Assembly: GCA_965200895.1 (NCBI GenBank)
Contig: CBDAVM010000002.1
Coordinates: 542,315 to 606,314 of the forward strand
Source of the DNA: Vicinamibacterales bacterium
GTDB taxonomy: Bacteria; Acidobacteriota; Vicinamibacteria; Vicinamibacterales; UBA8438
Length of the DNA: 64,000 nucleotides
Direction: 5' to 3'
Position numbers and translations under genes: made by a program. Positions 1 through 64,000 of the stretch are shown one piece after another; the stretch's first letter is position 1; each line of letters starts with the position of its first letter. Under the pieces are notes generated by a model. The model ran no database searches, had not been told where the DNA came from, and saw only the letters and a list, made by a program, of their open reading frames with translations.

Positions 1-108
1 TACCAGGACGATCCGGACGCCACACGCTGGGGGGGAAACAACGTGTACGACGTCTACACGAAGTCGCGGGGTACGGCCCTCGACGGCACGCGTTATCGGG
101 ACTGGTGA
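1..108 (+). CDS. 3' end of a GspG-like type II secretion pseudopilin (partial)
   Basis: Frame 1 reads YQDDPDATRWGGNNVYDVYTKSRGTALDGTRYRDW*, matching the C-terminus of the next gene (VYDVKSGSEGVALDGTAYADW). Confidence 0.75.
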   Translation, partial: YQDDPDATRWGGNNVYDVYTKSRGTALDGTRYRDW

Positions 109-112
109 CGCG

Positions 113-508
113 ATGCCGGGCTGGCGGTGTGCGCGGGGCTGGACGCTCATCGAGCTGACAATCGTGATCTCGCTCATCACGGTCCTGTCGACGATTGCTC
201 TCGTCGGTTACGGCAATGCCGTCACGCGTTCGCGCGAGGCGGTGCTCAAGGAGGACCTCTTCCGCATGCGCGACGCCATCGACCAGTACTACGCCGACCT
301 CGGCGAGTACCCGCCGGATCTCCACGCCCTGGTGAGCGCCGGGTACCTGCGTGCGATTCCGGAGGATCCGACGACCCGCTCGTCCGAGACGTGGATGGTC
401 GTGCCGGCGGAACCGGATCTGGCGGATCCCTTCGTCACGGGCGTCTACGACGTGAAGAGCGGATCGGAGGGAGTGGCCCTCGACGGCACGGCCTATGCCG
501 ACTGGTAG
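113..508 (+). CDS. Type II secretion pseudopilin, GspG-like
   Basis: Prepilin motif RG|WTLIEL with Glu+5, hydrophobic helix, AIDQYYAD..YP..L and IPEDP motifs. Confidence 0.85.
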   Translation: MPGWRCARGWTLIELTIVISLITVLSTIALVGYGNAVTRSREAVLKEDLFRMRDAIDQYYADLGEYPPDLHALVSAGYLRAIPEDPTTRSSETWMVVPAEPDLADPFVTGVYDVKSGSEGVALDGTAYADW

Positions 509-1241
509 GAACCCGGCAACGCTGCGCGGGCCGGTGCGGGGGCAGCAGGGTTTCGCGATGGCGGCCCTGCTGGTCAGCCTCGGCATCATGAGCGTCATGC
601 TGTCGGTGGCGCTTCCCGTCTGGAACCATGCGGCGCAGCGTGAGCGCGAGGCGGAGCTCATCTTCCGCGGCGAGCAGTATGCACGCGCCATCATGCTCTA
701 CCAGAGGCAGACCCCCGGGGCCTATCCGCCCGACGTCGAGACGCTGGTCGAGGGACGGTTCCTGCGCCGCGCCTACCGCGATCCGATGACCACGGACGGG
801 GAGTTCCGGTTCATCCTGCAGTCGGAGCTGGGTGAACTCGACGCGCCCGGCGCCGCCGGAGAAGCGGCGGACGACGCGCCCGGCGCCGCCGGAGACGGTC
901 CGCTGCGCCGCCGTCAGGGTGACGAGGCACGGGAGCGATCCGGATTCATGCAGGGAGTCAGGCCGTTCGGAGACCGGGACGACAACACATCCGGCGGCGT
1001 CGACGGCAACATCGCGGGCGTCGTGAGCCGCAGCGAGAATGCCTCGATCGCGCTGTACAACGGACGGTCGAGATACAGCGAGTGGATCTTCATCAACGTG
1101 GTCCCGGCGACCGGCCCGGCGGGTGGTGGACCGGGGCAGCCGCCACCGGGAATGTCGGACACTTTCGGTGGTCGGTCCGACAGCGGGCTCTCAGGTCGTT
1201 CGGGCGGCCTGCGCCGGCGTCCCGGCGACCGGACGCGATGA
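495..1241 (+). CDS. Type II secretion minor pseudopilin-like protein
   Basis: QQG|FAMAALLV prepilin-like N-terminus lacking Glu+5; REREAELIFRG and RRAYRDPMT motifs; overlaps the upstream pseudopilin. Confidence 0.75.
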   Translation: MPTGRNPATLRGPVRGQQGFAMAALLVSLGIMSVMLSVALPVWNHAAQREREAELIFRGEQYARAIMLYQRQTPGAYPPDVETLVEGRFLRRAYRDPMTTDGEFRFILQSELGELDAPGAAGEAADDAPGAAGDGPLRRRQGDEARERSGFMQGVRPFGDRDDNTSGGVDGNIAGVVSRSENASIALYNGRSRYSEWIFINVVPATGPAGGGPGQPPPGMSDTFGGRSDSGLSGRSGGLRRRPGDRTR

Positions 1242-1248
1242 GAGCGGG

Positions 1249-2991
1249 TCACGGGCGCGCACGCCGGGTGCGGGCCAGGTTCCGGATGAGCCAGGCGCCC
1301 GGCGTGGCGGCGCCGGCGAACAGGACGGCGGCGCCGACGACCGAACCGAACAGCACGGCGTGCGTAGCCGCCAGCGTCAGGTAGACGGCCGCGCAGCCTG
1401 CCGCCCAGCGCCGCAGCTCGGGCGCCAGCGGTGCCGGCGCGGGCCCGCCCGCGGCGGCGGCAACGTGTCTCCAGCCCGGGCCGGCGGGCCGGGTGCGCCG
1501 GTAGAAGCGGATCAGATGCGGCAACGGCTCGGCGCGCGCGGCCAGTGTGGCGGCGAGCCAGCACACCGTGGTCCAGGGCACCAGAAAGAGCAGCGAGTCC
1601 GGAAACGGAATGGTGGTGAAGAACCGCACGAACACGAAGCCGACGGCGGCGGCGGCCAGCGCCGCGAGCTCCGAGACCGCGGTGACCCGCCACCAGTACC
1701 AGCGCAGGATCAGCACGAGGCCGACTCCGGCGCCCGACTCGAGCACGAACTCCCAGGCCTGACGGACCGATTCGAGACCGAACGTGAGCGCTCCGCTCGC
1801 CGCCATCACGACGACGGTGGTCAGGCGGGAGGCGCGGACGAGATGCATCTGGCTGGCGTCCGGCCGCACGAACCGCCTGTACACGTCGTTGACCAGGTAC
1901 GACGTGCCCCAGTTGAGCTGTGTGGAGACGGTCGACATGTAGGCGGCGAAAAAGGCGCCGACGAGCAGGCCCCGCCACCCCGGCGGGAGGTGGTCGCGCA
2001 GGACGAGGACATAGCCCGCTTCGGGGTCGGCCAGATCCGGGTAGAGAACGAGTGCGGCGAGTGCGACCAGCACCCAGGGCCACGGGCGCAGGCAGTAGTG
2101 CGCCACCGTGAACCAGAGCGTCGCCAGCACCGCGTCACGTTCGTCGCGGGCCGACATCATGCGCTGCGCCACGTAGCCGCCACCGCCCGGCTCCTGGCCC
2201 GGATACCAGCTCGCCCACCACTGTATCCCCAGGTAGGCGACGAACGACACGACCGGCAGAGCCAGCACCGCGGCGGCGTCGGCGGGCTGGCTCGACGCCC
2301 CGACGGCCGGCCACAGCCGGAACGTCGAGTCTGGCAACGCGGTCCGCAGGCCGTCGATGCCGCCGACCCCCGGTGCGGCGAGCGCGTAGCCGGCGAGGAC
2401 AACGGCTCCGGCCATCGCGATCGCGAACTGCACGAGATCCGCCGCCACGACACCGCGGAAACCGGCCAGAGCGGCGTAACCGCCGGTGGCGGCCAGCCCC
2501 ACCAGCACCCCGGTCAGCCGTTCCCATCCGAGCGCGATCGACAGCACCTTGGCAAGGGCCAGATTCACCCAACCGATCACCAGACAGTTGACCGGCAGCC
2601 CGAGATAGAGCGCGCGGACCGCTCGCAGCGCGCTCGCGGCGCGGCCCGTGTAGCGCAGCTCCACGAACTCCACGTCGGTCAGGATGCCCGCGCGGCGCCA
2701 CAGCCGGGCGAAGAAGATGACGGTCAGCATGCTGCCAAGCGCCGCATTCCACCACAGCCAGTTGCCGGAGACGCCGCTGGCCGCCACGATGCCGGTGACG
2801 GCCAGCGGGGTGTCTGCAGCGAAGGTCGTCGCCACCATCGAGGTGCCCGCCAGCCACCACGGGAGATCACGGCCCGACAGGAAGAACTGGGAGAGGTTTC
2901 GTCCGGCCCCCCGGCCGTGGGCGATGCCGACCGCGACCGGCGTCGCGAGCACCAGCGCCAGCACCAACCAGTCGATCGGGGTCAGGACCAT
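1249..2991 (-). CDS. Sodium:solute symporter (SSS family)
   Basis: FFLSGRDLPWW, SMVATTFAADTPL, YVAQRMMSA and AAYMSTVSTQLN motifs; many TM segments. Confidence 0.9.
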   Translation of the reverse strand: MVLTPIDWLVLALVLATPVAVGIAHGRGAGRNLSQFFLSGRDLPWWLAGTSMVATTFAADTPLAVTGIVAASGVSGNWLWWNAALGSMLTVIFFARLWRRAGILTDVEFVELRYTGRAASALRAVRALYLGLPVNCLVIGWVNLALAKVLSIALGWERLTGVLVGLAATGGYAALAGFRGVVAADLVQFAIAMAGAVVLAGYALAAPGVGGIDGLRTALPDSTFRLWPAVGASSQPADAAAVLALPVVSFVAYLGIQWWASWYPGQEPGGGGYVAQRMMSARDERDAVLATLWFTVAHYCLRPWPWVLVALAALVLYPDLADPEAGYVLVLRDHLPPGWRGLLVGAFFAAYMSTVSTQLNWGTSYLVNDVYRRFVRPDASQMHLVRASRLTTVVVMAASGALTFGLESVRQAWEFVLESGAGVGLVLILRWYWWRVTAVSELAALAAAAVGFVFVRFFTTIPFPDSLLFLVPWTTVCWLAATLAARAEPLPHLIRFYRRTRPAGPGWRHVAAAAGGPAPAPLAPELRRWAAGCAAVYLTLAATHAVLFGSVVGAAVLFAGAATPGAWLIRNLARTRRARP

Positions 2992-2994
2992 CGT

Positions 2995-4047
2995 TCAGCG
3001 CGCCGCCATCACCGCGTCGTGGAACGCCGGTCGCAGGGCGAGTATCGCCTCGTTGGACCGGGAGGGGTGTACCCGGTTGGTCAATAGGACCATGTAGCGA
3101 TCGGCGGCCGGGTCGATCCAGAGCGATGTGCCCGTGAATCCGGTGTGTCCGACGGATTCCGGAGACAGCCGCGTACCGCACGACGAGGTCGGCAGCATGG
3201 TGTCCCAGCCGAGGGCGCGCGAGCTGCCGGGTACCGTCGTCCGCGTGCGGAACCGATCGAAGGTCGCTGTCGACGCCAGCCGCCCGTCCCCGCTGAAGCC
3301 GGTCAGGATGTCGCGGGCGAACCGGCCGACCGAGCCGACATCGCCGAAGAGTCCCGCGTGTCCCGCCGCTCCGCCCAGGGCCCAGGCGTTCTCGTCGTGC
3401 ACCTCGCCGATGAGCGTCCGACCGCGCCACCGATCCTGCTCGGTCGGCGCGGTCCGGGGGCGCCATCCCGGCGGCGGATGGAATCGGACGTTTCCCCAGC
3501 CGCGGATTGCCGCGACCTCGTCGAACTGGTCGGCGAGACCTGTCTTCGAGGGATGCCGGTCCGTGAGGATGAAGCCGAGCAGGATGAAGCCCAGATCGCT
3601 GTAGATCGAGCGGGTGCGCGGCGGATACTCCAGCGGCAGACGCGCGATGGCCGGCTCGAACTCCGCCCGCCCCACGTGGTCGCGGAAGAACGGCAGGTGC
3701 GCCGTCAGACCCGACGTGTGCTCCAGCAGGTCGCGCACCGTCACCATCTCCCGATCCGCCCCGCGCCACGTCCGCAGCGCCGCGGCGATCGGCAGATCGA
3801 GCCCGGTCAGACCGGCGTCGACGTGGCGCATCGCCAGGGTCGTGGTGGCCATGACCTTCGTCAGCGACGCCAGGTCGAAGATCGTCTCCTCGGTCGCGGG
3901 CGGGCTGCCGGCGTCGAACGTGAGCCGTCCCGTCGCATGCCGCCACCGGGGTCCCGAACGGCATCCGACCTCGGCCACCGCGGCCGGGCAGGCGCCGTCG
4001 GCGACCGCGTCGTCGAGGATCCGCGCCGGGGCGGCCGGACCGGTCAC
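2995..4047 (-). CDS. Serine hydrolase, beta-lactamase class C/AmiE-like
   Basis: C-terminal part of track ORF 2995..6465. Motifs FDLASLTK (SxxK), YSD, GHAGLF and HTGFTG. GTG start overlaps the upstream stop (GTGA 4047-4044). Confidence 0.85.
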   Translation of the reverse strand: MTGPAAPARILDDAVADGACPAAVAEVGCRSGPRWRHATGRLTFDAGSPPATEETIFDLASLTKVMATTTLAMRHVDAGLTGLDLPIAAALRTWRGADREMVTVRDLLEHTSGLTAHLPFFRDHVGRAEFEPAIARLPLEYPPRTRSIYSDLGFILLGFILTDRHPSKTGLADQFDEVAAIRGWGNVRFHPPPGWRPRTAPTEQDRWRGRTLIGEVHDENAWALGGAAGHAGLFGDVGSVGRFARDILTGFSGDGRLASTATFDRFRTRTTVPGSSRALGWDTMLPTSSCGTRLSPESVGHTGFTGTSLWIDPAADRYMVLLTNRVHPSRSNEAILALRPAFHDAVMAAR

Positions 4048-5534
4048 TGCACACCCCGCAGGCGCGCGGCGACCCAGCCGGCGCCGAGCGTGGCGGCCGC
4101 GCCGACCAGCACGTACCACTGCCACGACAGGTCGGTCCACAGACTCACGGCCGCGATCGTGACCAGACCGCCCGCGAGCCCGACGATCCCCACGCCCGGT
4201 GTCGGCCGGGAGATGAGCACGCTGGTCAGGAAGATGCCGAGCATCAGGCCGCCGCTGAAGAACTGTACCGCCAGCACGTCGTCGATGATCCGCTGCGACA
4301 TGCCGATGGCGGCGACCGCGACGCTCACCTGCACCGCAGCCCATGCCGCGGTGGCCCACCGCGACACGCGCAGAGCCTGAGTCTGGGAACGTGCGCGGCC
4401 GCCGCGGGCCAGATAGAAATCGGCCACGGTGGACGCCGCCGAGGAGTTCAGGGATGACGACAGGGTGGACATCGCGGCCGCCACGACCGCCGCCAGCACG
4501 AGTCCGCGAAGCCCCGGCGGCAGATGGGTCATCAGAAAGAGCGGAAAGACGCGATCGGGTTGCACGACGCCGCCGGCGGTGATCGTGGCCAGCGCCTGCG
4601 CCTCCCCCGTCCCGTAGAAGGACCAGAGCAGGACGCCGATGCCGAGAAACAGGGCGAACTGGAAGAAGACGAGGATCCCGCTGGCGATGAGCGCGAGGCG
4701 GGCGTCGGCCAGCGAACGGCTGCACAGGTACCGCTGCACGAACATCTGATCCGTGCCGTGCGTGGACGCGATGAAGACCGCCCCGCCGAGTGCGCCGGAC
4801 CAGAACGTGTAGTCGCTGCGCAGATCCCATGCGAAGTCGAGTACCCGCAGCTTGCCCGCCGCCGCCGCTGCCGCCCACGCCTCCTGCAGGCCGCCCGGAA
4901 GACCGGCGAGCAACGTGGCGACGGCAACGAGCGCGCCGCAGAGATAGACGGCGAGCTGGACCACGTCCATCCAGACCACGGCGGTCATGCCGCCGAGCCG
5001 GGTGTAGGCCAGCGTGACCGCGGCGATGATCAGGATGGCGACGATCACCACCGGCGTCTGCGGCAGGTTCCCGAGTCCGATCGTGCCGGCAACCGTTCCG
5101 AGCATGGCGGCCACGACGAGCGCGGTTGCAAACAGGCGCAGCCCATCGGCGACGTTGCGGGTCAGCAGGAAGACCACGGCCGCGCACTGGCCGAACGCCT
5201 GCCCGACCCGCGCCGAGAGCAACTGGTACGCGGAGAGGAGATCCCGGCTGAAGTACGCCGGCAGCAGCACCACGGCCACCAGAACGCGGCCGAACAGATA
5301 GCCCAGGGCGAGCTGGAGGAACGTCAGATCGCCGCCGAAGGCATAGCCGGGAACTCCGATGACGGTGATCGTGCTGGTCTCGGTCGCGACGATCGAGCCC
5401 ATGACGGCCCACCACGGGACACGTCTGCCGGTCAGATAATAGTCCCGCAGCGTCGACCGGCCGCGCGACAGCCGGCGTCCGCCCCAGACCGCCAGCACCA
5501 GGTAGCCGACGACCACCGTCAGGTCGACCAGCAT
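4044..5534 (-). CDS. Sodium:solute symporter (SSS family)
   Basis: YYLTGRRVPWW, SIVATETS, HGTDQMFVQRYL and AAMSTLSSSLN motifs. Confidence 0.9.
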   Translation of the reverse strand: MLVDLTVVVGYLVLAVWGGRRLSRGRSTLRDYYLTGRRVPWWAVMGSIVATETSTITVIGVPGYAFGGDLTFLQLALGYLFGRVLVAVVLLPAYFSRDLLSAYQLLSARVGQAFGQCAAVVFLLTRNVADGLRLFATALVVAAMLGTVAGTIGLGNLPQTPVVIVAILIIAAVTLAYTRLGGMTAVVWMDVVQLAVYLCGALVAVATLLAGLPGGLQEAWAAAAAAGKLRVLDFAWDLRSDYTFWSGALGGAVFIASTHGTDQMFVQRYLCSRSLADARLALIASGILVFFQFALFLGIGVLLWSFYGTGEAQALATITAGGVVQPDRVFPLFLMTHLPPGLRGLVLAAVVAAAMSTLSSSLNSSAASTVADFYLARGGRARSQTQALRVSRWATAAWAAVQVSVAVAAIGMSQRIIDDVLAVQFFSGGLMLGIFLTSVLISRPTPGVGIVGLAGGLVTIAAVSLWTDLSWQWYVLVGAAATLGAGWVAARLRGVQ

Positions 5535-5537
5535 CCG

Positions 5538-6476
5538 TCACCGCGGGTCGAACGCGTTGCGCAGTGGTCCGTCGGTCTCGTCGCCGATGGCGGTCCGCAC
5601 GGAGTCGTTCGCCCGCTTCAGGCGGCCGAGCGCTTCCGCATAGCCGACCTGCGCGTGCGCCATGACGATGGCGACCTTCACGTTCCAGCGCGCCTGCTTG
5701 AGCAGCGCACCCGCCTCCTCGTGGTCGAGCCCGGTCACCGTCGTGATGATGCGGCGCGCGCGGTCGCGCGCCTTCTCGGAACCGGCGTCGACATCGACCA
5801 TGAGGTTCCCATAGGTCTTGCCCAGATGCACCATGGCCACGGTGGTCAGCATGTTGAGCACCATCTTGGTCGCCGTGCCGGCCTTCAGACGGGTGGAGCC
5901 CGCGATGACCTCCGGTCCCACTGCGGGGGAGATGACGATGTCCACGAACGTCTGCAGCTCGGTTCCCGGCCAGCAGGTCACGAAGACGATCTTGACGCCG
6001 TTGCGGCGCGCGCGGGTCAGGGCGCCGCGGACGAACTGCGTCATCCCGCTCGCCGAGATGCCGACCACGACGTCCCTGCGTGTCGGACGCAGACGGGCGA
6101 CGGCGCGCGCGCCGTCCTCGAAATTGTCCTCGACCCCCGCCTGCGACCGGAAGAAGGCGGCCCTGCCTCCCGCCATGATCGCCTGTACCAGGTGTGCCGG
6201 GGTGCTGAACGTCGGTCCCATCTCCGCCGCCTCGAGAACGCCGAGCCGACCGCTCGTTCCCGCACCGACGAAAATCAGGCGTCCGCCCTTCTGGAGCGCT
6301 GCGGTAATGAGGTCCGAGGCGGTCGCGATCCGCGCCTTCTCGCGCGCCACCGCAGTGAGGAGCTTCCGATCCTCGCGCAGCATCAGGCCGATCATCTCCT
6401 CGGTGGATGCCCGGTCCATCGCCATGCTGGCGGGATTGATGGCCTCGGTCGGCAGGTCCTTCCACTTCGAGGACAT
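5538..6476 (-). CDS. murQ: N-acetylmuramic acid 6-phosphate etherase
   Basis: TEAINP, GAGTSGRLG, GISASG, GPEVIAGSTRLKAGTATKMVLN and GNLMVDV motifs; start placed at ATG 6476. Confidence 0.93.
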   Translation of the reverse strand: MSSKWKDLPTEAINPASMAMDRASTEEMIGLMLREDRKLLTAVAREKARIATASDLITAALQKGGRLIFVGAGTSGRLGVLEAAEMGPTFSTPAHLVQAIMAGGRAAFFRSQAGVEDNFEDGARAVARLRPTRRDVVVGISASGMTQFVRGALTRARRNGVKIVFVTCWPGTELQTFVDIVISPAVGPEVIAGSTRLKAGTATKMVLNMLTTVAMVHLGKTYGNLMVDVDAGSEKARDRARRIITTVTGLDHEEAGALLKQARWNVKVAIVMAHAQVGYAEALGRLKRANDSVRTAIGDETDGPLRNAFDPR

Positions 6477-6548
6477 GTGAAGCCTCAACCGTCGCCGTCC
6501 TGCGCGCGCTCGCGGCAGGACGCGGGACAGAGCCGGCCGGGGCGCCGG

Positions 6549-6578
6549 TTGACGGCTCCGAGAAGGACAGAGTATAAA
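6549..6578 (+). promoter_or_regulatory. Putative sigma70 promoter of the hom operon
   Basis: TTGACG (6549-6554), N18, TATAAA (6573-6578) in the divergent murQ/hom intergenic region. Confidence 0.55.
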
Positions 6579-6584
6579 GATCGA

Positions 6585-6698
6585 TTGTCTCGTGCCCAGC
6601 GAACCATCATGTGGAACGTCAACGCCATGCCGACCGGCTGCCCATCCACCATGGCCGACCGGACCGCGCCGCTCGACGCGCAATCGCGGAGCGGATGA
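6585..6698 (+). CDS. Candidate attenuator leader peptide (Thr/Met/Ile-containing)
   Basis: Starts at TTG 6585 or ATG 6609 and reads (L)SRAQRTIMWNVNAMPTGCPSTMADRTAPLDAQSRSG*. The stop codon lies inside the predicted antiterminator strand. Confidence 0.45.
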   Translation: MSRAQRTIMWNVNAMPTGCPSTMADRTAPLDAQSRSG

Positions 6699-6726
6699 CG
6701 CAGCCGGCACATTGTAGTGATCCCGG

Positions 6727-6761
6727 GGCCATCATCCGCAAGCAGGATGATGGCCTTTTTT
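6727..6761 (+). terminator. Intrinsic terminator/attenuator 20 nt upstream of hom
   Basis: Perfect 11-bp stem GGCCATCATCC / GGATGATGGCC with a 7-nt loop, followed by TTTTTT. Confidence 0.8.
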
Positions 6762-6780
6762 CTGAACGGCGGAGATTCCC

Positions 6781-8049
6781 TTGGTCAGAGTCGCCCTGGT
6801 CGGATTCGGAACGGTCGGGCGATCGGTGGCGCGCATCCTGTGCGCGGGAGGGCATCGCCCTCTGGTTCTCTCGCACGTCTGCAACCGGCGTGTCGAGCGC
6901 AAGGTCGTCGACTGGGTACCGCCGACCGTCACCTGGACGTCCGACTACGAAGACGTCCTGCGCTCCGACGCCGACGTCGTGGTCGAGGTCGTCGGCGGCC
7001 TCGAACCTGCCGGCGCCTGGATCCGCAGCGCGCTCGACGCCGGCAAGTCGGTGGTGACCGCGAACAAGCAGGTCATGGCCCACGCGGGAGCCGAGCTGCT
7101 GCAGGTTGCCGCCGACCGCGAGCGCCACCTGCTGTTCGAAGCGGCGGTCGCCGGAGGCATTCCCATCGTCCGGGCGGTGCGGGAAGGTCTGGCCGGCGAC
7201 CGGCTGCAGCGGGTGCTCGGGGTGCTGAACGGCACCTGCAACTACATGTTGACGCGGATGGAAGCCGACCACGTCTCGTTCGACGAGGCGCTGCGGGAAG
7301 CCCAGGAGCGCGGCTACGCGGAGGCGGACCCGACGGCGGACGTCGACGGCGGAGACGCGCAGGCCAAGCTGACGATTCTCTCGACAATCGGTCTCGGTCG
7401 ACGCATCGCCGCCGCGGCCATCCCGCTGCGGTCGATTCGGCCGGTCGAGCCGGTGGACTTCACCTACGCGCAGCGGCTCGGGTGCACGATACGCCAGGTG
7501 TCGCGGGCGGAGGCGATGGACGGCGGGCCGGACGTCACTGCCTCCGTTCAACCGATGCTGGTGCCGTTGACGTCGCCGCTCGCCCGCGCCGAGGGCAGCC
7601 AGAACGTGGTGATCGTCGACGGCGCCCATGGCGGCGAGACCGCGTTTCGCGGATTCGGCGCCGGCGGCGATCCGACTGCAGTGGCCGTCGTCTCCGACCT
7701 CGAGGCGATCGCACGAGCCGGCGTCACTGCACGCCGGTGCTGGCGCCATGTGGAGGATGCACGGGTGGAGGCCGAATTCGAGGCTTCCCACTATCTGCGC
7801 TTCGTCATCGTGGATCGGCCCGGTATCATTGCCTCGCTTGCCGCAGTCTTCCTGCGCCACGGATTGAATATCGACTCGGTACTGCAGGAGCCGGACTGGC
7901 CGAAATCGGCCCTGCCCTTCGTCGTGACCCTTGAGCCCTGCAGCTCCGGAGCCGTGCAGGCCGCGCTGTCGGAGATCGAGGCGTTCGACTTCCATGCGCG
8001 GCCGCCGGTCTGGATGCCGATTCTGCCACGCGGAGAACGCTGCCAATGA
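6781..8049 (+). CDS. hom: Homoserine dehydrogenase with C-terminal ACT domain
   Basis: GFGTVG, VVTANK, EAAVAGGIP, NGTCNY, GYAEADPTADVDG, GAGGDPTA and DRPGIIA (ACT) motifs; TTG start. Confidence 0.93.
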   Translation: MVRVALVGFGTVGRSVARILCAGGHRPLVLSHVCNRRVERKVVDWVPPTVTWTSDYEDVLRSDADVVVEVVGGLEPAGAWIRSALDAGKSVVTANKQVMAHAGAELLQVAADRERHLLFEAAVAGGIPIVRAVREGLAGDRLQRVLGVLNGTCNYMLTRMEADHVSFDEALREAQERGYAEADPTADVDGGDAQAKLTILSTIGLGRRIAAAAIPLRSIRPVEPVDFTYAQRLGCTIRQVSRAEAMDGGPDVTASVQPMLVPLTSPLARAEGSQNVVIVDGAHGGETAFRGFGAGGDPTAVAVVSDLEAIARAGVTARRCWRHVEDARVEAEFEASHYLRFVIVDRPGIIASLAAVFLRHGLNIDSVLQEPDWPKSALPFVVTLEPCSSGAVQAALSEIEAFDFHARPPVWMPILPRGERCQ

Positions 8050-9341
8050 GCCATCTCACCGGCCTTCAATGCTCCCTGTGTCGAACTCCTTTCCCGGCCG
8101 AGGCGCTCTACGTCTGCGACCAGTGCCTCGGGCCGCTCGAGGTGACCTACGACCGAGACGCCATCCGGCGCGCCGTCTCCCGCGAACTGATCGCCTCGCG
8201 CCCGACGAATCTCTGGCGCTACCGCGAGTTTCTGCCGATCGACGGCGAGCCGCGGACCGGGATGTCCTCCGGATTCACGCCGCTGGTGCGCGCGGACCGA
8301 CTGGCCGCCGAGCTCGGGATGCGCGAGCTCTACCTGAAGGACGACTCCGTCAATCATCCGACGCTGTCGTACAAGGACCGCGTAGTGCCGGTGGCCGCGA
8401 CGCGGGCCTGCGAGCTCGGATTCGACGTCTTCGGGTGTGCGTCGACCGGCAACCTCGCCAACAGCGTGGCCGCTCACGCGGCGCGGCTGGGCCTCACCTG
8501 CTACGTCTTCATTCCGCGGACGCTGGAGCCCGGCAAGATCCTGGGCTCCGCCGTCAGCGGCCCGCACGTGGTCGCCATCGACGGGAACTACGACGACGTC
8601 AACCGCCTCTGCACGCAGGTCGGCGATCGCTACGGGTGGGCGTTCGCGAACATCAACCTGCGGGCCTACTATGCGGAGGGGGCGAAGACGTACGGGTTCG
8701 AAATCGTCGAGCAGCTCGGCTGGCGATTTCCGCGCCACCTCGTCTGTCCCGTCGCCGGCGGCACGCTGCTGCCGCGCATCGGCCGCGGCTTCAACGATCT
8801 CGTCGACGCCGGTCTCGTGGACGGCGAGCCGCCCCGCATTCACGCTGCGCAGGCGGCCGGATGCGCGCCGGTCATCCATGCGCTCGACGAGGGGCTCGAC
8901 TATCCGGAGCCGGTCAGACCGGATACGCTCGCCAGGTCCATCGCCATCGGCAACCCCGCCGACGGGTTTCACGTGGTGCGGACGGTGCGCGAGTCCGGCG
9001 GCGGCGGCGCTGCGGCGACGGACGCGGAGATCATCGACGCCATCGGTCTTCTCGCCCGGACCGAGGGCATCTTCACCGAGCCGGCCGGCGGCACGACACT
9101 GGCGGTCACCCGCAAGCTCGTCGAGCAGGAGGTCATTCCCCGTGACGAGAGCACCGTGGTCTGCATCACGGGGAACGGCTACAAGACGGCGGACGTGATG
9201 GCGCCGTCACTTGCCACGCCCACCGCTCTCGGCCGCTCGCTCGCGGAGTTCGAGGCCTTCATGGCGGAACACCAACCGCCTGACGCGCGCTCCCGGCCGG
9301 CGGGCGCTGCAGCGGCGCACCATCAACCGGTGTCCGGCTGA
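8046..9341 (+). CDS. thrC: Threonine synthase
   Basis: N-terminal CxxC..CxxC, PTLSYKDR (PLP Lys), CASTGN and CITGNGYK; ATGA overlap with hom. Confidence 0.9.
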   Translation: MSHLTGLQCSLCRTPFPAEALYVCDQCLGPLEVTYDRDAIRRAVSRELIASRPTNLWRYREFLPIDGEPRTGMSSGFTPLVRADRLAAELGMRELYLKDDSVNHPTLSYKDRVVPVAATRACELGFDVFGCASTGNLANSVAAHAARLGLTCYVFIPRTLEPGKILGSAVSGPHVVAIDGNYDDVNRLCTQVGDRYGWAFANINLRAYYAEGAKTYGFEIVEQLGWRFPRHLVCPVAGGTLLPRIGRGFNDLVDAGLVDGEPPRIHAAQAAGCAPVIHALDEGLDYPEPVRPDTLARSIAIGNPADGFHVVRTVRESGGGGAAATDAEIIDAIGLLARTEGIFTEPAGGTTLAVTRKLVEQEVIPRDESTVVCITGNGYKTADVMAPSLATPTALGRSLAEFEAFMAEHQPPDARSRPAGAAAAHHQPVSG

Positions 9342-9343
9342 CG

Positions 9344-10609
9344 ATGTCCCGACCCGAGCGCAGCGAGATCGTCGAAGCGGAAGGCCACCTGGTCGATTCG
9401 CACCTGCTGAACGCCATCTTCGACAAGGTGATCGAGCGCCGGGCGCGCTTCGACGTCCTGCGATTCGAAATCGGCCGGACCAACGACGAGTACTCGCATC
9501 TGAAGTTGAAGGTGACGGCCCCGGACGAGACTGTCCTGGCGGAGCTGCTCGAAGACCTGATGCCGCTCGGCTGTCATCCGACCCCCGAGCGTGACGCGGT
9601 CCTCAGGCCCTCCGAGCAGGACGGGTGCGTACCCGACGACTTCTATTCCACAACGAACCATCGCACCTACGTGCGGCACGGCGGACGGTGGTTGGAGGCC
9701 GAACGCCAGCGCATGGATGCGGTGATCGTGATCGAGGACGGTCGGGCAGTGTGCCGCAAGCTGCGCGACGTGGCGGTGGGCGACGCAGTCGTCTGCGGCG
9801 TCGGCGGCATTCGGGTCTCTCCCGAGTTTCGGGAACGCGACCGGCTGGGATTCGCATTCATGGTGAACGACGTGTCCACCGAGCGTCGCGTCGAGGTCAG
9901 CGTGGCCCGGGTCCTGGCGATGATGCAGGACGTGAAGCGCGAGGGCGGGCGCATCGCCTTCGTTGCCGGTCCGGTTGTGGTCCACAGCGGCGGCGCAGCG
10001 TATTTCTGTGACCTCATCCGCCGCGGATTCGTCGATGTGCTGCTGGCCGGCAATGCGCTCGCGGTGCACGACGCCGAGCACGCGCTGTTCGGCACGTCGC
10101 TCGGCATCGACCTCGACGCCGGCACCGCGGTGGAGGAGGGGCACCGCAACCACATGCGCGCGATCAACGCGATCAACCGCGCCGGCGGCCTGCGTGCGGC
10201 GGTCGGTCAGGGGTTCCTCCGGTCGGGCATCATGTACGAGGCGATCCGGCACGATGTCGACTACGTGCTCGCCGGCAGCATTCGCGACGACGGGCCGTTG
10301 CAGGACACCATCATGGATCTCGTCGAGGCGCAGGACCGCTACACGGCTGCGCTGGTTGACGTGAGCATGGTCGTCATGCTGTCGACGATGCTGCACAGCA
10401 TCGGGGTCGGCAACATGCTGCCGTCACATGTCCGGGTCGTGTGCGTCGACATCAACCCCGCCGTCGTCACCAAGCTGGCGGACCGCGGCTCGTCGCAGAC
10501 CGCCGGTATCGTGACCGATGTCGGCCTGTTCCTGCACCAATTGACAGCGCAGCTCGATGCTGCGTCGGGTGCAGCGCAGACGGCGCTGGCGGACGGGGCG
10601 CAGCGGTGA
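9344..10609 (+). CDS. TIGR00300 / LOR-SDH-domain protein (ArgZ/AgrE C-terminal, ornithine-cyclodeaminase-like)
   Basis: EGHLVDS, PDDFYSTTNH, RMDAVI, LAGNALAVHD, LAGSIRDDGPL, LHSIGVGN and VDINPAVVTKLADRGS motifs. Confidence 0.8.
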   Translation: MSRPERSEIVEAEGHLVDSHLLNAIFDKVIERRARFDVLRFEIGRTNDEYSHLKLKVTAPDETVLAELLEDLMPLGCHPTPERDAVLRPSEQDGCVPDDFYSTTNHRTYVRHGGRWLEAERQRMDAVIVIEDGRAVCRKLRDVAVGDAVVCGVGGIRVSPEFRERDRLGFAFMVNDVSTERRVEVSVARVLAMMQDVKREGGRIAFVAGPVVVHSGGAAYFCDLIRRGFVDVLLAGNALAVHDAEHALFGTSLGIDLDAGTAVEEGHRNHMRAINAINRAGGLRAAVGQGFLRSGIMYEAIRHDVDYVLAGSIRDDGPLQDTIMDLVEAQDRYTAALVDVSMVVMLSTMLHSIGVGNMLPSHVRVVCVDINPAVVTKLADRGSSQTAGIVTDVGLFLHQLTAQLDAASGAAQTALADGAQR

Positions 10610-11874
10610 CGGTTCCGGCAGCCGCGCCACCGGTCATCGTCCAGAAGTACGGCGGCACCTCGGTCGCCACCGCGAAGCGGATTCGCGCGATCGCCGAGCG
10701 GGTGGCCCTGGCCCGTCGCCACAGTCCGCGACTGGTCGTCGTGCTCTCGGCCATGGGAAGGACGACCGATGATCTGGTGGCGCTGGCCCATGCGGTGTCC
10801 GACAATCCGGGCGGTCGCGAGATGGACCTGCTGTTGGCGACCGGCGAGCAGGTATCCGTCTCGCTGCTCGGCTTGGCGCTGCAGTACCAGGGCGTCCCCG
10901 CGATCTCGCTGACCGCCTCGCAGTGCGGGATTCGGACCGACGACGCGTTCAATATCGCCCGCATCGAATCGATCGAGACGCGGCGGATCCTGTCCGAGCT
11001 GGATCAGGGACGGGTGGTGATCATCACCGGCTTCCAGGGCATCACCCGGGACCACGAGGTGACGACGCTGGGCCGCGGGGGCAGCGACATCACCGGTGCG
11101 GCCGTGGCGGCCGCGCTCGGAGCGAGTGTCTGCGAGATCTGTACGGATGTCGACGGCGTGCTCTCGGCCGACCCGCGCGCCGTGCCGCACGCGACGCAGT
11201 GGCGCGAAATCAGCTATGAGGAAGCCATCGAGATGGCGTCGAGCGGCGCCAAGGTCCTGCACCCCCGGGCGGCCGAGGTGTGCATGGCGTACCGGATCCC
11301 GATCCACGTGCGCTCGAGCTTCCACGACGGCGAGGGCACGTGGATCCGTGGAGGCGACGAGATGGTGATGGAGCAGGCGGCGGTGGTCGGGGTCAGCAGC
11401 GACAGGAAGATTGCCAAGGTCACCCTGATCGACGTGCCGGACCGACCGGGGCTCGCCGCGGAGATCTTTCGCGACCTGGCGGCGCAGTCCATCAGCGTAC
11501 GGCTCATCATTCAGGGCGCGACCACCCGGGGCCTGGGGCGCATCACCTTCGTGCTCGACGACGAGTTCGTCGAGCGCGCGATGCGGCTCGTCGAAGACTG
11601 GAAGTCGCGTGGACTGGCCACGGCGGGAGCTGTCGACCGCGATGTCGCCAAGATTTCCATCGTCGGGTCGCGGCTGGCGTCGACTCCCGGCCTGGCCGCC
11701 CGCATGTTCGCGGTCCTGGCGCGCGAGGGCATCAACATCGACTGCATCAGCTCCTCGGAGATGAAGATCGCCTGCGTCATCGCCGACACGCACCTGGAAG
11801 AGGCGGTGCGCGCCGTTCACGACGAGTTCTTCCCGGAGGGTGCGGCCCCGCAGTCCGAGCGTGCGCCCTCGTGA
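10606..11874 (+). CDS. lysC: Aspartate kinase
   Basis: VQKYGGTSV, SAMGRTTD, TLGRGGSD, TDVDGV, GAKVLH and two ACT domains; GTG start overlaps the upstream stop. Confidence 0.93.
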   Translation: MTVPAAAPPVIVQKYGGTSVATAKRIRAIAERVALARRHSPRLVVVLSAMGRTTDDLVALAHAVSDNPGGREMDLLLATGEQVSVSLLGLALQYQGVPAISLTASQCGIRTDDAFNIARIESIETRRILSELDQGRVVIITGFQGITRDHEVTTLGRGGSDITGAAVAAALGASVCEICTDVDGVLSADPRAVPHATQWREISYEEAIEMASSGAKVLHPRAAEVCMAYRIPIHVRSSFHDGEGTWIRGGDEMVMEQAAVVGVSSDRKIAKVTLIDVPDRPGLAAEIFRDLAAQSISVRLIIQGATTRGLGRITFVLDDEFVERAMRLVEDWKSRGLATAGAVDRDVAKISIVGSRLASTPGLAARMFAVLAREGINIDCISSSEMKIACVIADTHLEEAVRAVHDEFFPEGAAPQSERAPS

Positions 11875-11956
11875 GCGCTCGTTCGCGACCCCTCCGTCGT
11901 CGCGCGCTCGCCCGGGGCGACAGCCCACCAGAGTTCCCGGGGAGTCTGCGCCGTTT

Positions 11957-12289
11957 CTACGGTCCGGATTCCGCGGCGTCGTCGATGGTCAGGACGACGA
12001 CGCCGTCGGCCACGGCAACCGGGTATACCGTCAGCCCGCGGTAGGCAGGCGGGCCGAGACCCTTGCCGTCGCACAGCCGAAACCGAGCCCCGTGCCAGGC
12101 GCAGGTGACGATCCCGTTCTCGCACGGTCCCTCGAACAGCGAGCCGCCCGCGTGCGTGCACGCGTCGTCGACCGCGTGCAATGTGCCGCGGTCGTTGAAC
12201 ACGGCTATGCGCCGGTCGCCGGCGAAGATCTTCTTCCGCGCTCCCGGACCGAAGCTCTCGGCTCTGGCCACGGTCACCACGCGCGCCAT
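11957..12289 (-). CDS. Rieske [2Fe-2S] ferredoxin
   Basis: CTH...CAWH Rieske motif; about 110 aa from ATG 12289. Confidence 0.85.
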   Translation of the reverse strand: MARVVTVARAESFGPGARKKIFAGDRRIAVFNDRGTLHAVDDACTHAGGSLFEGPCENGIVTCAWHGARFRLCDGKGLGPPAYRGLTVYPVAVADGVVVLTIDDAAESGP

Positions 12290-12392
12290 GCGGCAATCGT
12301 ATACCACGCGCCTGCGATCGGGGCCGTTGTGTGTGTTGTGTGTTGATCCGTCTTCCGGTACCATAGGCCGCCTCTGAGGAGGAACGCCCTCG

Positions 12393-14153
12393 ATGCTGAC
12401 GATTCTCTCGCTGTTGCCGATCATCACCGTCGCCGTCTTTCTCGTCGGGCTCCGGTGGCCGGCGAGCCGGGCGATGCCGTTGTCCTATCTGGTGGCCGTC
12501 GCGCTCGCCCTGCTGGTCTGGCAGGTGCCCGGTCTGCAGGTGGCCGCGGCCACGGTCAACGGCCTGGTGATCGCGTTCACCCTGCTGTACATCATCTTCG
12601 GGGCCATCCTGCTGCTCAACACGCTGCAGGAGAGCGGGGCCATCCGGACCATCCGGCAGGGATTCACGGGCATCACGTCGGATCGCCGCGTGCAGGTGAT
12701 CATCATCGCCTGGCTGTTCGGCGCCTTCATCGAGGGGTCGGCCGGGTTCGGGACCCCGGCCGCGGTCGCGGTGCCGCTGCTCGTCGGTCTCGGGTTCCCC
12801 GGCATGGCCGCCGTCACCGCGGGGATGATCATCCAGAGCACGCCGGTCAGCTTCGGGGCCCTCGGCACGCCGATCATGGTCGGCGTCAACACCGGCCTCG
12901 GGCAGGGGGCCAACCCGGAGATCGTCGCCTTCGCCGCCGAGGCGGGCTACGCGGAATGGACGGACTTCCTGGCGTTGATCGGCCTGAAGGTGGCCATCCT
13001 GCACGCCATCGCGGGGACGCTGATCCCGTTGATCCTGGTCTCGTTCATGACGCGCTTCTTCGGCCGGAGCCGGTCGCTGGCCGAGGGCCTGCAGATCTGG
13101 CCGTTCGCGATCTTCGCGGCACTGGCGATGACCGTGCCCTACTTTGCGGCCGCCTGGTTCCTGGGGCCGGAGTTTCCGGCCCTGGTCGGCAGCGTGGTCG
13201 GACTGGTCATCGTTGTGAGCGCGGCGCGCGCCGGCTTCCTCATCCCGAAACCCGACGAGGCGTGGGACTTCGACGGCAGGGAGAACTGGCCGGCGGAGTG
13301 GACGGGATCGGTCGAGGTGCAGGACGTGGCGCACGACGGCTCGATGCGCCTGTGGAAGGCTTGGCTGCCGTACGGCGTCGTCGCCGGGCTGCTGCTGTCG
13401 TCGCGGCTCGTCCCCGAGTTCCGCGCCTTCCTCACCGGCTGGGTCGTGAGCTGGCCGGAGATATTCGGCACGTCGATCACGGCGAGTTTCCAGCCGCTCT
13501 TCCTGCCGGGCACGCTCTTCATCGTCACCTCGCTCATCACCCTGGGGTTGCACCGGATTCCGGGCGCCCGCTATGCGAAGGCGTGGTCCACGTCGCTCAA
13601 GGTGTCGGCGTCGGCCTCGGTGGCCCTCGTCTTCACCGTGCCGATGGTGCAGGTCTTCCTGAACAGCGGCGGTGGCGGGGCCGGCTACGAGCAGATGCCG
13701 ATCGTGCTCGCCGACGGCGTGGCGGCGCTCGTCGGCGGCGTCTGGCCGATCTTCGCGCCGTTCATCGGCGGCATCGGCGCGGCGGTGGCCGGCAGCAACA
13801 CGGTCAGCAACATGATGTTCTCGCTGTTCCAGTTCGGGATGGGCGAGCGGATCGGCGTGGATCCGACCTGGATCGTGGCCCTGCAGGCCATCGGCGGCGC
13901 CGCCGGCAACATGATCTGCGTTCACAACGTCGTCGCGGCCTCGGCCGTCGTCGGCCTGCTCGGGCGCGAGGGCTCGGTCATCCGCATGACCGCTATCCCG
14001 TTCGTCTACTACGCGCTGCTGCCGGGAGCGGTCGGCTACCTCGTGGTGTCGAGCGGCCTGCTCAACGTCGGGACCCTGATCGTCGCCCTCATCGCTGCGG
14101 GCGCGGTGTACATGATCCGGCGGCACGGCGGCCGGCCGGCCACGGCGGCCTGA
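12393..14153 (+). CDS. lctP: L-lactate permease
   Basis: [43 protein letters not shown] and GGAAGNMI motifs; RBS GAGGAGG upstream. Confidence 0.9.
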
Positions 14154-14160
14154 GCGACCC

Positions 14161-14553
14161 ATGCGGATTGCCCGACTCGCGGCGCTGGCGTCCGAGAAGT
14201 CCGATCCGGACACCTTCACCGGGCAGGCGCGGATGACGCGTCTGCCCGGCCTGTCGGACGATCCGGCGATCAAGGCCTTCCGGGTCGAGTTTCAGCCCGC
14301 CGCCCGCACGCACTGGCATACGCACAGCGGGCCGCAGGTCCTCGTGGTGCTCGACGGCCGCTGCCGGCTGCAGCAGGAAGGGGAGCCGGTGCGCGAGATC
14401 GCGGCCGGCGACGTGGCCTGCATCGCGCCCGGCGAACGGCACTGGCACGGCGCCGCGGCGGACGGTCCGATGACCCATCTGGCCGTGAACATCGCGTCGA
14501 CGACGACCTGGCTCGAAGCCGTGACCGACGCCGAGTACGCCGGCGGCGGGTGA
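14161..14553 (+). CDS. Cupin domain protein
   Basis: RTHWHTH...Q and GERHWHGA..PMTHLA cupin motifs. Confidence 0.85.
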   Translation: MRIARLAALASEKSDPDTFTGQARMTRLPGLSDDPAIKAFRVEFQPAARTHWHTHSGPQVLVVLDGRCRLQQEGEPVREIAAGDVACIAPGERHWHGAAADGPMTHLAVNIASTTTWLEAVTDAEYAGGG

Positions 14554-14570
14554 GGACGGTCCGCGGGTTG

Positions 14571-16376
14571 TCACCACCCACACGAGCGACCGGCGTTCTG
14601 TTCGTCCATCCAGGCCACAAGCGGCGCGAAGTACTCCAGCAGGGCCGAGGCGTCGATCCGTCGTGAACCGGTGACCGCCTCGAGCGCGACCGGCCAGGGG
14701 GCGCTGGCTCCCGTCTCCATCATGGTTCGCAGCCTCGCACCCGCCTCGGCACTGCCGAAGATCGAGCATCGATGGAGCGGGCCGTCGTCGCCGGCCGCGG
14801 CGCACAGCGCGCCGTGGAACTGGTACTGGAGGATGCGGGCCAGGAAGTCCGGGACGTACGGCTCGTTGGCCGGGATGCGTTGGGCTGCGCCGGGATCGAA
14901 GTCGGTCTCGCTCCGCGGCAGCGGAGCCCGGACCCCCTGGTACGCCTCGCGCAGCGTCCACCACGCGCGGTTGTAACGGTCCGGGCCCACTTCGCCTGAG
15001 AAAACCTGCCAGCGCCAGCGGTCCGCCACCAGTGCGAACGCGAGGGCGGGAATCTCGCCGAGCGCCCTGCGGAGGAGGAAAGGAACGTCGTGGGCGGCGG
15101 CCGGGGCCCGATCCAGCAGATCCAGCTCGACCAGATACGCGGGCGTGACCGCCAGCGCCACCGCGTCGCCGATCGCCGCCGGAAAGAAGTCGTTCGCGCC
15201 GGTTCGGAACAGCAGGTCCTGTGACCGGTACGCCCGCTCGTAGTAGGTCCGCGTCAGCACGCGATGAACCGCGGCGAAGTCGGCGCCGGAGACCTCCAGA
15301 CACATCGTGACGCGGAGATCGTCCCCGCCATCGAGGTTCCAGACGCGCGGTCGGCAGGGGACCTCACTATCGGCCGCCCGCACGAAGCGGGATCGTTCCC
15401 GGAAGGTGGCCGGCAACGGCTCGAAGCCGAGCGAGCGGAAGAAGCGCTCGCCGTAGTGCACCATGTCGGTCGGGTCTACCCGGTTGCGCTCGATCTGGCG
15501 GGTCGGATCGTATCCGCGGCCGCGAGGGCGCGGGGCGGTCAGGTCGTAGACGCTGGACCAGCTTCCGTCGCCCAGGTCGCCGAGCAGGTGAGCGGGGATG
15601 GCCTCCCCGGGCGGCGCGATCGCGGTGCCGTACTCGTCGCCGAGCTCGCGGCGCACCAGACAGTGCAGCGACTCGACGAGCGGCCGTACCTGGCCCCAGA
15701 GTCTGTTCAGCTCCGCCCGAAAGGCGTCCGGGGGCAGACCGTACGCGGAACGCCAGCGCTCGCCGGCGTCCGCATGGCCGAGCTCGACGGCTCCGGCGTT
15801 CGCGATCTCGACCAGACGCGCGTAGCGAGATCGCATCGACGATGCCAGAGCGCGGCCTTCGGTCCACAGCTCGAGCAACGGATCGGTGTCGCGCAGTTCG
15901 GCGACGGTTCGTTCCAGAGCGGTCCGATCCACGCAGTCCTCACCGGCGCCGACGCAATAGGCGCCGGCGCCGTACGTACGCTCGAGCGCCGCCACGAGGG
16001 AAGCCATCTCGTTACCCAGCGGGGGACGATGCGGTGCGATGGTTGTCGGCGCCGTTTTCAGGAGCGTGAGCTTGCGGGCCGTCATTTCCGGCAGATCGAG
16101 TCCGTCGAACCGCGCGGCGCCGCGGGCGAGCTCGGCCTTCGCAGAGGTCAGTGCGCGGTCTGCCGCCGTTGCCGCCGTGACAGTCTCGGTGTCGCCGAGC
16201 GTCTCGCGCAACCAGGCGGTGCGTACCGCTTCCCGCCGCAGCGCACCCAGGCGAGCTTCGGCGGCGGTGACGAAGGCGTCCGCTTCCGTCGCCGTCGGGC
16301 CCGGCGCCTCCTGCGCGCAACCGGCCATCGCCGTCGCCAGCAGGCTCGCGAACAGCGCCGCCCGCAGTCTGGTCAC
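14571..16376 (-). CDS. M2 (ACE-like peptidyl-dipeptidase) family lipoprotein with degenerate zinc site
   Basis: IPAHLLG, DLRVTMC, DRWRWQVFSG, YNRAWW, DFDPGA and ILQYQFH..LC motifs; lipobox AMAG-C. HHELGH is replaced by HRVLTR. Start could be 16376 (GTG) or 16445. Confidence 0.8.
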   Translation of the reverse strand: MTRLRAALFASLLATAMAGCAQEAPGPTATEADAFVTAAEARLGALRREAVRTAWLRETLGDTETVTAATAADRALTSAKAELARGAARFDGLDLPEMTARKLTLLKTAPTTIAPHRPPLGNEMASLVAALERTYGAGAYCVGAGEDCVDRTALERTVAELRDTDPLLELWTEGRALASSMRSRYARLVEIANAGAVELGHADAGERWRSAYGLPPDAFRAELNRLWGQVRPLVESLHCLVRRELGDEYGTAIAPPGEAIPAHLLGDLGDGSWSSVYDLTAPRPRGRGYDPTRQIERNRVDPTDMVHYGERFFRSLGFEPLPATFRERSRFVRAADSEVPCRPRVWNLDGGDDLRVTMCLEVSGADFAAVHRVLTRTYYERAYRSQDLLFRTGANDFFPAAIGDAVALAVTPAYLVELDLLDRAPAAAHDVPFLLRRALGEIPALAFALVADRWRWQVFSGEVGPDRYNRAWWTLREAYQGVRAPLPRSETDFDPGAAQRIPANEPYVPDFLARILQYQFHGALCAAAGDDGPLHRCSIFGSAEAGARLRTMMETGASAPWPVALEAVTGSRRIDASALLEYFAPLVAWMDEQNAGRSCGW

Positions 16377-16422
16377 CGCCGCACCCGGGCGTTCCGCATG
16401 GAAGCCATGAGAACCTCGACGA

Positions 16423-18222
<1,800 letters not shown>

Positions 18223-18260
18223 TCAGGAGATCGACCCTGCGACGGCCGTTGTCCAGCGGA

Positions 18261-18276
18261 TGGCGTGCATCTTGCT
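18261..18276 (+). promoter_or_regulatory. Sigma54 (-24/-12) promoter upstream of comEA
   Basis: TGGCGTGCATCTTGCT has exact GG-N10-GC spacing; it lies about 140 nt before the comEA ATG, with a sigma54 activator in the same cluster. Confidence 0.65.
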
Positions 18277-18414
18277 GTGGTGAGAAGCGGTCCCGCCGAG
18301 GGAGGTCGGCCGATTCGATGCCTTCATCTCGTGGGTGCTGTTCCGGGCGGAACCCGGCGCGGGCCTGGTACGGACGGCCGCCGTCCGGCAGCACCCGGTA
18401 CCGGGAGGTTGATC

Positions 18415-18744
18415 ATGCAACGCGCGTTCGTACTCACGTTGGTGTGCGTCGGATTCCTCGTCATGACATTCCACGGTCATGCGCTGGCCGGGCCCGGCGT
18501 TCGCCTGCTCCAGAGCGCGGAGCCGGAGCAGCGGGAAACGGTGGAACTGAACACGGCGACGGCGGCCGAGCTGCGGACTCTGCCCCGGATTGGCGAGCGG
18601 ACGGCCCAACGCATCATCGAGTACCGGGAGGAGCATGGCGGGTTCGAGAAGATCGAGGATCTGATGAACGTTCGCGGGATCGGCGAGAGGACCTTCCTGC
18701 GCCTGCGGCCGCTCATTCGTGTCGACGAACCCGCGAACCGGTAG
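18415..18744 (+). CDS. comEA: ComEA-family helix-hairpin-helix DNA-binding protein with signal peptide
   Basis: VELNTATAAELRTLPRIGERTAQRIIEYR...EDLMNVRGIG; RBS GGAGG before ATG 18415. Confidence 0.88.
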   Translation: MQRAFVLTLVCVGFLVMTFHGHALAGPGVRLLQSAEPEQRETVELNTATAAELRTLPRIGERTAQRIIEYREEHGGFEKIEDLMNVRGIGERTFLRLRPLIRVDEPANR

Positions 18745-18803
18745 TCCGGGGTGGCAGGGCTCCGCCGTCGGGGCCTTGCCACGCCATTCCAGAGGAGACA
18801 ACC

Positions 18804-19397
18804 GTGTTCCACGACCACGAGCGTGGCGCCACACTCGTCGAGACGGTGATCGCCACCGGTATCGTCGTCGTTGTGATTGGCATCTCGGCGCCGCTGGTGA
18901 CCACAGGCCGGCACGAGCAGCAGGTCATCGACGCTGCCCGGTACCTCGGAGGGCGGATCATGCTCGCTCGCGCCGGCGCCGCCCGGCGGGGCGCAGCGGT
19001 CGGCATACGGTTCACCACCGACACGAACGGCGTCGGCTTCCGGAGCTACGTGGACTCGAACGGCAACGGCGTGCGGACGGCCGACATCACCCGCGGGGTC
19101 GACCCGCCGATTGACGACACGACCCGTCTCGGCGATCACTTCAGCGGCGTACGTTTCGAACTCAGTCCCGCCGCGCCGGTGATCGGGCGCACGAGACCGG
19201 CCGGGAGCGGGGCCGACCCGATCCGTCTCGGCGCCAGTGACATCCTGAGCGTGACGCCGCTCGGTACGGCGACCTCCGGCACGCTGTATCTGAGAAGCCG
19301 GGAGGGACATCAGGTCGCCGTGCGCATCCTCGGCGCCACGGCTCGCGTCCGCATCCTCCAGTTCGATTTCCACGCGCGAAGGTGGCGCACACGGTGA
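18804..19397 (+). CDS. Prepilin-type minor pilin (FimT/GspH-like)
   Basis: RG|ATLVET prepilin motif, hydrophobic helix, D-x-N-G-N-G loop and TPLGTATSGTLYL; RBS GAGGAG before GTG 18804. Confidence 0.75.
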   Translation: MFHDHERGATLVETVIATGIVVVVIGISAPLVTTGRHEQQVIDAARYLGGRIMLARAGAARRGAAVGIRFTTDTNGVGFRSYVDSNGNGVRTADITRGVDPPIDDTTRLGDHFSGVRFELSPAAPVIGRTRPAGSGADPIRLGASDILSVTPLGTATSGTLYLRSREGHQVAVRILGATARVRILQFDFHARRWRTR

Positions 19398-19535
19398 TTG
19401 CGTGCAGAGTAGATGGTTCCCATCGGAGCAGCAGATCCGATTCGGCGTGAGTAGCGGCTACCCATCCGCCTCGCTCGCCGATCGGGGCGCGGGGCAACCG
19501 CGTCGAATCGCCCGCATCCGGCGCACTTCCGACTT

Positions 19536-19551
19536 TGGCATCGATGTTGAT
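19536..19551 (+). promoter_or_regulatory. Possible second sigma54 promoter (variant -12)
   Basis: TGGCATCGATGTTGAT, GG-N10-GA, about 40 nt before the activator ATG. Confidence 0.35.
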
Positions 19552-19591
19552 TGCACAAGACAGCATCGAACCTCGGGGGGACTCAGCGAGC

Positions 19592-20617
19592 ATGAAGGCA
19601 TCCGAATCACCGTCGCGGCTGATCGGTCGCGCACCGCGCATGGTCAGATTGCGAAACCAGATTGCCCGGGTGGCGACAACCGATTTCGCCGTGTTGATCG
19701 AGGGCGAGAGCGGATCGGGCAAGGAGCTGGTCGCCCGGCAGATCCATGAGCAGAGCGCGCGGCAGGGAGGTCCGTTCGTCGCCGTCAACTGCGCCGCCAT
19801 CGTCGACACGCTGGTCGAGGCGGAACTGTTCGGCATCGAGGATCGGACAGCCACGGGCGTACGGGGACGGGCCGGCAAGTTCGAGCTTGCGAACGAGGGC
19901 ACGGTCTTTCTCGACGAGGTCGCCGATCTGTCCGCGGGGGCCCAGGCCAAGCTCCTCCGCGTGGTGCAGGAGCTGGCCGTCGAACGCGTGGGATCGCACT
20001 GTACGAGGGTCCTCGACCTGCGACTGGTCGTGGCCACCAACCAGAAGTTGGACCGCATGGTCGAAGCGCAGCGCTTTCGGGCGGACCTGTTCTACCGCCT
20101 CAGCGGGGTCGAGATTCAGGTTCCGCCGCTGCGCGAACGCCGTTCCGATATCCCGTTGCTTGCGCGGCACTTTCTCCGGCAGTGTGGAGAAACACCCGAG
20201 CGCTGTCTGGCCCCGTGTGCCGTGGACGCCCTGATGGCCTACGACTGGCCGGGCAATGTGCGGGAGTTGCGCCGAGTCATCGAGCATGTGCTGGCGTTTT
20301 CCGGAGCCGGGCGCATTCGGGTTCAGGACCTGCCGGTGACGATCACCGGTGACTACGTGCGACACCTGCAACCGTCACTGTTGCGGGAGGATTCGATGCG
20401 GGCGTGGGGAAGTCGCTACGCGCGAATCGTCCTCGACCGCTGCGGCAACAACAAGCGGCAGGCCTGTCGCGTTCTGGGCATCAGCTACCACACGTTGCAG
20501 GCCTACCTGCGCTACGGCGACAGCACGACGGACCGGTCCGCACGGACGTCGGGCGGCGGCAGCGACGGGCGGCGGAAGGGGAAGCGGTTTCCGCCCGACG
20601 ACGAGGACCGCTCGTGA
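19592..20617 (+). CDS. Sigma54-interaction (bEBP) AAA+ regulator without an N-terminal sensor domain
   Basis: GESGSGKE, VNCAA, FLDEV, FRADLFYRL and WPGNVREL motifs plus a C-terminal HTH; the GAFTGA loop reads RTATGV. Confidence 0.88.
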   Translation: MKASESPSRLIGRAPRMVRLRNQIARVATTDFAVLIEGESGSGKELVARQIHEQSARQGGPFVAVNCAAIVDTLVEAELFGIEDRTATGVRGRAGKFELANEGTVFLDEVADLSAGAQAKLLRVVQELAVERVGSHCTRVLDLRLVVATNQKLDRMVEAQRFRADLFYRLSGVEIQVPPLRERRSDIPLLARHFLRQCGETPERCLAPCAVDALMAYDWPGNVRELRRVIEHVLAFSGAGRIRVQDLPVTITGDYVRHLQPSLLREDSMRAWGSRYARIVLDRCGNNKRQACRVLGISYHTLQAYLRYGDSTTDRSARTSGGGSDGRRKGKRFPPDDEDRS

Positions 20618-20715
20618 CCCGCAGCCGTTCTTGACCCTCTCCGCGATCGCGTAGTACGGTTGGAAAGTGCCGTCCCGGAGCCGGCACGTCGATTCCGGCG
20701 ATCCTCCATCATACG

Positions 20716-21831
20716 ATGGCCCGCACTCCGGCCGATTCCCTGCAGACTACTCCGTTGCACGCCCGGCATCTCGCCCTGGGGGCGCGGATGACTCCCTTCG
20801 GGGGCTGGGACATGCCGGTCCGGTACAGCGGCATAGCCGAGGAGCACCAGGCGGTGCGGGCCGCGGCGGGGCTCTTCGACGTCAGCCACATGGGCGAAGT
20901 GGAGATCGCCGGCGACGATGCGCTCACCGCGGTGCAGCGTATCTCGTCGAACGACGCCCGCAAGCTCGTCCCGGGGCGCGCCCAGTATTCCGCGCTCACG
21001 ACACCGGAAGGCACGATCGTCGACGACCTGCTCGTCTACCAGCTCGCGGTCGGACACTACCTGCTGGTGATCAACGCCGCCAACATCGCGAAGGACGTGG
21101 CCTGGATCCGCAGGCAGATCGGAGGCGCAGGCGATGCGGCGGCAGTCGATGCGAGCAGCCGCTACGCGCTGCTCGCGCTGCAGGGACCGCGTGCTGCAAC
21201 GATCCTGCAGGCCCTTACGGCGGTGGAGGTGGAGGCCATCGAGTACTACGCGTTCGCGACCGGCGAAGTGGCGGGGGTTCGCGCCACGATCTCCCGGACC
21301 GGCTACACCGGCGAGGACGGCTTCGAGCTGTACGTGCCGCCGCGGCAGGCGGAGACGCTCTGGTCGGTCCTGCTCGACGCGGGGGCTGCGCACGGGCTGC
21401 GCCCGGTCGGGCTCGGCGCCCGCGACACGCTGCGGCTGGAGGCAGGACTGCGTCTGTACGGCGCCGACATGGACGAGACGACGACGCTGCTCGAGGCCGG
21501 GCTCGGCTGGACCATCGGATGGGACAAGGAGTCGTTCATCGGCCGCGAGGCGCTGCTCGCGCAGAAGCAGACCGGGCCGAGCCGCAGGCTGGTCGGCTTC
21601 GAGATGCTCGAGCGAGGGATTGCGAGGCATGACCATGCGGTCTATGCCGGCGCCGACCGCGTCGGCCGCGTCACCAGCGGCACCCTGACGCCGTATCTGA
21701 AGAAGTCCATCGGCATGGCGTACGTCCCCGTCGAGTTGGCGGCGCGGGACACGGAGCTCTCCATCGACGTCCGCGGCCGGCGCCTGCGTGCGCGGGTTGT
21801 GCGGATGCCGTTCTACAGGCGCCCGAGGTAG
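20716..21831 (+). CDS. gcvT: Glycine cleavage system T protein
   Basis: FGGWDMPVRY, FDVSHMG, RTGYTGEDGFE and GLGARDTLRLEA motifs. Confidence 0.96.
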   Translation: MARTPADSLQTTPLHARHLALGARMTPFGGWDMPVRYSGIAEEHQAVRAAAGLFDVSHMGEVEIAGDDALTAVQRISSNDARKLVPGRAQYSALTTPEGTIVDDLLVYQLAVGHYLLVINAANIAKDVAWIRRQIGGAGDAAAVDASSRYALLALQGPRAATILQALTAVEVEAIEYYAFATGEVAGVRATISRTGYTGEDGFELYVPPRQAETLWSVLLDAGAAHGLRPVGLGARDTLRLEAGLRLYGADMDETTTLLEAGLGWTIGWDKESFIGREALLAQKQTGPSRRLVGFEMLERGIARHDHAVYAGADRVGRVTSGTLTPYLKKSIGMAYVPVELAARDTELSIDVRGRRLRARVVRMPFYRRPR

Positions 21832-21836
21832 GCGAG

Positions 21837-22217
21837 ATGTATCCGCAGGAACTGAAGTATACGAAGGACCACGAGTGGATCCGGGTGGAGGATGGCCGCG
21901 CCCGCGTCGGCGTTACCGAGTATGCGCAGGAGCAGCTCGGCGACGTCGTCTACGTGGAGTTGCCGGAGGTGGGCAGCGCCTTCGAGCAGGGCGAGCAGTT
22001 CGGATCCATCGAGTCGGTCAAGGCCGTATCGGATCTCTACTGTCCCGTCAGCGGTACGGTGGTCGAGGTCAACGCGGCGCTGGCGGATATCCCGGAGGCC
22101 GTCAACCAGGATCCGCATGCGACCTGGATGATCGTGCTGGACCTGCAGAATCCCGACGACGTCGGCGCGCTGCTGGATGCGGCCGCCTACGGCGAGCTCG
22201 TGGGCGGGGCCGGTTGA
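21837..22217 (+). CDS. gcvH: Glycine cleavage system H protein
   Basis: YTKDHEW, AQEQLGDVVYV and ESVKA (lipoyl Lys). Confidence 0.96.
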   Translation: MYPQELKYTKDHEWIRVEDGRARVGVTEYAQEQLGDVVYVELPEVGSAFEQGEQFGSIESVKAVSDLYCPVSGTVVEVNAALADIPEAVNQDPHATWMIVLDLQNPDDVGALLDAAAYGELVGGAG

Positions 22218-22223
22218 GCCCGC

Positions 22224-25124
<2,901 letters not shown>

Positions 25125-25301
25125 TGGCTCCCGTTGCCAGCGGTCCGCCCCGCCGGTCGAGTCGGCTGTAGTCGACGAGATCGCTGCGGGGGGCTGACGA
25201 TCGTGAAGACAGGACGGAGTTGGAGTCCTTGTCGGTGCAGAGCCGGCGTACGGTGAAGCAATGAGAGTGGCGCGCTGGGCGACCTGCAGTGCAGTGGCGG
25301 G

Positions 25302-25326
25302 CGGCGCGGCTGTCGCAGCCGCGCCG
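25302..25326. terminator. Hairpin between convergent gcvP and MBL-fold gene
   Basis: CGGCGCGGCTG-TCG-CAGCCGCGCCG perfect 11-bp stem; no clear U-tract. Confidence 0.45.
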
Positions 25327-25339
25327 TTCTCGGCCGGAC

Positions 25340-26260
25340 TCAGTTCCCTTCGAGCTCGTCGACGATCACCTGGACGCTGTTCCTCAGGCCGGCCGGGGCG
25401 GGGGCGCGATATCCCTCGTAGCCGTTCGGCATCGTCCACGCCGCCGCGATCTCGTCCACGCTGTGGCCCGCGCCGTGCCCGGCGCGCACCGCGGCCAGGA
25501 AGTCGCGGTTGAACGCTGCGTACTCGTGCAGGTCCGCCCACGTCATCTGCGTGCTGTGCCCGGTGATGATGGTGTCGACGCCCGGAATGTTGTCGTGCGC
25601 CTTCTGCAGGCTGTCCGGAATGTCGACGCCGCTGCCGCCGTTGTTGGCGTCAAGGAAGGGCAGGTTCTTGCCCGGGAAGATGTCGCCGGAATGCAGCGTT
25701 CCCAGAGCCGGGAAGACGATCCAGGCGTCGCCGCCGGTGTGCCCGCGACCGAAATGGTAGAGGTCGACCCGGTCGTCGTCGACGCCTATCGACATGCGTT
25801 CCGAGAAGGTCTGCGTCGGCAGCCCGCGGCCCATCGAGTCGGCGAAGACGTTGGCAGGCGGCTCGGTCCGGCCGCTGTAGGCCCGCATCACCTGCATGTT
25901 CGCCGCCGTGACCTCGTGCGTCACGATGTCGACGTTGGCGGGGAACGCGACGTTGCCGCTCACGTGGTCGTGGTGGCTGTGCGTGTTGATGAGCGTGGTC
26001 ACCGGGTTGGCCGTGATCTCGGCGATCGCGTCCAGGATCGACTGGCCCCAGCCGGGGTTCTTGGAGTCGACGACGACGACCCCGTCGCTGGTTACGAAGA
26101 CTGCCGTGTTGCCGCCCCCGCCCTGTCCGCGGAGGACGTACAGGTTGTCCTCGAGTTGTTCGACCTCGATGATCATCGGCGCGTCCTGCGCGGCGACGAT
26201 CGCCAGCGAGAGCGCGCCGAGGCCGACGGTGGCGGCCAGAACGATGGTGCGTCGTGTCAT
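25340..26260 (-). CDS. Secreted MBL-fold metallo-hydrolase (paralogue 1)
   Basis: Signal peptide ending AAQ; THSHHDH, GHTGGD, HSGD and TGH motifs. Confidence 0.88.
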   Translation of the reverse strand: MTRRTIVLAATVGLGALSLAIVAAQDAPMIIEVEQLEDNLYVLRGQGGGGNTAVFVTSDGVVVVDSKNPGWGQSILDAIAEITANPVTTLINTHSHHDHVSGNVAFPANVDIVTHEVTAANMQVMRAYSGRTEPPANVFADSMGRGLPTQTFSERMSIGVDDDRVDLYHFGRGHTGGDAWIVFPALGTLHSGDIFPGKNLPFLDANNGGSGVDIPDSLQKAHDNIPGVDTIITGHSTQMTWADLHEYAAFNRDFLAAVRAGHGAGHSVDEIAAAWTMPNGYEGYRAPAPAGLRNSVQVIVDELEGN

Positions 26261-26334
26261 GACGTTACTCTCCCTCCTGTGCGTGATGCGCGGTCCGGGC
26301 GACCCGAGCTGTCCGGACGCCGCGTGCGCCGTCC

Positions 26335-26429
26335 CTGCCGTTCGTCTCGATGCGGGCGTGCGACCACAGGTGCGTCGCGAGGGCACCCGCCCACTGCCGG
26401 GGCGTTCTGCCGTTCGTCTCGGTGCGGGC
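26335..26429. repeat. Two 23-bp direct repeats with a 72-bp period
   Basis: CTGCCGTTCGTCTCG(A/G)TGCGGGC at 26335-26357 and 26407-26429. Confidence 0.7.
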
Positions 26430-26567
26430 CCGCCGCCGGCCGGTCCTGCCGGCGGGTGTGTGACAGGGCACGCCGGAGAGTCTATCCGGTGGGGCGCTGT
26501 CGTGGCGCGGCGCCGGCGGCAGATGTCCGCCGTCCACGGCCGGTCGGTCCTGCCGCTACAATGAACC

Positions 26568-27008
26568 GTGGCCGCGCGACACGGAGACTGGCTGCGTCAG
26601 GCCGGCGCCGATCTCCGGCACGCCCGGCGCGCCCGCGAGGACGGCGCGCACGAATGGGCCTGCTTCGCGGCGCAGCAGGCCGCCGAGAAGGCGCTGAAGG
26701 CGGTCCTGCTGCAGCGCGGCGCCGAGGCATGGGGCCATACCGTGACCGCGCTGCTGGGCGCGGTCGCGCCGGAGGACGTGATCGGCGTGGAACTGATGGA
26801 CTGCGCCAGGACGCTCGACAAGCACTACATTCCGACGCGGTATCCCAATGGATTCGACAGCGGCGCGCCGGTGGACTTCTACATGCGGAAGGATTCCGAC
26901 GACGCCATCGCGTGCGCCGGGAAGATCCTCGACGTCGCTCGTCATCATACCGAACAACCAGACGGCGGTCCGGGGGGCGGTCCTCCGGTGGGCGCGCCGG
27001 ATAGCTGA
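26568..27008 (+). CDS. HEPN domain protein
   Basis: WLRQA..DL, ACFAAQQAAEKALKA, WGH and LDKHYIPTRYP motifs. Confidence 0.88.
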   Translation: MAARHGDWLRQAGADLRHARRAREDGAHEWACFAAQQAAEKALKAVLLQRGAEAWGHTVTALLGAVAPEDVIGVELMDCARTLDKHYIPTRYPNGFDSGAPVDFYMRKDSDDAIACAGKILDVARHHTEQPDGGPGGGPPVGAPDS

Positions 27009-27279
27009 CCGCCGGCCCGAGGTGCGCCGCATCGCCTGGTTCGGCTCGCGCGTCAACGGGACGCCGTCGCCGGGAAGCGACGTGGACGTCTGTATCGTGC
27101 TGGCGCGCTCCGACAAGCCGTTCCGTGAGCGGATCGGCGACTACCTGGATCTGCCGGACGGTTTCCCGGTGGGCCTGGATCTCTTTCCCTACACGCTGGT
27201 CGAGCTCGAACGGCTGCAGTCGGAACAGCCGGCGTGGCATCGCGCGCTCACCTCCGGCGTGGACCTGCTGGTGCGCTGA
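26914..27279 (+). CDS. Minimal nucleotidyltransferase (MNT), start uncertain
   Basis: WFGSRVNGTPSPGSDVDV (GS..DxD) and DLFPYT motifs; overlaps the HEPN gene; no clear start codon. Confidence 0.75.
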   Translation, partial: APGRSSTSLVIIPNNQTAVRGAVLRWARRIADRRPEVRRIAWFGSRVNGTPSPGSDVDVCIVLARSDKPFRERIGDYLDLPDGFPVGLDLFPYTLVELERLQSEQPAWHRALTSGVDLLVR

Positions 27280-27309
27280 GTCTGCCCGTTCCCGGGGCCG
27301 GTGACCAAA

Positions 27310-27339
27310 TTGACACTCGTCGGACGTTCCCCGGATACT
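27310..27339 (+). promoter_or_regulatory. Putative sigma70 promoter of triad 1
   Basis: TTGACA-N18-GATACT just upstream of ATG 27345/27360. Confidence 0.45.
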
Positions 27340-27344
27340 ACGGA

Positions 27345-29846
27345 ATGTCGCACCGGGCCATGCCCACACACCGAACGCGGACTCCGGTTGTCCGTCGCGT
27401 CGCACCACTGCTGTGCGGCGCCCTGGCCGCGTTGGTCATCGCGTCGGCGCCGGTTCGGGCGTCGGGACCGGCGGCGTCGGGTTCTGTGCCCGTCGCGCGG
27501 CGGCAGGGCGCGCTCGCCGCCGGCTGGCAGCGGGCGCTGCTCGACCGCTACTGCGTCGCCTGCCACAACGACCGCCTGCGCACCGCCGACCTCGCGCTCG
27601 ACACATACGACGTGACCCGGATCGCCGCCGCGCCGGAGGTCTGGGAGACGGTGGTCCGCAAGTTGCGCGCTGGGGCGATGCCGCCGGCGCCGCGCCCGCG
27701 GCCGGATGCGGCGACCTACGACCGGTTCGTCGGCTGGCTGGAGACCGAGCTGGACCGAGCCGCGGCCGCCGATCCGAACCCGGGACGGACCGAGGCTTTC
27801 CACCGGTTGAACCGCACCGAGTACCACCACGCGGTGCGCGATCTGCTGGATCTGGAGATCGACGTCGCGGAGCTCCTCCCGGCTGACGGCGCCAGCTACG
27901 GCTTCGACAACATCGCCGGGGTGCTCGGCGTCTCGCCGACGCTGCTGGAGCGTTATCTGGCCGCCGCGCGCAGGATCAGCCGCGTGGCGGTGGGACGGCC
28001 GCCGCCCTCGGCGACCGCCGAGGTCTTCCGTCTCGCCAGCGACCTGCCGCAGGACGACCAGGTGGCCGGGATGCCGTTCGGCACCCGCGGCGGCGGCGCG
28101 TTCCGCCACACCTTTCCGCAGGATGCCGACTACGAGGTCCGCATCCGGCTGGCCCGCAACGCCGGGGACAACCTGGCCGTCTTCGAAGTTCCGCACACGC
28201 TGGAGGTGAGCCTGGACGGCGCGCTGGTCCGGACGTTTACCGTCGGCGGTCCGCCGCCCGCGGACGCGCCGCGCGACAGTGACGACTACCGCGCGTGGCG
28301 GGCCCGGCAGCAGACCATCGACCGCAACTGGGCGTTCCGCCTCCCGGTCACGGCGGGACCGCACGACCTGCGGGCGACGTTCGTGCGGAAGACCGCGGCC
28401 TACCCGGAGAGCCTGCGCCAGCCGTACCGGCGGCCCTACACCAGCATCACCGGCGGCGACACCCGGGTGCAGCCGTATCTGGGAAGCGTCACCGTCACCG
28501 GGCCGTTCGCCGCCGCCGGCGGGCCGCCGGTGGAGGAGACTCCGAGCCGCCGGCGCATCTTCGTCTGCCGTCCCGACAGCGCGGCGGGGGGGGAGCGGTC
28601 CGCGTGCGCACACCGGATCCTCTCGAACCTCGCGCGCCGCGCGTGGCGCCGGCCGGTGACCGGCAGCGACCTTGATGTGCTCCTGGGATTCTTCGACGAG
28701 GGACGCCGCGAGGCGGGCTTCGACGCCGGCATCGAGATGGCCCTGCGCTGGCTCCTTGCCAGCCCGGAGTTCGTGCTCCGGGTCGAGCGGGACCCCGTCG
28801 GCGCGGCGCCCGGGATCCCTTATGCGATCAGCGACCTGGAGCTGGCGTCGCGGCTGTCGTTCTTCCTGTGGAGCAGCATCCCGGACGACGAGCTGCTCGA
28901 CCTCGCCGCCGCCCGCCGGCTGCGCGATCCGGCCGTGCGGGAGCAGCAGGTACGCCGGATGCTGGCTGACGAGCGCGCGCGGGCGCTCGTCACGAGCTTC
29001 GCGAGCCAGTGGCTGTATCTGCGGAACGTACCGGCCGTCGTCCCGGACGAGGATCGCTTTCCCGATGTCGGCGAGGGACTGCGGCAGGCGATGCGGCGCG
29101 AGACCGAGCTCTTCGTCGAGAGTGTCTTTCGCGAAGACCGCAGCGTGCTCGATCTGCTGACCGCCGACTACACGTTCGTGAACGAGCGGCTCGCGCGCCA
29201 CTACGACATGCCGGGCGTCTACGGCAGCCACTTCCGGCGGGTTCCCGTGACCCACGCGGCGCGGCGCGGCCTGCTGGGCCACGCCGGCATCCTCGCCGTG
29301 ACGTCGTATCCCAACCGCACGTCGCCGGTGCTGCGCGGCAAGTGGGTGCTGGAGAACCTGCTGGGGACGCCGCCCGCGCTGCCGCCGCCGGACGTGCCGG
29401 CGCTGGAGGAGACCACGGCCGGCGGAGAGACGCTCTCGATGCGCGAGGCCACCGAGCGCCACCGGGCGAACCCGGTCTGCGCGAGCTGCCACCGGCTGAT
29501 GGACCCGCCGGGATTCGCGCTGGAGCAGTTCGATGCGGTCGGTCGTTTCCGCACCCGAACCGCCGCGAACACGCCGATAGACGCCTCGGGCGAGTTGCCC
29601 GACGGCACCCGTTTCGACGGCGCAGCGGGATTGCGCGAGGCGTTGGTGCGCAGGCCGGAGCGCTTCGTCGGCACGCTGACCGAGAAGCTGCTGACCTACG
29701 CGCTCGGGCGTGGCCTGCAGCACCACGACGCGCCGGCGGTCCGCGCCATCGTGCGGGACGCCGCGGAGAACGACTACCGGTTCTCGTCGCTCGTCGTCGG
29801 TATCGTCGAGAGCATGCCGTTCAGGATGCGGAGAGCGGGACCCTGA
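27345..29846 (+). CDS. DUF1592/1588/1587/1585/1595 (PSD/PSCyt) diheme cytochrome c protein, copy 1
   Basis: Signal peptide; CVACH and CASCH; HRLNRTEY, GFDN, ELASRLSFFLWSS, TSPVLRGKW and LLTYALGR motifs. Confidence 0.88.
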   Translation: MSHRAMPTHRTRTPVVRRVAPLLCGALAALVIASAPVRASGPAASGSVPVARRQGALAAGWQRALLDRYCVACHNDRLRTADLALDTYDVTRIAAAPEVWETVVRKLRAGAMPPAPRPRPDAATYDRFVGWLETELDRAAAADPNPGRTEAFHRLNRTEYHHAVRDLLDLEIDVAELLPADGASYGFDNIAGVLGVSPTLLERYLAAARRISRVAVGRPPPSATAEVFRLASDLPQDDQVAGMPFGTRGGGAFRHTFPQDADYEVRIRLARNAGDNLAVFEVPHTLEVSLDGALVRTFTVGGPPPADAPRDSDDYRAWRARQQTIDRNWAFRLPVTAGPHDLRATFVRKTAAYPESLRQPYRRPYTSITGGDTRVQPYLGSVTVTGPFAAAGGPPVEETPSRRRIFVCRPDSAAGGERSACAHRILSNLARRAWRRPVTGSDLDVLLGFFDEGRREAGFDAGIEMALRWLLASPEFVLRVERDPVGAAPGIPYAISDLELASRLSFFLWSSIPDDELLDLAAARRLRDPAVREQQVRRMLADERARALVTSFASQWLYLRNVPAVVPDEDRFPDVGEGLRQAMRRETELFVESVFREDRSVLDLLTADYTFVNERLARHYDMPGVYGSHFRRVPVTHAARRGLLGHAGILAVTSYPNRTSPVLRGKWVLENLLGTPPALPPPDVPALEETTAGGETLSMREATERHRANPVCASCHRLMDPPGFALEQFDAVGRFRTRTAANTPIDASGELPDGTRFDGAAGLREALVRRPERFVGTLTEKLLTYALGRGLQHHDAPAVRAIVRDAAENDYRFSSLVVGIVESMPFRMRRAGP

Positions 29847-29909
29847 TCGTCCTTTCTTCGCCGGTTGTCGGGGACCTGCCGTTCAGATGAGGAGAGCGGG
29901 ATCATGATC
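29815..29909 (+). repeat. Imperfect duplication of the DUF1592 3' end
   Basis: TGCCGTTCAGGATGCGGAGAGCGGGACCCTGATC (29815-29848) versus TGCCGTTCAG-ATGAGGAGAGCGGGATCATGATC (29877-29909). Confidence 0.7.
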
Positions 29910-31259
29910 ATCACCAGGAAGACGCTGCCGCGGCGCACGTTCCTCCGCGGGGTGGGCGCGGCGCTGGCGCTGCCGATGCTGGATGCGATGACCCCGGCAC
30001 TGTCCGGGTTCGGTGCAGTGCGTGCCGCCGAACCCGTGCGCCGGCTGGGCTGGGTCTACCTGCCGAACGGCATGGCGATGGAGTCGTGGACTCCGGCGGC
30101 GAAGACGGCGCTGGAGCTGTCGCCGACGCTCGGCCCGCTTGATGCGTTCCGCGACCGGATGGTCGTGCTCAGCGGACTCGCCCAGGGGCAGGCCGAGGCG
30201 CTCGGCGACGGCAACGGCGAGCACACCCGGGCGACCGCGACGTGGCTGAACGGCGTCCACCCGAAGGAGACCGAGGGGGCCGACGTGCGGGCCGGCATGA
30301 CCGCCGACCAGATTGCGGCGGCGCAGCTCGGCCGGACCACACCGCTGCCGTCGCTGGAGCTGGCCATCGACCGCGACTTCCTGGTCGGCAACTGCGAGAA
30401 CGGCTATTCCTGCATCTACATGAACACCATCGCGTGGCGCGACCCGACGACGCCGCTGCCGATGGAGAACAACCCCCGCGTCGTCTTCGAGCGTCTCTTC
30501 GGCGAGGGCGGCTCGACGACCGACCGGCGGGCCGAGTTCCGTCGCGACCGCAGCATCCTCGACGCCATCGCCGACGACCTCGCCCGGCTGCGGCGCGAGG
30601 TCGGCGCGGGCGATCGCGCCCGCGTGACGCAGTACCTCGACGCGGTGCGCGCCATCGAGCGGCGCATCCAGCTCTCCGAGCAGAGCGACACCGAGCTGCC
30701 GGCCCTCGCCCGGCCCGTCGGCATCCCCGAGTCCTATGCCGAGCACGTCGAATTGATGTTCGACCTGACGGCCCTGGCCTGGCAGGCGGACATCACGCGG
30801 GTCTTCACCTTCATGCTCGGTCGTGAACTCAACGGCCGCGCCTACCCCGAGATCGGCATCCCGGAGTCGCACCACGGGATCTCGCATCACCGCTACGATC
30901 CGCTGAAGCTGGCCCAGCTTGCGAAGATCAACACCTATCACGTGACGCTGTTCCGCCGTTTCCTCGAGACGCTGGCGGCGACGCCGGACGGCGACGGCTC
31001 GCTGCTCGACCACGCGCTGCTGCTCTACGGCGCCTCGCTCAGCGACAGCAACAAGCACCTGCACTACGACCTGCCGCTGATGCTGGTCGGCGGCAGCGGC
31101 GGACACCTGCAGGGGGGGCGCCACCTGCAGTACCCGCGGGACACCCCGATGACCAACCTGCTGGTCAGCCAGCTCGACAAGGCCGGCGTGCGGCTCGACG
31201 ACGGCCTCGGCGACAGCACCGGGCGGCTGAAGGAGCTGGCGCCGCTGGCGGGCGTGTAG
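29904..31259 (+). CDS. DUF1552 (HxxSHH) Tat-exported protein, copy 1
   Basis: PRRTFLRG twin-arginine motif; YLPNG, CENGYSC, NPRVVFERLFG, HHGISHH and DGSLLD motifs. Confidence 0.88.
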   Translation: MIITRKTLPRRTFLRGVGAALALPMLDAMTPALSGFGAVRAAEPVRRLGWVYLPNGMAMESWTPAAKTALELSPTLGPLDAFRDRMVVLSGLAQGQAEALGDGNGEHTRATATWLNGVHPKETEGADVRAGMTADQIAAAQLGRTTPLPSLELAIDRDFLVGNCENGYSCIYMNTIAWRDPTTPLPMENNPRVVFERLFGEGGSTTDRRAEFRRDRSILDAIADDLARLRREVGAGDRARVTQYLDAVRAIERRIQLSEQSDTELPALARPVGIPESYAEHVELMFDLTALAWQADITRVFTFMLGRELNGRAYPEIGIPESHHGISHHRYDPLKLAQLAKINTYHVTLFRRFLETLAATPDGDGSLLDHALLLYGASLSDSNKHLHYDLPLMLVGGSGGHLQGGRHLQYPRDTPMTNLLVSQLDKAGVRLDDGLGDSTGRLKELAPLAGV

Positions 31260-31403
31260 GATACGTCGGCTGTCGTGGCAAGTGGGCACGGTTCACACGC
31301 CGCCAGGATTTTCGGCGCCGCCATGGCGTTGTTGGGAGCCGACAGCCGGGGAAGTCAGCAGGAAGGACGTTCGGAATCAATGCTGTCGTAGTGTGGCAAA
31401 TGC

Positions 31404-32756
31404 ATGATGCATGACCGGCTGCCGGCGGACCGGGCGCGGAGTTTCCTCGGTGCGGTGGTGTTCCTGTCGGCGTGGGTTGCGGTGGCGGTCGCGCAGCCGG
31501 CCGACGATGCGGCGCCGCTGCACCGGGCCGCGCACGCGGGCGAAGCCGTGGAAGTGGCGCGGCTGCTCGACGGCGGCGCCGATCCCGATGCGACGACCCG
31601 CCTCGGCGTGACGCCGCTGGCGCTGGCCGCGGGCGGCGGACATGCGGCGGCCGTGGAGGTGCTGCTTACCGCCGGGGCGGACCCGAACCGGGCCTCGCCA
31701 CAGGGCGAGACGCCGCTGATGATCGCCGCGCGAACCGGCGTCGTCGACAGCGTCGGGGCCCTGCTGCGGCGCGGCGCCCGCGTCGACGCGCGGGAGGGGT
31801 GGCGCGGCCAGACGGCGTTGATGTGGGCCGCGGCCGAGGGCCACCCGGCGGTCTTCGCGCCCCTGGTGGCGTCGGGAGCGGACGTCGATGCGCGTTCCGA
31901 CGGCGGTTTCACACCGCTCGCGTTCGCGGTCCGCGCGGGCCACGGCGATGCCGTCGAGGCGCTGGTGGCCGCCGGTGCGGATGTGGACCGCACGTTGCCG
32001 GACGGCACCAGCCCGCTGCACCTGGCGGTGATCAACGCGAACTACGACGTGGCGCTGCAGCTTCTGGCGCACGGCGCCGATCCGACCGCGGCCGAGCCGG
32101 GCTGGACGCCGCTGCACCAGCTCGTCTGGACCCGCCGCCCGAACCGGCACTACAACAATCCGGCCGCGTTCCCGACGGGAACCGTCTCCGACCTGGAGCT
32201 GGCCCGCGCGCTCGTTGCCCACGGGGCCGACGTGAACGCCCGCCAGACGGCGGAGCCGCGCGACGGCTACCGCAACATGCTGAACCGCAGCGGCGCAACA
32301 CCGTTCCTGCTCGCCGCCAAGGCCGTCGATCTGGAGATGATGCATCTGCTGCTCGAACTCGGCGCCGACCCGCTGCTGGCGAACGAGGACGGCACCACCG
32401 CGCTGCTCGTGGCGGCCGGCGTCGGCATCTGGTCGGCGAGCGAGAGCCCCGGCAGCGCCGCCGAGGCGCTCGATGCCGTGAAGCTGATGATCGAACTCGG
32501 CGATCCGATCTCCACCGTCGACGACAACGGGGACGCGGCGCTGCACGGCGCCGTGATGCGCGGCTCGCCGGAGCTGGTCCTCTACCTGCTGGAGCAGGGC
32601 GCGGCGCTGAACCCGGTCAACGAGCGCGGCTGGACGCCCCTGACCATCGCCCAGGGCATCTTCTACGCCAACCTCGGGCGGCGCTGGCCGGACATGGAGG
32701 CGTTGCTGCGGGAACTGGGCGCGACCTCGCCGACGGCTCCCGAGCCTCCGCGGTAG
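31404..32756 (+). CDS. Secreted ankyrin-repeat protein, copy 1
   Basis: Signal peptide (AVAVAQ); many G-x-TPL/TAL...GAD ankyrin units. Confidence 0.9.
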   Translation: MMHDRLPADRARSFLGAVVFLSAWVAVAVAQPADDAAPLHRAAHAGEAVEVARLLDGGADPDATTRLGVTPLALAAGGGHAAAVEVLLTAGADPNRASPQGETPLMIAARTGVVDSVGALLRRGARVDAREGWRGQTALMWAAAEGHPAVFAPLVASGADVDARSDGGFTPLAFAVRAGHGDAVEALVAAGADVDRTLPDGTSPLHLAVINANYDVALQLLAHGADPTAAEPGWTPLHQLVWTRRPNRHYNNPAAFPTGTVSDLELARALVAHGADVNARQTAEPRDGYRNMLNRSGATPFLLAAKAVDLEMMHLLLELGADPLLANEDGTTALLVAAGVGIWSASESPGSAAEALDAVKLMIELGDPISTVDDNGDAALHGAVMRGSPELVLYLLEQGAALNPVNERGWTPLTIAQGIFYANLGRRWPDMEALLRELGATSPTAPEPPR

Positions 32757-32856
32757 CCCGGGCCCGTTCCGGCAGATGCCGACGTTCCGTGTCGGGTCGC
32801 GATCGGCCCGCATGGCCATCTTCGCATGATTGGCCGTGCTACGCTCATCGGAACGC

Positions 32857-33969
32857 ATGTCGCAAATCACATGGCCGAGCGTCCCGACACGGCCCGACAG
32901 GCTCGTCCGCCGGGCGTGGTGCTCGTTGCAGGTCGCGGTCGCCGTCAGTGTCGTCGTCGTTCCCTTCGCCTATGCGGTGACCGCGGTGCACAACGACGTG
33001 CTGCTGGGGGCCGGTTGCGGTCTGGCGGTCGGCGTCGGACTCAGTCTGCGCGTGCGCGGGCGGATGGGACGCTCGGCCGGCATCCTCGTTGGCGTCCTTG
33101 CCGGGATGACCGCGGCCCTGCTCGCCGGACTCGTGCCGGGCAGTGGCGTGATCTGGATCGTGCCTCCGTTGGTGGCGCTCGCCGTCGGTCTGGTCCACGG
33201 GCTCGGGACCCCGCTCCTGCACGGCTACCGCAACGCGGTCGTCGAGACGCTGACGATGTCGAGCCTGATCGGCGCGGGCCTGCTGCCGGCGCTGGGCATC
33301 GGCGGGCTGTTGTCGTGCTTCCTGGTCACACCGCCGACGGCCCTGATCGCAGGCGTTCTCGCGGGCAGTCCGGACGGGCGGTCCTTCGCACGGCCGCCGG
33401 TTCTGCTGGCGCTCGGAGCCGTGGCCGTGGTGGCGTACGCGATCGACGCGGTGATGCAGGAAGGAATGCGAAATGGCCGACCGCAGGCGGACGCGCTCGT
33501 GCATGCCGCGGTGACGGTACCCCTGGCGACAGTCGTCATCCCGATTGCCATTTTCCTGTCCGCTCGCGCGGCTGCGATATGGCTGCAGCCGCGTCTGCAG
33601 GTCTACCGACAGCTCACCGAGTATCTGCGGGTCATGTGGATCCCCATTGGCGGCTTCGCGATCGGCTATCTGGCCATCATCATCGTGTTCGCCGGTTTCG
33701 GCGGCATGCTGGCTCGCTTCAGCCCCGACGCGTTCACGGGCGCAGCCGACGCCGGGATCGGCGAGTGGATCGCCTTCGCGTTCTTCCGCGCGCTGGCCCA
33801 GGACTATCCCGGCATCGTTCCCGTCTCGCCCGGGGCGTGGCTGCTCGTCGGCATTCAGGCGATCCTGGCGGTGGGGTGGGGGCTGGTCGTGTTCGCTGCC
33901 GTGATGTCGTCCATCCAGCCCCGGCTGGAACGGATCGCGAGACGGACCCCGCCATCCAACGGGAAGTGA
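32857..33969 (+). CDS. Multi-TM membrane protein with C-terminal potassium-channel-like (TM-pore-TM) module
   Basis: Strongly hydrophobic throughout; the C-terminus WIAFAFFRALAQDYPGIVPVSPGAW resembles YFSF.T.TT.GYGDI.P.S. Confidence 0.6.
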   Translation: MSQITWPSVPTRPDRLVRRAWCSLQVAVAVSVVVVPFAYAVTAVHNDVLLGAGCGLAVGVGLSLRVRGRMGRSAGILVGVLAGMTAALLAGLVPGSGVIWIVPPLVALAVGLVHGLGTPLLHGYRNAVVETLTMSSLIGAGLLPALGIGGLLSCFLVTPPTALIAGVLAGSPDGRSFARPPVLLALGAVAVVAYAIDAVMQEGMRNGRPQADALVHAAVTVPLATVVIPIAIFLSARAAAIWLQPRLQVYRQLTEYLRVMWIPIGGFAIGYLAIIIVFAGFGGMLARFSPDAFTGAADAGIGEWIAFAFFRALAQDYPGIVPVSPGAWLLVGIQAILAVGWGLVVFAAVMSSIQPRLERIARRTPPSNGK

Positions 33970-34079
33970 TCCACGGTCCGGCGTGCTGCCCGCAGCCTCT
34001 CCGGGTGTGCCCCGCCAACTGCAGGAGACCCCTTCGACACCACGTCTTGGCGGGATTCCGAAATCCCGGGCGGTCGACG

Positions 34080-34151
34080 TACGAGAATCTTCGTATTGAC
34101 ATTTCTGCGAACGACTTCGTATGATTTCTTTCTACGAAAAATTTCGTAGAA
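34080..34151 (+). promoter_or_regulatory. Promoter with three palindromic operators for the BlaI-like repressor
   Basis: TACGAGAATCTTCGTA (34080-95), TGCGAACGACTTCGTA (34106-21) and TACGAAAAATTTCGTA (34133-48), interleaved with TTGACA (34096) and TATGAT (34120). Confidence 0.85.
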
Positions 34152-34161
34152 TGGGATATCC

Positions 34162-34545
34162 ATGTCCGCCCGCCGACGGCCGACCGACGCCGAGCTTGCC
34201 ATTCTGCGTGTCCTGTGGGCGCAGGGTCCCAGCACGGTCCGGGAGGTTGCCGAGGAGACAGGGCGGGAAAGTGCGTACACGACGGTTCTGAAGCTGCTGC
34301 AGATCATGACCGACAAGGGCCTGGTGCGCCGCGACGAGTCCGCTCGGACGCACGTCTACCGCGCGGCGCGATCGGAGCGGGCGATCCAGAGGCAGCTCGT
34401 GCGGGATCTGGCCGATCGGGCCTTCGGCGGTTCGGCGGGCCGACTGGTGATGCAGGCGCTGGCTGCGAAGCGGGCGTCGCCCGAGGAGCTTGCCGAGATC
34501 CGTGAGTGGCTGGCGGAACAGGAAGGCAAGCGGGAGGGAGCGTGA
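34162..34545 (+). CDS. BlaI/MecI/CopY-family repressor
   Basis: PTDAELAILRVLW..GPSTVREV, AYTTVLKLLQIM..KGLV and FGGS motifs. Confidence 0.92.
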   Translation: MSARRRPTDAELAILRVLWAQGPSTVREVAEETGRESAYTTVLKLLQIMTDKGLVRRDESARTHVYRAARSERAIQRQLVRDLADRAFGGSAGRLVMQALAAKRASPEELAEIREWLAEQEGKREGA

Positions 34546-36350
34546 TGAGGGACTGGATCGACGTCACCGGCTGGACGCTGCTGCATTTCGTGTGGCAGGG
34601 AGCGCTTCTCGGCCTCGCCGTCGCCGGCGTCCTGTGGCTCTGCCGGCGCCGCTCGGCCAACACGCGTTACCTCGTGGCGTCCGGCGGCCTCATGACGCTG
34701 CTCGCCGCTCCCATGGTGACGGCGACCGTCCTCTGGCAGGCAGCGCGCGCGGCCGAACCGCTCGTACACCCGAACCGGGCGGCGACCCGCGCGCTGGCGA
34801 ACGGTTCGCCGGTCGCCCACGCGCTCGTCGGCCGCCATTCGATGGACACAGTCCACGCACGTCTCGCCGCAACGCTGCCGGCCATCGTCGCCGTCTGGCT
34901 GGCCGGGGTCTCCCTGCTGCTCGTGCGGATGGGCGGCGGACTCTGGCGGGTGCACCGACTGTACGAAGCCGGCCTGGCCACCCCGGCGTCGCGCTGGCAG
35001 GAGGTTGCAGCGCGGCTGGCATCACGCCTGGGCCTGTCGGGAGCCGTGCGCACCGTCGAGTCGCGGCTGGTCGGCGCACCGACCGTCGTCGGCTGGATGC
35101 GGCCGATCGTCCTGCTGCCGGTCGCGGCCCTCGCGAATCTCACGCCTGCGCAGGTCGAGGCGATCCTGGCGCACGAGCTGGCCCACATCCGCCGGCACGA
35201 CTACCTCGTCAACCTGCTGCAGTCGCTGGGGGAGACCGTCCTCTTCTTTCACCCGGCGGTCTGGTGGGTGTCGGGCCGGATTCGGGTCGAACGGGAGCAC
35301 TGCTGCGACGATGTGGCTCTCGGGGTGAGCGGCGACCGCATCGGCTACGCCGCGGCCCTGGCGGCCCTGGAGGAATGGCGCGGGCGTGAGGCGATGCCGG
35401 CGCTCGGTGCGACCGACGGCCCGCTCGGTGGGCGGGTGCGGCGGATTCTGGATCGGCCGCCCGTGACCCGGCCGCGCCTTGGCGGTCGGGTCACGTCCTG
35501 GGCCCTGGCTCTGGCTCTCTGCATCCTGGTCGGCGCCGCGGTGTGGCCGCGCCACGGAGCGAGCGACGCGGCGCAGGCCGCCGGCCCGCTCGGTCCGCAG
35601 AGCATGCAGGTCGCTCGCCCGGCGGCGAACGTCGAATGGCAGACCTCCGAGACGGCGCATTTCGAGATTCGTTACGGCGACGTGCTGGCGGACGACATCG
35701 CCCGCGTCGAGGCGGCGGCCGAGCGCGCGTACCGTCGGGTGAGCGCACGCCTGGCGGACGACCTGTCGTTCAGAACGCCTCTGATCCTCTTCGCCACGCG
35801 GGAGGAGTTCGAACGGCAGGACATCGCTCCCGGAGCGGATCTGACGGGCATCGCCTCGTTCTCGGAGCCGGTCGGCAACCGGATCGTGGTGCTCGTCGAG
35901 GAGTGGGGCGACGACCTCGTCGCGCGCATCGCCCACGAGCTGACGCATGTCTTCGCCTTCGCGGCCGTCCCCCGTTCCGACGCCGGCGCGAGCGTGCCGG
36001 TCTGGGTCGACGAGGGCCTCGCCGACTACGGGGCGGGAACCTGGTCGGAAGTCGACGAGGGCATCCTGCGCGGCCTCGTGCAGTCCGGCGACCTCCCGGT
36101 GCTGTCCACCGCTGAGGGTCGCGCCGGATTCGAGAATCCACGCGTGGTGTACGCGCTCGGACACGCGGCGTTCGACTTCGTGGAAGCCGAGTGGGGGCGG
36201 GCCGCGGTCAGCGCCTTCCTGCGGGCGTTCGGCACCGCTGCAAGCCCCTACCAGGAGGTACTCGGCATAACGTCGGCGGCGTTCGATACCGCTTTCGCCG
36301 GTTATCTTCGGGCGCGGTTCGCACCGGGTGCAGGAACGCCGAGCCGGTAG
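34545..36350 (+). CDS. M56 (BlaR1/MecR1-like) membrane protease fused to a gluzincin peptidase-like ectodomain
   Basis: LLHFVWQG, HELAHIRRHD, FFHPAVWW and EREHCCDD motifs; a second HELTH...WVDEGLADY motif follows the last TM. Confidence 0.85.
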   Translation: MRDWIDVTGWTLLHFVWQGALLGLAVAGVLWLCRRRSANTRYLVASGGLMTLLAAPMVTATVLWQAARAAEPLVHPNRAATRALANGSPVAHALVGRHSMDTVHARLAATLPAIVAVWLAGVSLLLVRMGGGLWRVHRLYEAGLATPASRWQEVAARLASRLGLSGAVRTVESRLVGAPTVVGWMRPIVLLPVAALANLTPAQVEAILAHELAHIRRHDYLVNLLQSLGETVLFFHPAVWWVSGRIRVEREHCCDDVALGVSGDRIGYAAALAALEEWRGREAMPALGATDGPLGGRVRRILDRPPVTRPRLGGRVTSWALALALCILVGAAVWPRHGASDAAQAAGPLGPQSMQVARPAANVEWQTSETAHFEIRYGDVLADDIARVEAAAERAYRRVSARLADDLSFRTPLILFATREEFERQDIAPGADLTGIASFSEPVGNRIVVLVEEWGDDLVARIAHELTHVFAFAAVPRSDAGASVPVWVDEGLADYGAGTWSEVDEGILRGLVQSGDLPVLSTAEGRAGFENPRVVYALGHAAFDFVEAEWGRAAVSAFLRAFGTAASPYQEVLGITSAAFDTAFAGYLRARFAPGAGTPSR

Positions 36351-36363
36351 CCCGACAATCGTC

Positions 36364-39045
36364 TCACGGTTCCACGGGCGAGGGCGTGAGACGCACCGCG
36401 TAGTCGCGCCAGCACGCCGCCGCGTCGTGTGTCGCGTCATCGGTCCGGACATCGAACGGCAGCCAGGCCGGTTCCTCGTCGGGTCCTGCCAGGGCCCGGT
36501 TGCCGGTCGTCGACGGCGAGGACGCCGGCGGGTCCAGCGTACGGGCCACGGTGTCCCGCACGTCCTCCAGGTGCAAGCGCGTCGCGCGGTTCGCAACGCG
36601 TGCGATCGCCGCGTCGATGGTGCGGTCGAGCGCCCGCAGCTCGCCGCGCAGGAAGGGCCGGGCGTCGCCGCCGGCTGCCTGCCGCCCGTTCAGCCGATCG
36701 TCGACCAGCTCCAGATAGAGCCGCTGGACGTTGCGCCGCCAGGCGTCGACACGCACCTCCGGCGCGTCGAGCTCGGACCACAATCCGGCCCGAAGGTCGG
36801 CGAGGAAATCGGTGGCGGAGTAGGCCGCGTCGCCGTCGATCGCCTCCTGCTCGACCAGCCTTCGAATGCGGCCGGCAGTCAGAAGCGAGCGCAGCACGCG
36901 GGCCTGGCCGGCGCGGATCCGTTCGAGGGCGCCGGCCGGTTCGATGCGCCGCAGTATCTCGGGGTCGACCAGGAACATCGGCGTCGTGAAGGCGTGCTCG
37001 TTCAGGAACGCGAGCGCTTCGGCCTGCGTCTCGCGCGGGATCGTCGAGAAGCGGACGCCCTCCTGCCCGACGTGCTTCTGCTGCGAGCGGACGCCCCCGA
37101 CGACCGCCGCCACATGGTTCATCTCCAGCGCCCACTGCCCGACGAGACGCCCGTACAGCTCGTCGAGGTCGTCGTACGGCTCGCCGGCCGCCGCCGCGGT
37201 CGCGGTGGCGTCGAGCAGCATGGCGGCGACCCGCTCCAGGTTCCTCAGTCCCAGCGCCGTCGATGCCACGGCGTCGGCGTCGCCGACCGCCTCGGTCAAC
37301 TGGCCGGGATCGGCGTTCTGCGCGCCGGGGGTGGAGAAGCGGTACCACGGCGTGTCGTCCTGTTCGCGCGCCCACGCATCCAGCGTCGACCGCTCGTCGT
37401 CCGGACCTGCGGCGTCCGGGATCGGCGCGTAGCCCCACTTCGTGGCCCATACGTCGTACGGGCCGATCTTCGGAATCAGGTCCTCGACCGCGATGCCGTC
37501 CTCGGGCTGGGCCACGTAGTTGAACCGGGCGTAGTCCATCAGGGTGGGGGTGTGGCCCATCGTCCGCACCCAGTCGGGGTCGCGCACCTTCTCGGGCGGG
37601 TAGAGCGAGCTGGCCTTCATGTTGTGCTGGAAACCGAGGGTGTGGCCCACCTCGTGCGCCGCCACGTAGGCGAGCAGCTCGCCCATCAGTTCGTCGGGCA
37701 GCGGCAGCGTCCGCGCCCGCGGGTCGAGCGGCCCGACCTGCACGAAGTACCAGTCGCGCACCAGGTTCATGACGTTGTGGTGGAACTGGATGTCGGCCTC
37801 CAGAATCTCTCCGGTGCGCGGGTCGTGGACGTGCGGTCCGGAGGCGTTCTCGACCGTGGACGGCAGCCAGCGGATGACCGAGTGGCGGGCGTCCTCGGGA
37901 CTCCAGTCCGGGTCCTCGTCCGGGGTGGGCGCCTCGCGCGCGACGATGGCGTTGCTGAAGCCGGCCGCCTCGAACGCCGGCCGCCACGCCTCGACGCCCT
38001 GCGCGATGTAGGGGACCCACTTCGTGGGGGTGGCGGGATCGATCCAGAAGGTGATCGGCCGCACCGGATCGGAGACCGCGACGGCCGGATCCTGCTTCTC
38101 CAGCCGCCAGCGCGTGATGTAGCGGCGGCGCGGCGCGCGGTGCTCGTCGCGGCCGTAGTCGATCTGCCGGACCGTGAAGTAGCCGACCCGTTCGTCGAAG
38201 AGGCGCGGCTGCATCGGATCCTCCGGCAGCTTCACCATGCTGTGGTGCAGCAGCACGGTGGCGCTGCCCGGCCGCATGCCGCGCTGCCGGAACGGGGTCC
38301 GCGGGCGGTTCCGTCCCGCCGCCCCCGACGGCGGCGGGACGGTGTAGGTGTGCGTGGCCTGCACCTCGATGTTCGTCGGAAACGCCCTGACGCTCTCGAC
38401 GAACGAGCGGTCCCGGGCGAACCCGCGCGCCTGCAGCCGCGTCCGGGCGCTGAACTCCGGCACTTCGGTGGCGAAGAGCGGCGTCACTTCGATGACCGGT
38501 GCGCCGGCGTCGGAAAGCGCCTCGATGTCGAACGCCCTGATGATGGTGTCGTTGTTCGCGGCCTCGACGGCGCGCGCGATGGGCCGCTCCGCATCCGCCA
38601 CGATGGCGTGGGAGATGCTCTTCAGCAGCACCCGGTTCCTGCGCCGCTCCCACTTGACGACCCGGTTGCCGAGCGCCTGCCCGCCGTAGCCGACGCCCTC
38701 GGTTGTCCGGGCGATCCGGCTGACCCAGAGGAACTCCCGGCCGAGCTCGGCCACCGGGATCTCGTAGAACACCTTGTCGTCGAGCCGGTGCACGGTGAAC
38801 ACGCCGTCGTCGCTCTCCGTCTCGTCGGTGACCACCTCGTCGTACGCCTTGATCCCGTCGCCACCGCGGCCGCGGCCCGGGCGGCGTCCGCGGTCACCGT
38901 CGTCCGTTCCGTCGGTATCGGCGGTCTGTTCGGGCTGTGGATCCTGCGGCTGCGGAGCCTGTGCGGCCGCGTTTCCGGGAGCGGCCCGGCAGAGCAGGAG
39001 GAGCAGGGCGAGTGCGACCGGCAGCGGAAGTCGAACGAATGTCAT
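36364..39045 (-). CDS. Secreted zinc-dependent metalloprotease (DUF5117/DUF5118/DUF4953 type)
   Basis: Signal peptide; [26 protein letters not shown] (metzincin) and Met-turn LMDY. Confidence 0.88.
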
Positions 39046-39108
39046 GTGAAGGACCTCCCAACAGGTGGACGACGCACGCGGACGTGTCGGGCGCCATCGG
39101 TGCGCCCG

Positions 39109-39210
39109 CTGATCGCGACGTTCTGCATCGAGCGCGGCTGTCGCCTGCTCCATACCGACCGGGACTTCGAGCCGTTCGCGCAGCACCTGGGCCTGCAGAC
39201 GGTCCGAACT
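39109..39210 (+). pseudogene. C-terminal remnant of a VapC/PIN toxin
   Basis: Reads [32 protein letters not shown], a typical VapC C-terminus; no N-terminal half or start codon. Confidence 0.65.
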
Positions 39211-40690
39211 ACCGCGGACTGGCCGCTGCCCCGACCAGCGCTGCGAACGCGGCTTCCAGCGCCGTCTCCGCATCCTGCAGCGCGCGCCGCGCCTCATCGA
39301 GCCAGCGGCGGCTCGCGTCCAGGCGGTCGCCTCCCTCCCGCACCATCCGCTGCGTCTCGGCCGGCTGGGGGCCGCCGAGGCCGCGACGTCCGGCCACCAT
39401 CCGTTCGGGATCGAGCGCCTCGCGGATGCGGTCGACGCTGACCGGCAACGGTTCGCCGTAGGTCTCCTCGTAGACGTGCAGCAGCTCCTCGGCGGTCAGC
39501 TCCTTCGGCCGCTTCCCGTGCGCCCGGCCGTACTCGGTCAACTCCGAGGCGTAGTGGTGGCCGACCCGGAACGGCACGGCCGCATGGCGGAGCAGGGTGT
39601 CGGCCACCTCGGTCATGGTCGCGTAGTCGGCGTCCACTTCGGCCAGCGACCGCTCCGGGTTCACCTCGAGGCCATTGACGACGTCGGCATAGAGGGCATA
39701 CATCCGGCGCGCCTTCACCGTCGTTTCGAGGACCTGTTCGGCGCCGCGGTAGTCGATCATTCCGGTGGACGTGTTGTGGGCCGTGAGGAACACGGTCTGG
39801 GCGTCGCCGAGGACGGTGCTGGCGATCTGGCGCAGCCGCTCCAGCGCGATCGGATTCCGCTTCTGCGGCATGATGCTGCTGATCCCGGTCAGCGAGCGAT
39901 CCAGCAGGAGCCACGGCGCCGGATCGTGGTACTGCACGTGGACGTCCTCGCTGAACTGCCCGACGGCGACGGCCGAGATGGCCAGCGCGGAGGCCAGCTC
40001 GGTCTTCGACGACACGTGGTTGGCGTCGTAGGCGTTCTCCACGACGCCGTCGAAGCCGAGCAGGGCGGCGAGCCGCTCGCGGTCGACGGGGAAGCCGGAG
40101 GTGGCGAGGGCCGCCGCGCCGAGGGGGCTCCGATTGACCCGCGCGTAGGCCTCCTCGAGGCGCTCGGCGTCGCGGTCGAGCGCCGCGGCGAACGCCAGCA
40201 GGTGATGCGCCAGGGTGGTCGGCTGCGCCTGCACGCCGTGGGTATAGCCGGGGATCACCGTCGCGGTGTGCCGTTCGGCCAGCCCCAGAAGCGCGTCGCG
40301 GGGTGCGAGGAGGGACTCGTAGGTCTCGATCAACGCCTCCCGCAGCGCGAGCCGCCGGGACGTCGAGCCGATGTCCTGTCGGCTGCGGCCGGTGTGCAGC
40401 CGCGAGGCATCGCGGCCGGCCGTCTCGACCAGCCGCTCCTCGAAGACCAGGTAGTCGGAGGACCGGCGCGCGCCCGGCGCGTCCTGCTCCACGATGACCT
40501 GCGCGATCCCGGCGGCGATCGCCGCCCCGAGCGTCTCGGGAACCAGCCCGGCTTCGGTCAGCATGACGAGCGACGCCTTGTTGATCTGCCCCAGGTGGTG
40601 GAAGTCATCGCGTTCGTCCTGCGCCGAAACGGTGGCCGAACCGAGTGCGGAGGCGATGACGAACGCGACGAGGCGGCAGATTCGTGACAT
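39209..40690 (-). CDS. Argininosuccinate-lyase-like (fumarase superfamily) protein with N-terminal signal peptide
   Basis: [39 protein letters not shown] and VPFRVGH motifs; N-terminus [23 protein letters not shown]|Q. Confidence 0.85.
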
Positions 40691-40831
40691 GGCGTCCTCC
40701 CGGAATACAGTCGTGTGGGTCTCGACGCGATTGTAAGCGCGGTTCCGGTCGGCGGCGCTGCGCACGGGCCCCACGCGCCAGGCGCAGCCGCTCGACGGCC
40801 GGTCGCGACCCGCGGACGGGTCCGGATCGGA

Positions 40832-41863
40832 TCAGATGATGTGGCCGGTCCAACGGCCGGCGATGATGATCCCGGCCCACAGCAGCAGCGACGCGCCGCC
40901 GGCCACCCGCGCGGCCAGGGGCAGCTCCTGCGCCGTGTCCCAGGCGGCGATGCCGCGCCACGTCCAGAAATGGAAGATGGCCATGTTGATGCACGCCACC
41001 GGCAGCAACAGGAACTTGACCTGGAAGGCCGGGTTCTCGACGTAGGCCGGCGCGCGCGTGACGAACATGCCGAAGCCGGTGATCGCCGCCACGACGAACG
41101 CCGCCCATGTCCAGGGAAGCAGCTTGCCCGTCACCTGACTCACCGGATACCGCAGGGCCGCGAGACCCAGCAGCCGCAGGTCCACCGTCAGGATCGAGCC
41201 GACCACCAGGCCGATGGCGATCACGTGGATCGATTCCAGCAGCGGGAACCACCATGTGAAACCGATGTGCTGCGAGATGGGGTGGTCCTGCATCCACTGC
41301 CAGATCGACGGGTAGGCGGCCAGCAGTTCCCACTCGAAGGGCACCTCGAAGGGGTCGGTGATGTACTCGGAGTAGGCGATCCAGCGCCCGCCGAGCATGA
41401 CGCCGATCCACAGCAGGAGCGACACGACGGCGATGATCCGCGCCGCCAGCAGCCGCCTGGTCGACTGCTCCCAGAAGCCGTGCTGTTTCCGGTTCATCCA
41501 GTAGACGACGAACGCCAGCGCGACAGCCAGCAGCAGCAGCGAGAACTTGAAGGTGGCGACCGGGTTGTAGAAGTAGCGCAGCGGCCGCGCCAGGACGAAG
41601 AGCAGCCCGGTGACGGCGTTGACGGCCAGGGCGTACCAGGTCCAGGGCAGCAGTCGTCGGATCATCTCGCTGACGTTCTGGTTCGGCAGCGCGAGGCCCA
41701 GAAACCGCAGGTCCACCATCATCACGGACCCGACGACGGTCGCGATCCCCATGATGTGGAACGACTGCGCGATCGGCGGCAGGCCCGGCACGTTGCCGAG
41801 CAGGTACACCATCCACTCGCGGGTCGGACTCTCCGCCAGCGTCTGGGCCAGGAAGTCGCGCAT
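40832..41863 (-). CDS. Membrane protein with two tandem DUF6644-like domains
   Basis: Internal duplication: S.H..(G/A)I..VVGS...VDLR.LGLA ... NP...K..LL ... SLLLW.G...GRW occurs twice. Confidence 0.75.
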   Translation of the reverse strand: MRDFLAQTLAESPTREWMVYLLGNVPGLPPIAQSFHIMGIATVVGSVMMVDLRFLGLALPNQNVSEMIRRLLPWTWYALAVNAVTGLLFVLARPLRYFYNPVATFKFSLLLLAVALAFVVYWMNRKQHGFWEQSTRRLLAARIIAVVSLLLWIGVMLGGRWIAYSEYITDPFEVPFEWELLAAYPSIWQWMQDHPISQHIGFTWWFPLLESIHVIAIGLVVGSILTVDLRLLGLAALRYPVSQVTGKLLPWTWAAFVVAAITGFGMFVTRAPAYVENPAFQVKFLLLPVACINMAIFHFWTWRGIAAWDTAQELPLAARVAGGASLLLWAGIIIAGRWTGHII

Positions 41864-41915
41864 GGTCTGTCCTTCCTCGATGCCGGGAATCGACCGTCGG
41901 CTGCGCCATCCTATA

Positions 41916-42026
41916 CTAGGAGCTGGCGCCGCAGAACGCAGCGAAGCGAAGTGCTGAGGCGCAAGGTCATGGAGCGGGGGGCATGGGCCGAAACGCCGAA
42001 GAACTTCTTGCGGCGCGGACTCCCAG
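41916..42026. mobile_element. MITE-like element (about 111 bp) with imperfect terminal inverted repeats
   Basis: Left end CTAGGAGCTGGCGCCGCAGAA, right end TTCTTGCGGCGCGGACTCCCAG; the first ~83 bp recur at 59274. Confidence 0.65.
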
Positions 42027-42070
42027 CCAGAACCTGACGTGGCGAGGAACGGTTCAGTCTGGAGTATCCG

Positions 42071-43042
42071 ATGCGCAACCAGTTGTTTCTGATCGCGGCG
42101 GCCTGCACCCTGATCGCCGGATGCGGCAGCGAGCCCCCGCCGGAGTCGGCGGTCGCCATACCCGAGGTCGAGCCCCCGCCGGCGCCGGCCGCGGCCGAGA
42201 CCCTGCCGGACGTGATCGTCGCCAGCCGCGGCGGGTTCATCCCGGAGGGCGTCGAATACGACATGCTGAATGGCCGCCTCCTGACCGGCTCGCTCACCGA
42301 GGGGTCGGTGTTCCGGATCCACGCCGACGGCCGGGTGGAGGCGCTGGTGGAGGACGCCGAGCTGGTCTCGTCGGTCGGCATCGAGGCGGACGAGGCGCGG
42401 GATCGGCTGCTGGTGGCCAACGCCGACCGCTCTGTCTTCCAGAACGGGGGCGTGGGCCAGGCGAAGCTCGGCATCTACAACCTCACCAGCGGCGAGCGGA
42501 TCGCGATGGTCGACCTGGCGGCGACGGTCGACGCCGGCGACGACGCCATGCATTTCGCCAACGATGTCGCGGTGACCGACAACGGCGCGGCATACGTCAC
42601 CGACACGCGGATGAACGTCATCTACCGTGTCGACGCCGACCAGGCCGCCAGCGTGTTCCACCGCTTCGAGGATGGCGGGGCCGGCCCCAACGGCATCGTC
42701 CACCATCCCGGCGGGTACCTTCTCGTGGCGCGCGGGGCGGCGCTCTGGAAGGTGCCGCTCGACGATCCGGCCGCCGCGGCGGCGGTGACGCTGCCCGAGG
42801 AGGTGCCTGGACAGGACGGCATGGTGTGGACGGCCGGCCGTCTCGCCATCGTCAGCAACTCGGCCAACCGCGTGGTCGCGCTGACGAGCGACGACGACTG
42901 GGCGACGGCCGAGATCGCCGGGATCGCGAGCTACGAGGAACAGGCGACGACGGCCGCGGTCGTGGGCGACGACGTCTTCGTCGTCCACCCGCACTTCGCG
43001 GACGACGAGCCGCCGAGCTTCGAACGCGTCGTATTCGAGTAG
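42071..43042 (+). CDS. SMP-30/gluconolactonase-like beta-propeller lipoprotein
   Basis: Lipobox LIAG-C; PEGV, ANDVA, YVTD, PNGI and DGM motifs. Confidence 0.75.
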   Translation: MRNQLFLIAAACTLIAGCGSEPPPESAVAIPEVEPPPAPAAAETLPDVIVASRGGFIPEGVEYDMLNGRLLTGSLTEGSVFRIHADGRVEALVEDAELVSSVGIEADEARDRLLVANADRSVFQNGGVGQAKLGIYNLTSGERIAMVDLAATVDAGDDAMHFANDVAVTDNGAAYVTDTRMNVIYRVDADQAASVFHRFEDGGAGPNGIVHHPGGYLLVARGAALWKVPLDDPAAAAAVTLPEEVPGQDGMVWTAGRLAIVSNSANRVVALTSDDDWATAEIAGIASYEEQATTAAVVGDDVFVVHPHFADDEPPSFERVVFE

Positions 43043-43257
43043 GGCGCCACGGGATTCGCCGGGAGCCGTCGGCGGCGCCCCCTCGACCTGGACGACTGAC
43101 GGCCCCTGACCAATGGTGCGGCAGGGTCACGGGTGTGCGGCCGGGCTCGCCTGTCAAAGCGCCGTACAATCGTGCCGGGTGCGGTGGGGCCGTCGCCGGA
43201 GACCGGGGGGTCCGCGCCGCGGGCTGGCACATTCGCGTCGGAACGTGGAGGCAGAAG

Positions 43258-44163
43258 ATGAGACGCATGCTGGTGCTCGGTACGGTCGTCGCCATCGGCG
43301 GTCTGTCCGCGGTGGTCAGTTCGGAGCAGGCGTTGTCGCAGGCGGCGCTCGACGCAACGGTCATCGAACAGGTGCGGGACAACCTGTACGTCATCACGGG
43401 TTCGAGCCCGCTCGACCGCTCGGCGTTCAGCGGCGGCAACACCGGCGTCCACATCGGCGAGGACGGCATCACGCTGGTCGACACCAAGCTGCCCGGCTGG
43501 GGGCAGGCCCTGATGGACCGCATCCGCACGGTCAGCGACAAGCCGGTGACGACCATCATCAACACGCACACGCACGGCGACCACGTGGGGAGCAACGCCT
43601 TCTTCCCCGAGTCGGTGCAGATCGTCGTACAGGAGAACACCGAGGCCAACATGGGCCGGCTCGGCATGTTCGAGGGCGACACGGCGCACGGGATGCCGGA
43701 CACGACCTACACGGACCGGCTGACGCTCGGCTCCGGGGCCGACCGCATCGAGCTCTACCACTTCGGTCCCGGCCATACGAACGGTGACACGTTCATCCTG
43801 TATCCCGGCCTGCGGGTCCTGCAGATGGGCGACATGTTCCCGTGGCGGGACGCGCCGTTCCTCGACCGCAGCAACGGCGGCAGCGGAGTCTCGTTCCCCG
43901 ACACGCTCCAGGCGCTGATCGACAACGTGGACGGCTACGACACCGTCGTCCCCGGTCACATCCCGGTAACCACGCCCGAGTCGCTCCAGCAGTACCAGCG
44001 CTTCACCGCCGACCTGCTCGCCGCCGTGCGCGGGGCCATCGAGGCGGGGCAGAGCGTGGAGGAGGCCGCCGCGTCGATCGACCTGACCGGGCAGTACGCG
44101 GGCTACCGCACCGAGCGGATGGCCGCCGCCATCGCGGCGATCTACGAGGAGCTCGGCCAGTAG
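43258..44163 (+). CDS. Secreted MBL-fold metallo-hydrolase (paralogue 2)
   Basis: Signal peptide; THTHGDH, GHTNGD, MGD and PGH motifs; RBS GGAGG. Confidence 0.88.
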   Translation: MRRMLVLGTVVAIGGLSAVVSSEQALSQAALDATVIEQVRDNLYVITGSSPLDRSAFSGGNTGVHIGEDGITLVDTKLPGWGQALMDRIRTVSDKPVTTIINTHTHGDHVGSNAFFPESVQIVVQENTEANMGRLGMFEGDTAHGMPDTTYTDRLTLGSGADRIELYHFGPGHTNGDTFILYPGLRVLQMGDMFPWRDAPFLDRSNGGSGVSFPDTLQALIDNVDGYDTVVPGHIPVTTPESLQQYQRFTADLLAAVRGAIEAGQSVEEAAASIDLTGQYAGYRTERMAAAIAAIYEELGQ

Positions 44164-44187
44164 GCGGCAGGAAGTGCGTCGGCGCGA

Positions 44188-44212
44188 GCCGGCCCGGACA
44201 GTCCGGGCCGGC
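44188..44212. repeat. Perfect inverted repeat at the left edge of the R-M pair
   Basis: GCCGGCCCGGAC-A-GTCCGGGCCGGC; could be a terminator or an operator. Confidence 0.55.
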
Positions 44213-44230
44213 CGGCGGGTGGGACGCGAC

Positions 44231-45223
44231 ATGAGCGCCGACAGTCCGGTCGACGCATTCGTTCCGGAACCTCTCAGGCAACTGGAGGACCCCGCGCGCG
44301 ATCTGCCGCGGATCGCGAAGGATCCGTCCGCGATGGCGGCGATCCGGGCTGCCGTGGGGCAGGTGCCGACCCGCCACCGGCTGTTGCTCGGAGACGCCCG
44401 CCAGGCGACGCTTCCTGACGGGTCGATTCACCTCGTGCTCACTTCGCCGCCGTACTGGACCCTCAAGGAGTACCGCCGGGGTGCAGGCCAACTGGGTTGG
44501 ATTTCCGACTACGACGAGTTTCTGGAACAGCTCGATGCGGTCTGGCGCGTGTGCCACGGGGCGCTCGTGCCTGGAGGGCGGCTCATCTGCGTCGTGGGCG
44601 ACGTCTGTCTGTCGCGGCGCAGAAATGGCGGACGGCACACCGTGGTTCCCCTGCACGCCTCCATTCAGGACCGGTGCCGATCTCTCGGGTTCGACAATCT
44701 GGCGCCGATCATCTGGTACAAGATCGCGAACGCAGCGCATGAGGTGGAGCGGGGAACCGGGGGCTTCCTGGGCAAACCCTACGAGCCCAATGCCGTCATC
44801 AAGAACGATGTCGAGTTCATCCTCATGCAACGCAAGCCGGGCGGCTACCGAAGGCCGGGCCTTGCTGCGCGTACGCTCAGTCTGTTGTCGGAAGAGAGCT
44901 TCAGGACGCTGTTCCGGCAGGTATGGGCCGACATCGCCGGTGCGTCAACCCGGGACCATCCCGCACCTTATCCGGTCGCGCTGGCGGATCGTCTCATCAG
45001 GATGTTCAGTTTCGTCGGGGATACGGTGCTCGATCCCTTCACCGGAACGGCGTCGACCCAGATCGCTGCGGCCGCATGCGGCCGCAACAGCATCGGCATC
45101 GAAGTCGATCCGGTGTACCACGAACAGGCGCTGACACGGTTGCGGACCGAAACGGCCAGCCTGCTGAGTCCCGCCGACGTGACCGCCGCCGGGATCGACA
45201 CGGAATGGCCAGCCACCGCGTAG
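44231..45223 (+). CDS. Site-specific DNA methyltransferase, beta class (N4-C/N6-A)
   Basis: Catalytic TSPPY precedes the SAM-binding VLDPFTGTAST; HPAPYP motif. Confidence 0.9.
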   Translation: MSADSPVDAFVPEPLRQLEDPARDLPRIAKDPSAMAAIRAAVGQVPTRHRLLLGDARQATLPDGSIHLVLTSPPYWTLKEYRRGAGQLGWISDYDEFLEQLDAVWRVCHGALVPGGRLICVVGDVCLSRRRNGGRHTVVPLHASIQDRCRSLGFDNLAPIIWYKIANAAHEVERGTGGFLGKPYEPNAVIKNDVEFILMQRKPGGYRRPGLAARTLSLLSEESFRTLFRQVWADIAGASTRDHPAPYPVALADRLIRMFSFVGDTVLDPFTGTASTQIAAAACGRNSIGIEVDPVYHEQALTRLRTETASLLSPADVTAAGIDTEWPATA

Positions 45224-45233
45224 GCGGCCCGGC

Positions 45234-45836
45234 ATGATCACCGCCCAGGACGCCGTCGACGATCTGTACCGAATCGCGGTCACGGAGCGAAAGGCGACAT
45301 CGACGGCGCGGCTTGACGTGCTGGCGGACTTCTGCGTCCAGGAACTGATGTCCCGCGGGCTGAAGGATGTGGAGAAGGAGGCGTCGATTCCCGGCGCCGG
45401 TCGGCCAAAGAAATGGGACGTCGCGTGGTGCTACGACGGCAAGTACCGATTGGGGATCTCCCTGAAGTCACTCTTGAGGAACCTCGGCGGCACCGTGCCG
45501 AATCGAATCGATGACATGATCGGCGAGGTCACGAACACGCAGCTTCATTCGCCCGAGATCGTGATCGGGTACATCATGATCTTCAACATCGCGGAAGACA
45601 GCATGTCCACGAAGCACGGCTCGACGTGGTGCCAGCTTTTTCGAGAACGTGTGACCACGCTGTCTGGCCGCAGACCACCCTCCTGGACGACCGGGACGGT
45701 CGAGGACTTCGTGCTGGTCGAGGTGGATTTCGGCGCGGACTCAGCGATCCGGGCGATGTCGCAGACGTTCGATCAGTTCTTCGACACACTGATCGAGCAG
45801 GTCGCGAGGCGTAATCCCAACGCCGTCGCGACATGA
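45234..45836 (+). CDS. Putative type II restriction endonuclease (PD-(D/E)xK, PaeR7I/XhoI-like)
   Basis: KKWDV...GISLKS and NRIDDMIGE motifs; 10 nt downstream of the MTase; visibly lower GC. Confidence 0.7.
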   Translation: MITAQDAVDDLYRIAVTERKATSTARLDVLADFCVQELMSRGLKDVEKEASIPGAGRPKKWDVAWCYDGKYRLGISLKSLLRNLGGTVPNRIDDMIGEVTNTQLHSPEIVIGYIMIFNIAEDSMSTKHGSTWCQLFRERVTTLSGRRPPSWTTGTVEDFVLVEVDFGADSAIRAMSQTFDQFFDTLIEQVARRNPNAVAT

Positions 45837-45856
45837 TGTGGCCCGCGGAACACCGC

Positions 45857-47923
45857 CTACCGCTCGGGCAGCGCGAACGCGACGTACTCCGAGCCGGACG
45901 GCGGTCCCATGCGGCCGCCGCCGGCGGCAATCACCACGTACTGCCGGCCGTCCACGGCGTAGACCGCGGGCGTCGAGAAGCCGGCGGCCGGCAGATCCGC
46001 CTGCCACAGCTTCGCGCCGTCACGCGTGTCGTAGGCCCGGAACTTCCGGTCCGGCGTTGCGGCGATGAAGATCAGTCCCGAGGCGGTGACCACCGGCCCG
46101 CCGTAGCTCTCCGACCCGAGTCCCTGACCGACGGTCTGCGGGTAGTCGCCGAAGGGCACCTGCCAGTCGAAGTCGCCGGTGGCCAGATCGACCGACGTCA
46201 GCGTGCCCCAGGGCGTCCGGTTGCCCGGCAGCCCGTCCTGGTCGCGCAGCCACGTGTAGCCGCCGAACGCATAGTCCACCTCGGTCGACGGGGGCAGATC
46301 CTCCTCCGCTTCCGGGTTGCGGACGTAGCGGATCGCGGCGCGGATCTCGATCTCGTCCAGGTGGGCGAAGCCGGTCATCCGGCCCCGCCCGTTGCGCACC
46401 ACGTCGTTGATCTCCTGTACGGTCAGCCGTTCGGCGACATCGATCAGACTGGGACCGACCGCGTTGCCGGCGCGGTCGGCGCCGTGGCAGACGCCGCAGT
46501 GCTCCGCGTAGACACCGCGCGAGCTGAAACCGACCGGCACTTCGTAGAGCTGCAGGATCGCGCCGATCTCCGACGAGTTGACGATCAGCCGGCTGGTCGC
46601 CGGGTCGAACGCCGAGCCGCCCCATTCCTGGCCCCCGTCGTAGCCGGGGTACATCATCGTCCCCTGCAGGCTGGGCGGCGCCCAGGGCCGCTGGTCGAGC
46701 CGGTCCCAGATGGCGCGCACGAAGTCGATCGACTCCCGGCTCCGTGTGGTCATCTCGAAACGCTGCCGAGTCAGCGCTATCGCCGACTCCGGCTGCGTCG
46801 TCACGACCACCTCGCCCGGGATGTCGCTGGGATGGGCCGTGACCTCGTTGATGTCGTAGAGCGATTCGCCGGTCTCGCGTTCGAAGAGGAACAGGTGGCC
46901 CGACTTGCTGGTGAGCGCCACCGCGTCGATGGTCCGGCCGTCGCGCTCGAGCTGCACCAAGGTCGGGGGCGACGGCAGGTCGCGGTCCCACACATCGTGC
47001 CGTATCGTCTGGAAGTGCCAGCGGCGCTCGCCGGTTCGGACGTCGATGGCCAGCAGGCTGTTGGCGAAGAGGTTGTCGCCGACGCGCGAGGCGCCGTAGA
47101 AGTCGGGCGTCGCCGATCCGGTCGGCGCGAACAGCAGACCGCGCTCGGCATCGAGCGCCATGCCGGTCCAGGTGTTGGCGCCGCCCGCCGCGTCCAGGGC
47201 GCCGTCGGCCCAGGTTTCCGAACCCGGCGCGCCCGGGGGCGGGACATTGTGATGCCGCCAGACGAGCGAGCCGTCGATGGCGCTGTAGGCCGAGATGGCG
47301 CCCGGCAGTGCGTCGGCCGCCTCGCTCGTCGAGAAGCCCATCACGATCAGGTCCTCGAAGACGATGCCCGGCACCGTGACGCGCAGCGGACCGTCTCCGT
47401 CCACGGTCGCCGACAGGTCGACGACGCCGTTGTCGCCGAAGTCGACCACCGGCTGTCCCACGGCCGGATCGAGCGCGACCAGCGCGTCGTTGCCGGTGAA
47501 GAAGAGACGCGCCGCCGGGCCGCTCCCGGTCTCGCGTTCCCACCACATCAGGCCGCGCTGGGGGGCGCCCTCGATGCCCGGGTCGTAGCGCCACAGCTCC
47601 TCGCCGGTGGCCGCGTTCAGGGCGAATGCGACCAGCCGCGGCGACAGGCCGTAGAGCACTCCGTCGACGACGAGCGGGCTCGTGTACATGGTCGAGTTGC
47701 CCGCTCGCAGCGCGCCGGAGTCGTAGGTCCAGGCGACCTCCAGGGCGGCGACGTTCTCGCGCTTGATCTGGTCCAGAGGCGAGTAGTGGCGGCGGCCCAC
47801 GTCGCCCAGGTAGGTGTCCCAGTCGGTGTTCTGCGCGGCGGTCGGGGCGGCGGAGAGCGCGAGCAGGGCCGGAAGGATCGCGGTCGTGCGGATTGGCTGT
47901 GTCACGACAGCACTATGCCGCAT
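45857..47923 (-). CDS. PQQ-dependent dehydrogenase with internal cytochrome c domain
   Basis: Signal peptide; YSPLDQI, TGEELW PQQ repeats, HDVWDRD, GGQEWGG, CGVCHG and GGPVVTASGLIF motifs. Start approximate. Confidence 0.85.
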   Translation of the reverse strand: MRHSAVVTQPIRTTAILPALLALSAAPTAAQNTDWDTYLGDVGRRHYSPLDQIKRENVAALEVAWTYDSGALRAGNSTMYTSPLVVDGVLYGLSPRLVAFALNAATGEELWRYDPGIEGAPQRGLMWWERETGSGPAARLFFTGNDALVALDPAVGQPVVDFGDNGVVDLSATVDGDGPLRVTVPGIVFEDLIVMGFSTSEAADALPGAISAYSAIDGSLVWRHHNVPPPGAPGSETWADGALDAAGGANTWTGMALDAERGLLFAPTGSATPDFYGASRVGDNLFANSLLAIDVRTGERRWHFQTIRHDVWDRDLPSPPTLVQLERDGRTIDAVALTSKSGHLFLFERETGESLYDINEVTAHPSDIPGEVVVTTQPESAIALTRQRFEMTTRSRESIDFVRAIWDRLDQRPWAPPSLQGTMMYPGYDGGQEWGGSAFDPATSRLIVNSSEIGAILQLYEVPVGFSSRGVYAEHCGVCHGADRAGNAVGPSLIDVAERLTVQEINDVVRNGRGRMTGFAHLDEIEIRAAIRYVRNPEAEEDLPPSTEVDYAFGGYTWLRDQDGLPGNRTPWGTLTSVDLATGDFDWQVPFGDYPQTVGQGLGSESYGGPVVTASGLIFIAATPDRKFRAYDTRDGAKLWQADLPAAGFSTPAVYAVDGRQYVVIAAGGGRMGPPSGSEYVAFALPER

Positions 47924-48013
47924 GGGGAACATCGCGCGCAACCTGCGGGCGGTGCGTTTCCCGGACCTCGTTCAGCCGCTGGCGGTCTCGGCGGGCGGAG
48001 TCGGGACGCGCCA

Positions 48014-48080
48014 GCCGGCCGGCCTGGCCCGGTGCGTCCTGCCGGCCGGCCTGGCCCTGTGCGTCCTGCCGGCCGGCCTG
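48014..48080. repeat. 27-bp tandem repeat (about 2.5 copies)
   Basis: GCCGGCCGGCCTGGCCC(G/T)GTGCGTCCT repeated. Confidence 0.8.
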
Positions 48081-48160
48081 GTCGGACGACCGTTGCCCGG
48101 GCCGGTGTGGGCCGGCCGACGCCGCCGAGGTCGCTGTAGTGGCGGACGACGGCGCAATCC

Positions 48161-48270
48161 CGTTGTGATCGCCGTGATCCGGGCCGGTGTGTGCGGTATG
48201 GCCAGGAGCGGCGTCGCCACGCGGCGCGCCACACGTTGTGATCGCTGTGATCCGGGCCGGTGTGTGCGGT
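48161..48270. repeat. Two 37-bp direct repeats separated by 36 bp
   Basis: CGTTGTGATCGC(C/T)GTGATCCGGGCCGGTGTGTGCGGT at 48161-48197 and 48234-48270. Confidence 0.8.
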
Positions 48271-48370
48271 GCTATCCTGACAGGCCGACCGGTGCGGCGG
48301 CGCGCCAAGCGTAGCACGGCTGCGACGGACGCCCGCCGATGACGCCGGAGACGGGTGCTCCGGCAGTGAG

Positions 48371-51064
48371 GTGCGCATGACTTCGGACGCGGCGTGGGCG
48401 GCCGCCTGCCTGGGCTTGGCGAGCATGGTGATCGGCTGCAACAGCGGCGCGTCCGACGTCGGCCCCGGCGTGCCGTGGGCGCTGGCCGAACGGCGCGCGG
48501 CGACGATCTTCAACCTGCACTACGACGTCCGCTTCGAGATTCCCGCGGCGCGCCGCGAGCCGATCACGGGGAGCGTCACCGCCTCGTTCACCCTGACCGA
48601 GGTCGGTCCGCTGGTCCTCGACTTCACCCAGCCCCCGGAACACGTCCACGCGGTTCGGGTCGCCGGCGCCCCGGTGGACTTCGGCGTGCGGGACGAGCAC
48701 GTCATCGTGCCGGCCGATGTGATGTCGCCCGGACACAATGTCGTGGACATCGAGTTCACCGCGGGCGACGGATCGCTCAACCGCCAGGACGACTTCCTCT
48801 ACACGCTGTTCGTCCCGGACCGGGCGCGCGTCGCCTTTCCCCTCTTCGATCAGCCGAACCTGAAGGCGCGGTTCCAGCTGCGGCTCGAGGTGCCGGCCCA
48901 GTGGCGTGCGGTGGCCAACGGGTCGCTGGCCTCGCGCGAGGTGCACGGCGACCGGGCGCTGCTCACGTTCACCGAGACCCACGCGATCAGCAGTTACCTG
49001 TTCGCCTTCGCCGCGGGCGACTTCGATGTGGAGGAGGTGGAGCGCGACGGGCGCCGGATGGCGATGTTCCATCGCGAGACCGACCGCGCGCGGGTGGAGC
49101 GCAACGCCGACGCCATCTTCGACCTGCACGCGTCCGCCCTGGCCTGGCTGGAGGCGTACACCGGCATCGCGTTTCCCTTCGAGAAGTTCGACTTCGTGCT
49201 CGTGCCGGCCTTTCAGTACGGCGGCATGGAGCATCCGGGAGCGATCTTCTACCGGGCCGACGCCCTGCTGCTCGACGACAGCGCCACCCAGAATGCGCAC
49301 CTCGGACGGGCCAGCCTCATCGCGCACGAGACGGCCCACCTGTGGTTCGGGGACCTCGTCACGATGACATGGTTCGACGACGTATGGATGAAGGAGACCT
49401 TCGCCAACTTCATGGCCGCCAAGATCGTCAATCCGACGTTCCCCGAGGTCGACCACGACCTGCGGTTCCTGCTCGCGCACCATCCGGCGGCGTACGGCGT
49501 GGACCGCACCGCGGGCGCCAACCCCATCCGGCAGCCGCTCGACAACCTGAACGAGGCGGGGACCCTGTACGGCGCCATCATCTACCAGAAGGCGCCGATC
49601 GTCTTCGCGCATCTGGAACGGCTGATCGGCGAGGAGACTCTGCGCGACGGCCTGCGCGAGTACCTGCAGGCGCATGCCTACGCCAATGCGAGCTGGAACG
49701 ACCTGATCGCCATCCTCGACGCCCGGACCCCGGAGGACCTGGCCGCCTGGAGCCGGACGTGGGTGGAGGAGAGCGGTCGGCCGCGGGTCGAGGCGGCCTG
49801 GGAGACCGACGGGGACGCAATCGCCGAACTCGTGGTCCGGCAGTCGCCGGACGACAGTGGCGCGCGCCTCTGGCCCGATCCGGCGGCGGACGGGCCGGGA
49901 TGGAACCCGTATGCGGTCGGTCCCGCCGACCCGGCGGCGCCCGGAGAGTCCGCATCCGCGCGAGCCGGCCGCGTGTGGAACCAGCGGCTCGACCTGCGGC
50001 TGGGGTACGCCGACGGCGCGTCGGACTTGCTGCCGCTGCACCTGCGGGACGCGGCGGCGGTGGTCGCGGCGGCGACTGGCCGGCCGGCGCCCGACTACGT
50101 GCTCGCCAACGGGAGCGGCCTCGGTTACGGACTCATGGTCCTCGACGCGCGCACGCGGGACCACCTGCTCGCGGCGCTGCCGGACATCGAGGACGCGCTG
50201 ACGCGGGCCATCGGCTGGGTGTCGCTCTGGGAGGCGCTGCTCGAAGGCGAGGTGGTTCCCGAGGCGCTGATCGATCTGGCGCAGCGCGCGCTGCCGGCGG
50301 AGACGGACGAGCAGAACGTCTCGCGCATCCTCGGCTACCTCAGCGCCACGTACTGGCGACACCTGACGCCGGAGCGGCGCGCGGCGCTGGCGCCGGGGAT
50401 CGAGGCGCTGCTGTGGCGTCGGATCGCGGCGTCGGACAGCCGGAGCCTGGCCGCGGCGTACTTCGGCGCCTACCGTGACGTTGCCCTTTCCGCTGCTGCG
50501 GTGGCCCGCCTGGAGCGCATCTGGCGCGGGGAAGAGGACGTGCCCGGTGTGCCGCTCGCGGAGCGGGACCTCACGGCGCTGGCCCACGGACTCGCGGTGC
50601 GGGCCGCACCGGGCAGTCCGGAGATCCTGGTCGCACAGCGCGATCGCATCGACAACCCCGACCGCCGCGCCGCGTTCGAGTTCGTCATGCCGGCTCTGGC
50701 GGCCGACCGGAGCGTGCGCGACCGGTTCTTCGATTCCCTGCGCGACCCCGCCAACCGGGCCCGCGAGCCGTGGGTCCTGACCGCGCTCGGCTTCCTGCAC
50801 CACCCGCTGCGGGCGCGCGAGTCGGAGGCCTACATCCGGCCGAGCCTCGACCTGCTGGAGGAGGTCCGGCGCACGGGCGACATCTTCTTCCCGGAACGGT
50901 GGCTGCACGCGACGCTCGGCGGGCATCGCTCGGCGGGCGCCGCCGTCATCGTCGAGCAGTACCTGGCCGACCAGCGGGATCTGCCGCCGCGGCTGCGCGC
51001 CAAGGTGCTGCAGGCGGCCGACGGGCTGCAGCGGGCAGCCCGGATCGTCAACCCGGAGCCCTGA
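48371..51064 (+). CDS. M1-family aminopeptidase (PepN-like), probable lipoprotein
   Basis: GGMEH, HETAH-x18-E and YQKA motifs; N-terminal MVIG-C lipobox-like sequence. Confidence 0.9.
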   Translation: MRMTSDAAWAAACLGLASMVIGCNSGASDVGPGVPWALAERRAATIFNLHYDVRFEIPAARREPITGSVTASFTLTEVGPLVLDFTQPPEHVHAVRVAGAPVDFGVRDEHVIVPADVMSPGHNVVDIEFTAGDGSLNRQDDFLYTLFVPDRARVAFPLFDQPNLKARFQLRLEVPAQWRAVANGSLASREVHGDRALLTFTETHAISSYLFAFAAGDFDVEEVERDGRRMAMFHRETDRARVERNADAIFDLHASALAWLEAYTGIAFPFEKFDFVLVPAFQYGGMEHPGAIFYRADALLLDDSATQNAHLGRASLIAHETAHLWFGDLVTMTWFDDVWMKETFANFMAAKIVNPTFPEVDHDLRFLLAHHPAAYGVDRTAGANPIRQPLDNLNEAGTLYGAIIYQKAPIVFAHLERLIGEETLRDGLREYLQAHAYANASWNDLIAILDARTPEDLAAWSRTWVEESGRPRVEAAWETDGDAIAELVVRQSPDDSGARLWPDPAADGPGWNPYAVGPADPAAPGESASARAGRVWNQRLDLRLGYADGASDLLPLHLRDAAAVVAAATGRPAPDYVLANGSGLGYGLMVLDARTRDHLLAALPDIEDALTRAIGWVSLWEALLEGEVVPEALIDLAQRALPAETDEQNVSRILGYLSATYWRHLTPERRAALAPGIEALLWRRIAASDSRSLAAAYFGAYRDVALSAAAVARLERIWRGEEDVPGVPLAERDLTALAHGLAVRAAPGSPEILVAQRDRIDNPDRRAAFEFVMPALAADRSVRDRFFDSLRDPANRAREPWVLTALGFLHHPLRARESEAYIRPSLDLLEEVRRTGDIFFPERWLHATLGGHRSAGAAVIVEQYLADQRDLPPRLRAKVLQAADGLQRAARIVNPEP

Positions 51065-51191
51065 GCCTCGCACGCCTCGCACCGCCCGCAGATCGCGCGC
51101 CGCGTCGCGTCAGCGCCATCTGTCGGTCAAATTCTCGTTTCTTCCGGTCCGTTCCGTGGTGACTGCCCGGCATCGGTTACCATGAACGACG

Positions 51192-52307
51192 ATGACGCGG
51201 TGGACATCGTACCCCCTGGTCGCTGCGTACCCCCTGGTCGCTGCGGTCCTGGCCGCCTCGGTCGGCGCGCCTGCATCCGTCGCGGCGCACCCGGCGCCGT
51301 TCAGCTTCGTCGATCTGCGCATCGCGGACGGGACGCTCGATGTCACGGTGGTGGCCCATGTCTGGGACGTGGCCTACGAGTTCGACATCGACGACCCGGC
51401 GCTGGTGCTCGACCCCGACATCCTGGGGCTGCGCGGCGAGCGGCTCGGCGCGCTCCTCGGCGAGCGTCTGACGCTGGCGGTCGACGGGCGCCCGCTGGCG
51501 CTGGATCGCTGGTCCGAACCCCGGATCCTGGCGGAGCGGCAGTCGGTGAGCCTGCGCGCGCAGAGGACGTTGGACGACGGGATCGGCGCCGTCGTGGTCT
51601 CCGCCGACCTGTTCCCTTACGACCCGAAGCACCAGACGTTCCTCAATGTGTACGAGGATGCCGCACTGACGACGCAGGCCATCCTCGGCGGCGGGACGAC
51701 CGACTACGAGTACTTCCTCGGCACCCGGCAGGGCGTGTGGGCCGTGCTCCAGAAGTTCGTCCCGTCGGGCGTGCACCACATCCTGATCGGCCCGGATCAC
51801 CTGCTGTTCCTCATCGGCCTGCTGCTGCTCGGCGGCAGCGTGCGGCAACTGCTGCTGGTGGTCACCGCGTTCACCGTCGCCCACAGCATCACGCTGTCGC
51901 TGGCGGTGCTCGGCGTCGTGGCGCCCCCGGCGCGGCTGGTCGAACCGATCATCGCACTGAGCATCGTCTACGTCGGCCTCGACAACCTGCTGGCGCGCGG
52001 CGGGAAGGACATGCGGGTCTGGATCGCGCTGGTCTTCGGGCTGATCCACGGCTTCGGGTTCGCGAGCGTACTGCGCGAGATGGGGCTGCCGAGCGCGGCG
52101 TTGGGCTGGTCGCTGTTCTCGTTCAACTTCGGCGTGGAGATCGGACAGCTCGCGGTCGTCCTGGTCGTCGCCGCCGTCCTGGCGCAGATCCGGGCGTACA
52201 GCGCAGTGGCCGGTCAGCGGATCGCCGTCGCGGGCTCGGTCGCGGTGATTGCGGCCGGCGCATTCTGGTTCGTGGAGCGGGTGTTCCTGTCGGGAGGCAT
52301 GGCATGA
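51192..52307 (+). CDS. HupE/UreJ-family protein with periplasmic N-terminal domain
   Basis: A|HP signal cleavage; GVHHILIGPDHLLF, VTAFTVAHSITL, FGLIHGFGF and FNFGVEIGQ motifs. An 18-bp tandem duplication (YPLVAA twice) lies in the signal peptide. Confidence 0.88.
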   Translation: MTRWTSYPLVAAYPLVAAVLAASVGAPASVAAHPAPFSFVDLRIADGTLDVTVVAHVWDVAYEFDIDDPALVLDPDILGLRGERLGALLGERLTLAVDGRPLALDRWSEPRILAERQSVSLRAQRTLDDGIGAVVVSADLFPYDPKHQTFLNVYEDAALTTQAILGGGTTDYEYFLGTRQGVWAVLQKFVPSGVHHILIGPDHLLFLIGLLLLGGSVRQLLLVVTAFTVAHSITLSLAVLGVVAPPARLVEPIIALSIVYVGLDNLLARGGKDMRVWIALVFGLIHGFGFASVLREMGLPSAALGWSLFSFNFGVEIGQLAVVLVVAAVLAQIRAYSAVAGQRIAVAGSVAVIAAGAFWFVERVFLSGGMA

Positions 52308-53245
52308 GACGGATGAACCGGGGGCGAGGGACGAAGCGGGCGACGGCGCTCGGCGCGCTGCTGTTCATCGGAGCAGTGTCGCTGGCGGTCACCGAGGCGG
52401 AACAGGGCGGGCCGGTCGTCGAGGTCGAGCGCATCAAGGACAACCTCTACGTGCTGCGCGGCGGCGGCGGCAACTCGGCCGCGTTCGTGACCAGCGACGG
52501 CGTCGTGCTCGTCGACACGAAGGTCGCCGGCTGGGGGCAGCCGCTGATCGACCGCATCGCGGAGCTGACGCCGAACCCGGTGACGACCATCATCAACACC
52601 CATGCGCACTTCGACCATGTGAGCGGCAACGTGGAGTTCCCGGCGTCGGTCGAGGTGGTGGCGCACACCGCCGCGCGGCGGCTGATGGAGGAGTGGAACC
52701 CGGTCACCGGCTTCCCGGGCGACTTCCCGGACGTCTTCGCGACCAGCGGCGGCCAGGGTCTGCCGACCCGGACCTACGACGACCGCCTGACCCTGGGCAG
52801 CGGCGACGACCAGGTCGACCTCTACCACTTCGGCCGCGGCCACACCGGCGGCGACACCTGGGTGGTGTTCCCGTCCCTGCGGGTCATGCACGCCGGCGAC
52901 ATGTTCCCCGGCCGGCAGGTGCCGATCATGGACGCGAGCAACGGCGGGAGCGGCGTCGACTACGCACGGACGCTGCGCAACGCCCACGAGACGGTCACCG
53001 ACATCGACCTCATCATCACCGGCCACAGCACCCAGATGACGCCGGGCGACCTGGAACAGATGGCCGACTTCGTCGAGACGTTTGTCGCCGCGGTGCGCGC
53101 CGGGCGCAACGCGGGGCAGTCGGCGGCGGCGATCGCGGCCGGCTGGCAGGTGCCGTCGCGGTTCGCGGGTTTCGGCAGTCCGCCGCCCGCGCGGTTGCAG
53201 GCCTACGTGCAGGTGATCCTCGATGAACTCGATGTCCGGGAGTAG
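52304..53245 (+). CDS. Secreted MBL-fold metallo-hydrolase (paralogue 3)
   Basis: ATGA overlap with the HupE/UreJ gene; THAHFDH, GHTGGD and TGH motifs; closely resembles paralogue 1. Confidence 0.88.
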   Translation: MRRMNRGRGTKRATALGALLFIGAVSLAVTEAEQGGPVVEVERIKDNLYVLRGGGGNSAAFVTSDGVVLVDTKVAGWGQPLIDRIAELTPNPVTTIINTHAHFDHVSGNVEFPASVEVVAHTAARRLMEEWNPVTGFPGDFPDVFATSGGQGLPTRTYDDRLTLGSGDDQVDLYHFGRGHTGGDTWVVFPSLRVMHAGDMFPGRQVPIMDASNGGSGVDYARTLRNAHETVTDIDLIITGHSTQMTPGDLEQMADFVETFVAAVRAGRNAGQSAAAIAAGWQVPSRFAGFGSPPPARLQAYVQVILDELDVRE

Positions 53246-53798
53246 GACGCCGGCCCGCCCCGGTGCGTGGGCTGCTGCGCGCCGGCGGCGGATCACGCGA
53301 TCTCTGCATCTGCCGGGGCCGGCACGCGCCGCTGCGGCAGGCGACGCGTGCCGGCGGCGGGCGCCCGCTCCGGCGCGTGGCGCCGCCCTGCGCCTGGTGG
53401 GGGCGCTGGCGTGTTTCGCGGTGGGGCTGTCGGCCGGCTGCGCCGGCGGCGGTCCGAACCCCGACACGCTCCGGGCGTCGTTCGCGGCGACCATCGCCGG
53501 AGTGGCCTCGATCAGCGACATGGAGCTCACCGGCGACGAGCTGACGTTCACCTGGACGCGCGGCCCCGACGACGAGATCCGTTGGCGCGTGAGCATCGAT
53601 TCGATGGCCGTCGAGCCCCCGGCAGTCGAAGGCGCCCCCATCCAGGGGCGCGTCGTCTCGTCGTGGTACGCGGACGGCGAGCTCGTCGAGCCGCTCGGCT
53701 CCATGTCGCGGCTGCCCGACGAGATCCTGGAGGCGGGAATCGCCCAGGAGTGCTGGGCGTTGTGGGACGAGGAGTCCGGTGCGTGGGGGTGGTCGTGA
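53223..53798 (+). CDS. Hypothetical lipoprotein (true start probably downstream)
   Basis: Lipobox LSAG-C after a hydrophobic stretch; acidic, coding-like C-terminal ~120 aa. Confidence 0.55.
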   Translation: MNSMSGSRTPARPGAWAAARRRRITRSLHLPGPARAAAAGDACRRRAPAPARGAALRLVGALACFAVGLSAGCAGGGPNPDTLRASFAATIAGVASISDMELTGDELTFTWTRGPDDEIRWRVSIDSMAVEPPAVEGAPIQGRVVSSWYADGELVEPLGSMSRLPDEILEAGIAQECWALWDEESGAWGWS

Positions 53799-53975
53799 AC
53801 AGGTGGCCCGCGCGGTCGCGTCCCGGTCCCTGAACGCGTGGCCCCCTGACGGGTCGGGGCAGTGGCCGGGCGCACGGCGGAGCGGGGCCGGTCGATGCGG
53901 GGTCGGTCGATGCGCCGCCGCGGTTCACGACGCTTGAGCTGTCGGCGCGCATCGAAGTGAAACAGGGAGGCGGAC

Positions 53976-54953
53976 ATGGTGGCGAAGCGCGCGTGGATGG
54001 GATGCATGGCGGTGGCACTGGCGGTCGTGGCGAGCGTCGGGATTTCCGCCCAGGAGGAGTCGGGGCGCGCGGTGGTGACGGAGGCGACCATCTCCTTCAC
54101 CGAGGGGCCGACCGTCGACGCCGACGGTGCCGTCTACTTCACGGACCTGCGCGTCGTCGGGCGCATCCTGAAGATGGACACCGACGGGACCGTCACCACG
54201 TACCGCGAGCCGAGCCACCGCGCCAACGGCCTCATCTTCGACAGCGAGTGGCGACTGCTGGCGTGCGAAGGGGGCAACGGCGACGACGTCCTGCCGCGCA
54301 TCACCCGGACCAACATCGAGACCGGCGAGATCGAGGTCCTCGCCGACCACTTCGAAGGGCAGCAGCTTCACCAGCCGAACGACCTGACCATCGACGGACA
54401 GGGACGCATCTACTTCACCGACCGACCGGGGCCCGTCGTCACGCCTGAGCAGACCGGCGTGCATGGTGTGTATCGCATCGACCCCGACGGCAGCATCGCG
54501 CGTATCCTCACCGAACCGGACATCGAGCGGCCCAACGGCATCGTGATATCGCCCGACGACGCGACTCTCTACCTGATCGAGACCGCGCAGCAGGAGGGGG
54601 GCGCGCGCATGATCCGCGCCTACGACCTCGCCGAGGATGGCACCGCGAGCAACATGCGCGTCTTTCACGACTTCTATCCGGGCCGCAGCGGCGACGGGAT
54701 GACCATCGACAGCGAGGGCAACCTCTACGTCGCGGCCGGGCTCAACCGGTTGCGGGGCACGAGCGAGACGCTGGACACGGTGGCCGGGGTGCACGTCTTC
54801 TCACCGTCCGGCGAGCTCCTTGAGCACATCCCCATCCACGAGGACACGATCACCAACGTCGCCTTCGGGGGCGACGACCTGCGGACGCTGTACATCACGG
54901 CCGGCAAGACGCTCTTCAGCGTGCGGACCGACGTCACCGGCACGCGGCGCTGA
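53976..54953 (+). CDS. SMP-30/gluconolactonase family secreted protein
   Basis: FTEGP, ANGL, PNDL, PNGI, DGMTIDSEGNLYV and TNVAFGG motifs; RBS GGGAGG. Confidence 0.9.
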   Translation: MVAKRAWMGCMAVALAVVASVGISAQEESGRAVVTEATISFTEGPTVDADGAVYFTDLRVVGRILKMDTDGTVTTYREPSHRANGLIFDSEWRLLACEGGNGDDVLPRITRTNIETGEIEVLADHFEGQQLHQPNDLTIDGQGRIYFTDRPGPVVTPEQTGVHGVYRIDPDGSIARILTEPDIERPNGIVISPDDATLYLIETAQQEGGARMIRAYDLAEDGTASNMRVFHDFYPGRSGDGMTIDSEGNLYVAAGLNRLRGTSETLDTVAGVHVFSPSGELLEHIPIHEDTITNVAFGGDDLRTLYITAGKTLFSVRTDVTGTRR

Positions 54954-54995
54954 CTCCGCGGTCGGGAGGCGCGCTTCGCACCCGGTGATTCGCCG

Positions 54996-55325
54996 CCGCA
55001 CGGCGGACAGGGTGAGCAGGTCCTCTTTCAGGATGGCGTCGATGTGCGTACGCTTCCAGCGGGCGTACCAGGATCTCGACCCGCGCAGGAACGGCTCCGG
55101 GAAACCGCCGACGTCCAGCAGGCGGTCGAGGACCTGGTCCGCCGGCAGATCCGTGTATCGCAGCGCCTCCCGCATGTCGAAGGGGTGCAGCCGGAAATGG
55201 AGTAGCGGCCGGCGAGGGAGTCTCCTGTTCTGCGGAAGGCGTCCAGGCGGGCGCTGCTGGTGACGAGCAGGGCCGGCGGCAACCCATCCACGTCGTAGAC
55301 GCCCTTCCGCCAAGTCTTCCAGTCC
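54996..55325 (-). pseudogene. Internal fragment of an AAA_14/DUF4143 ATPase, frameshifted
   Basis: DWKTWRKGVYD..LLVTSSARLDAFRRTGDSLAGRY in one frame continues as HFRLHPF..GGFPEPF..ILKEDL in another, with the shift near 55200. No start codon or C-terminus. Confidence 0.75.
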
Positions 55326-55459
55326 TGCGTCGGATCGAGATTCCGTTCGCCGAAACGCCGCGGGCAGGCTAAGATAGCGGCACTGTCACGCAGTCGTCGA
55401 GCAGCGTCGGGAGGCGAGAGGATCGACCGTGGTCGCGCCACGAACCCGAGGATAGGACG

Positions 55460-57946
55460 ATGTCGAGGATCCTGACCGCTTGCGTGATCGGGCTCGGTCT
55501 TACCGCCGCCGGCGTCGGTCACCACGCCGCGCACGCCGCCACGCATCAGGACGTCCGCCCCGTCGCCGCCGCGCCGTCGGCGCGTCCCCCGGCTCGGGAT
55601 GCGTTGGACGCCGGGTCGGTGCGGCCGGTCCTGCGCCGCTACTGCGTCGGCTGTCACAACGCGCGACTGCGGACGGCCGGTCTGGCGCTGGACACGATGG
55701 ACCCGGCTCGGGTGGGTGACCATCCGGCGGCGTGGGAAAAGGTCGTGCGCAAGCTGCGGACCGGCGCGATGCCGCCGGCTGGACGTCGGCGGCCCGACGC
55801 GGCCACCTACGAGGCCGTGGCTGCCGGTCTCGAAACGGCCCTGGACCAGGCGGCGGCGTCGGATCCCGATCCCGGCCGCACCACCGTTCATCGCCTGAAC
55901 CGGCGGGAGTACGCGAACGCGGTGCGCGACCTGCTCGCACTGGAGATCGACGCGACCAGGCTGTTGCCTGCCGACAACGCGGATCTCGGCTTCGACAACA
56001 TGGCGGACATCCTGTCCGTGTCGCCGGCGCTGCTCGACCGCTACCTCTTCGCGGCGCGCCGGATCAGTCGCCTGGCCGTGGGCGATTCGACGATGGAGCC
56101 GACGACCGAGACCCATGTCGTCCCCGCGATGCGGTTCCAGGACCAGCGCATGGACGAGGACCTGCCGTTCGGCTCCCGCGGCGGCATCGCGATCCGTCAC
56201 AACTTTCCGCTCGACGCGGAGTATGACGTCAGTATCCGGCTGCAACGGCAGCTCTACGACTACGTGCGCGGCCTGCAGAACCGGCAGCAGCTCGAGGTGC
56301 GCCTCGACGGCGAGCGGGTGGCGCTGTTCGACATCGGCGGCGCGCCCGGAACGCCGCCGCCGCGGACGTTCGCGGGCGCCGTGCTCGGCGACCGGACCTG
56401 GGAGGAGTACACGCTGCACGCCGACGAGCACCTCTCGGTCCGCATCTCCGCGAAGGCCGGGCCGCGCGTGCTCGGCGTTTCCTTCGTGCAGGGCCGTTCG
56501 GAGCGCGACGGGGTGCTGCAGCCACGGGCGACCGGGAAGGTGCTGGCCATCGCCGAGCGCTGGAGCTCCCCGTCGGAAGCGCCGGAGGCGGCGGTCGACC
56601 AGGTGAGCATCGCCGGTCCGTTCAACGCCACCGGCGCCGGTGAGACCCCGAGTCGGGAGCGGCTGTTCGTGTGCCGGCCCGCGCCTGGGGCAGGCGACGA
56701 GGCGTGTGCGCGGGAGATTCTCGCCACCGTCGCTCAGCGGGCCTTCCGACGGCCGGTGACGGAGGCCGACCTGGGCACGCTGCTGGCATTCTTCGCGGCG
56801 GGGCGGCGGACGGGCGGTTTCGAGACCGGGGTCCAGCGGGCCCTGGAAAGCATCCTGGTCGATCCGGAGTTCCTGTTCCGCGTCGAGCGCGACCCGGTGG
56901 ACACCAGGCCCGGCACGATACACCCGATCAGCGACCTGGAGCTGGCCTCGCGGCTCTCGTTCTTTCTGTGGAGCAGCATCCCGGATGACGAGCTGCTCGA
57001 CATCGCCGCCCGCGGCGAGCTGCGCGATACGGACGTGCTGCAGCGGCAGATCCGGCGCATGCTGGCCGATCCCCGCGCGCAGGCCCTCGTCGACGGCTTT
57101 GCTGTGCAGTGGCTGGCCCTGCGAACCCTGTCGAGCGTCGTGCCGACGCCGGAGCTCTTCCCGGAGTGGGACGACAACCTGCGCGAGGCGTTCGGGCGCG
57201 AGACGGAGCTGTTCGTGGCCAGCCAGATCCGCGAGGATCGCAGCGTCCTGGACCTCGTTCGCGCGGACTACACGTTCGCCAACGAGCGGCTGGCCCGGCA
57301 CTATGGAATTCCGAACGTCTACGGCAGCCGGTTCCGGCGGGTGACGTTCCCCGACGGCGTACGCGGCGGCCTGCTCGGACACGGCAGTATCCTGACCGTC
57401 ACGTCCTATCCCACGCGGACCTCTCCGGTGCTGCGGGGGCACTGGCTGCTGTCACACCTGCTCGGCGCGCCGCCGCCGCCACCGCCGCCGGACGTGCCGG
57501 CGCTGCCGGACCGGGGAGAGGGCGGCAGACCGGCCTCGGTGCGCGAGCGGCTGGAGCAGCACCGCGAGAACCCGGTCTGCGCGAACTGTCATGCGCCGAT
57601 GGATCCGCTCGGCTTCGCCCTGGAACACTTCGATGCCATCGGGAAGTGGCGCGGCACCGGCGAGGGCGGCGGACCGATCGACGCATCGGGCGTTTTCCCC
57701 GACGGCACCGGTTTCGAAGGACTGGCGGGACTCAGGAGGGTCCTGCTGAGCCGTCAGGAGCAGTTCGTCCGGACCGTCACCGAGAAGCTCGCCACGTACG
57801 CGCTCGGCCGCGGGCTGGAGCATTACGACATGCCTGCTGTCCGCGCCATCATTCGCGACGCGGGTGCGGACGACTACACGTGGTCCTCCCTGGTGCTCGG
57901 GATCGTCGAGAGCACACCGTTTCAGATGCGGAGATCAGAATCATGA
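55460..57946 (+). CDS. DUF1592/1588/1587/1585/1595 diheme cytochrome c protein, copy 2
   Basis: Signal peptide; CVGCH and CANCH; same conserved blocks as copy 1. Confidence 0.88.
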   Translation: MSRILTACVIGLGLTAAGVGHHAAHAATHQDVRPVAAAPSARPPARDALDAGSVRPVLRRYCVGCHNARLRTAGLALDTMDPARVGDHPAAWEKVVRKLRTGAMPPAGRRRPDAATYEAVAAGLETALDQAAASDPDPGRTTVHRLNRREYANAVRDLLALEIDATRLLPADNADLGFDNMADILSVSPALLDRYLFAARRISRLAVGDSTMEPTTETHVVPAMRFQDQRMDEDLPFGSRGGIAIRHNFPLDAEYDVSIRLQRQLYDYVRGLQNRQQLEVRLDGERVALFDIGGAPGTPPPRTFAGAVLGDRTWEEYTLHADEHLSVRISAKAGPRVLGVSFVQGRSERDGVLQPRATGKVLAIAERWSSPSEAPEAAVDQVSIAGPFNATGAGETPSRERLFVCRPAPGAGDEACAREILATVAQRAFRRPVTEADLGTLLAFFAAGRRTGGFETGVQRALESILVDPEFLFRVERDPVDTRPGTIHPISDLELASRLSFFLWSSIPDDELLDIAARGELRDTDVLQRQIRRMLADPRAQALVDGFAVQWLALRTLSSVVPTPELFPEWDDNLREAFGRETELFVASQIREDRSVLDLVRADYTFANERLARHYGIPNVYGSRFRRVTFPDGVRGGLLGHGSILTVTSYPTRTSPVLRGHWLLSHLLGAPPPPPPPDVPALPDRGEGGRPASVRERLEQHRENPVCANCHAPMDPLGFALEHFDAIGKWRGTGEGGGPIDASGVFPDGTGFEGLAGLRRVLLSRQEQFVRTVTEKLATYALGRGLEHYDMPAVRAIIRDAGADDYTWSSLVLGIVESTPFQMRRSES

Positions 57947-59277
57947 TGATCAGCAGGAAAGCTCTCCCCCGCCGCACGGTACTCCGCGGGCTCGGCGCCG
58001 CGGTGGCGTTGCCGCTGCTCGACGGCATGGTGCCCGCGCTGACCGCCCTCGGCCGAACCGCCGCGAGGCCGGTCAGGCGCCTGGGGGTCGTCTACGTCCC
58101 GAACGGGATCGTGATGGAGCAGTGGACTCCCGCGACAGCGGGCGCCGGATTCGAGATCACGCCGATCCTGCAGCCGCTGGAGCGGTTCCGGGACCGTCTG
58201 CTGGTGGTGTCGGGGCTCAGCAACAAGGGGCCGGACAACATCCACGAGACGGGAGCCACGAGCTTCCTGACCGGTGTGCCCCCGAAGCGCACCCAGGGTT
58301 CCCAGCTCGAGGCCGGGGTGTCGATGGATCAGCAGGTGGCGCGGGAAGCGGGCCGGCACACGCAGCTCGCCTCGCTGGAACTGGCCCTGGAGTCGGGCGA
58401 CGATGTGGGGACATGCGGCGGCGGATACACCTGTGCGTACACCAACACCATCTGCTGGCTGAGCGCAACGACACCGTTGCCGATGGAAACCAATCCACGG
58501 ACGGTATTCGAACGGCTGCTGGGCGACACCGGCGGCACGGATGCCGCCGCCCGGCTGGCGCGCATCGAACAGAACCGCAGCCTGCTGGACGCGGTGACGG
58601 ACAAGGTGGCCGCGTTGGGCCGTGACCTCGGGCCGCGGGACCGGCTGAAGCTCGGCGAGTACCTCGAGGCGGTGCGTGACATCGAGCGCCGGATCCAGAA
58701 GGCCGAGGCGCAGGTCGACCAGGAGCTGCCCGAGATCGCGCCGCCGTTGGGCGTTCCCGCCGCCTTCGACGAACACGCGAAGCTGATGTTCGATCTGCAG
58801 GTGCTGGCCTATCAGACCGATCTGACCCGCGTCATCAGCTTCATGATCAGCCGCGAGTACAGCGGCCGTACCTACCCGCAGATCGGCGTGCCGGAGGCGC
58901 ATCACCCGACGTCGCACCACCAGCAGGATCCGGACAAGCTGGAGAAGCTCACCCGGATCAACACGTACCACACGTCGCTGCTCGCCTACTACCTCGACAA
59001 GCTGCGGGCCACCCCCGACGGCGACGGCTCGCTGCTCGACCACGTGGCCGTGCTGTACGGCGCGGGCCTCAGCGACGGCAACCGGCATTCTTCCGAGAAC
59101 CTGCCGATCCTGCTCGCGGGCGGCGGCGCGGGGACGCTCCACTGCGGACAGCATCTGCAGTGTCCGGACCCGACACCGATGTCCAACCTGCACGTGACGC
59201 TGATGGACAGGCTCGGGGTCCCGGTCGAGCACTTCGGGGTGAGCACGGGTGAGATTCAGGAGCTCTCGGGCGTCTAG
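57943..59277 (+). CDS. DUF1552 (HxxSHH) Tat-exported protein, copy 2
   Basis: ATGA overlap with DUF1592; PRRTVLRG, CGGGYTC, HHPTSHH and DGSLLD motifs. Confidence 0.88.
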   Translation: MMISRKALPRRTVLRGLGAAVALPLLDGMVPALTALGRTAARPVRRLGVVYVPNGIVMEQWTPATAGAGFEITPILQPLERFRDRLLVVSGLSNKGPDNIHETGATSFLTGVPPKRTQGSQLEAGVSMDQQVAREAGRHTQLASLELALESGDDVGTCGGGYTCAYTNTICWLSATTPLPMETNPRTVFERLLGDTGGTDAAARLARIEQNRSLLDAVTDKVAALGRDLGPRDRLKLGEYLEAVRDIERRIQKAEAQVDQELPEIAPPLGVPAAFDEHAKLMFDLQVLAYQTDLTRVISFMISREYSGRTYPQIGVPEAHHPTSHHQQDPDKLEKLTRINTYHTSLLAYYLDKLRATPDGDGSLLDHVAVLYGAGLSDGNRHSSENLPILLAGGGAGTLHCGQHLQCPDPTPMSNLHVTLMDRLGVPVEHFGVSTGEIQELSGV

Positions 59278-59356
59278 GAGCTTGCGCCGCAGAACGCAGC
59301 GAAGCGAAATGCTGAGGCGCAAGCTCATGGAGCGGGGGGGATGGGCCGAACGCCGA
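59274..59356. mobile_element. Second, right-truncated copy of the MITE-like element
   Basis: CTAGGAGCTTGCGCCGCAGAACGCAGCGAAGCGAAATGCTGAGGCGCAAG... is nearly identical to 41916-41999; its TAG is the DUF1552 stop codon. Confidence 0.65.
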
Positions 59357-59466
59357 GCCCGCGCGGCGTTTCGGGGCGCTGGGAGTAACGGAGTCAGTTC
59401 CGCAGGTGCGCCGGGCCTGCGAAGATCGGCGCCCGAGGTGATCTGACGGAGACAGGGGAGTCCAAC

Positions 59467-60993
59467 ATGCGCGGCGTTGACATGAGCCGATACGCGGTCG
59501 CCGCGTGTCTCGGTCCGTTGCTGGCTGCTTCGGTCGCAGCGGAGCAGCCGGATCTGCGCCTCATCGACGCGGTCCGGGACGGCGATCGACGCGTCGTGCG
59601 AGCGCTGCTGGAGGAGCCGGTCGACGTGAATGCGCGCCAACCCGACGGGGCGACGGCGCTGCACTGGGCGGCCTACCTCGACGATCTGGATACGGCGCAA
59701 CTGCTCATCGCGGCGGGCGCGGTGGCCGATGCTTCGAACGAGCTCGGAGCCACACCGCTCTACCTGGCGTGCGAGAACGGCAGCGCCGCGCTGGTGCGCA
59801 TGCTGCTGGCTGCCGGGGCAACGGCCGAAGCGGTCCTGCCGAGCGGCGAGACCGCCCTGATGACGGCGTCCCGCACCGGAAGCATCGGCGCGGTGGAGGC
59901 GCTGCTTGCCCACGGCGCCGATGTGCAGGCGCGAGAGTCTACCGAGGGACAGACCGCCCTCATGTGGGCCGTCTCACAGCGACACCCGAAGGTTGTCGAA
60001 GCCCTGCTGAACGCGGGCGCGGACGTGCATGCGCGTTCGCGCGTCCGGCCCGTGGTGACGGCGCATTCCCCCCGCACGAGCAGCGAGGGCGCAGTGGTCG
60101 TCGTGGACGAGGGCGGGTACTCGCCGCTGCTGTTTGCGGCGCGCAGCGGCGACGCCGCATCCGCCGAGCTGCTGCTGGCGGCGGGCGCCGATCCGAACGA
60201 CACCGCGCCGGCCGGAACCAGTGCACTCGTCGTGGCGGCCCACAGCGGCCATGGCGCCCTGGCTGCGTTGTTGCTCCAGGCGGGCGCCGATCCGAACGTG
60301 ACGGAAGCCGGCTACACACCCCTGCACGCGGCGGTCCTCAGGGAGGATGCGGCGCTGGTCCAGGCGCTGCTGGCCCACGGCTCGGATCCGAACGCCCGTC
60401 TGCGGCGCGGCACCCGCTACGCGCGGCAGGGCAAGCTGTTCTCTCTGGACATGGCCTGGACCGGGGCGACGCCGTTCTTTCTCGCAGCCAAGTTCGGCCG
60501 GGGCGACATCATGCGCCGGTTGGCCGAGAGCGGGGCGGACCCGCACGCCGGCCTTGCTGGCGGCGTGACGCCGCTGATGGCCGCCGCCGGCATGCTCACC
60601 CGGGGGTTCGGTCGGGCCGGCAAGGACCGTCGGGGGCGCGAGATGGACTCGGCCGAAATGGAACTTGCCCTCACGCAGGATCCGGACAGACGGAGCGTGA
60701 TGGTCAGCGGCATCGATGCCGTGAAGGTGGCGGTCGAGTTGGGCGCCGACGTCAACGCCGCCAGCGCGACCGGCGACACCGCCCTGCACATGGCTGCCTT
60801 CCACGGCTTCCGGACTGTGGTTCGCTACCTCGTGAGCCGCGGGGCGCGGCTGGACGCCGTCAACAACGGTGGGGAAACGCCGTTGGACCGGGCGCTTGCC
60901 GCACGGGCTCCGGCGCGGCTGACCCGCAGCCTCACCGACTACAGCGACACCGGCACCGCGGACCTGTTGCGCGCCCTGGGTGCGGCCGACTAG
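59467..60993 (+). CDS. Secreted ankyrin-repeat protein, copy 2
   Basis: Signal peptide; many GATALH/GETAL/GYTPLH ankyrin units; RBS GGGGAG. Confidence 0.9.
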   Translation: MRGVDMSRYAVAACLGPLLAASVAAEQPDLRLIDAVRDGDRRVVRALLEEPVDVNARQPDGATALHWAAYLDDLDTAQLLIAAGAVADASNELGATPLYLACENGSAALVRMLLAAGATAEAVLPSGETALMTASRTGSIGAVEALLAHGADVQARESTEGQTALMWAVSQRHPKVVEALLNAGADVHARSRVRPVVTAHSPRTSSEGAVVVVDEGGYSPLLFAARSGDAASAELLLAAGADPNDTAPAGTSALVVAAHSGHGALAALLLQAGADPNVTEAGYTPLHAAVLREDAALVQALLAHGSDPNARLRRGTRYARQGKLFSLDMAWTGATPFFLAAKFGRGDIMRRLAESGADPHAGLAGGVTPLMAAAGMLTRGFGRAGKDRRGREMDSAEMELALTQDPDRRSVMVSGIDAVKVAVELGADVNAASATGDTALHMAAFHGFRTVVRYLVSRGARLDAVNNGGETPLDRALAARAPARLTRSLTDYSDTGTADLLRALGAAD

Positions 60994-60997
60994 TGGA

Positions 60998-63900
60998 CTA
61001 GTGGAAGTCCCGGCTGCCGACCGCATTCGGCCCCGCGTCGAGCTCGGGGCGCCACAGCGTGTCGGCGACAAGGTGGACGACGCCGCCCGCCCGCTGGATG
61101 CTGCCGGTCACGCCGAGGAACGATGCGGTTCTCGCGATCAGCGCATGCGCATCGAACACCCGGCTCCACACGACCAGGTTCACGAACCCGGTCTCGTCCT
61201 CGAGCGTCATGAACACCACCCCGCCCGCGGTTCCGGGGCGCTGGCGGCAGATGACGAGGCCGGCGTAACGCGTCTTCCGCCCGTCGCACATCGCCGAGAC
61301 GGTGCGGGCGTCGGGAAGGCCGCGGGCCTTCAGGCAGTCCCGCAGGGCGGCGAGGGGATGGCCGCGCGGGCTGTGTGCGCTGGTGCGGTAGTCCCATGCG
61401 ATGGTCTCGCCCCGGTCCAGGTCGTCGAACGCCGGGGTCTCGTCCCCCGCCGCCCCGGCCGGCAGGACCGGCGCGCGCGCACGGACGAGGCCGCGGACCT
61501 GCCAGAGCGCGTCGCGGCGCCGCGCCTCGAGACCGGCCAGCGCCCCCGCCTCGGCGAGACGGCTCGACACCCGCTCGTCGAGACCGGTCCGGGCCACAAA
61601 GTCGGCGACCGAGTCGAACGGCGCCCTCCCCCGCGCGGCCTTGATGCAGGCCCAGTCGCGCGATTCGGACAGCCCCTTGACGTACCGCAGCCCCATCCGC
61701 ACCGCGAAACCGGGCGTCGGCGCCGAAGCACGGCGCCGCATCCGCGGGAGACGCAGGCTCCCGGAGGCGTGGTCGAGCGAGCGCGGCAAGGCGTCGGGGG
61801 GCGGACTCGACGGCATCGGTCCCGACGACCCGCCCGAACCGACCGCCCCCGGGGCCGAGGACCGCGTCTCGTTCGTCGGCTCCAGGGTGCAGTCCCAGTC
61901 ACTGCGCGTGACGTCGATGGGGCGCACGTCGACGCCGCGCCGCCGGGCGTCGTCGACGATGGTGGCCGGCGCGTAGAACCCCATCGGCTGCGCATTGAGC
62001 AGCGCGCAGGTGAAGACGTCGGGATAGTGGCGCCGGAGCCAGGACGTGGCGTAGGCGATCAGCGCGAAGCTGGCCGCGTGGCTCTCGGGAAATCCGTACT
62101 CCCCGAAGCCGCGAATCTGGTCGAACACCCGCTCGGCGAACTCGGGGGCGATGCCCTTGGCCGTCATCCGGCCGACGAGGCGCTCGCGGTGGCGCTCGAT
62201 CCGCCCGCTGCGCCGCCACGCCGCCATGTCGCGCCGCAACTGGTCCGCCTCGCCGGGGGTGTAGTCGGCGGCGACCATCGCGAGCTGCATCACCTGCTCC
62301 TGGAACAGCGGCACGCCCTTCGTCTTCTCGAGCACCGGCTCGAGGCACGGGTGCGGGTACTCCACCGCCTCCTCCCCGTTGCGCCGCCGCAGGTACGGGT
62401 GCACCATCCCGCCGCTGATGGGCCCCGGCCGGACGATGGACACCTCGATGACGAGGTCGTAGTAGTTGCGCGGCAGCAGCCGCGGCAGCATCGCCATCTG
62501 GGCCCGGCTCTCGATCTGGAAGACGCCGACGGTGTCGCCGCGGCCGATCATCTCGTAGGTGGCCTCGTCCCCTTCGGGAATCGTCGCCATCGACAGCCTG
62601 CGGCCGTAATGCCGCTCCAGCAGGGAAAACGACAGGTCGAGCTGGGTCAGCGCCCCCAGCCCCAGCAGGTCGACCTTGAACAACCCGAGGTCCTCGATGT
62701 CCTCCTTGTCCCACTGGATCACGGTGCGGCCGGGCATGGCCGCGTTCTCGATCGGCACCAGGTCGTGCACCGGCTCGTGGCCGAGAAGAAACCCGCCGGG
62801 GTGGATGGACAGGTGGCGGGGAAAGTCCTGGATGTCGCGGGCGAGCCGCACGAGGTGGCCCGCCGCGGGGCCGTCGCTGTCGAGCCCGTCCCGCACCGTG
62901 TCCCCGTCGACCGGGTCGTAGTGGGACAACCGTCGGGCGAGCCGGTCGACCGCCGTCTCGGGCAGCCCCAACGCCTTGCCCACCTCGCGCACGGCCGAGC
63001 GGGCGCGGTAGCGGACGATGTTGGCGACCATCGCCGCCCGGTCGCGCCCGTACTTCTCGTAGACGAACCGAATCACCTCTTCCCGACGCTCGTGCATGAT
63101 GTCGAGATCGATGTCGGGCGGCTCGGCCCGCTCGCGCGACAGGAAGCGCTCGAACAGCAGATCGACCCGGGTGGGGTCGACGGCGGTGATGCCGAGGCAG
63201 TAGCAGACGGCCGAGTTGGCGGCCGACCCCCGTCCCTGGCAGAGGATGCCGTGGCGGCGGCAGAACTCGACGATCTCCCACATGGTGAGGAAGTAGCCGC
63301 AGTAGTCGAGCTCGTCGATGAGGACCAGCTCCTTGCCGATCTGCTCCCGCACTGCGGCGGGGACGCGGCCGTCGAAGCGCCGGCGCGCCCCCTCCTCGGT
63401 GAGCCGGCGGAGCCAGCCCGACGAGGTGGCGCCGGCGGGGAGGCGCTCGGACGGATAGCGGTAGCGGATGGCGTCGAGCGAGAAGCGGCACCGGGCCGCA
63501 ATCTCGACCGTGCGCGCCACCGCGGCGGGGTCGTCGCGATACAGCGAGGCGACCGCGGCCGGGGCCTTCAGGTCGTGCTCGGCGTTGGCGCGGATGCGGC
63601 GCCCCGCCCGGGCGAGGCTGACGCCGTGCCGGATGCACGTCAGCACGTCCTGGAGGTCCCGGCGCGCCGGGTCGTGGTAGAGCACTTCGGTCGCCGCCGC
63701 CAGGGGCAGACCGATCTGTTGGGCCCGCGTCCGCAGCCACCCTTCCCGGGGCGTCTCGCCGGCGAGGCGGTGGCGCGCCAGCAGCCCGCTGGCCCGGTCG
63801 CCGAAGGCGTCGCGCAGGGCGGCCAGGGCCGGGCGGTCGCGGGCTGCGTCGGCCTCGGCCGCCCAGTGGACGCCGGGCCAGAGAGCCAGCAGCCCGGCGG

Positions 63901-64000
63901 CGTGCCCGCAGACCTCGTCCACGGTGACGCTGCACTCGCCCTTGGCGCGCCGCCGCCGGCCGCGGGTGATGAGCCGGCAGAGGTTGGCGTAGCCGGCGCG
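60998..64000 (-). CDS. dnaE2: Error-prone DNA polymerase DnaE2 (5' end beyond the window)
   Basis: [37 protein letters not shown]-type, [19 protein letters not shown] motifs and the diagnostic C-terminal SRDFH. Confidence 0.95.

Follow-up and report, generated by a model that had tools for sequence, protein, structure and literature searches.

What does the pairing of a DUF1592 protein with a DUF1552 protein accomplish, and why does an ankyrin gene stand beside it? The pair has gone unexplained since its domains were defined; the available part of He 2017 (PMC5615132) describes a Group III PSCyt3/PSD4 cytochrome gene beside a DUF1552 gene and still gives the function as unknown. In the window, by which we mean the whole 64,000-nucleotide stretch analyzed, genes for a putative two-heme cytochrome (A), a DUF1552 protein (B), and an ankyrin protein (K) occur in the order A-B-K, all on the + strand, at 27345-32756 and again at 55460-60993 (Table 1), and coordinates, strands, and Pfam domains agree with the order given for both places in a preliminary description of this DNA. 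The B-K intergenic gap is 145 bp in copy 1 and 190 bp in copy 2. With identities between the copies of 56% for A, 53% for B, and 38% for K, these are old paralogs. Scanning upstream of A1 gave one sigma-70-like match (0.1 expected), which is a consensus match, and no such promoter was found upstream of copy 2. The A-B pair is already known from He 2017. The word "ankyrin" occurs 0 times in the eight supplement files searched from that paper, and an ankyrin partner of the pair was not found in the literature searched either.

Table 1. Positions of the two A-B-K copies and of sites within copy 1, numbered from the first nucleotide of the window
Feature	Position	Strand	Remarks
Candidate sigma-70-like promoter	27310..27339	+	directly 5' of A1; consensus match only
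A1	27345-29846	+	833 aa; start possibly ATG at 27360
A1 putative heme site 1	27552..27680	+	C70-x2-C73-H74, M112 likely distal ligand; invariant in 35/35 paralogs
A1 site 2	29460..29492	+	H706-x5-C712-x2-C715-H716; invariant in 35/35 paralogs
B1	29904-31259	+	451 aa; DUF1552, twin-arginine signal, predicted alkaline-phosphatase-superfamily fold
B1 His107	30222..30224	+	aligned to sulfatase Cys/formylglycine nucleophile; 99% conserved; helix start in model
B1 C164-x5-C170 loop	30393..30413	+	marks the only clade in which K occurs
B1 HHxxSHH	30870..30890	+	H324 and H328 invariant
B1 His385	31056..31058	+	aligned to conserved His of DUF1501 RDH motif
K1	31404-32756	+	450 aa; ankyrin-repeat protein, signal-like N terminus
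K1 four-loop-insert region	32127..32687	+	residues 242-259, 284-295, 341-350, 418-428
A2	55460-57946	+	second copy, two CxxCH
B2	57943-59277	+	second copy; start overlaps A2 stop via ATGA
K2	59467-60993	+	second copy; loop inserts unlike those of K1

The genome holds 38 A-B units, with A directly upstream of 38 of about 40 B genes, and K lies within 1.5 kb of 30 of these units. In 10,000 random placements the figure averaged 2.3 and never exceeded 10, so the linkage seen at two places in the preliminary description is far above chance. Its further statement that K follows B holds for both copies in the window but not genome-wide, where K is downstream in 18 units, upstream in 12 (5 co-oriented and 7 divergent), and missing from 8; six family K genes do not adjoin an intact unit. 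The anticipated congruence of the A, B, and K trees was also found (Mantel 0.72-0.80), though only 3 well-supported splits are common to all three and nearest neighbors are concordant for 10-13 of 29, and the agreement is weaker as evidence because operon co-duplication gives the same result. Over 31 genomes the number of K follows the number of B (r 0.998), with no K in the 6 genomes without B; genomes of this genus have 25-52 DUF1552 matches each. K accompanies 52 of 62 B of the C-x5-C clade versus 0 of 8 outside it, an association of single origin that offers only 2 independent pairs. One whole C-x5-C subclade lacks K, as do 3 of the 4 plasmid loci opened and the 8 K-less units, and K is therefore not essential to the A-B family. 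A K-less Sphingobium operon carries cytochrome c and b genes, and a soil Novosphingobium carries a triad.

Both A copies match PSD3, PSD5, PSD4 (DUF1592), PSCyt3, and PSD2 above the Pfam cut-off within a single protein, together with a weak N-terminal PSCyt1. A1 runs from a signal peptide through a class I cytochrome c domain, PSD3, a variable middle (218-400), PSD5, PSD4/DUF1592, and PSCyt3 to PSD2, and each A has the two CxxCH motifs first ascribed to it. The class I cytochrome c pattern, a CxxCH with a distal Met some 40 residues on, is present at site 1 (C70, C73, H74, and M112) in 35/35 paralogs; the resemblance of this site in A1 to cytochrome c551 is a weak profile match (E 0.48), and between A1 and A2 only A2 has a Pfam cytochrome match that reaches the cut-off. 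An obvious Met ligand is absent from site 2, which from its motif is likely a heme c site in A1 and could hold zinc. Ccm genes for heme attachment are present in the genome. By a hydrophobicity rule, rather than SignalP, a signal-like stretch precedes the first domain in 37/37 A and in 34 of the 35 K examined, a further K having yielded no anchor, in keeping with the signal peptides noted earlier, and K is likely exported with a Sec-type signal.

B of both copies matches Pfam HXXSHH (DUF1552) and contains the RRTxL, C-x5-C, and HHxxSHH motifs previously listed. A twin-arginine consensus with a hydrophobic stretch occurs in 37/37 full-length B, and TatC is present in the genome; B is likely a Tat substrate. 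Sulfatases and PhoX are Tat substrates as well, so export by this route is by itself no proof of a redox cofactor. The structure prediction for B (pLDDT 91) is an alkaline-phosphatase/sulfatase fold that includes the core alpha/beta fold of the superfamily, and the 50 fold matches listed consist entirely of hydrolases, transferases, and their relatives, among them YejM/PbgA, which lack catalysis or are atypical for the fold. The match to NPP and alkaline phosphatase is at the fold level, the direct profile alignment with NPP giving P 0.1%. Pfam finds no Sulfatase domain in B, and the alignment with the sulfatase profile, on which the mapping of H107 rests, is weak (hhalign P 22.7%, E 9e-4). 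The formylglycine motif C/S-x-P-x-R was not found in B, the aligned place reading His-x-R-x-x, nor were the sulfatase metal Asp-Asp and Asp-Asn/His, which align at that same low P to P54-N55 and S378-L379. Unlike sulfatases and nucleotide pyrophosphatases, B appears to have His for the nucleophile, to have lost the metal aspartates and CxPxR, and to have a near-obligate cytochrome partner. DUF1501, the partner of PSCyt2/PSD1 (DUF1549/DUF1553), aligns with B at P 92% and shares its histidines at three positions, that of the nucleophile included, although the domains of the cytochrome partners differ. H107, H324, H328, and H385 are conserved at 99-100% in the DUF1552 family alignment, whereas C-x5-C is present in 78% of 99 members and, being clade-specific, is no universal metal ligand; the His/Cys metal center first suggested is thereby refined to a likely histidine-based one. 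With the predicted fold and the weak sulfatase alignment, this points to a likely His-rich single-metal site in B, beside the cytochrome.

Pfam finds only ankyrin repeats in K of both copies. K proteins are 450-550 aa long and form a family of 36 in the genome, to which 36 of the 37 full-length ankyrin genes belong, 30 of them beside an A-B unit. Their four loop inserts are kept among orthologs and are nearly unrelated among paralogs (7/7 groups), a pattern like that of a specificity subunit as far as sequence can tell, and the K alignment contains no invariant polar residue. A CxSC tail ends 33 of 48 K from phylum-wide loci, a C-terminal Cys pair is found in 7 of the genome's own 36, and one K exists as a fusion with cytochrome c. 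Linkage, co-divergence, copy-number coupling, and the paralog-specific loops agree with the initial proposal of a dedicated cognate partner, which K very probably is; that it binds A or B is probable. A comparable arrangement is katB-ankB, reportedly described by Howell in 2000, and an ankyrin homolog is said to have been found by Dolata in 1993 beside the flavocytochrome c of Chromatium vinosum. As in these cases, K is a predicted periplasmic ankyrin protein encoded with a putative heme enzyme, the traits of an AnkB-type accessory; the enzymes are unrelated, however, and K is set apart by its length, its paralog-specific inserts, its 36 members, and its one cytochrome c fusion.

The gene anatomy, the linkage and co-divergence of the genes, their coupled copy numbers, the patterns of conservation, and the predicted fold of B were obtained directly. 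From them we tentatively favor, at somewhat less than an even chance, the reading that each triad is a cognate periplasmic three-subunit oxidoreductase tuned to its own substrate. B would be exported folded through Tat and A and K through Sec, with Ccm attaching heme. A single redox metal (Fe, Cu, or Mn) would be bound by H107, H324, H328, and H385, with H329 or D381 as a possible further ligand, at the place where the hydrolases of the family hold their nucleophile and metal site, and a small organic substrate would be oxidized there. Electrons would pass from B to the C-terminal site of A, then to its N-terminal His/Met heme and the cytochrome c pool. The C-terminal loops of K may dock on the cognate pair, near the pocket segments of B, which are as paralog-specific as the loops, and the variable middle domain of A, and about 30 paralogs would then have about 30 specificities, K helping to set substrate choice. 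That the chemistry is oxidation-reduction seems reasonably likely, and the redox link drawn at the outset is supported by the invariant His/Met cytochrome motif in A, the K-cytochrome c fusion, and the Sphingobium cytochrome genes. Redox catalysis on an alkaline-phosphatase fold would, if true, be new chemistry for the superfamily to our knowledge.

K might instead be a cognate maturation factor that holds A or B transiently during heme, metal, or disulfide loading. AnkB, stated in PMC12754779 to be necessary for KatB activity, is a precedent, and the C-terminal Cys tails and the restriction of K to the C-x5-C clade, with K dispensable in other clades, point the same way, although that restriction has a single origin. 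One generic chaperone could serve all units, yet K is near 1:1 with them and has paralog-specific loops, and the cytochrome c fusion better suits a working subunit. We consider this alternative unlikely, and the balance tips slightly toward K staying in the complex as a subunit over K acting in maturation alone. Quite unlikely, in our judgment, is a role of B as hydrolase or group transferase via phospho- or sulfo-histidine at H107, with the hemes of A activating it or sensing redox state and K as adaptor. The fold matches listed and the His at the nucleophile position, albeit from a weak profile alignment, suggest as much, as do the sulfatases and carbohydrate-binding modules near which PSCyt genes lie, according to the part of He 2017 available (PMC5615132), and a lead-level likeness (below 0.9) of the A middle domain to CBM60 clusters; yet Pfam finds no CBM in the A middle domains, the nucleophile-activating metal aspartates and the CxPxR arginine appear to be replaced, and the two-heme partner is near-obligate.

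More improbable still is a complex without catalysis: B would bind without turnover, and the family would serve as electron-relay scaffolds or as periplasmic receptors for ligands or metals. The apparent loss of the nucleophile and YejM/PbgA among the fold matches listed would fit, and none of the substrate-suggesting or pathway gene families sought is enriched near the units; but neither are transporter or sensor families, and four nearly invariant histidines with two cytochrome motifs better suit catalysis. It is very improbable that K is a eukaryote-like host-interaction protein carried along with A-B through co-duplication, even though sponge-associated Luteitaleia show an enrichment of ankyrin genes, which the available part of Robbins 2021 (PMC8163846) interprets as host modulators. 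K linkage survives rearrangement, K co-diverges with A and B and follows B in number down to zero, the soil Novosphingobium has the triad, the signal is of the Sec type, and the best score of K against secretion-effector ankyrin models was about 118 bits, with cut-offs of 450-1400, all of which favors the earlier view that K is not a host effector.

Relative to the Group III pair as the available text of He 2017 presents it, the units share the domain set of A, the DUF1552 neighbor, and many copies per genome, and differ in the ankyrin third gene, confined to one C-x5-C clade, and in the 25-52 DUF1552 per genome. The oxidoreductase reading has testable parts that can now be named: four candidate metal histidines, two heme motifs, a third protein, and defined loops. 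In sponge-microbiome genomics, Luteitaleia/Vicinamibacteria ankyrin counts are cited as eukaryote-like host factors, with 0.55% of genes reported for the same class in the part of Robbins 2021 available; the load here is similarly high, at about 1%, but the A-B-K module accounts for nearly all ankyrin genes in this genome, and across the order K counts go with DUF1552 counts. A wider proposal, possible but doubtful, is a new periplasmic oxidoreductase class, a phosphatase/sulfatase scaffold with a 4-His redox metal site and c-type hemes whose specificity is set by a DARPin-like ankyrin with swappable loops; in 25-50 copies it would be a main Vicinamibacterales route for oxidizing diverse dissolved organics, and the ankyrins taken for host mimics would instead be subunits of enzymes. 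The genome itself is that of a marine-type acidobacterium, the units making up ∼4% of it and ankyrins about 1% of its genes.

Both copies of the three-gene system in the preliminary description of this window exist as first described, with every gene on the forward strand, and the motifs it listed for the diheme cytochrome-type DUF1592/PSD4 gene (A) and the DUF1552 gene (B) were found. By Pfam, A carries the PSD3, PSD5, PSD4, PSCyt3 and PSD2 domains, B carries HXXSHH, and the third gene (K) carries only ankyrin. The two copies are 56% identical in A, 53% in B and 38% in K. A sigma-70-like promoter lies just 5′ of A1 (one seen, 0.1 expected), and a search of the B-K gaps of both copies returned no terminator-like site.

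Genes of the two A-B-K triads (window coordinates)
Gene	Position	Strand	Triad
A1	27345-29846	+	copy 1
B1	29904-31259	+	copy 1
K1	31404-32756	+	copy 1
A2	55460-57946	+	copy 2
B2	57943-59277	+	copy 2
K2	59467-60993	+	copy 2

The genome (G000, contigs C1 and C2) holds 38 A-B units, with stop/start overlap in 21, and 36 K-family genes, leaving out one duplicate and one caspase-ankyrin fusion; matches to the three families, fragments and the duplicate included, span ∼205 kb (4.1% of the genome). K lies within 1.5 kb of 30 of the 38 units, where 10,000 random placements averaged 2.3 and never exceeded 10; it is downstream in 18 units, upstream and co-oriented in 5, and upstream and divergent in 7. 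Of 80 related loci, nearly all titled Vicinamibacterales or Acidobacteria, 77 have K after B, and the remaining three lie on contigs that stop within ∼640 bp of B. The ankyrin linkage on which the earlier proposal depended is real and far above chance. The only non-K ankyrin sequences found in the genome are the caspase fusion and two remnants; the former (G000:C1:2075490-2077457), in which a caspase-like N-terminal domain was recognized by eye beside the ankyrin repeats, is the one ankyrin protein besides the K proteins that is full-length.

A comparison of 31 genomes from the order gave 0-52 DUF1552 matches per genome and between none and at least 49 K matches, and the correlation between them (r 0.998; rho 0.98 with one genome per genus, 17 genera) shows coupling, without a valid p-value because related genomes are non-independent. 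In a sample of 70 B genes, which includes 60 further hand-picked stretches, four loci from plasmids and one from a metagenome, K adjoins 52 of the 62 with a C-x5-C loop (C164/C170) and none of the 8 that lack it. On the B tree, K is restricted to the C-loop clade and absent from one of its subclades, a single origin that makes the association untestable as correlated change. This confinement indicates, from the sequences compared, that K joined an older two-gene system within one clade. Plasmid records carrying a B relative numbered 16, and four were examined: a Novosphingobium plasmid has A-B-ankyrin with a divergent K that scores 221 bits, and the Sphingobium, Chondrinema and Planctomyces loci showed no ankyrin partner. 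A K-less divergent subtype with a short A, which this genome shares with Sphingobium, occurs at locus stretches L030 (G000:C1:703546-709273) and L038:8986-14519 and has its own upstream hypothetical gene; in the Sphingobium operon, A without its first cytochrome domain is followed by cytochrome c and cytochrome b genes. One triad, with a B 84% identical to B1, lies on a contig titled Dehalococcoidia (L062), possibly a binning error.

Tree distances over 29 triads correlate at 0.80 (A-B), 0.78 (A-K) and 0.72 (B-K), at 0.62-0.69 after removal of a long-branch clade and at 0.57-0.63 among the 11 units with an upstream K, but A, B and K trees share no more than three supported splits. Co-duplication alone would also produce tree agreement; more revealing is that the cognate K remained adjacent through rearrangement.

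In A (A1 numbering), both candidate haem sites, C70/C73/H74/M112 and H706/C712/C715/H716, are invariant in 35/35 paralogues, the former arranged as in a His/Met class I cytochrome c, and a further pair, C408/C421, is retained in 33/35. Residues 218-400 are the most variable among paralogues and show a likeness to CBM60 clusters that amounts to no more than a lead. Ccm and TatC genes were found in the genome. The twin-arginine signal of B (window 29904-29999) is conserved far above what is usual for signal peptides, with Leu-23, Pro-24, Leu-26, Asp-27 and Pro-31 invariant in 30 paralogues; it is partly ordered in the predicted model and may be retained or bound.

A catalytic role for K is unlikely, as none of its polar positions is invariant across 114 sequences. 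Four inserts in the C-terminal half of K are conserved among orthologues (0.62-0.96, scaffold 0.51-0.74) and variable among paralogues (0.10-0.15, scaffold 0.28-0.49) in 7/7 groups (set by B identity, 2-21 members each); as the inserts were picked for paralogue variability, the orthologue figure is the only independent test. The B segments adjoining His-107 and His-385, both candidate metal ligands, behave likewise, and together these regions have the pattern of a specificity-setting surface. One K paralogue (L014:10265-12223) is fused to a C-terminal cytochrome c, retained in 13/13 genus members; no such fusion appeared at the same threshold in 8 other families.

We tentatively favor a cognate periplasmic oxidoreductase, in which substrate would be oxidized at the putative His-metal site of B, electrons would leave via the two candidate haems of A, and K would stay bound as a specificity subunit. 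That K serves as a maturation factor only is less likely, and the C-terminal Cys tails of K (33/48 in phylum-wide loci, 7/36 in this genome) could equally reflect such a role. A conserved histidine of B might instead act as a nucleophile, making B a hydrolase or transferase, which we consider improbable; a complex acting as a non-catalytic receptor or relay is less probable again, and K as a host effector is very improbable. The gene neighborhoods of the units point to no substrate.

The Chromatium flavocytochrome c locus is reportedly a precedent for a periplasmic ankyrin helper. Another is AnkB-KatB, as stated in PMC12754779. PSCyt3-DUF1552 adjacency, function unknown, is described in He 2017 (PMC5615132), and one stress-regulated DUF1552 gene is tabulated for R. 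baltica (PMC2754498). Our literature search, with subscription journals and bioRxiv supplements outside it, found no paper joining DUF1592 with DUF1552, ankyrin with Vicinamibacter and cytochrome c, or ankyrin with sponge and Vicinamibacter. With K as third component, A-B-K extends a gene pair that is known but unexplained, and to this picture we add 1:1 copy-number coupling, paralogue-specific loops, the cytochrome fusion and the clade limit of K. The K family also bears on how symbiont ankyrin counts are read: the sponge Luteitaleia load of 0.55% was read as eukaryote-like in Robbins 2021; the ankyrin load of this genome is almost entirely K.

Decaying units occur at L015:2074-4597, L028:3346-4287, L032:2191-2730, L035:884-2200 and L036:2665-4086; among them one A is frameshifted, B genes are truncated or carry frameshifts, and a single B lacks its A. 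The start of C1 (G000:C1:6144-15150) duplicates the end of C2 (G000:C2:2077333-2086339) over ∼9 kb at 99.99%, probably an assembly overlap. Other large periplasmic families include ∼70 PQQ quinoprotein-like proteins (labeled by eye), a 75-member secreted family left without annotation here, CxxCH proteins (143/3868 called genes) and 9 DUF1501 matches. A secreted metallo-β-lactamase-fold gene lies within four genes upstream of each window triad (25340-26386, reverse; ∼52310-53245, forward), and this 16-copy family showed no enrichment near triads genome-wide. A HEPN and nucleotidyltransferase pair (26568-27279) is immediately 5′ of copy 1, and a second adjoins another triad (G000:C2:1074473-1075196). 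Genes recognized from their translations are gcvT, gcvH and gcvP (glycine cleavage, 20716-25124) and a DnaE2-like polymerase gene (60998-64000) convergent on K2. A secreted SMP-30/gluconolactonase gene (53976-54953) lies just upstream of copy 2; it would be consistent with a step that hydrolyzes an oxidation product, though this is a single case.
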